Shown: piece by piece, positions 1-24,735 of the stretch
How the letters are laid out: each line of letters starts with the position of its first letter
How positions within the stretch are numbered: the first letter of the stretch is position 1
Assembly: GCA_031416315.1 (NCBI GenBank)
Contig: JANOTL010000023.1
Span: 1-24,735 of the forward strand
Length of the DNA stretch: 24,735 nt
DNA from: Pseudomonadota bacterium
GTDB taxonomy: Bacteria > Bdellovibrionota_B > Oligoflexia > Oligoflexales > CAIYRB01
Direction of reading: 5' to 3'
The notes under the pieces: generated by a model
Seen by the model: the letters and a program-made list of their open reading frames with translations, nothing else
The model's database searches: none
Told to the model about the DNA's origin: nothing
Made by a program: the position numbers and the translations under genes

Positions 1-112
1 GGGGTGGTTTGTTTTTTTTGCGGTCCAACCCGGCCTGGGGCCTGCCTTAAATAATTTTCCTCCCCCCCCCCCCGCTTCCTGGCTTCCAGCTAAAAAATCA
101 AGCCGTCAAAGA

Positions 113-955
113 TCAGTTCTGCAGCAAGGTCAAAGCCAACTTCGGCACGCTGTTCGCTTGCTGGAGGACGGAGGTGCCGGCCTGCATCAGGATGTTGTGC
201 TTGGTCAGCTCGGCCGTCTCGTCGGCGATGTCCACGTCTTTGATGCGCGAGCGCGCCGCCGACATGTTCTCGATCGAGATGCCCAAGTTGCGGATCGTCG
301 ACGTCAGCCGGTTCTCGATGGAGCCGAGCTCGGCGCGCGTGGACGAGACGTTCTCGAGGGCGCTGTCGATCGCGGCGAGCGACCTTTGCGCGTTGACCTT
401 GGAGTTGACCGCGAGCTCCTCGAGCCCGAGGCGGTCGGTGTTGACGTCGAGCTTGAAGGCGTCGAAAGAGATCCGGTCGACGCCGAGCAGGTTCTCGCCG
501 CCCGTGTTGACCTGAAAATCGAGCGAGCCGCCGGTGCCGTCCAGGAGAAAGGTGCCGTTGAACTCGGTGCCGTTGGCGATCCGGTCGACCTCGTCTTTCA
601 AGGACTGATACTCGAGGTCGAGGTATTTCCGCTCTTGCGCGCCGATCGTATCGGAAGCGGCCTGGACACCGAGCTCGCGGAGGCGGACCAGGATGTTCTG
701 GACTTCGTTGAGACCGCCTTCGGCCACCTGGATGAGCGAGATGCCGTCGGAGGAGTTCCGCTGCGCCTGCACCAGGCCGCGCACCTTCGCCCGCAACTTC
801 TCGGAGATCGCGAGGCCGGCGGCGTCGTCGCCCGCGCGGTTGATGCGATAGCCCGAGGAAAGTCGCTCGAGAGAGCGGTCGAGGAGCTCGCGTGTCTCGC
901 GCAGATGCCTTTGCGACGTGAGCGACGAGACGTTGGTCGCGATCCTGAGACCCAT
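113..955 (-). CDS. fliC: Flagellin (short, 280 aa)
   Basis: N-terminus MGLRIATNVSSL, SLERLSSGYRINRAGDDAAGLAISE and C-terminal SRIKDVDIADETAELTKHNILMQAG are the conserved flagellin D0/D1 motifs. GGAGG RBS lies just upstream of the ATG at 955; the ORF-track start at 1150 is over-extended. Confidence 0.97.
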   Translation of the reverse strand: MGLRIATNVSSLTSQRHLRETRELLDRSLERLSSGYRINRAGDDAAGLAISEKLRAKVRGLVQAQRNSSDGISLIQVAEGGLNEVQNILVRLRELGVQAASDTIGAQERKYLDLEYQSLKDEVDRIANGTEFNGTFLLDGTGGSLDFQVNTGGENLLGVDRISFDAFKLDVNTDRLGLEELAVNSKVNAQRSLAAIDSALENVSSTRAELGSIENRLTSTIRNLGISIENMSAARSRIKDVDIADETAELTKHNILMQAGTSVLQQANSVPKLALTLLQN

Positions 956-1131
956 AGCTTCGCTACCTCCTGGGTGGCGATTCCGGCGATTCTTGCTTGA
1001 TCTGGGGAAATCGAGGACAAGGGGCTGAGAGAGGTCGAAGAAAGCTGGCGGCGAGGTTTGCTCTACTATTGACGATACCACGCTCATTCTTCGCGACACA
1101 ACGAAGACGAAAGAATCTCCTGGTGCCCCTG

Positions 1132-1911
1132 ATGCTGCGGAAACTCGCAAAGCTCGCGCAAAAACTCTTTATCGTCGTGGTTCTATGCCTCGTCTCGAGG
1201 ACCGGTTTCGGGCAGGGGAAAAGCGCCGTCAAACCTGCCGGCGACGTGACGGACCGCCGATTTTGGGCCTACCCGCAGGGCGTTCTGGTCACCGACTCGG
1301 GCGTGCGCGGCCTGGCGGTGAAGCGGCCGAAGGTGCGTCTTTCGCTCCAAAAGCTGGTGCGCACGCTCTCGACCGATCTGGAGGCGTGCCTTGCCACGGC
1401 ACGCGAGGCCGACTCGAAGCTGAAGGCTGGCGGCGCGCGCTACCTCTTCAAGCTCGAAGTCCAGGTCGAAGGGCCGGGCACGGTCGGGGCCGCCCTGATC
1501 ACGAAGCTCGCCGCGAGCGCCCCGCTGCACGACTGCGTCGACTCGTTGAGATTAGCGGCCGCCGCCGCGACTTTGGCGCCGATCGAAGCCGCCAAATGGG
1601 CCTCCGTCTCTTTGCAAGCGACGGTGATGACCGACGCCGAAGCGCAAGGTCGTGGATTCCAGTATTACCAAGGCGAGCGCGCGTGGGATACGAGCCTCCG
1701 CGAGAACCGGCACTGGCTCGCTTGCAAGCAACGCCAGGATTGCGTGTTGATCTACGAGGCCTGCGAGGTGATCTCGGTCAACGCCGCGCATGCCGAGGCG
1801 GTCGCGGACGCGGCGCGCCAGCGAAAGAAGGGAAGCTGCCGCGATCCCCACGAGCCGGTGGTGCTGACGCCGGTATGCCGTCAAGAGCGCTGCGGAGCCG
1901 AAAAAAAGTGA
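1132..1911 (+). CDS. Secreted hypothetical protein; possible AgmX/PglI C-terminal-like domain plus Cys-rich tail
   Basis: ATG 1132 gives a basic+hydrophobic signal peptide (MLRKLAKLAQKLFIVVVLCLVSRTGFG). The central VRTLSTDLEAC...FKLEVQVEGPGTV...LHDCV segment resembles TonB-C/AgmX-like domains. The tail has six Cys. Start and domain call are uncertain. Confidence 0.6.
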   Translation: MLRKLAKLAQKLFIVVVLCLVSRTGFGQGKSAVKPAGDVTDRRFWAYPQGVLVTDSGVRGLAVKRPKVRLSLQKLVRTLSTDLEACLATAREADSKLKAGGARYLFKLEVQVEGPGTVGAALITKLAASAPLHDCVDSLRLAAAAATLAPIEAAKWASVSLQATVMTDAEAQGRGFQYYQGERAWDTSLRENRHWLACKQRQDCVLIYEACEVISVNAAHAEAVADAARQRKKGSCRDPHEPVVLTPVCRQERCGAEKK

Positions 1912-2095
1912 TGCGGCCGAGCCGGCGAGAATAGGCAGCCGTGCGCAGCGCCGCGGACGATGAAGCAGACGTGAGGGTAAACGGGCTAGCCACAGGGTGG
2001 GGCGCAGGCGCACGCACAAGCAATAGGCACATGCGTATGGCGAGGAAAACGTCGACGGTGGGCCTCACGTCGCGTCCAGCATGACCGGACACACC

Positions 2096-3151
2096 CTAGC
2101 CCCCCGCCGCCCCCAGAATCCCCGGCGCATCCTTCTCCACCGGCTCGACCCTCGCCGGCACCAGCTTTCCGTGCACGCCCAAGAAGTCCGAGTACACCCA
2201 GTAGGCGCTCTTGTCCCCGTCGGGCGTCTTCTTGAACACCATCGAATCGAGCTTCTGGCCCTGCTTCTCGAACGTGACCGTCAGGAAGGCCGGCGCGGCG
2301 GCGAGCTTCGCTTCTTCGTCCGGCGAGGCATAGCCAGAGAGGCGGAGCTTCGCGACGCGGTCCATCCAGCCGTCGTAAGACGCCTTCGGCTGAGCGTTCT
2401 CCTCGTCATCGGTCCACAGGAGCTCGCCGTTCTTGTCTCTTTGGAGGTGGGCGAAGCGCTTGGCCTTGGCTCCGTCTGCGCCTTGCGCCAACGCATGCGT
2501 CGCGTCGACCAGCTCGAAGGCGACGATACGGCGGTCGTAGGCGCGGAGGTTGGCCTTCTCGAGGTTGTCCAAGCCCTCGTCGTCGACGAGGAGGACGCGG
2601 GCCCGCGAGGAGTCGCCGTCCTCGAGCGCGAAGCGGGTCTTCGTGCCGTAGCCGCGCTTGCCGAGGAAGAGCTTGTAGCCCTTGCCGTCGCTCGTCTTCA
2701 GCTCGAATACGTCGGTCCGATCCTTCAGGCCGAACTCCTCGAGCTGCTTGTCGTCGACCTTGCCGATCACCCGCAGCGCGTTGAGGGGCGCAAACATCTT
2801 CGTGAACTGCTCGATCTTCTCGTTGGCGAGGAAGCGCTCCTTGATCTCCACCGAAGGCTTCGGCGAAGGAGGCTCCGGCGCGGGCGCTCCCGGCAGGGCG
2901 GGGGGCGGCGGCGGCGGGGTATAAGGCGGCTCCACCTTGTTGAAGTCGACCCAGAAACGGCCGTCCGCGCGCTTCGCGACGGCGACCGTCGTGTCCTTGA
3001 CCTTATAGCTCATCGTCGTGACCTTCTTCGGCTCGAAGGTGACGATCGCGACTTTCTCGGCATCGCCTTCCGAACGCGGCAAAGAGGCCCAGTAGGCGAG
3101 CCCGAGGCTCGCGGCCAGCAAGATGCCATAGAAGCCGACATCACGCCGCAT
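2096..3151 (-). CDS. DUF4340-like periplasmic accessory protein of a Gld-type ABC system
   Basis: N-terminal membrane anchor, LEEFGL...FELKT...YKLFLGK pattern and a poly-Pro insert. Last gene of the gldA/F/G-like run; overlaps the upstream gene by 11 nt. Confidence 0.75.
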   Translation of the reverse strand: MRRDVGFYGILLAASLGLAYWASLPRSEGDAEKVAIVTFEPKKVTTMSYKVKDTTVAVAKRADGRFWVDFNKVEPPYTPPPPPPALPGAPAPEPPSPKPSVEIKERFLANEKIEQFTKMFAPLNALRVIGKVDDKQLEEFGLKDRTDVFELKTSDGKGYKLFLGKRGYGTKTRFALEDGDSSRARVLLVDDEGLDNLEKANLRAYDRRIVAFELVDATHALAQGADGAKAKRFAHLQRDKNGELLWTDDEENAQPKASYDGWMDRVAKLRLSGYASPDEEAKLAAAPAFLTVTFEKQGQKLDSMVFKKTPDGDKSAYWVYSDFLGVHGKLVPARVEPVEKDAPGILGAAGG

Positions 3152-5051
3152 CGCCCGCTCCCTTCTTCGACTTGACCGGATCGCGGTGGTCGCCCTCGCG
3201 CTTGCGGCGCGTCGCGATGAAGCCGGCGCCCAGGACGAGGAGCGGGACCACGACGACGGTGCCGTGGAACCAGATCGCGTCCTCTTTTTTCGTGTGGCGA
3301 ATCTTCACGTCTTCGGCGGTGGCCACCTCGCCCTGGAGCTCCGACTTGCCCACCAGCCATTTCAACGTGTCGACGAAGTAAACGGCGTTCGCCGGATTTT
3401 GCACGACCGCGTCGGCGATCGTCGTCGCGTCGCCGAAAACCGCCACGCGCGACAGGATCCCCGGCTTCTTTTCCTTCGGCTCGGAAGCCACGCCGATGAC
3501 GTAAGCGTCCTTCTTCTCGTCCGGGTCGGCCTTGTAGTTCTTGTTCTTGTCCGGGAAGGAGTCGGGCAGCGTGCGCACCGTCTCCGCGTTCTTCCATTTG
3601 CCGAGCTCCGGCGTCACGCTCCAGTAGCCCGTGCGATAAGCGAGAAGAGCGATGCGCTCGTCGTTGCGGCCTAGGCTGGTCACCGAATCGTGCGTCGTGA
3701 ACACGTTGGTCAGCAAGGACCAGACGTCCGAGGGCGCGTGGTTCGCCGGGTAGTAGTCCTTCTCGTTGCCAATCGGCACCTCGTTGTAGCGCAGCCCCAT
3801 CCCGGCCAGATACTGGCGCAGGGGATCGTCCGACAGGTCGCCCGCCGTCATGCCCGCCGTCTCCTGGGTGCCGCGGTCAACGTCGAGGAGGACGTAAAGG
3901 CTGCCGCCGCGCTCGACGTAAGCCTTGAGCTCAACAACCTCCTCCGGACGAAACGGCTGCGTCGGCCCGACGATCAGCACGGCGGAGGCGTCGTCCGGCC
4001 ATTTCTCCGCCGTGCCCTCGGCCATGCCGAAGAGGCGCGTCGTGTAGTTCTGACTGCGCAGGAAGCCTTCGATCTTGCGGAGCGAGCGCAGAGGATCATC
4101 CCCCGTCTCGCCGACCCAGCTCGCCTCGCCGTGGCCTCGCGTGAAGTAGAGCGTTTTCTTCTCCGAGGCGACCTCGAGAAAGCTCTTCTGAAACTCCTGG
4201 TCCAGCTCTTTCAAGGTTTTACGGGCCTTGGCTATGGTCGTGCCCGTCTCGATGCGCGACTTCTTGCCGCCGACGTCGAAGACGATCTGGCCGTTGCGCG
4301 AGACGCGGTGCTGCTCGGCCGCGGTCGGATTGACGTCCTTGTCGTAAGACTCGAGCTTCACGCGCGGCTCGGCGGCGGCGACCGCCGCGAAGTAGTCCGC
4401 GATGAGCGTGCGCACCTCGTTCCCCGGCGGATAGAAGAGCGCGATGGTGACCGGCTCCTTCACCGACTTCAGGATCGCGAGCGTCGACCCGGAGGGGGTG
4501 CGCGTCTTCAGATAGCTCCAGTCCGCCGCCTCGTTCTTCTTATCGGCGGCGAAGTTGATGCAGATCAAGCTGGCCAGGAAGAGGCCGACGGAGAGCCAAG
4601 CGCCGCCCGAGCGCAAGACGCGCATGGGCTCGGCGTTCGGCCCGCGGCCGCTTTCGCGCAAGGCCCATTCGGTGCCGGCGCCCATGAAAAAGCCGAGTAG
4701 ACAACTGACGAGCCAGGCGGCGAGCAGCACTTTGTGCGCCGCCGTCTCCGGCGCGCCCGTCGGCCCCAGAGACTTGCCGTAGGCGATGTAGAGACCCATG
4801 CCGGCAAGCACGAGGACTTGCCAGAGGGACGCGATCTTGAAGCTCTTGCCTTCGTTCGCGAGCCCTTGATTGCCGACGAAAAAGGCCCGCGCGATCGTCG
4901 CGAGGAGCCCGGCCCCCGCGAGCGCGAAGGCCACGATCCGCAGCTTGGCGTTGTAGGTCTCTGCGCCGAGGTAGCGATCGGCCGCGAAGAGGAGCGCAAA
5001 GCCGACGAGCGTGAGGGGAAGGCGGATCCATCCGCACAGCTTGGTCATCAT
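3141..5051 (-). CDS. GldG-like ABC transporter auxiliary component
   Basis: Motifs LYFTRGHGE, VLIVGPTQPF..EEV..LKAYVERGGSLYVLLD, RVAVFGD, N..YFVDTLKWL; several N-terminal TM helices and one C-terminal TM helix. Confidence 0.88.
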   Translation of the reverse strand: MMTKLCGWIRLPLTLVGFALLFAADRYLGAETYNAKLRIVAFALAGAGLLATIARAFFVGNQGLANEGKSFKIASLWQVLVLAGMGLYIAYGKSLGPTGAPETAAHKVLLAAWLVSCLLGFFMGAGTEWALRESGRGPNAEPMRVLRSGGAWLSVGLFLASLICINFAADKKNEAADWSYLKTRTPSGSTLAILKSVKEPVTIALFYPPGNEVRTLIADYFAAVAAAEPRVKLESYDKDVNPTAAEQHRVSRNGQIVFDVGGKKSRIETGTTIAKARKTLKELDQEFQKSFLEVASEKKTLYFTRGHGEASWVGETGDDPLRSLRKIEGFLRSQNYTTRLFGMAEGTAEKWPDDASAVLIVGPTQPFRPEEVVELKAYVERGGSLYVLLDVDRGTQETAGMTAGDLSDDPLRQYLAGMGLRYNEVPIGNEKDYYPANHAPSDVWSLLTNVFTTHDSVTSLGRNDERIALLAYRTGYWSVTPELGKWKNAETVRTLPDSFPDKNKNYKADPDEKKDAYVIGVASEPKEKKPGILSRVAVFGDATTIADAVVQNPANAVYFVDTLKWLVGKSELQGEVATAEDVKIRHTKKEDAIWFHGTVVVVPLLVLGAGFIATRRKREGDHRDPVKSKKGAGDAA

Positions 5052-5061
5052 CGAGTGGCCC

Positions 5062-5799
5062 TCACCCTTTCCATCGACGTCCCTCGAGCGCCCTTACGGA
5101 GCATTCGAGGAAGAAGACGATGACGCTCAAGTAGTAGACGATGTCCCGCGTGTTCACGATCCCCTGCGAGAAGGGCGTGAAATGCCGGTTATGGATCGAG
5201 AGGTAGCCGAAGAGCTCCTTGAAGGGCGGCTCGACGATGTCGGCGACCATCCAAAGCACGAGCAAGGTCACCGTCAGGAGCGCCCCGGTCACCGCGGCCA
5301 CGAGCTGGTTCGGCGAGATCGTCGAGGCAAAGAGCGAGATCGAGATCGTGGCGCAGCCGATCAGCATCAGGACCAAATAGCCCGAGGCGAGGTGCCCGAT
5401 CGAGACGCGACCGTTGATGAAGATCAGGGCCGGCAGATACAGGGAGAGCGCGTGAATCACCAGCGCGAAGAGCGCGGCCGAGAGGAATTTCCCGTAGACC
5501 AGCTGCCGCTCCGAGATCGGCGACGTGAAGAAGAGGACGATCGTGCCGTTCTGCTTCTCCTCCGCCACGAGCCGCATCGCGAGGAGCACCCCGGCGACCA
5601 TCGAGATCCCGGAAGCGAAGTAGAAGAAGTCGCCAAGGACGTCGGCGGAGAACTTGGCCCCGCCCCCGATCGCGAACGCGTTGAAGAGGAGGCCGTCGAT
5701 GAACAGCGCCGCCGCGCAAATCACGTAGCCCATCCAGGTGGAGAAGAAGGCGCCGAGCTCTCGGCCCGCCACCAGAAAAACCTTATTGATGCCCGTCAC
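5062..5799 (-). CDS. ABC-2 type permease, GldF-like
   Basis: RELGAFF, MRLVAEEKQNGTIVLFFTSPISERQLVYGKFL, F..GIVNTRDIVYYLS; about 6 TM helices; GTGA overlap with the ATPase stop. Confidence 0.92.
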   Translation of the reverse strand: MTGINKVFLVAGRELGAFFSTWMGYVICAAALFIDGLLFNAFAIGGGAKFSADVLGDFFYFASGISMVAGVLLAMRLVAEEKQNGTIVLFFTSPISERQLVYGKFLSAALFALVIHALSLYLPALIFINGRVSIGHLASGYLVLMLIGCATISISLFASTISPNQLVAAVTGALLTVTLLVLWMVADIVEPPFKELFGYLSIHNRHFTPFSQGIVNTRDIVYYLSVIVFFLECSVRALEGRRWKG

Positions 5800-6746
5800 G
5801 GCTTTCCTCCCGCCTCGCGGCCGCCATCCTGACGAATCAGCTTCATGAAGAGTCCCTCGAGCCCGGCCTCTGTCCGCGAGAGCCCGATCAACCCCGCGCC
5901 GGAGCTGACCACGGCCTGCGCCACCTTGCTGCGCACGTCGGCGGAGGTTGTCACGGTGAGGCGCGGCTTGCCAACCACGTCGGAAGTCTTGACGTCGAGC
6001 ACGCCGTCCAGCGAGCGGACCGCCTCGATCAAGCCCGGCGTCAACGCCTCGACGTCGCAGTGCAGGTGCATCGACTGCGCCATGCGTCCCGCGAGCTCCG
6101 CCTCCGAGCCCTCCGCCACGAGCTGCCCCCGATCCACGATCAGAATGCGGTCGCAGGTGCGCGTGATCTCCGAAAGGATGTGGCTCGAAAGGACGACCGT
6201 GTGCCTGCCTTTCAGCGAGGTCACGAGGTCTCTCATCTCAACGATCTGAACGGGATCGAGGCCGTTGATCGGCTCGTCGAGGATGATCACCTTCGGATCG
6301 TGGACGAGGGCCTGCGCGATCCCGACCCGCTGGCGGAAGCCGTGCGACAGCTCGCCGAGGCGCATGCGCGCGACACGCACCGTGTCGGTCTGCCGCATGA
6401 CCTGGTCGACCCGGCCCGAGACCTGGCCCGAGGGCACGTTCTTCAGCTTGGCCACGTAGCGCAGGTAGGACTCGACCCCCATCTCGTCATAGAGAGGCGG
6501 CGTGTCCGGCAGGTAGCCGATGAGCTTGCGGATCTCCTCCGGCTGCTGATCCACGGAGAAGCCCGCGACCCTCGCCGTCCCGGCCGAAGGCAGGAGGAAG
6601 GAGCCCAGGATTTTCAGGATCGTGCTCTTACCGGCGCCGTTCAGCCCGAGAAGGCCGACGATCTCGCCCTGCTTGATGTGGAAGCTGACGTTCGAGATGG
6701 CTTTGTGGCCGGCGTAAACTTTACTGAGGCCAACGGCTTCGATCAT
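5796..6746 (-). CDS. ABC transporter ATP-binding protein, GldA-like
   Basis: Walker A GLNGAGKS, signature LSHGFRQR, Walker B IILDEP, H-loop SSH. Confidence 0.95.
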   Translation of the reverse strand: MIEAVGLSKVYAGHKAISNVSFHIKQGEIVGLLGLNGAGKSTILKILGSFLLPSAGTARVAGFSVDQQPEEIRKLIGYLPDTPPLYDEMGVESYLRYVAKLKNVPSGQVSGRVDQVMRQTDTVRVARMRLGELSHGFRQRVGIAQALVHDPKVIILDEPINGLDPVQIVEMRDLVTSLKGRHTVVLSSHILSEITRTCDRILIVDRGQLVAEGSEAELAGRMAQSMHLHCDVEALTPGLIEAVRSLDGVLDVKTSDVVGKPRLTVTTSADVRSKVAQAVVSSGAGLIGLSRTEAGLEGLFMKLIRQDGGREAGGKP

Positions 6747-6781
6747 GCCCGCCCTCGCCTAAAATCTTCGGTCTTTCCCGA

Positions 6782-6810
6782 AAGATGCCGGCCCCGACGC
6801 GACAAGTCAA
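6782..6810 (-). promoter_or_regulatory. Candidate sigma70 promoter for the Gld-type ABC operon
   Basis: Minus strand TTGACT-17 nt-CATCTT, ending about 35 nt upstream of the ATG at 6746. The -10 match is weak. Confidence 0.35.
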
Positions 6811-6855
6811 CGCCTTAAAGGTTTCGAGGCCCGGGGAACTGCGCTGGCCGATTGC

Positions 6856-6864
6856 TGCTATGAT
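6856..6864 (+). promoter_or_regulatory. Candidate extended -10 element
   Basis: TGCTATGAT (consensus TGnTATAAT) ending 6 nt before the ATG at 6871. Confidence 0.4.
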
Positions 6865-6870
6865 TTGAGG

Positions 6871-8013
6871 ATGGAGCCTCGCTACCGCATTCTCATGGTC
6901 GACGACGTCACGCGTTACCACTCTCTATACGAGATGGCGATCACCGACGCGCTGCCTGCCGAGGTCCTTTTCGCGGTCAACGGCATCGAGGCTCTGGAGA
7001 AGCTGCAGTCGCCTTTGCCGTTCGATCTCTTGATTCTCGACCTCAACATGCCGAAGCTCGGCGGCGAGGAGACCCTGCGCCGCATCCGCCAGGATCCGAC
7101 CTTCGACACGATGCCGGTGATCATCCTGACCGGTGACACCGATCAGGACACGCACCGCCGTCTGCTCGACCTCGGCGCCGACGACTTCGTCGAGAAGGGC
7201 GCGCCGCCCGAGGTGTTCGTCTCGCGCCTGAAAGCGCAGATGCGGCACAAAGTCGCGCTCGACCGGCTGACGCGCGTCGCCGTCGACATGGACATCTTCG
7301 CCGCCGGCGTCTTGCACGACATCAGGAACCTCGAGACCAACATCCTGACCGTCGCCGAGCTGACACGCGAGTACTTGGGCGAGGACCCCGTCGGCCACAA
7401 AGACCAAATCATCGCCGATTTCGCCTCCCTCACGAGCCGCGCCGACAGCCTCGGCCGCTACGCCGCCGAGGTGATCCAGATGGTGCGCGAGACCCGCCGC
7501 GAGCTCGTGCTGACGCCGCAGGATCCGTGGCCTTACATCGAATGGGCGATGAAGATGGCGGCCCCGCAGCGTAGCGGCAAGACCGAGGTCAAGCTCAACT
7601 GGAAGATCAACGGGCCCCTCGCCTCCGTGATCGCCGACCGCCGCTTCCTGCAGCTCGCCGTCCTCAACATCGTGCAGAACGCCGTCAAATACCGCCGCCC
7701 CGGCGAGAACGCCGAGCTCGTCGTCGGCCAGCTGCCGGGCCGCCCGGAGTTCACCCGCCTCCACGGTCCGAGCGTCGTCATGACCTTCCGCGACAAGGGC
7801 GTCGGCATCAGGCCGGGCGAGCTGCGCAAGGTCTTCGAGCCTTTCGTCCGCGGCGAGGGCAGGACCAAGAAAGAAAGCGGCTTCGGCTTGGGCCTCGCGC
7901 TGGTGACCAAAGTGATGACGGCGATGAAGGGCCGCGTCTGGGCGGAGCTGCCGCCGGAAGGCCCGGGCGTCGTCTTGTGCCTCGAGCTGCCGGTCGCCGA
8001 GGGCGCTGCATGA
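6871..8013 (+). CDS. Hybrid response regulator/histidine kinase (REC-HisKA-HATPase_c), cytoplasmic
   Basis: REC: ILMVDD, LLILDLNMP, ILTG, FVEK. H-box GVLHDIRN, N-box LNIVQNAVKY, G1 FRDKGVGI, F-box VFEPF, G2 GFGLGL. Confidence 0.93.
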   Translation: MEPRYRILMVDDVTRYHSLYEMAITDALPAEVLFAVNGIEALEKLQSPLPFDLLILDLNMPKLGGEETLRRIRQDPTFDTMPVIILTGDTDQDTHRRLLDLGADDFVEKGAPPEVFVSRLKAQMRHKVALDRLTRVAVDMDIFAAGVLHDIRNLETNILTVAELTREYLGEDPVGHKDQIIADFASLTSRADSLGRYAAEVIQMVRETRRELVLTPQDPWPYIEWAMKMAAPQRSGKTEVKLNWKINGPLASVIADRRFLQLAVLNIVQNAVKYRRPGENAELVVGQLPGRPEFTRLHGPSVVMTFRDKGVGIRPGELRKVFEPFVRGEGRTKKESGFGLGLALVTKVMTAMKGRVWAELPPEGPGVVLCLELPVAEGAA

Positions 8014-9170
8014 GCCTGCCGCCGGCGTTCCAGATCCTCTTCGTCGAGGATCAAGTGCGGCATCAAAAGGTCTACGCGACCGCGATCGAGGAAGCCCTCC
8101 CGGTCAGCGTGCGCTTCGCGATGACCGGCAACGCCGCGCTCGCCGCGATCGATGATTCGGGCGAGCCGCCTGACCTCGTCGTCCTGGACTTGGACATCCC
8201 CGGCGTCAGCGGCAAGGAGGTGCTGGCCAAACTGCGCGCCCCCGACCGTTCGCGCTACATCCCCGTCATCATTCTCACCGGCTCCGGTGGCCTGGAAAAG
8301 CAGCTCGAGCTCCTGGAGCTGGGCGCGGACGACTTTCTCGAGAAGGGGATGGCGCCGGAGATCCTGATCGCGCGGATGCGCGCGCAAATGCGCCACAAGC
8401 TCGCGATGGACCGGCTGGAGCGGATGGCCCTCGACCGGGACCTCTTCGCCGCCGGCGTCCTCTCCGACATCGGCGGGATCCGCGGCCAGATCACCACGAT
8501 CTGCGGCGAGGTGCGCGGGCTCATGGAGAAGGATCCGGTCGCCGGCCAGACCGAGACGCTTCGGCTCCTGGACCGGCTCTCGTCCGTCGCCTCGAAGCTC
8601 GGCGCGTACGCCGCCGACGTCATCCAGACGGTGCGCGACACGAGCCGCGCGGCCGCCGCCGAGCCGCAGGACCTCGCGGCCCACCTCGAGTGGGTGCTCG
8701 ACGTGCTCGGCGCCAACACCGAGGGCAAGCCGCGCCTCGTCTTCACCGGCATCAAGGGCCTGGCGCCGGTGCTCGGCGACGCGAATTTCGTCCGCCTGGC
8801 GCTGCTCAACGTGGCGCAATGGGCCCTGAAACGCGAGGGCGAGCTGACGACTCCCGTGATCACCGTGACGCAGAAGACCAAAAGCGCGGCCATGGATCCC
8901 GAGGGCAGAGTCATCGTCTCGACGCGCTTCAGCGTCGGCGGCCCGCGCCCGACCTCGCGCGAGCTGGAGCGCACCTTCACGACGCAGCCGCCGCCGCCCT
9001 CGGCGAGCCGCGAGGATTTCAGCGCCGCGGGACCCGAGCTCGGCTTGGGCCTCTCGCTCGTCGGCAAAGTCATGAGTAAGATGGGCGGCAGGGCCCTGGC
9101 CGAGCCGCGCCCGGGCGACGAGCCCGGGCTCGAGGTCGCGCTCGAGCTTCCCGCCGTCCCCGTCATATGA
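8010..9170 (+). CDS. Paralogous REC-pseudo-histidine kinase
   Basis: ATGA overlap with the upstream gene. REC is intact (FVED, VVLDLDIP, ILTG, FLEK). H-box reads GVLSDIGG, N-box LNVAQWALK, G1 FSVGGPRP; LGLGLSLV is retained. Confidence 0.88.
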   Translation: MSLPPAFQILFVEDQVRHQKVYATAIEEALPVSVRFAMTGNAALAAIDDSGEPPDLVVLDLDIPGVSGKEVLAKLRAPDRSRYIPVIILTGSGGLEKQLELLELGADDFLEKGMAPEILIARMRAQMRHKLAMDRLERMALDRDLFAAGVLSDIGGIRGQITTICGEVRGLMEKDPVAGQTETLRLLDRLSSVASKLGAYAADVIQTVRDTSRAAAAEPQDLAAHLEWVLDVLGANTEGKPRLVFTGIKGLAPVLGDANFVRLALLNVAQWALKREGELTTPVITVTQKTKSAAMDPEGRVIVSTRFSVGGPRPTSRELERTFTTQPPPPSASREDFSAAGPELGLGLSLVGKVMSKMGGRALAEPRPGDEPGLEVALELPAVPVI

Positions 9171-9181
9171 ATGGATAGGAC

Positions 9182-10078
9182 ATGAAAAACGACAAGGCGA
9201 CCTCAGCCCAGAAGCTCGGCTCCGAAAGCGAAAGCGGCACGCCGACGCGCCCCGCCTTGAGCGGGGTGGACGACGTCGTCATGCTCGCCGGAGGCGTGGC
9301 GATGCCGCGCCTCGGCTTGGGCGTGTGGAAATGCGACGAGAACGAGGCGCGCGACGCCGTGATCTCTGCCTTGCGCGGCGGCTATCGCATGATCGACACC
9401 GCCTACGTCTACGACAACGAGCGCGAGGTCGGCGCCGGCATCGCCCAGTCGGGCGTGCCTCGGAGCTCGGTCTTCGTGACGACCAAGCTGTGGACCACCG
9501 ACCACGGCAGAGACCAAGCGCTCTCCGCTTTCGACGAGAGCCTAGCCAACCTCGGGCTCGAGCAGGTCGACCAATACCTCAGCCACTTTCCCGTCACGGG
9601 CAAGCGCGTCGAGACCTGGAAGGCGCTCCTCGAGCTGCAGAAATCCGGGCGCACGCGCTCGGTCGGCGTCAGCAACTACACGATTCGCCATCTCCAAGAG
9701 ATCATGGACGCGACCGGCGTCGCGCCGGCCGTGAACCAGGTCGAGTTCCACCCGTATCTCTTCCAGGCGGAGCTCCTCGAGTTCTGCCGCGCCCACAAGA
9801 TCCAGCTCGTCGCTTACAGCCCCTTGACGCACGGCTTGAAGCTTAAGGCGCCCGAGCTGGTCGAGGTGGCGCGCTCGGTGAAACGCACGCCGGCGCAGGT
9901 GCTGATCCGCTGGGCCTTGCAGCACGGCGTGGTGGTGATCCCGAAATCATCGCGCGAGGCGCGCATCCGCGAGAACGCCGCGGTGTACGACTTCGAGCTC
10001 GGAGACGTCGCCATGGCGACCCTGAACGGATTCGACGAGGAGCTGCGCACGTGTTGGGATCCCTCCGAAACGCCCTGA
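9182..10078 (+). CDS. Aldo/keto reductase (2,5-diketo-D-gluconate reductase-like)
   Basis: MPRLGLGVW, IDTAYVY (Asp/Tyr), TTKLW (Lys), LSHFP (His), GVSNY, NQVEFHP, VIPKS. Confidence 0.95.
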   Translation: MKNDKATSAQKLGSESESGTPTRPALSGVDDVVMLAGGVAMPRLGLGVWKCDENEARDAVISALRGGYRMIDTAYVYDNEREVGAGIAQSGVPRSSVFVTTKLWTTDHGRDQALSAFDESLANLGLEQVDQYLSHFPVTGKRVETWKALLELQKSGRTRSVGVSNYTIRHLQEIMDATGVAPAVNQVEFHPYLFQAELLEFCRAHKIQLVAYSPLTHGLKLKAPELVEVARSVKRTPAQVLIRWALQHGVVVIPKSSREARIRENAAVYDFELGDVAMATLNGFDEELRTCWDPSETP

Positions 10079-11745
10079 TTCCTGCTATGCTCGTTCCCCT
10101 CGTCTCCGGCTGCTGGCTCGTCGGCGAGTCGCGCGACAAGGGCGACGGCGAAGGCAAGACGAAGGCTCGCGACGCGGGAGCCACGGTCTCTTTGCCTGCG
10201 GCAGAGGCGCCGAAGCTCTGCGCCGCGATCCGCGGCAACGGCAACTACGTCATCACGCATTTCACCTCGCTCGCGCGGCTCTCCGAGCACTACGGCGTTT
10301 TCGACGCCTTGGCCGGCGGCAGCTCGGCCACGATCTCCGTCTTCCTCTACGAGAGCATGCGGATGAATCCGGAGCTCGCCAAATGCGGCGACCGGGCATG
10401 CTCCCCGGCCGAGTTCGGCGAGCGCATGGCGCTCCTCCTGAAGTCGGTGAAGCAATACTTCACCGCGCTCATCACCGACACCGACGAGGCGCTCGCCATC
10501 CGCGGCCTCGCGCCGATCGCCGAGCGGGTCAAGGCCGAAGGCGTCAAGGCCCTTCTCGACGTGAGCCCGCTCGAGGCGGCGTCGAAGCTCTACACCATCC
10601 TCTCCTCCGCCGATCTGAAAGACCTGATCAATCCCGAGATCCTGGCGCAGCTCGTCGACGTCGCGAACGCCGGCACCGCGGCGCCCGAGGTGTACGAGGC
10701 GATCACCAGTTTCGGCTCGTTCTCCGCCACCGATCCGAAGATCTTTTTCCGTCCGGGCGTCTTGAGCTTCGAGGGGCTCGCGGCGAAGATCGGGCGCATG
10801 GGAAGCTTCTACGCCGGCTACGGTCCCTTCGAGGCCGCGCGCTTCGCCGATTTCTTCGCCGCCTGCGGCCAGACGCGCGGCAAATCCTGGGAGGAGATCG
10901 CTCAACTTCCCGCCGCGGCCGACGGCGGCACCTGCGCCCGGATGTTCGACAAGATGGTCCTCGACTACCGGCGCGCCTTCGTCCTCGCCGAGGCGACGAC
11001 GCGCTCGCGCGCCGACGATCCGGTCGGGTCCTACCTGCACTCGATCGTCGCCACCTCGGTCCTCACCGGGCCTGGGGGCTTCGGCGCCTTCTCGCAGGCG
11101 ATGCAACGCTACAAGGGCGGCGAGGCGCCGGCGTTCGTGCCGGCGTTCGAGGACGTGCGCTTCGGCTATTTCGGCGCCGCGGACGACTTGGCGAAGATCA
11201 CGGCCGACCCCCTGGGCTTCGGCGACCTGAAGACGAAGAAGGCCTTGGCGCTCGGGCCTTTGCCGTGGCGCGTCGCGCTCTCGCTCTCGCCGGCAGAGCC
11301 CGGTCTCGCGCGCATCAAAGAGTTCAGCGGCGATCAAGCCTCCGCCGGCGGCTGGCCGGACCTCCACCCGGTGCAAGCGCTGAAGAACATCGGCTGCGCC
11401 AAGGTCGTCTACGTGACGCGCCGCGGCGAGGACTCGAAGTTCGCGCGCGGCGTCGCCAAGCTCCTCGGCATGCCGGACGACGCCGACAAGCAACTGTACG
11501 ACCTGGACGATCCGCAGAGCTCGTTTTCGCGCGCGTTGAGCGCCGCCGATGCGGTGTGGTGTACGGACTGGGACCGGTTCAAGGACGAAGAGATCACGGC
11601 GATGGCGGATGAATCGTATGCCGCGGTGCTCGAGACGAAGGATGCGTACTTCGCTCAGGGTGCGTCGGCTTATGCGCATCGGAGTGAGCGGACGAATTTT
11701 CGCGGGTGCTCGGTAGGGGCGCCGGCGGCGGCTGGGGTGCCTTGA
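10051..11745 (+). CDS. Lipoprotein with divergent patatin-like fold
   Basis: GAGGAG RBS 8 nt before GTG 10051; lipobox VSGC. AIRGNG...THFTSLARL...FDALAGGSSATISVFLY and SLSPAEPG...SAGGWPDLHPV...GCAKVVYV align by eye with the patatin blocks. Confidence 0.7.
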   Translation: MLGSLRNALIPAMLVPLVSGCWLVGESRDKGDGEGKTKARDAGATVSLPAAEAPKLCAAIRGNGNYVITHFTSLARLSEHYGVFDALAGGSSATISVFLYESMRMNPELAKCGDRACSPAEFGERMALLLKSVKQYFTALITDTDEALAIRGLAPIAERVKAEGVKALLDVSPLEAASKLYTILSSADLKDLINPEILAQLVDVANAGTAAPEVYEAITSFGSFSATDPKIFFRPGVLSFEGLAAKIGRMGSFYAGYGPFEAARFADFFAACGQTRGKSWEEIAQLPAAADGGTCARMFDKMVLDYRRAFVLAEATTRSRADDPVGSYLHSIVATSVLTGPGGFGAFSQAMQRYKGGEAPAFVPAFEDVRFGYFGAADDLAKITADPLGFGDLKTKKALALGPLPWRVALSLSPAEPGLARIKEFSGDQASAGGWPDLHPVQALKNIGCAKVVYVTRRGEDSKFARGVAKLLGMPDDADKQLYDLDDPQSSFSRALSAADAVWCTDWDRFKDEEITAMADESYAAVLETKDAYFAQGASAYAHRSERTNFRGCSVGAPAAAGVP

Positions 11746-11883
11746 TTTTCTGGATCCTCCGCAACATGTGTGGATAGCCGGGCCCCTCTCGCGCGGCTGA
11801 CCTGGCGTTGCCACCGCGAGTCCCGATGCCGCTTGCTAGCCAAAATGCCTGTCTCGGGGGAACGGCCTCCGAAAATGGTATGC

Positions 11884-11907
11884 TGATTAATCAAACTTTT
11901 GATTAAT
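11884..11907. promoter_or_regulatory. AT-rich operator-like inverted repeat
   Basis: ATTAATCAAA-CT-TTTGATTAAT (11886-11907) is a perfect 10-bp inverted repeat overlapping the palindrome TGATTAATCA (11884-11893). It sits in an AT-rich patch (~11875-11970) upstream of the TIGR02147 gene. Confidence 0.55.
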
Positions 11908-12118
11908 TGGTTCATGTAACATGCCATTTACATTATGTTTATATTGAATTTCTCATGTGCTAAAAAAAATGCCGTTAGGGATCTCATCACGGCATGTGGC
12001 CCTCGCCTGCACGAACAGGAAGCCGATGGATATGACGGCATGCGCAAAGGTGCTGCAAGACGACAAGTAGAACGCAGTCGACGCCGAGACCTTGATTTAA
12101 CCCGAACCGCGAGCGGCC

Positions 12119-13021
12119 ATGACCAGGAGAAAGACAGCATCGAACGCCGACGGCCGCGAGCCGCAGCTCTCCCTGGCGGAGATCCAGCGGCTGGCCGGTG
12201 GGATCGACGTGACCGCGATCTTGAGCTATCGCGAATATCTTGCAGCTATCTATGCCGCCTGTCGCGGCAGCGCTGACGAATACTCTTACAACCAATTCGC
12301 GCTCGATCTCGGGTTTTCCTGGTCCAACGTGCTCTGGCTCGTCGTCGACGGCCGCCGCAAGCTGACGCCGCTCACATCGCGTCGGCTGATCGAGACGCTC
12401 GGCCTTAGGGGCCGGCCGCGCCGCTACTTCGACGCGCTCGTCGCGTACAACAACGCACGACGCCCGGACGTGCGCCAGGACGCATTCGAAGAGCTCTTGC
12501 GCCACAAGGCGGCGGGCATCGCCGAGCCGAGCCGCCAGCTCGCGCTCGACTACTTTTCGGAGTGGTACAACCCGGTGCTCCGCGAGTTGACCGCACTGAA
12601 CGACTTCCGCTCCGACGTCGACTGGATCGCCGAACGGCTGGCATTCCCGCTCTTGCCCAATGAGATCAAGCGTGGCCTTCAGCTCCTGGAGAAGCTCGGA
12701 CTCGTGCGCTACGAAGCCGAGGCAGGGCGCCACGTACCGGCCGGCGGCGACGTCCTCCCAGACCGGGACTTCGATACGCTGGCGACGATCCGCCTCCACC
12801 AGCGCATGAGCGAGCTGGCACGGGACGCGATCCCGCGCACCGATGCGCGGCGGCGCGAGATGAATGTGATGACGCTCGCCGTCAACGAGGAGACCGCGAT
12901 GCGAATCGGCCAGATCCTGTACCGAACGTGCGAAGAAATTCTGGCGGTCGAGCGCGCCTGTAAGGACAAGACACAAGTCTACCAAGTCAATCTGCAGCTG
13001 TTTCCACTCACAAATTCCTGA
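12119..13021 (+). CDS. TIGR02147 family / DUF4423 protein, putative HTH regulator
   Basis: YREYL...YSYNQFALDLGF...LVVDGRRKLT, YFSEWYNPVLREL, LLEKLGLV, RREMNVMTLAV, VYQVNLQLFPLT. Confidence 0.9.
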   Translation: MTRRKTASNADGREPQLSLAEIQRLAGGIDVTAILSYREYLAAIYAACRGSADEYSYNQFALDLGFSWSNVLWLVVDGRRKLTPLTSRRLIETLGLRGRPRRYFDALVAYNNARRPDVRQDAFEELLRHKAAGIAEPSRQLALDYFSEWYNPVLRELTALNDFRSDVDWIAERLAFPLLPNEIKRGLQLLEKLGLVRYEAEAGRHVPAGGDVLPDRDFDTLATIRLHQRMSELARDAIPRTDARRREMNVMTLAVNEETAMRIGQILYRTCEEILAVERACKDKTQVYQVNLQLFPLTNS

Positions 13022-13029
13022 GAGAGCGT

Positions 13030-13848
13030 ATGAGCGGCAAATTTAAGCATCTCCTGCGAATGAGCGGCATTACCTCGGCCATGCTCGCCCTAGCCGTGGC
13101 AACGGCGGACTCCGGCTGCGGCACCTGGTCCGGCAATCCCAAGAATCCGAGCCCACCCGCGCCGCAACCGCCGTCGAACGTGCCGGTGATCGAGCCCGTG
13201 TCGGTGACCCTTAGGGCACGCGCCACCTCGGGCGCAGCGCTATCGACAGCCGAGACCATCACAGTCCGTGGCAAGGACGGCGCCTCCGCCGGTACGATCA
13301 CATTGACCCAAGCTCGCGTCGTCTTGAAGGAGATCAGGATCCGCGCGAGCGCTGGCGACGCCGCGATCCGTGAGAAGTTCGAAGGGCCTTACATCGTCGA
13401 CCTCATGAACGACCGCGTCTTACCGGATCCAGGTGCGATCAGCCTCGCGGCGGGCAGTTACTCGCGCGTCGAGCTGAGGCTGCACAAACTCGACAAGGAT
13501 GCCAATGCGGTCGGTGAGAACGACCCGCTCCTCGATCACAGTATCCACCTCGCGGGCACCTATACCGACGCCGAAGGGCGTGCGCGTCCCTTCGAGCTCA
13601 CGCACGACGTCAGTGAGGAGTTCGGGTTGGAGGCGACGACGCCGCTCGACCTCAAGGCCGGTGTCGCGAATGCGGTCGTGCTCGCCTTTCAGCAGTCGAT
13701 CTGGTTCGATCTTACGGGCGCGGAAGTCGACCTCGGCGACATCCTCGGCGATGTCGTTCTCGACGAGGACGCCGACGACTCAGCCAAGAAAGTACGCGAC
13801 CGCATCAAGGAAAACCTTAAACGCTCGGCGCGCCCGGAGCGCGAATGA
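13030..13848 (+). CDS. Putative lipoprotein, DUF4382-like beta-rich domain
   Basis: Signal peptide ending DSGC, then GTWSGNP and a Pro-rich linker; ARVVLKEIRI, GPYIVDL, ISLAAGSYSRVELRL. Starts 8 nt after the TIGR02147 stop. Confidence 0.7.
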   Translation: MSGKFKHLLRMSGITSAMLALAVATADSGCGTWSGNPKNPSPPAPQPPSNVPVIEPVSVTLRARATSGAALSTAETITVRGKDGASAGTITLTQARVVLKEIRIRASAGDAAIREKFEGPYIVDLMNDRVLPDPGAISLAAGSYSRVELRLHKLDKDANAVGENDPLLDHSIHLAGTYTDAEGRARPFELTHDVSEEFGLEATTPLDLKAGVANAVVLAFQQSIWFDLTGAEVDLGDILGDVVLDEDADDSAKKVRDRIKENLKRSARPERE

Positions 13849-14020
13849 GCGTGTCGGATGAAAGAGGCTAGCTGTTCTTAGTCAGATGATCGTGGAATTT
13901 CATGCGAGGTGAACCGACAGGTGCGACAGATCCAAAGCCTTGCGCCAAGGACCTCTTGCGACCCGCCCATCCGCATGGAAACATCGAAGAAAACTGATTC
14001 GTCAATTGAAAGGGAGTGTC

Positions 14021-14611
14021 ATGATTTCTACGTTTTCTAGGTATCAGCGTCTTCTGTTTTGGGGTCTTGGCGTGATCCTCCTTCCGCTTGCCGGCTGTGG
14101 CGCGGACAAAGACGAGGAGAAAGCCTCGAGCACCGGCAATGCCTCCGTCATGGTCAAGATGTCGCCAGCCGCGGCCGGAGCCGCACTGACGGCGGTGAGC
14201 GACGCCAAGTTGTGCTTCAAGCGACTGCGGTTCAAGCTCGCGGACGAGGTGACCGCCGATCCGGCAACGAACAGCGACAACATTGATTTCAACATCGGCG
14301 AAAAGACTCTTGGATCGGCCGACACCGACCTCGGGACCATTTCGCTGGCGCCCAACACCTACAAGCGCGTCGAATTCGACCTCGAAAAGGACTGCAACGG
14401 CTACAGCGTCAAGTTCACGAATGCGAACGGGACGTTCATGACGGACCAACGACTGACCATCAAGTTCAAAGGCGTGTTTACCGTCGACGAGGCTACCGAG
14501 ACGGTCAAGCTGGGGATCGCCGCCGTCATGACCGCCTTAGACGGCATCCCGAGTGGAGCGGGCGACAAGGAGATCAAGGAAGCGCTCGACAATGTTAGCG
14601 GCACATTCTAG
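14021..14611 (+). CDS. Lipoprotein, distant relative of the upstream lipoprotein
   Basis: AGGGAG RBS, lipobox LAGC. AKLCFKRLRFK and GTISLAPNTYKRVEFDLEK parallel ARVVLKEIRIR and GAISLAAGSYSRVELRLHK. Confidence 0.8.
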   Translation: MISTFSRYQRLLFWGLGVILLPLAGCGADKDEEKASSTGNASVMVKMSPAAAGAALTAVSDAKLCFKRLRFKLADEVTADPATNSDNIDFNIGEKTLGSADTDLGTISLAPNTYKRVEFDLEKDCNGYSVKFTNANGTFMTDQRLTIKFKGVFTVDEATETVKLGIAAVMTALDGIPSGAGDKEIKEALDNVSGTF

Positions 14612-14682
14612 CGCCCGGGCTCGATCAGACGGAGTCATTTGTCTTGGTGGGACTTTTGGCGGCGCAAGCGGCCTCTAGTCCA

Positions 14683-15354
14683 TTACTCGACGAACGCCGC
14701 TGGCGTATCGTCCATGTAACTACCGGCCCGCAAAACACCCTCCACCGGCTGCTTCGGCGTCTTCATCACTTTCTCTTTCTTCACGACGACGCCGGCGAGC
14801 ACGAGATCTCTCGGTGCGGGCTTCCGCTCGCAGTTGGGCGTCGCGTTCGTCACCGTGCAGCCCGGAGCCGCTGCGTTTTTCTTGCCCATTTCCAAGCTGG
14901 CGTCGGTGCCGCTCAGGTTCTTGACCCAGCGGCCTTCCATCGGGTTCGAGAAGTTCTTCTCGCGGCGGGCGAGCTTCGCGGGGGAGACGGCGGCTTGCGC
15001 GTTGGCAGGATGCTCGACCTTCTCGGGGCGCGGCGCGCCGTTCGTGAAGGGCGAGGCGGGATAGGCCGCGAGCTCGCCGGCGGCGGCGCTGGCTTCGGGG
15101 CGCGCCTTGCGGCGGAGGGCCATCGTCTTTTTCGGCGCGGCTTCGGCCTTTTCGATCTGCTTGGGCGCGAGCGGCGCCTTCGGCATCGCGGAGGGCGCGT
15201 TGGTCACGAGACCCGGCGGGACGGTCGCCGGCGCGATGCGCGTCTCGGTCTGGGCCGTCTCTTTCTTGGTTGCGAGCTTGGCGAAATCGGGTCCGAAGAC
15301 GAAGCCGATGGTGGCGAGGGCGACGGTGGCGGCGATGAGGTGCACGGGGCGCAT
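14683..15354 (-). CDS. Membrane-anchored Ala/Pro/Lys-rich hypothetical protein
   Basis: GAAGGA RBS before ATG 15354, N-terminal hydrophobic helix, basic low-complexity body and a C-x7-C pair; a good promoter lies upstream. Confidence 0.65.
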   Translation of the reverse strand: MRPVHLIAATVALATIGFVFGPDFAKLATKKETAQTETRIAPATVPPGLVTNAPSAMPKAPLAPKQIEKAEAAPKKTMALRRKARPEASAAAGELAAYPASPFTNGAPRPEKVEHPANAQAAVSPAKLARREKNFSNPMEGRWVKNLSGTDASLEMGKKNAAAPGCTVTNATPNCERKPAPRDLVLAGVVVKKEKVMKTPKQPVEGVLRAGSYMDDTPAAFVE

Positions 15355-15405
15355 ATGATCGGGTCCTTCAGTGGCAACGGGAACGGCAGGAACAAACCCA
15401 ATCAC

Positions 15406-15466
15406 AAGATAACATTTTAATAGAAATTGTCAATATTTCATGATTATTCTAAAGTCATTATGAAAT
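15406..15466. promoter_or_regulatory. Overlapping divergent sigma70 promoters with an operator-like inverted repeat
   Basis: Minus strand: TTGACA(15433-15428)-16 nt-TATCTT with extended TG. Plus strand: TTGTCA(15427-15432)-17 nt-TAAAGT. Inverted repeat ATTTCATGAT(15435-15444)/ATTATGAAAT(15457-15466) matches 9/10. Confidence 0.6.
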
Positions 15467-15546
15467 TCATGAGTCGTTCCGCGCTTCAACCCCTGGACGC
15501 TTCATGCTAGAACCGCCGCTCGGAGATCAGCGGAAGGCGGCGCCAG

Positions 15547-16449
15547 GTGCAGATTAATTCACTAATATTATTGTCTATTATTGCGATGCTCGACGGGCGC
15601 GGCCGGAAGGTCGTGCTGGAGGCTCCGCCGCAGCGGATCGTCTCCGGCTCGCTCGCCAGCGACGAAATCCTCCTCGCACTTTTCGCCAGCTCGGGCCAAT
15701 CCGGACGCCTCGCCGCCGTGTCGAGCCTCGCCGACGACCCGCGCTACAGCAACGTCGTCGCCGCCGCCAAAACCGTGAAGGGCCGCTTCGGCGAAGGCCT
15801 CGAGACGGCCTTGGCGCTGAAGCCCGACCTCGCCGTGCTCGCCAGCTTCAACAAGCCGGAGACCATCGACCGCCTCGAGAAGGCGCAGGTGCGCTGCTTC
15901 GTCCTCGGCGGCTTCACCACCCTGGACGAGATCGCGGCCAACGTGACCGCGCTCGGCGAGCTGACGCAACTGAAGAAAGACGCCGGCGCCCTGAACGCCG
16001 TCTTCGCGAAGGCCCGGATGGCCGCGTGGGCCGGCGCGGTGCGCCTCCCCCGCCGGCCCAAGGTCCTAGGCTACCTCGGCGACGCCGCCGGCAATGGCGC
16101 CTTGACGCTGGCGGCGCGCGGGAGCCTCTTCGACGCCCTGATCGAGGAGGCCGGCGGCGAGAACCTCGCGAGCTCGCTCGGCCTCACCGGCTGGCCGACC
16201 GTCTCCGCCGAGGTCTTGGCCGGGCTCGCGCCCGACGTCGTCGTCACCGGCGGGGACGGGACGCCGGAGGCGCTGCGCCAGACTCTGCAGAATGCGCCTG
16301 GATGGAAGGCGATGAAGAGCCTCGCCCGCGCGAAGATGATCGTCGTCCCCGACCGCGAGCTCGGCGCGACGTCGCCTTACGTCGCGTCGGCCCTGACCAA
16401 GATTTCGCAGGGGCTCGCACAGGAGATCGCGCCGGGGCTTTCGCCGTGA
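15547..16449 (+). CDS. ABC substrate-binding protein, helical-backbone (BtuF/FecB/HmuT class)
   Basis: DGRGRKVVLEAPPQRIVS, ETALALKPDLAVL, LIEEAGGENLA, VSAEVLAGLAPDVVV. Confidence 0.9.
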   Translation: MQINSLILLSIIAMLDGRGRKVVLEAPPQRIVSGSLASDEILLALFASSGQSGRLAAVSSLADDPRYSNVVAAAKTVKGRFGEGLETALALKPDLAVLASFNKPETIDRLEKAQVRCFVLGGFTTLDEIAANVTALGELTQLKKDAGALNAVFAKARMAAWAGAVRLPRRPKVLGYLGDAAGNGALTLAARGSLFDALIEEAGGENLASSLGLTGWPTVSAEVLAGLAPDVVVTGGDGTPEALRQTLQNAPGWKAMKSLARAKMIVVPDRELGATSPYVASALTKISQGLAQEIAPGLSP

Positions 16450-17420
16450 TGCGCTTCGGACTCGCGCTTTTGGCGCTCCTCGCGGCGCTCCTCGCGGCGC
16501 TGCAGGTCGGCGCGGCGGACTACGGCTTACAGGACGTCCTGAAGGACGAGACCGCGCGCACGGTGATGCTCGAGATCCGCCTGCCGAGGCTCATCGTCGC
16601 CGCGCTCGCCGGGGCCGCGCTTTCGGCCGCAGGGGTCTTGAGCCAAGGCCTCTTTCGCAATCCGCTCGCGAGCCCCTCGATCCTCGGAACGGAGGCCGGC
16701 GCGAGCCTCGCGGCGGCTTTCGCGTTTCACGCCGGGCTCGCGTTCGCGGCCTGGTGGACCTTACCGCTCGCCGCGTTCGGCGGCGCCCTCGCCTCGACCG
16801 CGGTCCTCTTCGCCTTGGCGCGGCGCGGTGAACGGAACCGGCCGACGCCGCTCGCGACCCTGCTTTTGGCGGGCTTTGCGCTCAACGCCCTGCTCGGCGC
16901 CGGGACCTCGCTCTTATTGTCCCTCCTCCTCGAGGATTTCCAGCGCTCGTCGGCGGCCCTGCACTGGCTCCTCGGCGGCTTCGCCGGCAAGGGCGCCGAG
17001 CACATCCCCACGATCGCCCTGCCGGCAGTCCTCGGCTTCGCCCTCGCCGTGCGCCTCGCGCCGCGGCTCGACGCGCTGTCCTTGGGCGAGGACGTCGCGC
17101 AAAGCCTCGCCGTCGACCTCGCCTCGATGCGCCGCGCGACGTTCGGCGCCGTCGCGCTCCTCGTCGGCGGCGCTGCCGCCGTCTCCGGCGCCGTTCCGTT
17201 CGTCGGCTTGGTCGTCCCGCATCTGACGCGGAGTATGGCCGGCCCGCGGCACGGCACGCTCCTCGTCTTAAGCACCGTCAACGGCGCGACCTTGATGCTC
17301 CTCTGCGACCTCGTCGCGCGGACGATCCGATCGCCACGAGAGCTCGAGGTCGGCGTGATCACCGCGCTGCTCGGCGCGCCTTTCTTCCTCGCCCTCCTCC
17401 TGCGGAAGGATCGCCCGTGA
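16449..17420 (+). CDS. FecCD/BtuC family permease
   Basis: IRLPRL, QGLFRNPLASPSILG, LSLGEDVAQSL, FVGLVVPH, EVGVITALLGAPFFL. Start is ATG 16449 or GTG 16446, overlapping the binding-protein stop. Confidence 0.95.
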   Translation: MRFGLALLALLAALLAALQVGAADYGLQDVLKDETARTVMLEIRLPRLIVAALAGAALSAAGVLSQGLFRNPLASPSILGTEAGASLAAAFAFHAGLAFAAWWTLPLAAFGGALASTAVLFALARRGERNRPTPLATLLLAGFALNALLGAGTSLLLSLLLEDFQRSSAALHWLLGGFAGKGAEHIPTIALPAVLGFALAVRLAPRLDALSLGEDVAQSLAVDLASMRRATFGAVALLVGGAAAVSGAVPFVGLVVPHLTRSMAGPRHGTLLVLSTVNGATLMLLCDLVARTIRSPRELEVGVITALLGAPFFLALLLRKDRP

Positions 17421-18184
17421 TCGCCATACAGGCCTCCGATCTGGTCGTGCGTCTCGGAGCTCGCGCCGTCTTGGAGAGGGTCGACGCGAGCTTCGCGCGC
17501 GGTACGGTGACGGCGCTCGTCGGGCCGAACGGCGCGGGCAAGACGACCTTCCTGCGCACGCTCGCGGGATTGACGCGCGCCAGCGCGGGGAGCGTCGAGA
17601 TCGAGGGCTCGAACGTCGCGACGATGACGGCGCAGGCGCGCGCGCTGCGCCTGGCCTGGGTGCCGACGCCCGAGCCGCCGCCCTTTCCTTACACGGTGCT
17701 GGAGACCGTGAAGCTCGGGCGCTTCGCGCGGCACGAGGGCAGACCGCGTGCCGCCGACGAGGAAGCCGCGCTGCGCTCCCTCGCGGCCGTGGGCTTGCCG
17801 ACCTTCGCGTCCCGCCTCGTCACGGAGCTCTCCGGCGGCGAGCTCGCCCGCGTCGCCGTCGCCCGCGGGCTCGCGGCGGAGACGGACCTCGTTCTCCTCG
17901 ACGAGCCGACCGCGTCGCTCGACGTCGCCGCGGCGCTGCGCCTCCTGATCTTACTGCGCCAGCTCGCCGCGGCGGGACGGACGATCGTCCTCTCGCTGCA
18001 CGATTTGAGCGTCGCCTATCGCTACGCCGATCACGTCGTCATGCTCGGGGCCGGGCGCGTCGTCGCGGCCGGCCCGCCACGAGACGCCTTGACTCCCGCG
18101 AGCTTACGCGCGGCTTTTGGCGTCTCGGCGCAGATCGCGCGCACTGCGGACGGCCGGGAGGCGCTGTTTTTCGACCCGGAATGA
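17417..18184 (+). CDS. ABC ATP-binding protein (FecE/BtuD/HmuV class)
   Basis: GPNGAGKT, LSGGE, LLDEPT, SLHDL; GTGA overlap with the permease. Confidence 0.95.
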   Translation: MIAIQASDLVVRLGARAVLERVDASFARGTVTALVGPNGAGKTTFLRTLAGLTRASAGSVEIEGSNVATMTAQARALRLAWVPTPEPPPFPYTVLETVKLGRFARHEGRPRAADEEAALRSLAAVGLPTFASRLVTELSGGELARVAVARGLAAETDLVLLDEPTASLDVAAALRLLILLRQLAAAGRTIVLSLHDLSVAYRYADHVVMLGAGRVVAAGPPRDALTPASLRAAFGVSAQIARTADGREALFFDPE

Positions 18185-18265
18185 AGCGAAACGTCGCGGA
18201 ATGAAGCCTTGCGCCCCCGGATCCGTTCGGGAAAAATGCCCGCACGATCAACCCGGAGGTTCGAG

Positions 18266-19780
18266 ATGTCTTTCCTGACGACGACGCGCATCGCCCTGGC
18301 CGCCCTTGCGACGTGCGCCGCGGCGACCGCCAGCGGGCAAAAACTCCACGAGGCCCTGCGGCTCGACCTCACGCCGGAAGGCTTCGACCTCGTCGCGACC
18401 GTCGCCAAAGACGAGTTCCTGAACGAGATGCGCGGCGAGCCCTTGCCGTCGCAAGCGTTCGAGCTGCCGCTCCTCGCGCGCGTCCTCGCCGAGGACATCA
18501 CTTACACGGTGAAGCTCAAGACCCTGCAGCTGAACCCCGCCGACGGCGCGCTCCAACTCGACGTCGTGATCGACGACATCGTCGTGAGCGTCGGCCACCT
18601 CCGCCTCGAGACGTGGCTTCTTCCCGCGATCGGCACGAGCTGCCGCAGCTCGCAGTTCCATGTCGGCAACGACCGGGCCTTGCCGCTCGGCGCGCTCCTC
18701 GGCCTGTCGGTCGGCGGCGAAGACGGCGAGAAGGCTTTGGCCCTAGCGCTTCAGGACCTCGACTTCTCGATCGAGCGGAGCCAGTACCGCACGACTGGCC
18801 CGGAAGAGTGCCGCGGTCCCCTCGGCATCCAAGATCCCGTCACCCGTTGGGCCCTGCGCGAGGCCTTCGCCCGCACGCGCCCCCTTGTCGAGCACGGCGT
18901 GAAGTACGCCGTGAAAAAGCTTCTGCCGAAGATCCAGGAGCTCCTAAACGACTTCGCCACGACCCCGGTGGTCGTCGAGACCCCCGACCTGATCGTCCTC
19001 GCGCCCGCGCGTCTCGCCCTGCGCGGCCAGCCGACGGCGCTCGCCTTGTCGCCCGAAGGCCTGAAGCTCACCCTCGCCGCCGAGATCAAGCCGGCGCCGG
19101 AGAAGGCCGAGGCCCGCACCTTCGCCAAGCGCGTCAAGGCGTCCGGCGTCCGCTACGCCACCCTCGGCGTCACGCCGCGTTTCATGACCGAGCTCATGGG
19201 GACGCTGCTTGCCGACGGCACGCGCTTTCTGCCGCTCGACGCCGCGATGCACCCCCTCCTCGACACGATGACGGACCGCGAGTCCCTCACCGCCTTCTGG
19301 CCGGATTTGTCGGTCACGCGCTCGACGAGTGACCGCATGCAACTCTGGGGTCGCCTCGCGGCCGCCCCGGTCGTGACCTCGGCCGCTCAGGGCGAAGGCT
19401 TCCGCGTCGTCGTCCCAAGCGTCGAGCTGAAATACCAGCTGAGCCAGGAATCGGCATGGCGCGACTACGCGACCCTCTTCGTCAGCGCCGACGTCAATGC
19501 CGCGCCGGCGATCGTAGACGGCAAGCTCGTTCTGAAGCTCGACGGCGGCACGGCCGGGGCGACGGCCACCTGGGCTCCGGGCTATACGCCGGTCGACCCG
19601 ACCTTCGAAAAGGAGACCGCCGACGCCGTCTTTCAGACGGTCGTCGATCTCCTCAGCTCCACCGACGAGCCCCCGAGCTTTAGCCTGCCGGTCCTGGGAC
19701 TTGGCGACCGACGCCTGACCGCGGCCGGACTTCGTCGCGACGGGGACTGGGCTCTCTTGGACCTCGTCGACGCGCCTTAG
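18266..19780 (+). CDS. Secreted protein, putative BPI/LBP/CETP (TULIP)-like lipid-binding fold
   Basis: GGAGG RBS and Sec signal peptide. The pattern ALRLDLTPEGFDLV...LPSQ, YATLGVTPRFMTELM...G, LTAFWPDL, MQLWGRLAAAPVV resembles BPI N- and C-barrel segments. The CDS is well supported; the fold call is tentative. Confidence 0.6.
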   Translation: MSFLTTTRIALAALATCAAATASGQKLHEALRLDLTPEGFDLVATVAKDEFLNEMRGEPLPSQAFELPLLARVLAEDITYTVKLKTLQLNPADGALQLDVVIDDIVVSVGHLRLETWLLPAIGTSCRSSQFHVGNDRALPLGALLGLSVGGEDGEKALALALQDLDFSIERSQYRTTGPEECRGPLGIQDPVTRWALREAFARTRPLVEHGVKYAVKKLLPKIQELLNDFATTPVVVETPDLIVLAPARLALRGQPTALALSPEGLKLTLAAEIKPAPEKAEARTFAKRVKASGVRYATLGVTPRFMTELMGTLLADGTRFLPLDAAMHPLLDTMTDRESLTAFWPDLSVTRSTSDRMQLWGRLAAAPVVTSAAQGEGFRVVVPSVELKYQLSQESAWRDYATLFVSADVNAAPAIVDGKLVLKLDGGTAGATATWAPGYTPVDPTFEKETADAVFQTVVDLLSSTDEPPSFSLPVLGLGDRRLTAAGLRRDGDWALLDLVDAP

Positions 19781-19816
19781 AGGTGCGAACCGACCCTCAA
19801 TGGTAGTAAGGGCGCG

Positions 19817-19861
19817 GACGGCCCGGCATCCCGTACAATGGATGCCGGGCCGTCGTCTTTT
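19817..19861 (+). terminator. Strong GC hairpin, probable intrinsic terminator
   Basis: Perfect 15-bp stem GACGGCCCGGCATCC / GGATGCCGGGCCGTC with an 8-nt loop, followed by GTCTTTT. Confidence 0.75.
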
Positions 19862-19882
19862 ACCTCCCCGGGGTTTCCTCCC

Positions 19883-21049
19883 ATGCCTCTGATCGTCGAC
19901 CTTGCGCGCCTCGAGGACATCGAGAAGCTGCTGCGCCTCTATTACTCGGTGTACGGCGCGACGTATCCCCTGCCGCTCGGCTCCGACCAGGCGGTGATGC
20001 GGCGGATGATCGAAGCCTCCGAGACCGTCTACTGGCTGGTGACGCGCGACTGCGATACCGGCGCGGTCGTGGGCTCGGCTGTCTTCGAGACCGATCCTTA
20101 CAACAAGATCGTCAAGCTCGAGGGGGTCGTCGTCGACCCGAAGATGCGCAACCGCAGCGTCGCCAACCTGATGATCGTCGAGGGCACCAAGCGCTTTCTC
20201 GGGCCGGAGGCGCCGTTCAACTCGCTCTACGCTACGACACGCACCGTCTCCGTCGGCCCGCAGCTCATGTGTCTGAAGAACGGCTTCTTGCCGCTTGGCA
20301 TTTTCCCGAACGCGCACAAGCTCACGCAGTACGAGTCGGTGACGCTGCTTGCGCGCTTTCGCGACGGGATCCTGGCGCGCCGCGAGCCGGTCTTCGAGAT
20401 CCCCGCCAAGATCGCGCCGCTCCTCGCCATCACCGAAGCGACGCTGAAGGCGCCGCCGCGCGACTACAAGATCATCCAGCCGCGCGTGCCCACCACCGAG
20501 GAGCGCAGCGAGCGGCGGACGCCGCAGGAGTTCGAGTTCCTTTACGCGCCGAGCTACGTCGAGCGCCGGTACCTCGAGACCTTCCCGGACCGTATGGAAC
20601 GCTTCTACCCGTTCCACACGCCGAACCTGATGATCGCGTCAAAAGACGGCAAAGTGGAGATCTACGCTTTCCTGAGCAAGTCCGATCGTTACTGCACCAT
20701 CTGCGCCTGCACGGTCCCGATCACGACCCTGGAAGGTCGCCTCGGCGGCCTCTTCGATCAGCTCGCCGACTACGGCGCCTCCTACGTCGAGACGCTCGTG
20801 CCCCTCGGCCATCGCACGACGCTGGAGGCGCTCCTCGAGTTCCAGTTCGTCGGCTCCGCCATCTACCCCGCGATGCGCGAGCGCGAAGGCAAGGTCGAGG
20901 ACATCGTCGTCATGTCGCGGACGATGGAGCCCTTGAACTTCCGCGGCATGGCCATCGACAAATCCTTCAAGCCCTATATCGATCAGTACGTCGACTCCTG
21001 GAAGCAGATGTATCTAGACGTGCTCGAGGTCTTCAATGATCCCAAGTGA
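19883..21049 (+). CDS. GNAT-family acyltransferase, probably tandem GNAT folds
   Basis: LARLEDIEKLLRLY..VY...YP, motif A-like VVVDPKMRNRSVANLM, KNGFLPLGIFP. A second GNAT-like ending follows (LLEFQFVGSAIYP...EDIVVMSR). The alternative ATG 19838 lies inside the hairpin. Confidence 0.78.
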   Translation: MPLIVDLARLEDIEKLLRLYYSVYGATYPLPLGSDQAVMRRMIEASETVYWLVTRDCDTGAVVGSAVFETDPYNKIVKLEGVVVDPKMRNRSVANLMIVEGTKRFLGPEAPFNSLYATTRTVSVGPQLMCLKNGFLPLGIFPNAHKLTQYESVTLLARFRDGILARREPVFEIPAKIAPLLAITEATLKAPPRDYKIIQPRVPTTEERSERRTPQEFEFLYAPSYVERRYLETFPDRMERFYPFHTPNLMIASKDGKVEIYAFLSKSDRYCTICACTVPITTLEGRLGGLFDQLADYGASYVETLVPLGHRTTLEALLEFQFVGSAIYPAMREREGKVEDIVVMSRTMEPLNFRGMAIDKSFKPYIDQYVDSWKQMYLDVLEVFNDPK

Positions 21050-22172
21050 GCCCCTTCGCGTCCCCGACCCCGTGCGACTCGCAGCCGTGCAGAAGCTCTG
21101 CGACCTGAAGGCGCCTTACGCCCCGAGTCCCAAGATCTCGGCCTTGTTCCAAGCGGCGATGACGGAATCAGTTGCCTGGCACGCCGCGCGCTCCCCCTTC
21201 TACGCCAAGCTCCTAGCGGCCGAGGGCGGCATTCCCTTCGTCGCGGCCAACTTCTTCAAGAGCCACGAGGTGCTCTCGATCCCGAAGGCGGAGGTCTTCC
21301 TCCACCTCACCTCCTCCGGCACGACGGGCCAGAAGTCGCAGATCTTCTTCGACGAGTGGACGATCAAGAGCGCCCAGCGCATGGTCGACTTCATCTTCGC
21401 GCACTACGGCTGGCACACGCCGGACGAGCCCGCGAACTATCTTCTCTACAGCTACGAGCCGAAACCCGGCTTTAAGGTCGGCACGTCCTATACCGACAAT
21501 TTCCTGCTGAAGTACGCGCGCCCCAATCGCGTCGAGTACGCGCTGAAAAACACTGGCGACGGCCGCCACGAGTTCGACGGCTTCGGCGTCGTTAAGGCAC
21601 TGCAGGAGTTCGGCGAAGAAGGCCTGCCGGTGCGCATCCTGGGCTTTCCGGCCTTCATGCATTTCACGCTCGAGCGCATGGCGGCCATGGGTGTCGCGCC
21701 CTTGAAATTCTCGGAGAAGAGCCTCGTCTTCTTCGGCGGCGGCTGGAAGGGCAACGCCGACAGGGAAATCAAGAAGCGCGATCTTTATGCGGACATGGAG
21801 CGGCGTCTGGGCATCCCCGACGAGCGCATCCGCGACGGCTTCGGCTCGGTCGAGCACTGCATTCCCTACGTCGAATGCAAGGCGCACGAGTTCCACGTGC
21901 CGATCTGGTCGGAGGTGGTGATCCGCGACGTGACGACGCTTGCGCCCGTGGGCTACGGCAAGCCGGGATACCTCACCTTCATCTCGCCTTACATCACCTC
22001 GGTGCCGGCGCAGCACGTGCTGATGCACGATCTCGCCGAGCTCCATCCCGCCGCCTCGTGCCGTTGCGGGCTGCCGACACCTTTTTTCAGGATCCTCGGC
22101 CGCGCCGGCCTGAGCCGCAACAAGAGTTGCGCCGTCGCCGCCGCCGAGCTGCTCGGGAAGGGCGCGTCATGA
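21036..22172 (+). CDS. LuxE-like acyl-protein synthetase
   Basis: FFKSHEVLS, LTSSGTTGQKSQIFFD, ILGFPAF, GGGWKG, IRDGFGSVEH, HVP.W..V.IRD, and FRILGRAG....SC with the C-terminal acyl-accepting Cys (22128-22130). Overlaps the GNAT gene by 14 nt. Confidence 0.92.
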   Translation: MIPSEPLRVPDPVRLAAVQKLCDLKAPYAPSPKISALFQAAMTESVAWHAARSPFYAKLLAAEGGIPFVAANFFKSHEVLSIPKAEVFLHLTSSGTTGQKSQIFFDEWTIKSAQRMVDFIFAHYGWHTPDEPANYLLYSYEPKPGFKVGTSYTDNFLLKYARPNRVEYALKNTGDGRHEFDGFGVVKALQEFGEEGLPVRILGFPAFMHFTLERMAAMGVAPLKFSEKSLVFFGGGWKGNADREIKKRDLYADMERRLGIPDERIRDGFGSVEHCIPYVECKAHEFHVPIWSEVVIRDVTTLAPVGYGKPGYLTFISPYITSVPAQHVLMHDLAELHPAASCRCGLPTPFFRILGRAGLSRNKSCAVAAAELLGKGAS

Positions 22173-24715
22173 GCATGCTGCACTACGTGCGTGGAGCCTG
22201 GATGGGCGACGCCGAGATGAAGGCCGCGCTCGCGACGCTTGAAGACGACGCCGGGGCGGCGCTCGGCGAGCCGCTCCCGACCGAAGCCGTCCTCGCCGCG
22301 GCCGAGGCGCTCGGGCGCTCGCTCCTTGGCGAGGACGAGACCGCGCGCGCCCTGCAGCGCGTGCTCGTGGTCGAGCACCATCAAACCGAGGCGGAGGCCG
22401 CAGACACCCTCAAGGAAATGGCGGCCTTCCTAAGCCGCGCCGAGCTGGAGAAAAAGCTCGTCCGCGAGCTCGGCTCGAAGGAGCCGCTCGCCGCCGTCCG
22501 CTCGGGCTTTCGCGAGGCCCATTTCGAAAGCTGGGCGCCGCTCGGGACGCTCGTCCACGTCGCGCCCACCAACGCGGCTTCGGTCGGCGCCTTGAGCGTC
22601 TTAGAGGGCCTCCTCGTCGGCAACTTCAACGTGCTGAAGATCGGCGGCCAGGATGGTACCTTCGCCGCGCACTTCCTCGCCACGCTCGCCGCGCGCGAGC
22701 CGACCGGCGCGCTGGCGCGGCGCGTCGTCGCCGTGCGCGTCTCGTCGAAGGATCAGGAGACGATGGCACGCCTCGTCGCGGTCGCCGACGGCATCGCCGC
22801 CTGGGGCAGCGAGGAGGCCGTCGCCGGCATCCGCAAGCTCGCGCCGCCGCATGCCAGATTCGTCGACTGGGGGCCGAAAATCTCGTTCGCCTACTTGACG
22901 CGCGCCGCGGCCCTGAATGCCGAGGTCGTGCAGAAGCTCGCCGAGGAGATCGTCCTCGTCGAGCAGCAGGCTTGCTCGAGCCCCCAAGTCGCCTACGTCG
23001 ACCTCGATCCCAAGGCCGAAAAAGACGCCTTGGTAGCCTTCGCCGAGCGCCTCGCCGCGGCGCTGTTGGAGCTCTCGCGAACACGGCCAGCCCCCGAGCT
23101 CGACCGCGCCGAGCGCGCCGAGATCACCAACGTCGTGCAGGTGACGCGCCTCGAGCAGTATCTCGAAGACGGCCTCACGCACGTCATCGACGGCTCGCGC
23201 GACGGCTACCGCGTGCTCGTCGACTTTCGCTCCGCCTTGCGCGCTTCCCCCTTGAATCGCACGATCTGGATCAAGGGCCTGCCGCGCGCCGAGATCGTCC
23301 GCACCTTGCGGCCGATGCGCGCCTATTTGCAGACCGTCGGCCTCGCCGCGCCGGCGGAGGATTACCCCGCGCTAGCGGAAGCTTTCGTCCGCGCCGGCGC
23401 CCTGCGCGTGGCCGAGATCGGATCGATGCTCGGCAGTTACGCCGGCGAGCCGCACGACGGCGTCTATGCCTTGCCCCGATATGCGCGGCGAATCAGCTAC
23501 CAGCCGGGCGAGAGCATGGCGGGCGTCTCGAGCCTGGCGCAACTGGCGGCGCCCGCGGCGCCCGGCCTCGCCATGGCGGAAAAGCCGGTGCTGACGAAGG
23601 CGGGCTTTCAGGCGCACGAGGTCGCGGCCGAGCACTCGCACCTCTTTTTCAAGAGCGGCGGCAGCTCCGGCGAGCCGAAGCTTTCGATCTTCACTTACGA
23701 CGACTACCACCGGCACATGGCGCTCGCGGCGCGCGGCCTCTACGCGGCGGGGCTCGATCCGCGACACGATCGCTGCATGAACCTCTTTTTCGCCGGTGGG
23801 CTTTACGGCGGCTTCGTCAGCTTCTTCACCATCCTCGAGATGATGCGCGCCGTCCAGCTGCCGATGGCGGCCAACATGGACATGGAAGACGTCGCGCAGG
23901 TCCTGGTGAAACAGCGTGTGAACGTGCTGCTCGGCATGCCGAGCTATATCCTCCAGCTCTTCCATCGCAACGACGAGTTGTTGGCGCGAGAGCGCGTCGT
24001 CAAGAAGATCTTCTACGGCGGCGAGCATTTCAACGAGGCGCAACAGAAGCATTTTCGCGAGCGCTACGGCGTCGAGCTGATCCGCTCGGCGACTTACGGC
24101 AGCGTCGACGCGGGGCCGCTCGGCTACCAATGCCGCAGCTGCGAGGGCGTGACGCATCACCTGCATTCCGAGCTGCATTCGCTAGAGATCCTGGAGCTGG
24201 AGAAGGACGCGCCCGTCGGCAAGGGCGAGGTCGGCCGCCTGGTCTTCACCTCGCGCGTCCGCGAGGGACAGGACCTAGCGCGCTACGAGATCGGAGACGT
24301 CGGGCGCTGGGTGCCGCGCCGCTGCGCAAGCGGCATCGCCGCGCCGCGCTTCGAGCTCCTCGGTCGCACGGGCGACGTGTTCCGCATCGGCAGCGAGTTC
24401 TTCAACTACCGGAAGATGACCAAGATCTTGGCCGACCATTGCGCCTACTCCGGCGAGGTGCAGCTCGAGCTCTTCTCGGAGTCCGCGCGCGAGGAGATTC
24501 GCGTGCTCGTAGATCGCGAGGGGCTCGACCTGATGGCCATGCGGCGCGCCTTGCTCGATCACTACGGCGAGCTCTCCACCGTCGTCGAGGACGAAGGGCT
24601 TCTGTCTTTGACGGTAAAGGTCGTGCTGGGAGAAGAGATGGAGCGCACGAAGGGCAGCGGCAAGCTTCGCGCCGTCGTTGACCGACGCCTTCCCGGGAAA
24701 GGGGTCCTGCGGTGA
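22169..24715 (+). CDS. Fusion of LuxC-like acyl-CoA reductase and PaaK-like adenylate-forming CoA ligase (848 aa)
   Basis: N-half: PLGTLVHVAPTN, AWGSEEA, WGPKISF, EQQACSSPQ (Cys269), PHDG. C-half: FKSGGSSGEPK, FYGGEHF, TYGSVDAG, RYEIGDVG, LLGRTGD. ATGA overlap with the LuxE-like gene. Confidence 0.92.
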   Translation: MSMLHYVRGAWMGDAEMKAALATLEDDAGAALGEPLPTEAVLAAAEALGRSLLGEDETARALQRVLVVEHHQTEAEAADTLKEMAAFLSRAELEKKLVRELGSKEPLAAVRSGFREAHFESWAPLGTLVHVAPTNAASVGALSVLEGLLVGNFNVLKIGGQDGTFAAHFLATLAAREPTGALARRVVAVRVSSKDQETMARLVAVADGIAAWGSEEAVAGIRKLAPPHARFVDWGPKISFAYLTRAAALNAEVVQKLAEEIVLVEQQACSSPQVAYVDLDPKAEKDALVAFAERLAAALLELSRTRPAPELDRAERAEITNVVQVTRLEQYLEDGLTHVIDGSRDGYRVLVDFRSALRASPLNRTIWIKGLPRAEIVRTLRPMRAYLQTVGLAAPAEDYPALAEAFVRAGALRVAEIGSMLGSYAGEPHDGVYALPRYARRISYQPGESMAGVSSLAQLAAPAAPGLAMAEKPVLTKAGFQAHEVAAEHSHLFFKSGGSSGEPKLSIFTYDDYHRHMALAARGLYAAGLDPRHDRCMNLFFAGGLYGGFVSFFTILEMMRAVQLPMAANMDMEDVAQVLVKQRVNVLLGMPSYILQLFHRNDELLARERVVKKIFYGGEHFNEAQQKHFRERYGVELIRSATYGSVDAGPLGYQCRSCEGVTHHLHSELHSLEILELEKDAPVGKGEVGRLVFTSRVREGQDLARYEIGDVGRWVPRRCASGIAAPRFELLGRTGDVFRIGSEFFNYRKMTKILADHCAYSGEVQLELFSESAREEIRVLVDREGLDLMAMRRALLDHYGELSTVVEDEGLLSLTVKVVLGEEMERTKGSGKLRAVVDRRLPGKGVLR

Positions 24716-24735
24716 TCTTCGCGCTCGCCGAGATC
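24712..24735 (+). CDS. Possible start of a further coupled gene, truncated by the window end
   Basis: GTGA overlap with the preceding stop; reads MIFALAEI open to the end. Only 8 codons are visible. Confidence 0.35.

Follow-up and report, generated by a model that had tools for sequence, protein, structure and literature searches.

The window, that is, the whole 24,735-nucleotide stretch of DNA analysed here, is an entire contig (C23) of its genome (G000), and its last part carries three plus-strand genes with products of 388, 378 and 848 amino acids: a GNAT N-acyltransferase (19883..21049), a LuxE-type acyl-protein synthetase (21036..22172), and a fusion of a LuxC-type acyl-thioester reductase with a PaaK-like adenylating domain (22169..24715). 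Their coordinates bear out the coupling by 14-nt and ATGA overlaps that an earlier note on this DNA had described. That note also supposed a fourth gene, and the GTG at 24712, in a GTGA overlap with the stop of the fusion gene, is the start of one: a stand-alone PaaK-like ligase gene whose first eight codons (24712..24735, plus strand) lie in the window. The last 20 nt of the window are the first 20 nt of another contig of the same genome, C114, which carries the remainder of gene 4 (to position 1262) and then, after a further GTGA overlap, a gene for an MFS exporter (MFS_1/MFS_3; C114:1259-2515). An assembly artefact at the contig end was ruled out by two contigs spanning the join: one of 10,702 nt from run X1 (perhaps the source sample), whose positions 1-4891 cover 19845-24735 of the window and 4872-7633 cover 1-2762 of C114, and one of 2,768 nt from run X2, from another study, that represents a relative about 90% identical. 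The locus is a five-gene operon (GNAT, LuxE-like, LuxC::PaaK, PaaK-like, MFS), and the window holds its first part. Where the note had counted two adenylating enzymes, there are three adenylating domains and an exporter.

Just upstream of the GNAT gene lies a terminator-like hairpin with a 15-pair stem and a T-rich tail (19817..19864, plus strand; one site versus 0.1 expected in shuffles), which likely ends the upstream transcription unit. Because the hairpin covers the alternative ATG at 19838, we favoured the GNAT start at 19883, with which the N-termini of GNAT homologues agree. Recent horizontal transfer was also considered, and a compositional sign of it is absent: GC is 0.63-0.68 and GC3 0.85-0.90 in the cassette versus 0.66-0.73 and 0.88-0.91 in five neighbouring genes.

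The profile search proposed in the note matched all four of the families it named: LuxE (PF04443), LuxC (PF05893), the AMP-binding domain (PF00501) and, weakly, GNAT (PF00583, E 8e-4, just under the cut-off in the Pfam search). The structure model of the GNAT protein (pLDDT 93.8) repeats the GNAT strand and helix order in its second half, so the protein likely consists of two GNAT-like domains. Residues 1-165 match many GNATs, with structure matches covering mainly residues 1-167, and the top Foldseek matches are phosphinothricin/ArsN N-acetyltransferases, with the limit that VIA-align ranks many GNATs as ties for this domain. These top matches acetylate amino-acid analogues (phosphinothricin and arsinothricin). 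BLASTP gave no match of the GNAT to LeupD, the GNAT of the Klebsiella leupeptin operon, and a profile comparison linked the two (92.9%, E 4e-7, 187 columns) over the N-terminal domain only. At 388 residues the window protein is 83 residues longer than the 305-residue LeupD, with identity of about 18%. We consider it the likely functional counterpart of LeupD, related to it only remotely by sequence.

The LuxE-like protein (PF04443, E 5e-25) is a homologue of LeupA, 54% identical to the Klebsiella michiganensis protein over 371 aa (E 4e-138). It retains GGGWK238, R356 and the C-terminal C365, which correspond by pattern to Lys238, Arg355 and Cys364 of LuxE as described in PMC9157457. Its score against the NCBIfam LuxE model NF052244 is 62 bits versus a cut-off of 550. 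The protein is about 13 residues short near position 65 relative to some homologues; an assembly artefact was ruled out here, since the same short loop occurs in other homologues and the protein aligns without gaps to a 91% identical relative.

In the fusion protein, the LuxC domain occupies about residues 36-440, including Cys269 (PF05893, E 2e-83), and the PaaK-like domain, an AMP-binding domain with PaaK-type NCBIfam matches, about residues 445-848. The fusion is a homologue of LeupB, with 38.5% identity over 771 aa and the same Pfam architecture, and it scores 66 bits against the NCBIfam LuxC model NF052251, whose cut-off is 750. C269, R733 and K832 are invariant in all 141 aligned homologues, and the P-loop is kept. 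The model of the fusion (pLDDT 93.2) matches PaaK structures (E 1e-24) and the LuxC structure 7XC6 (E 2e-23), at identities of 18-24% to PaaK or LuxC structures. The product of gene 4, about 421 aa (PF00501), is 40% identical to LeupC over 422 aa (E 1e-97) and retains R298 and K408, which are present in 29/29 aligned homologues. The closest solved structures are those of PaaK, NatL2, AjiA1, ClxA and LuxC, all of them aryl or fatty acid enzymes. When the fused ligase domain and the stand-alone ligase were modelled as a complex, the score was 0.80, against 0.00 for the best of three controls. Of the solved pairs, 116 of 157 attained the mark for this score, as did 2 of 215 mismatched pairs. The runs agreed in 93% of contacts, with partner pLDDT of at least 83. 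The two PaaK-like domains are thus predicted to pair with each other. PaaK-type enzymes form homodimers, and because equivalent segments of the two related domains meet in the modelled interface, it may only echo such a homodimer.

These homologies placed the operon beside the leupeptin (leup) operon, which Li et al. reportedly described in 2020 from Klebsiella michiganensis/oxytoca, Xenorhabdus bovienii and Photorhabdus. The Klebsiella leup operon consists of leupABCD and an MFS gene, the same five components (preprint 10.64898/2026.08.25.747093). In K. michiganensis its products are leupeptin (Ac-Leu-Leu-argininal; [M+H]+ 427.30) and an analogue with lysine ([M+H]+ 399.30), according to PMC11480411, and the route is summarized, in a citing paper, as separate AMP-dependent ligases and a reductase, without an NRPS (PMC11212599). 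Reference loci were found with a published leupA primer (PMC8283571), which gave eight metagenome loci; in six of them a second primer yields the published 1,235-bp amplicon, and in one (L056) the LeupB sequence exactly matches a protein that bears the K. michiganensis label; this locus is the reference for the identities of 54%, 38.5% and 40% to LeupA, LeupB and LeupC. LeupA, LeupB and LeupC each have the matching gene of our operon as their best match in the genome. The strict leup call used in Klebsiella surveys demands identities of 90% or more and an unchanged gene order (preprint 10.64898/2026.08.25.747093); in our operon the identities are 38-54% and the order differs, while genes of LeupA, LeupB (catalytic Cys kept) and LeupC type and an adjacent MFS gene are present. 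By homology, then, the operon is a leup-like variant of a wider family, not leupABCD in the strict sense. The earlier note had suspected that similar clusters exist unstudied, and had named an already characterised product for the cluster type among the findings that would tell against its proposal; leupABCD is of the same cluster type and has such a product in leupeptin.

The divergence extends to residues near the presumed acid site. In a comparison of 103 window-like with 37 LeupB-like proteins, the fusion's G544/F549/Y593 correspond to N/L/T in 100% of the LeupB-like set. The stand-alone ligase reads GGE/GYAS where the Leup protein reads GSE/GCAC. The pocket location is presumed, and some of the differing residues fall in the predicted dimer interface. 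The MFS protein differs too: pairwise similarity to the Klebsiella MFS was not detected, and tblastn with the MFS of our operon found none of 30 related loci at E 1e-6. An MFS gene sits directly upstream of the cassette in 21 of those loci, a count based on blastp clustering only, at 22-26% identity.

The note had proposed a synteny survey, and the gene order proved conserved elsewhere: a search with the LuxE-like protein gave 30 GTDB loci, 28 of which have GNAT-LuxE-fusion-PaaK, the loci being kin (29 Bdellovibrionota and one Obscuribacterales by their labels) and not independent. One of the two exceptions ends at a contig edge and the other is without a GNAT gene. Halobacteriovorax marinus (L050) is a cultured carrier. 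The host of our operon is likely an uncultured Oligoflexales bacterium: a genome marked as belonging to its order (G025) encodes a protein identical to one labelled Oligoflexales. Within the host class the cassette is scattered. At E 1e-20 a LuxE-like protein turns up in 18 of 131 genomes, and only five, ours included, reach at least 55% identity over the full length of the protein. Among 11 genomes of the host's own family a single one has a match, of a divergent type. Full-length fusion homologues at 46-58% identity, among the best 120 of 574, carry Streptomyces, Crossiella, Longimycelium, Massilia, Pseudochelatococcus and Elusimicrobiota labels, and more divergent cassettes exist at 23-37%.

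We built trees of the LuxE-like protein, the fusion and the stand-alone ligase; these are quick searches with long branches, and we claim from them neither a donor nor an order of events. The window, Streptomyces and Klebsiella enzymes fall in one large group, set apart from the more divergent cassettes with support of 99, 95 and 81, and the window enzymes lie near actinomycete ones (support 96 for the fusion, in an 11-row set, 89 for the stand-alone ligase and 81 for LuxE). In the fusion tree, proteobacterial LeupB forms a clade of its own on a long branch (support 100), with the window fusion outside it. The pathway type reaches beyond Gammaproteobacteria, to Bdellovibrionota, Obscuribacterales, Elusimicrobiota, Massilia and actinomycetes. 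We found no paper that states this spread and, among the matches listed, none on the long-GNAT subtype; the original leupeptin paper may already cover both.

All five genes, in the same subtypes and including the long GNAT and the same type of MFS, are present on plasmid pSCATT of Streptomyces cattleya DSM 46488 (NC_017585.1, about 376,450-383,800), with identities to the window-operon genes of 59-60% for LuxE, 48% for PaaK, 47% for the fusion, 39% for the MFS and 38% for the GNAT. LeupD and the Klebsiella MFS have no match on pSCATT at E 1e-4. The pSCATT cassette is unannotated. For the same strain, PMC12235219 describes a 13-node leupeptin family, including Ac-Leu-Leu, annotated by MS. Leupeptin, together with its propionyl form and strepin P1, was also produced by a different isolate of S. 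cattleya (PMC5511137), and leupeptin of S. roseus is assigned, in 10.1101/2020.10.26.356543, to an NRPS cluster. The link between the pSCATT cassette and leupeptin in S. cattleya is a correlation, and our literature search found no paper tying the two together.

Taken as a whole, the enzyme set is, as judged from sequence, that of a characterised pathway in a divergent subtype. We consider it probable that the operon is a diverged relative of leup and that its product, made with neither NRPS nor carrier protein and then exported, is an N-acyl peptide aldehyde that inhibits proteases, since it has the same five components, homology to LeupA, LeupB and LeupC, intact motifs and a relative in S. 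cattleya. The product would somewhat more probably than otherwise be leupeptin itself or a close acyl-X-X-Arg/Lys-al analogue; a different peptide aldehyde is possible, with a considerably smaller chance. In the proposed route, the GNAT would acylate the amine of the first amino acid, with acyl-CoA as the donor. The two PaaK-like domains would then activate the growing acyl-peptide acid by adenylation and condense it directly with the amine of the incoming amino acid, two rounds giving a tripeptide acid; the steps could also be divided among the ligases in another way. The LuxE-like protein would adenylate the C-terminus, take it up on Cys365 and hand it over to Cys269 of the LuxC domain, where NADPH would reduce it to the aldehyde, and the MFS protein would export the peptide aldehyde. 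Old biochemical work on Streptomyces leupeptin reportedly recognized a leucine acyltransferase, a leupeptin acid synthetase and an ATP- and NADPH-dependent leupeptin acid reductase, and the proposed step order fits it. Two ideas of the earlier note agree with the leup-like gene set and a LeupD-like role, namely a LuxCE core reused in a carrier-protein-free line that ends in an aldehyde and a GNAT that couples an acyl group to an amine; its unknown small molecule or lipid gives way, on the strength of the LeupA, LeupB and LeupC homology, to a likely peptide aldehyde.

The best surviving alternative, which we regard as improbable, is that the same enzymes make a non-peptide product, converting a fatty or aryl acid to an aldehyde or alcohol and coupling it to an amine to give a lipid or small amide. 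GriC/GriD, two-part aryl acid reductases, would be a model for such a line alongside LuxCE. The aryl and fatty acid enzymes among the closest solved structures speak for this alternative, as do the GNAT and the pocket-region residues that differ from Klebsiella; against it, the enzymes are far closer to the Leup proteins (38-54%) than to the PaaK and LuxC structures (18-24%), the LuxE and LuxC NCBIfam scores fall far short (62/550 and 66/750 bits), there is no LuxD for fatty acid supply, and the nearest cultured carrier, S. cattleya, makes leupeptins, as PMC12235219 describes. We give still less credence to a peptide line whose working product is shorter or processed, such as a dipeptide aldehyde, an alcohol or a pyrazinone signal. 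The number of ligases does vary among related cassettes, and Leup-derived pyrazinones act as signals in Klebsiella, but the same source has them arise downstream of the tripeptide aldehyde (PMC11480411), and none of the three adenylating domains is missing from our operon or has lost its motifs.

Bioluminescence itself was ruled out by the lack of luxD, the lack of a luxA/luxB pair and the sub-cut-off LuxE and LuxC scores. The note's statement that luxA, luxB and luxD are missing holds in the window and downstream on C114, where the next genes encode the ligase and the MFS exporter and no luciferase lies beside the operon. The genome search that it had also proposed found no luxA/luxB pair and no match to the LuxD family (PF02273) in the genome, which is 93.3% complete. 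The luciferase family (PF00296) has one weak match (46 bits) on contig C7, away from the operon, with weak generic LLM subfamilies as its best NCBIfam matches. The least credible reading is that the genes are left over from a bioluminescence system, or form an unlinked half of one, or that the cassette has decayed: the LuxE and LuxC Pfam matches, the lone luciferase-like gene and the shortened LuxE loop are what can be said for it, but luxD and a luxA/luxB pair are absent, the genome's own luciferase-like ORF, as a loose and weak probe, matched nothing in 42 cassette loci, all frames are open, and the short loop recurs in homologues, including the 91% identical relative.

With the peptide-aldehyde reading as the preferred one, variants of leup-like cassettes may yield new protease inhibitors, cultured S. 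cattleya DSM 46488 offers both the subtype and leupeptins, and the step order of a carrier-free peptide line becomes tractable with four soluble enzymes. More speculatively, and with considerable doubt, the long-GNAT subfamily might be a widespread carrier-free assembly line for peptide aldehydes of which the Klebsiella operon is an offshoot; it might account for leupeptin production by S. cattleya and other actinomycetes, produce in Bdellovibrionota a new aldehyde that controls predator or prey proteases, and operate through a PaaK-like heterodimer docked on a LuxCE reductase.

Among known systems, NatL2, AjiA1 and ClxA of benzoxazole pathways share the fold of the window's PaaK-like ligases at about 18-21% identity, and they differ in acting on aryl substrates without a reductase partner. 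Such ligases couple two free acids or amines with no carrier involved. LuxCDE of luminous bacteria (7XC6; PMC9157457) shares the GGGWK, Arg and C-terminal Cys motifs, the LuxC fold and the catalytic Cys with our operon, which in contrast is without LuxD and LuxAB, has its LuxC fused to an extra ligase and scores far below the NCBIfam cut-offs. The pSCATT cassette has the order PaaK-MFS-GNAT-LuxE-fusion, whereas ours runs GNAT-LuxE-fusion-PaaK-MFS. With the leup operon ours has in common a LuxE-like protein (54%), a LuxC::PaaK fusion (38.5%), a PaaK-like ligase (40%), a GNAT and an MFS protein, in a five-gene unit that in both cases is without a carrier protein or NRPS gene; the two differ in the GNAT, only remotely related to LeupD, in the MFS protein, in the place of the fusion in its tree, in gene order, GNAT-A-B-C-MFS here versus MFS-A-B-C-D in Klebsiella, and in host, likely an uncultured Oligoflexales bacterium here versus Klebsiella, Xenorhabdus and Photorhabdus for leup.

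At window positions 19817-19864 there is a strong terminator-like hairpin, with its end just some 20 nt 5′ of the GNAT start. No sigma-70-like promoter was found in window 19600-20000. Upstream of the cassette, within window 15547-19780, lie the genes of an iron/B12-type ABC importer (a binding protein, a FecCD permease and an ATPase) and a 523-amino-acid ORF that has no match in Pfam or NCBIfam, and none of these recurred next to the cassette in the relatives examined. A DUF4423-family gene (window 12119-13021) sits a few kilobases upstream of the cassette, and a member of this family is also found a few kilobases 5′ of the cassette in eight Bacteriovoracales loci (L024, L025, L029, L032, L035, L037, L043 and L049); this recurrence may simply reflect how common the family is in such genomes.

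The relative G025 carries two cassettes, at L062:7859-15150 and L063:4248-13285. One has exactly the five-gene order of the window operon, and the other is divergent, with a different order, two GNAT-like genes and an extra 489-amino-acid protein that is partially similar to LeupD, the GNAT of the Klebsiella leupeptin operon (26% identity over 159 amino acids). A divergent three-gene form, comprising GNAT, LuxE-like and fusion genes at 27-37% identity, occurs in three further genomes (L065, L066 and L067 of G034, G048 and G054, respectively), and in L066 and L067 there is no stand-alone ligase beside it. The pocket-region motifs of the three-gene form differ, and its product may be a shorter one. 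At L068:284-6613 (G060) the cassette is broken, with a short GNAT and a fusion gene split over three frames, reflecting either decay or an assembly error. A cassette is also borne by a conjugative Salmonella enterica plasmid (CP054717.1; L051:4878-10636), where it follows the leupABCD order without the MFS gene and its fusion protein is 66% identical to proteins labelled K. michiganensis.

In G000, the genome of the window, contig C61 has a 960-codon open frame (~47,260-50,140; L070:3258-6140, minus strand) in which one stretch weakly resembles LuxE and carries the motifs GGTKGK and KGCSLL; after this stretch comes a match to LuxC that is likewise weak (E 5e-7). Judged by these matches, the frame is a second, very divergent LuxE-LuxC pair of G000, the two parts of which are possibly fused.

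A second small-molecule cluster lies on contig C88 (~5,540-13,110; L071:544-8110) and encodes an amino acid kinase, a dehydroquinate synthase II, a DeoC-like aldolase, an amidohydrolase, two AMP ligases and a heme-oxygenase-like enzyme. Judged by family resemblance, the cluster appears to encode an aminohydroxybenzoate/benzoxazole pathway, which is unexpected in this lineage. One of the cluster's ligases is very near AjiA1 and NatL2 (E 1e-117), the PaaK-like carrier-free ligases of benzoxazole pathways.

Follow-up and report, generated by a model that had tools for sequence, protein, structure and literature searches.

Five genes around a reductase–ligase fusion

The window, i.e. the whole stretch of 24,735 nucleotides analysed here, contains the first part of a five-gene operon on the forward strand, which encodes in this order a GNAT-fold acyltransferase, a LuxE-like protein, a reductase–ligase fusion, a second PaaK-like ligase and an MFS exporter. 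The acyltransferase has at most 403 residues (19838..21049; Pfam Acetyltransf_1, E 8.5e-4). Its earliest possible start is overlapped by a 15-bp hairpin with a T run (19817..19854), likely the terminator of the gene upstream, and translation would hence begin at the ATG at 19883; the profile alignment with LeupD of the leupeptin operon begins at residue 18. A promoter scan 5′ of the operon gave no convincing match. The LuxE-like acyl-protein synthetase (21036..22172) carries a GGGWK238 motif, R356 and a C-terminal C365 (nt 22128-22130); all three residues are present in 87 of 87 aligned rows and have equivalents in P. phosphoreum LuxE (PMC9157457). Its stop codon overlaps the start of the fusion (ATGA), and the stop of the fusion in turn overlaps the GTG start of the stand-alone ligase, of which the window holds 24712..24735. 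The remainder of this ligase lies on a further contig (G000:C114, 3-1262), followed there by the exporter (1259-2515; Pfam MFS). C23 and C114 share a 20-nt overlap, and in each of the runs X1 and X2, which come from two studies, a single contig spans the join. The fusion is thus not an orphan at a contig end, since the operon carries on to C114. The operon lacks a precursor-supply gene that would fix the substrate.

The fusion itself is a single stop-free frame of 848 residues (22169..24715), as initially annotated. The LuxC/ALDH-fold reductase domain (22169..23488) is recognised by Pfam at residues 36-440 (nt 22274-23488, E 1.5e-83), in line with the earlier estimate of an end near 23500. Its QQACSSPQ motif (residues 266-273) places the catalytic cysteine at C269 (nt 22973-22975), kept in 116/116 and 49/49 homologues. 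The PaaK-type adenylating domain (23582..24694) scores below the cut-off in Pfam (AMP-binding, residues 483-693, E 1.7e-6). It features the P-loop SGGSSGEPK (residues 496-504), which we place at nt 23654-23680 and the initial annotation at about 23651-23680, together with D647, D710, R733 and the catalytic K832 (24662-24664), i.e. all catalytic residues are retained. What had been called an Ala/Pro linker is present, but residues 441-476 are better described as a short junction of constrained length, which in the 116 and 49 homologues never drops below 33 residues and has a median of 34-35. K477 is unchanged in 36 of 36 sequences. The AlphaFold model shows two domains (pLDDT 88.2, pTM 0.82), and the only part of residues 441-490 with a pLDDT under 70 is the 461-470 block. 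Its fold matches comprise the PaaK-type ligases 4RVN and 2Y27, ligases of the NatL2/ClxA/ClxC type and the LuxC structure 7XC6. Pfam and fold matches hence agree with the initial description of a carrier-free LuxC-type reductase joined to a PaaK-like adenylating domain.

An assembly artefact, raised earlier as a concern, is ruled out by hundreds of full-length homologues and by a contig from a second study. This X2 contig of 1321 nt is about 90% identical and covers 22541-23857 including the LuxC/ligase junction. In total, 574 of 8000 scored candidates matched the fusion; the 119 non-self matches listed have 46-58% identity, most of them across 95-99% of the query. An alignment-based scan of genome contigs found 556 matches, whereas the single-protein scan of these contigs found none. 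The fusion gene is genuine.

Kinship with the leupeptin operon

The leupABCD operon with its transporter makes leupeptin in Klebsiella michiganensis/oxytoca, Photorhabdus and Xenorhabdus, as described in passages of PMC8283571, PMC11480411 and PMC10548850 and in MIBiG BGC0002135. We located the K. michiganensis leup locus with two published primers that yielded the published 1235-bp product, and LeupB from this locus was 100% identical to K. michiganensis proteins. The window fusion aligns with this LeupB at 39% identity over 771 residues (E 9e-164) and shares the identical Pfam pair in the same order. The architecture, initially considered novel, is therefore already known, and by sequence the fusion is a LeupB relative in a leupeptin-type operon. 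Databases label LeupB-type fusions merely as ‘acyl-CoA reductase’. As in Klebsiella, the LeupA counterpart lies directly upstream and the LeupC counterpart directly downstream; the LuxE-like protein is 54% identical to LeupA over 371 residues and the stand-alone ligase 40% to LeupC. Among the five Leup proteins, LeupA, LeupB and LeupC are each the top match of their window counterpart. All catalytic residues are common to both operons.

The two ligase domains keep these relationships when compared separately. In a quick tree of 32 chosen rows, fused and stand-alone domains split, and each window copy joins its own Leup counterpart: the fused domain groups with the LeupB ligase domain (15-row clade, SH-aLRT 100) and the LeupC-like ligase with LeupC (14 rows, SH-aLRT 98). 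Correspondingly, the fused domain is 42% identical to the LeupB ligase versus 27% to LeupC.

The operons also differ. The window order is GNAT-A-B-C-MFS, compared with MFS-A-B-C-D in the leup operon, although both contain a GNAT and an MFS gene. The exporters belong to different subfamilies (best Pfam match MFS_3 in the window, MFS_1 in Klebsiella). The window acyltransferase of about 400 residues is the positional counterpart of the 305-residue LeupD but of another subfamily. BLAST gave no match between the two, and their likeness emerged only at profile level (97.8%, 18% identity over 182 columns) with a LeupD alignment of nine rows that contained no window-type GNATs. In contrast to LeupB, the window's fused ligase has a serine at one zinc-ligand position. 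In a quick tree of 60 chosen rows, Klebsiella LeupB belongs to the gammaproteobacterial, experimentally tested clade (16 rows, SH-aLRT 100, branch 1.36), from which the window is excluded.

Activation of the acid and rival readings

Most likely, the reductase receives its substrate from the LuxE-like protein, and peptide bond formation is the likely task of the fused ligase, because a LuxE-like gene accompanies every fusion locus checked and because pairs of LuxE-like protein and unfused reductase exist without a PaaK-type ligase in their vicinity. At the best 80 fusion loci, a LuxE-like gene was found in 80, a GNAT in 79 and a second ligase in 78; these counts are dominated by related actinomycetes (63/80), and at the non-actinomycete loci each of the three genes was found in 17 of 17. 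A search of 401 Streptomyces-genus genomes found the cassette in 47, and all 30 loci checked in this genus carry the LuxE-like gene, 29 with a fused and one with an unfused reductase. At locus L116, a LuxE-like protein and an unfused reductase (48% and 41% identical to those of the window) retain the catalytic cysteine and have no PaaK-type ligase within 15 kb; L151 holds another such pair, with none within 19 kb. P0247, a further candidate for a short unfused reductase, was discounted as it ends in a broken P-loop.

Two known enzyme systems frame this division of labour. In the LuxC–LuxE system (7XC6, PMC9157457), relay from a LuxE cysteine to a LuxC cysteine is established. The window pair resembles it in its ALDH-fold reductase with a single catalytic cysteine and in an adenylating partner with GGGWK, the arginine and a C-terminal cysteine arm; by residue, the LuxC cysteine and the LuxE Lys/Arg/Cys are all present. 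It differs by an identity of only about 20%, by the extra ligase domain on the reductase and by its likely substrate, a peptide acid. NatL2 and ClxA/ClxC are PaaK-type ligases that join two substrates and do not form a CoA thioester. Together with AjiA1 they share with the window's ligases the short ANL fold, the P-loop, the terminal lysine and a Cys/His/Cys/Cys zinc site, but identity is about 18-20%, their substrates are aryl acids and they have no reductase fusion.

The initial annotation had proposed that one chain could both activate and reduce the acid, with the LuxE-like protein serving a second substrate or a relay, and had named aryl and fatty acids for assay. Of this, a relay role may stand, whereas aryl or fatty acids as substrates find no support in the data. 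An in-chain carrier-less carboxylic acid reductase, in which the PaaK-type domain supplies its own LuxC with adenylated acid, whether or not CoA takes part, while the LuxE-like protein makes an amide or handles a second substrate, would fit an old and widespread fusion with a length-constrained junction and a confident two-domain model. We nevertheless consider it improbable, as no fusion lacks the LuxE-like gene in 80/80 and 29/29 loci, reductase and LuxE-like protein occur away from any PaaK ligase, and the cysteine arm known for delivery to LuxC is invariant; the alternative that reduction needs only the LuxE-like protein has become the likelier one. Carboxylic acid reductases with A-T-R architecture share with the window the net conversion of acid, ATP and NADPH to aldehyde in a multi-domain chain, as outlined in parts of PMC12041015. 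In the fusion, however, the domain order is reversed, a phosphopantetheine carrier is missing (Pfam found LuxC then AMP-binding and neither PP-binding nor NAD_binding_4, and fold matches agree), and activation is likely left to a separate protein. The reductase domain of carboxylic acid reductases has a short-chain-dehydrogenase fold, as opposed to the ALDH fold here.

Somewhat less probable still is a non-luminescent, lux-like cassette of the fatty- or aryl-acid reductase type, with a lipid aldehyde or aryl amide as its product instead of a peptide aldehyde. It would explain why the top solved-structure matches are LuxC/LuxE, a reductase of fatty acids, and ligases of aryl acids, and the tested LeupB clade does not include the window. 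Identities to the Leup proteins of 39-54% are, however, about twice the roughly 20-24% to lux and aryl enzymes, which also speaks against the aryl or fatty acid substrates suggested at first. Moreover, the pair scores far below the NCBIfam equivalog cut-offs for LuxC (65.5 versus 750 bits) and LuxE (62.2 versus 550 bits), and the fusion far below that of TIGR02155 (PaaK; 71.1 versus 646.3 bits). Motifs beside the active sites of the ligase and the LuxE-like protein are common to window and Klebsiella. The operon contains no luxAB luciferase genes, and these family scores and the luciferase-free operon rule out a role in bioluminescence; the genome has a single weak luciferase-family match, on contig C7. 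The lowest weight falls to a variant of the peptide aldehyde pathway in which the fused ligase is impaired and the LeupC-like ligase alone works, giving an acyl-dipeptide aldehyde. The zinc site of the fused ligase consists of C655, H664, C719 and, where a fourth cysteine would be expected, Ser721 (24329-24331); this position is Cys in 116/116 and 48/49 homologues, NatL2 cannot do without the equivalent zinc, and the Ser codon is repeated in the X1 contig, possibly the window's own source. Several points speak against impairment: no catalytic residue has been lost, the gene is an unbroken frame and still overlaps its operon neighbours, Ser also occurs in one homologue from the Klebsiella group, and C658, near C655, might act as the fourth ligand.

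A probable carrier-free route to peptide aldehydes

We hence favour, with a probability of about three in four, that the operon directs the synthesis, independently of an NRPS or a carrier protein, and the export of a protease inhibitor of the short N-acyl peptide aldehyde type. The acyltransferase likely N-acylates the first amino acid and would take the acyl group from acyl-CoA. The fused PaaK-type domain and the LeupC-like ligase might each form one amide bond via an acyl-AMP, with no need for CoA. The LuxE-like protein would then adenylate the completed peptide acid, load it on C365 and, as is likely, pass it to C269, where NADPH-dependent reduction of the thioester would release the aldehyde for export by the MFS protein. 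Three adenylating units would fit the need for two amide bonds and one acid activation. An aldehyde, already the proposed product in the initial annotation, is accepted as likely. A tripeptide aldehyde with a basic terminal residue is the probable compound; that it is leupeptin itself (acyl-Leu-Leu-argininal) is conceivable, yet the less likely outcome.

The window-type acyltransferase and exporter are shared with Streptomyces roseus, whose gene is 40% identical to the window GNAT. In this species, free leupeptin acid may be reduced using ATP and NADPH. A literature search on ‘leupeptin acid’ returned nothing relevant. The link to S. roseus is possibly a coincidence, because a preprint assigns its leupeptin to an NRPS cluster based on an insertion mutant and heterologous expression (10.1101/2020.10.26.356543); this claim is absent from those passages of the journal version that were searched. 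A search of S. roseus for an NRPS reductase domain gave one candidate, adjoining an NRPS gene, and an NRPS route to leupeptin may thus exist there.

Tentatively, the window operon may represent a large sister lineage of the leup operons that uses an acyltransferase and exporter of its own. It would produce new peptide aldehydes across Oligoflexales-like, Melainabacteria, Elusimicrobia and Streptomyces genomes and be the true leupeptin source in S. roseus. The LuxE-like/LuxC pair would then be a portable carrier-free peptide-acid reductase that was also grafted onto ribosomal-peptide and NRPS clusters. With this operon, the carrier-free peptide aldehyde pathway reaches an uncultured bacterium from freshwater sediment, and the question arises whether the same cassette makes S. 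roseus leupeptin. The comparison yields a testable split of labour, with the LuxE-like protein feeding the reductase and the PaaK-type domains forming amides, and a peptide-acid reductase that needs no carrier would serve well as a biocatalyst for aldehyde protease inhibitors.

The fusion, its spread and its surroundings

The frame at 22169-24715 (+) runs through 848 residues with no internal stop. Pfam placed LuxC at residues 36-440 and, below threshold, AMP-binding at residues 483-693; NCBIfam gave distant matches only (LuxC 65.5 of 750 bits, PaaK 71.1 of 646). Against solved structures, residues 480-840 resembled PaaK-type ligases and residues 123-445 LuxC 7XC6, and both folds were recovered again from an AlphaFold model built on a 36-row alignment (pLDDT 88.2, pTM 0.82). 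Frame, Pfam and fold matches uphold the single two-domain protein of the initial annotation, the structure prediction it had proposed returned that fold, and its motifs were found where it had placed them. What it called a linker is present as a junction (residues 441-476), shorter and more fixed in length than the word implies: 116 window-like homologues and 49 resembling LeupB, the fusion of the Klebsiella michiganensis leupeptin operon, have no fewer than 33 residues there, the median being 34-35.

The fusion is conserved in homologues: among 8000 scored candidates there are 574 matches, and identity is 46-58% in the 119 non-self matches listed. An alignment scan of GTDB contigs yielded at least 556 true matches among 599 stretches; the best 80 of these were retained for locus comparison, 63 of them from actinomycetes. 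Together with a contig from X2, a sequencing run of a second study, that covers 22541-23857 at about 90% identity, the homologues rule out an assembly artefact. Within the window's phylum the gene is patchy (present at E 1e-60 in 9/131 genomes, counting that of the window); at this threshold it was found in none of the 11 other genomes of the family, and a same-genus genome has only a 31%-identical copy. One same-order match coincides in the fusion tree with a protein labelled 'Oligoflexales bacterium', so the host probably belongs to this order. One relative's fusion (L112, G089:C44) is broken over three frames, being frameshifted or mis-assembled.

The fusion is the third of five operon genes, each overlapping its successor. 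A GNAT gene (19838-21049) and a LuxE-like gene (21036-22172) precede it; a stand-alone PaaK-like ligase starts with GTG at 24712 and runs on to C114, a second contig of the genome, where a predicted MFS exporter comes last. The first 20 nt of C114 equal the final 20 nt of the window, which is itself an entire contig (C23), and both sides of this join are covered by one 10,702-nt contig of another run, X1, and one 2,768-nt X2 contig. X1 is possibly the window's source sample; over 19845-24735 the sole difference is at 24317 (codon 717), G in X1 and C in the window. Elsewhere, divergent sigma-70-like sites (15406-15455; 3 found versus 0.4 expected) stand ahead of an ABC uptake operon (15547-18184) that includes a periplasmic binding protein and that we take from its motifs to be of the iron-siderophore or B12 type, and a TIGR02147-family gene is followed by two lipoprotein-like ORFs (12119-14611). 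On the minus strand, motifs presumably also mark the gene at 113-1150 as flagellin-like and the genes at 2096-6746 as a Gld-like ABC export set.

Kinship with the leupeptin operon

We put at about three in four the probability that the fusion is a LeupB relative in a leupeptin-type operon, likely making a short peptide aldehyde. Architecture and pathway type are already known: leupABCD makes leupeptin without an NRPS, according to PMC8283571, PMC11480411 and PMC10548850, the first of which also gives leupA and leupB primers with a 1235-bp product. The published forward primer matched eight metagenome loci, and in the one examined, L101, the reverse primer lies 1235 nt from it. Gene order there is MFS, LuxE, LuxC::AMP-binding, ligase, GNAT; K. 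michiganensis proteins match the fusion at 100% identity. The window's proteins match those of L101 at 54% over 371 aa (LeupA, LuxE-like), 39% over 771 aa (LeupB) and 40% over 422 aa (LeupC, the stand-alone ligase). BLAST of the window's GNAT and MFS against the L101 operon proteins matched neither; a cleaned profile comparison of the GNAT with LeupD, its positional counterpart in Klebsiella, gave 97.8% over 182 columns. A quick tree built from 32 selected ligase domains grouped the fused domain with that of LeupB (SH-aLRT 100) and the stand-alone ligase with LeupC (SH-aLRT 98). Sixty fusions selected for another quick tree came from 30 loci and 29 proteins plus the window; here Klebsiella LeupB falls within a long-branched clade of 16 rows that leaves the window out. 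From these identities and trees it follows that the window belongs to the family, outside the tested clade.

A literature search returned the name leupB in two Klebsiella typing papers and no non-gammaproteobacterial leup operons; Li et al. 2020, which lay outside the search, may list such distant operons. A conjugative plasmid of Salmonella enterica carries leupA/B/C-like genes in a row (L097:3878-8755, CP053580.1), a locus that falls inside the Klebsiella LeupB clade. At loci from Bacteroidota and Sulfuricellaceae (L008, L010, L012, L028, L058, L068), the LeupD-like GNAT lies within the C-terminal part of a ~500-aa frame, which hence has an extra N-terminal domain.

The acyl donor of the reductase

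In the initial annotation, the fused ligase was proposed to supply its own reductase, the chain resembling a carrier-less carboxylic acid reductase, and the presence of LuxE was taken to suggest two different substrates or a relay. A LuxE-like gene stands beside the fusion in 80/80 best loci (17/17 non-actinomycete), together with a second ligase in 78 (both exceptions are interrupted by contig ends). The GNAT is of the window type in 73 of the loci and LeupD-like in 6. The reductase occurs in 47/401 Streptomyces-genus genomes searched, and 30 of these loci compared have the LuxE-like gene in 30/30, with the reductase fused in 29 and unfused in 1. Among the loci examined (the 80 best and the 29 fused), which are kin-heavy and not independent, we saw no fusion without a LuxE-like gene. 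Two close unfused cases, L116 and the NRPS-adjoining L151, have a LuxE-like gene and no PaaK-type ligase nearby; L116, at 48% and 41% identity to the window, retains the catalytic Cys. A third, L117, is distant. At the level of sequence, this asymmetry favours the LuxE-like protein as acyl donor to the reductase and makes feeding within the chain unlikely.

In the solved Lux complex, LuxE Lys238 and Arg355 adenylate the acid, Cys364 accepts it and LuxC Cys296 receives it (PMC9157457). K238, R356 and C365 of the LuxE-like protein are kept in 87/87 rows, as is C269 of the reductase. The LuxE-like protein would likewise activate the acid, load C365 and pass the acyl group to C269. For PaaK-type enzymes, PMC7204872 and PMC9400959 describe the joining of two substrates in place of CoA thioester formation: NatL2 makes an ester, and ClxA and ClxC link aminobenzoates. 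NatL2 has an essential zinc site, C248/H254/C308/C310, which corresponds to C655, H664, C719 and position 721 of the fusion. The last is Ser in the window and Cys in 116/116 window-like and 48/49 LeupB-like homologues; since X1 differs at 24317 only, it too has the Ser721 codon. The fused ligase could hence be impaired in this strain, but its catalytic residues are all intact and C658 may compensate, and we regard such a defect as most improbable.

Product and variant clusters

Active-site-proximal motifs are common to window and Klebsiella, and the leupeptin producer Streptomyces roseus ATCC 31245 has all five window-type genes at 40-61% identity (L069:3007-10502), which favours a leupeptin-like product. 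Against it stand the acyltransferase and exporter, which differ from Klebsiella's, and preprint 10.1101/2020.10.26.356543, which used a mutant and heterologous expression to assign the leupeptin of S. roseus to an NRPS cluster. Terms for this claim are absent from the main text of the journal version; the S. roseus genome does have an NRPS-linked reductase-like domain. A fatty or aryl product instead of a peptide aldehyde appears very unlikely.

Clusters elsewhere vary the theme. On a Streptomyces europaeiscabiei plasmid (L116:2198-8586, NZ_CP109155.1), a metallo-beta-lactamase-fold gene, an MbnB/TglH/ChrH (DUF692) enzyme, the LuxE-like gene and the unfused LuxC-like reductase accompany a 53-aa ORF with four (D/N)(D/E)FPFR repeats, each Arg-terminated, and a YcaO-like gene in opposite orientation; judged from this one locus, the cluster appears to make a peptide argininal by a ribosomal route. 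At L151:157-11722 (G528:C24), the LuxE-like and unfused reductase genes converge on an NRPS, whose end is C-A-T, and on a beta-lactamase-family gene; they may act as a separate step that turns the NRPS product into an aldehyde. L109 (G025:C15:27000-42000), a larger, divergent cluster, combines a 27% fusion with two LuxE-like genes and GNATs of two types; its genome has a window-type operon as well. L152 and L153 (G439:C48, G507:C14) hold four genes (MFS, GNAT, LuxE-like, fusion) but lack a stand-alone LeupC-like ligase within 11-18 kb, and both genomes have a second reductase copy; this four-gene version would fit a dipeptide aldehyde. The three adenylating units of the window's operon would suit a tripeptide aldehyde, by way of two amides and one activation.
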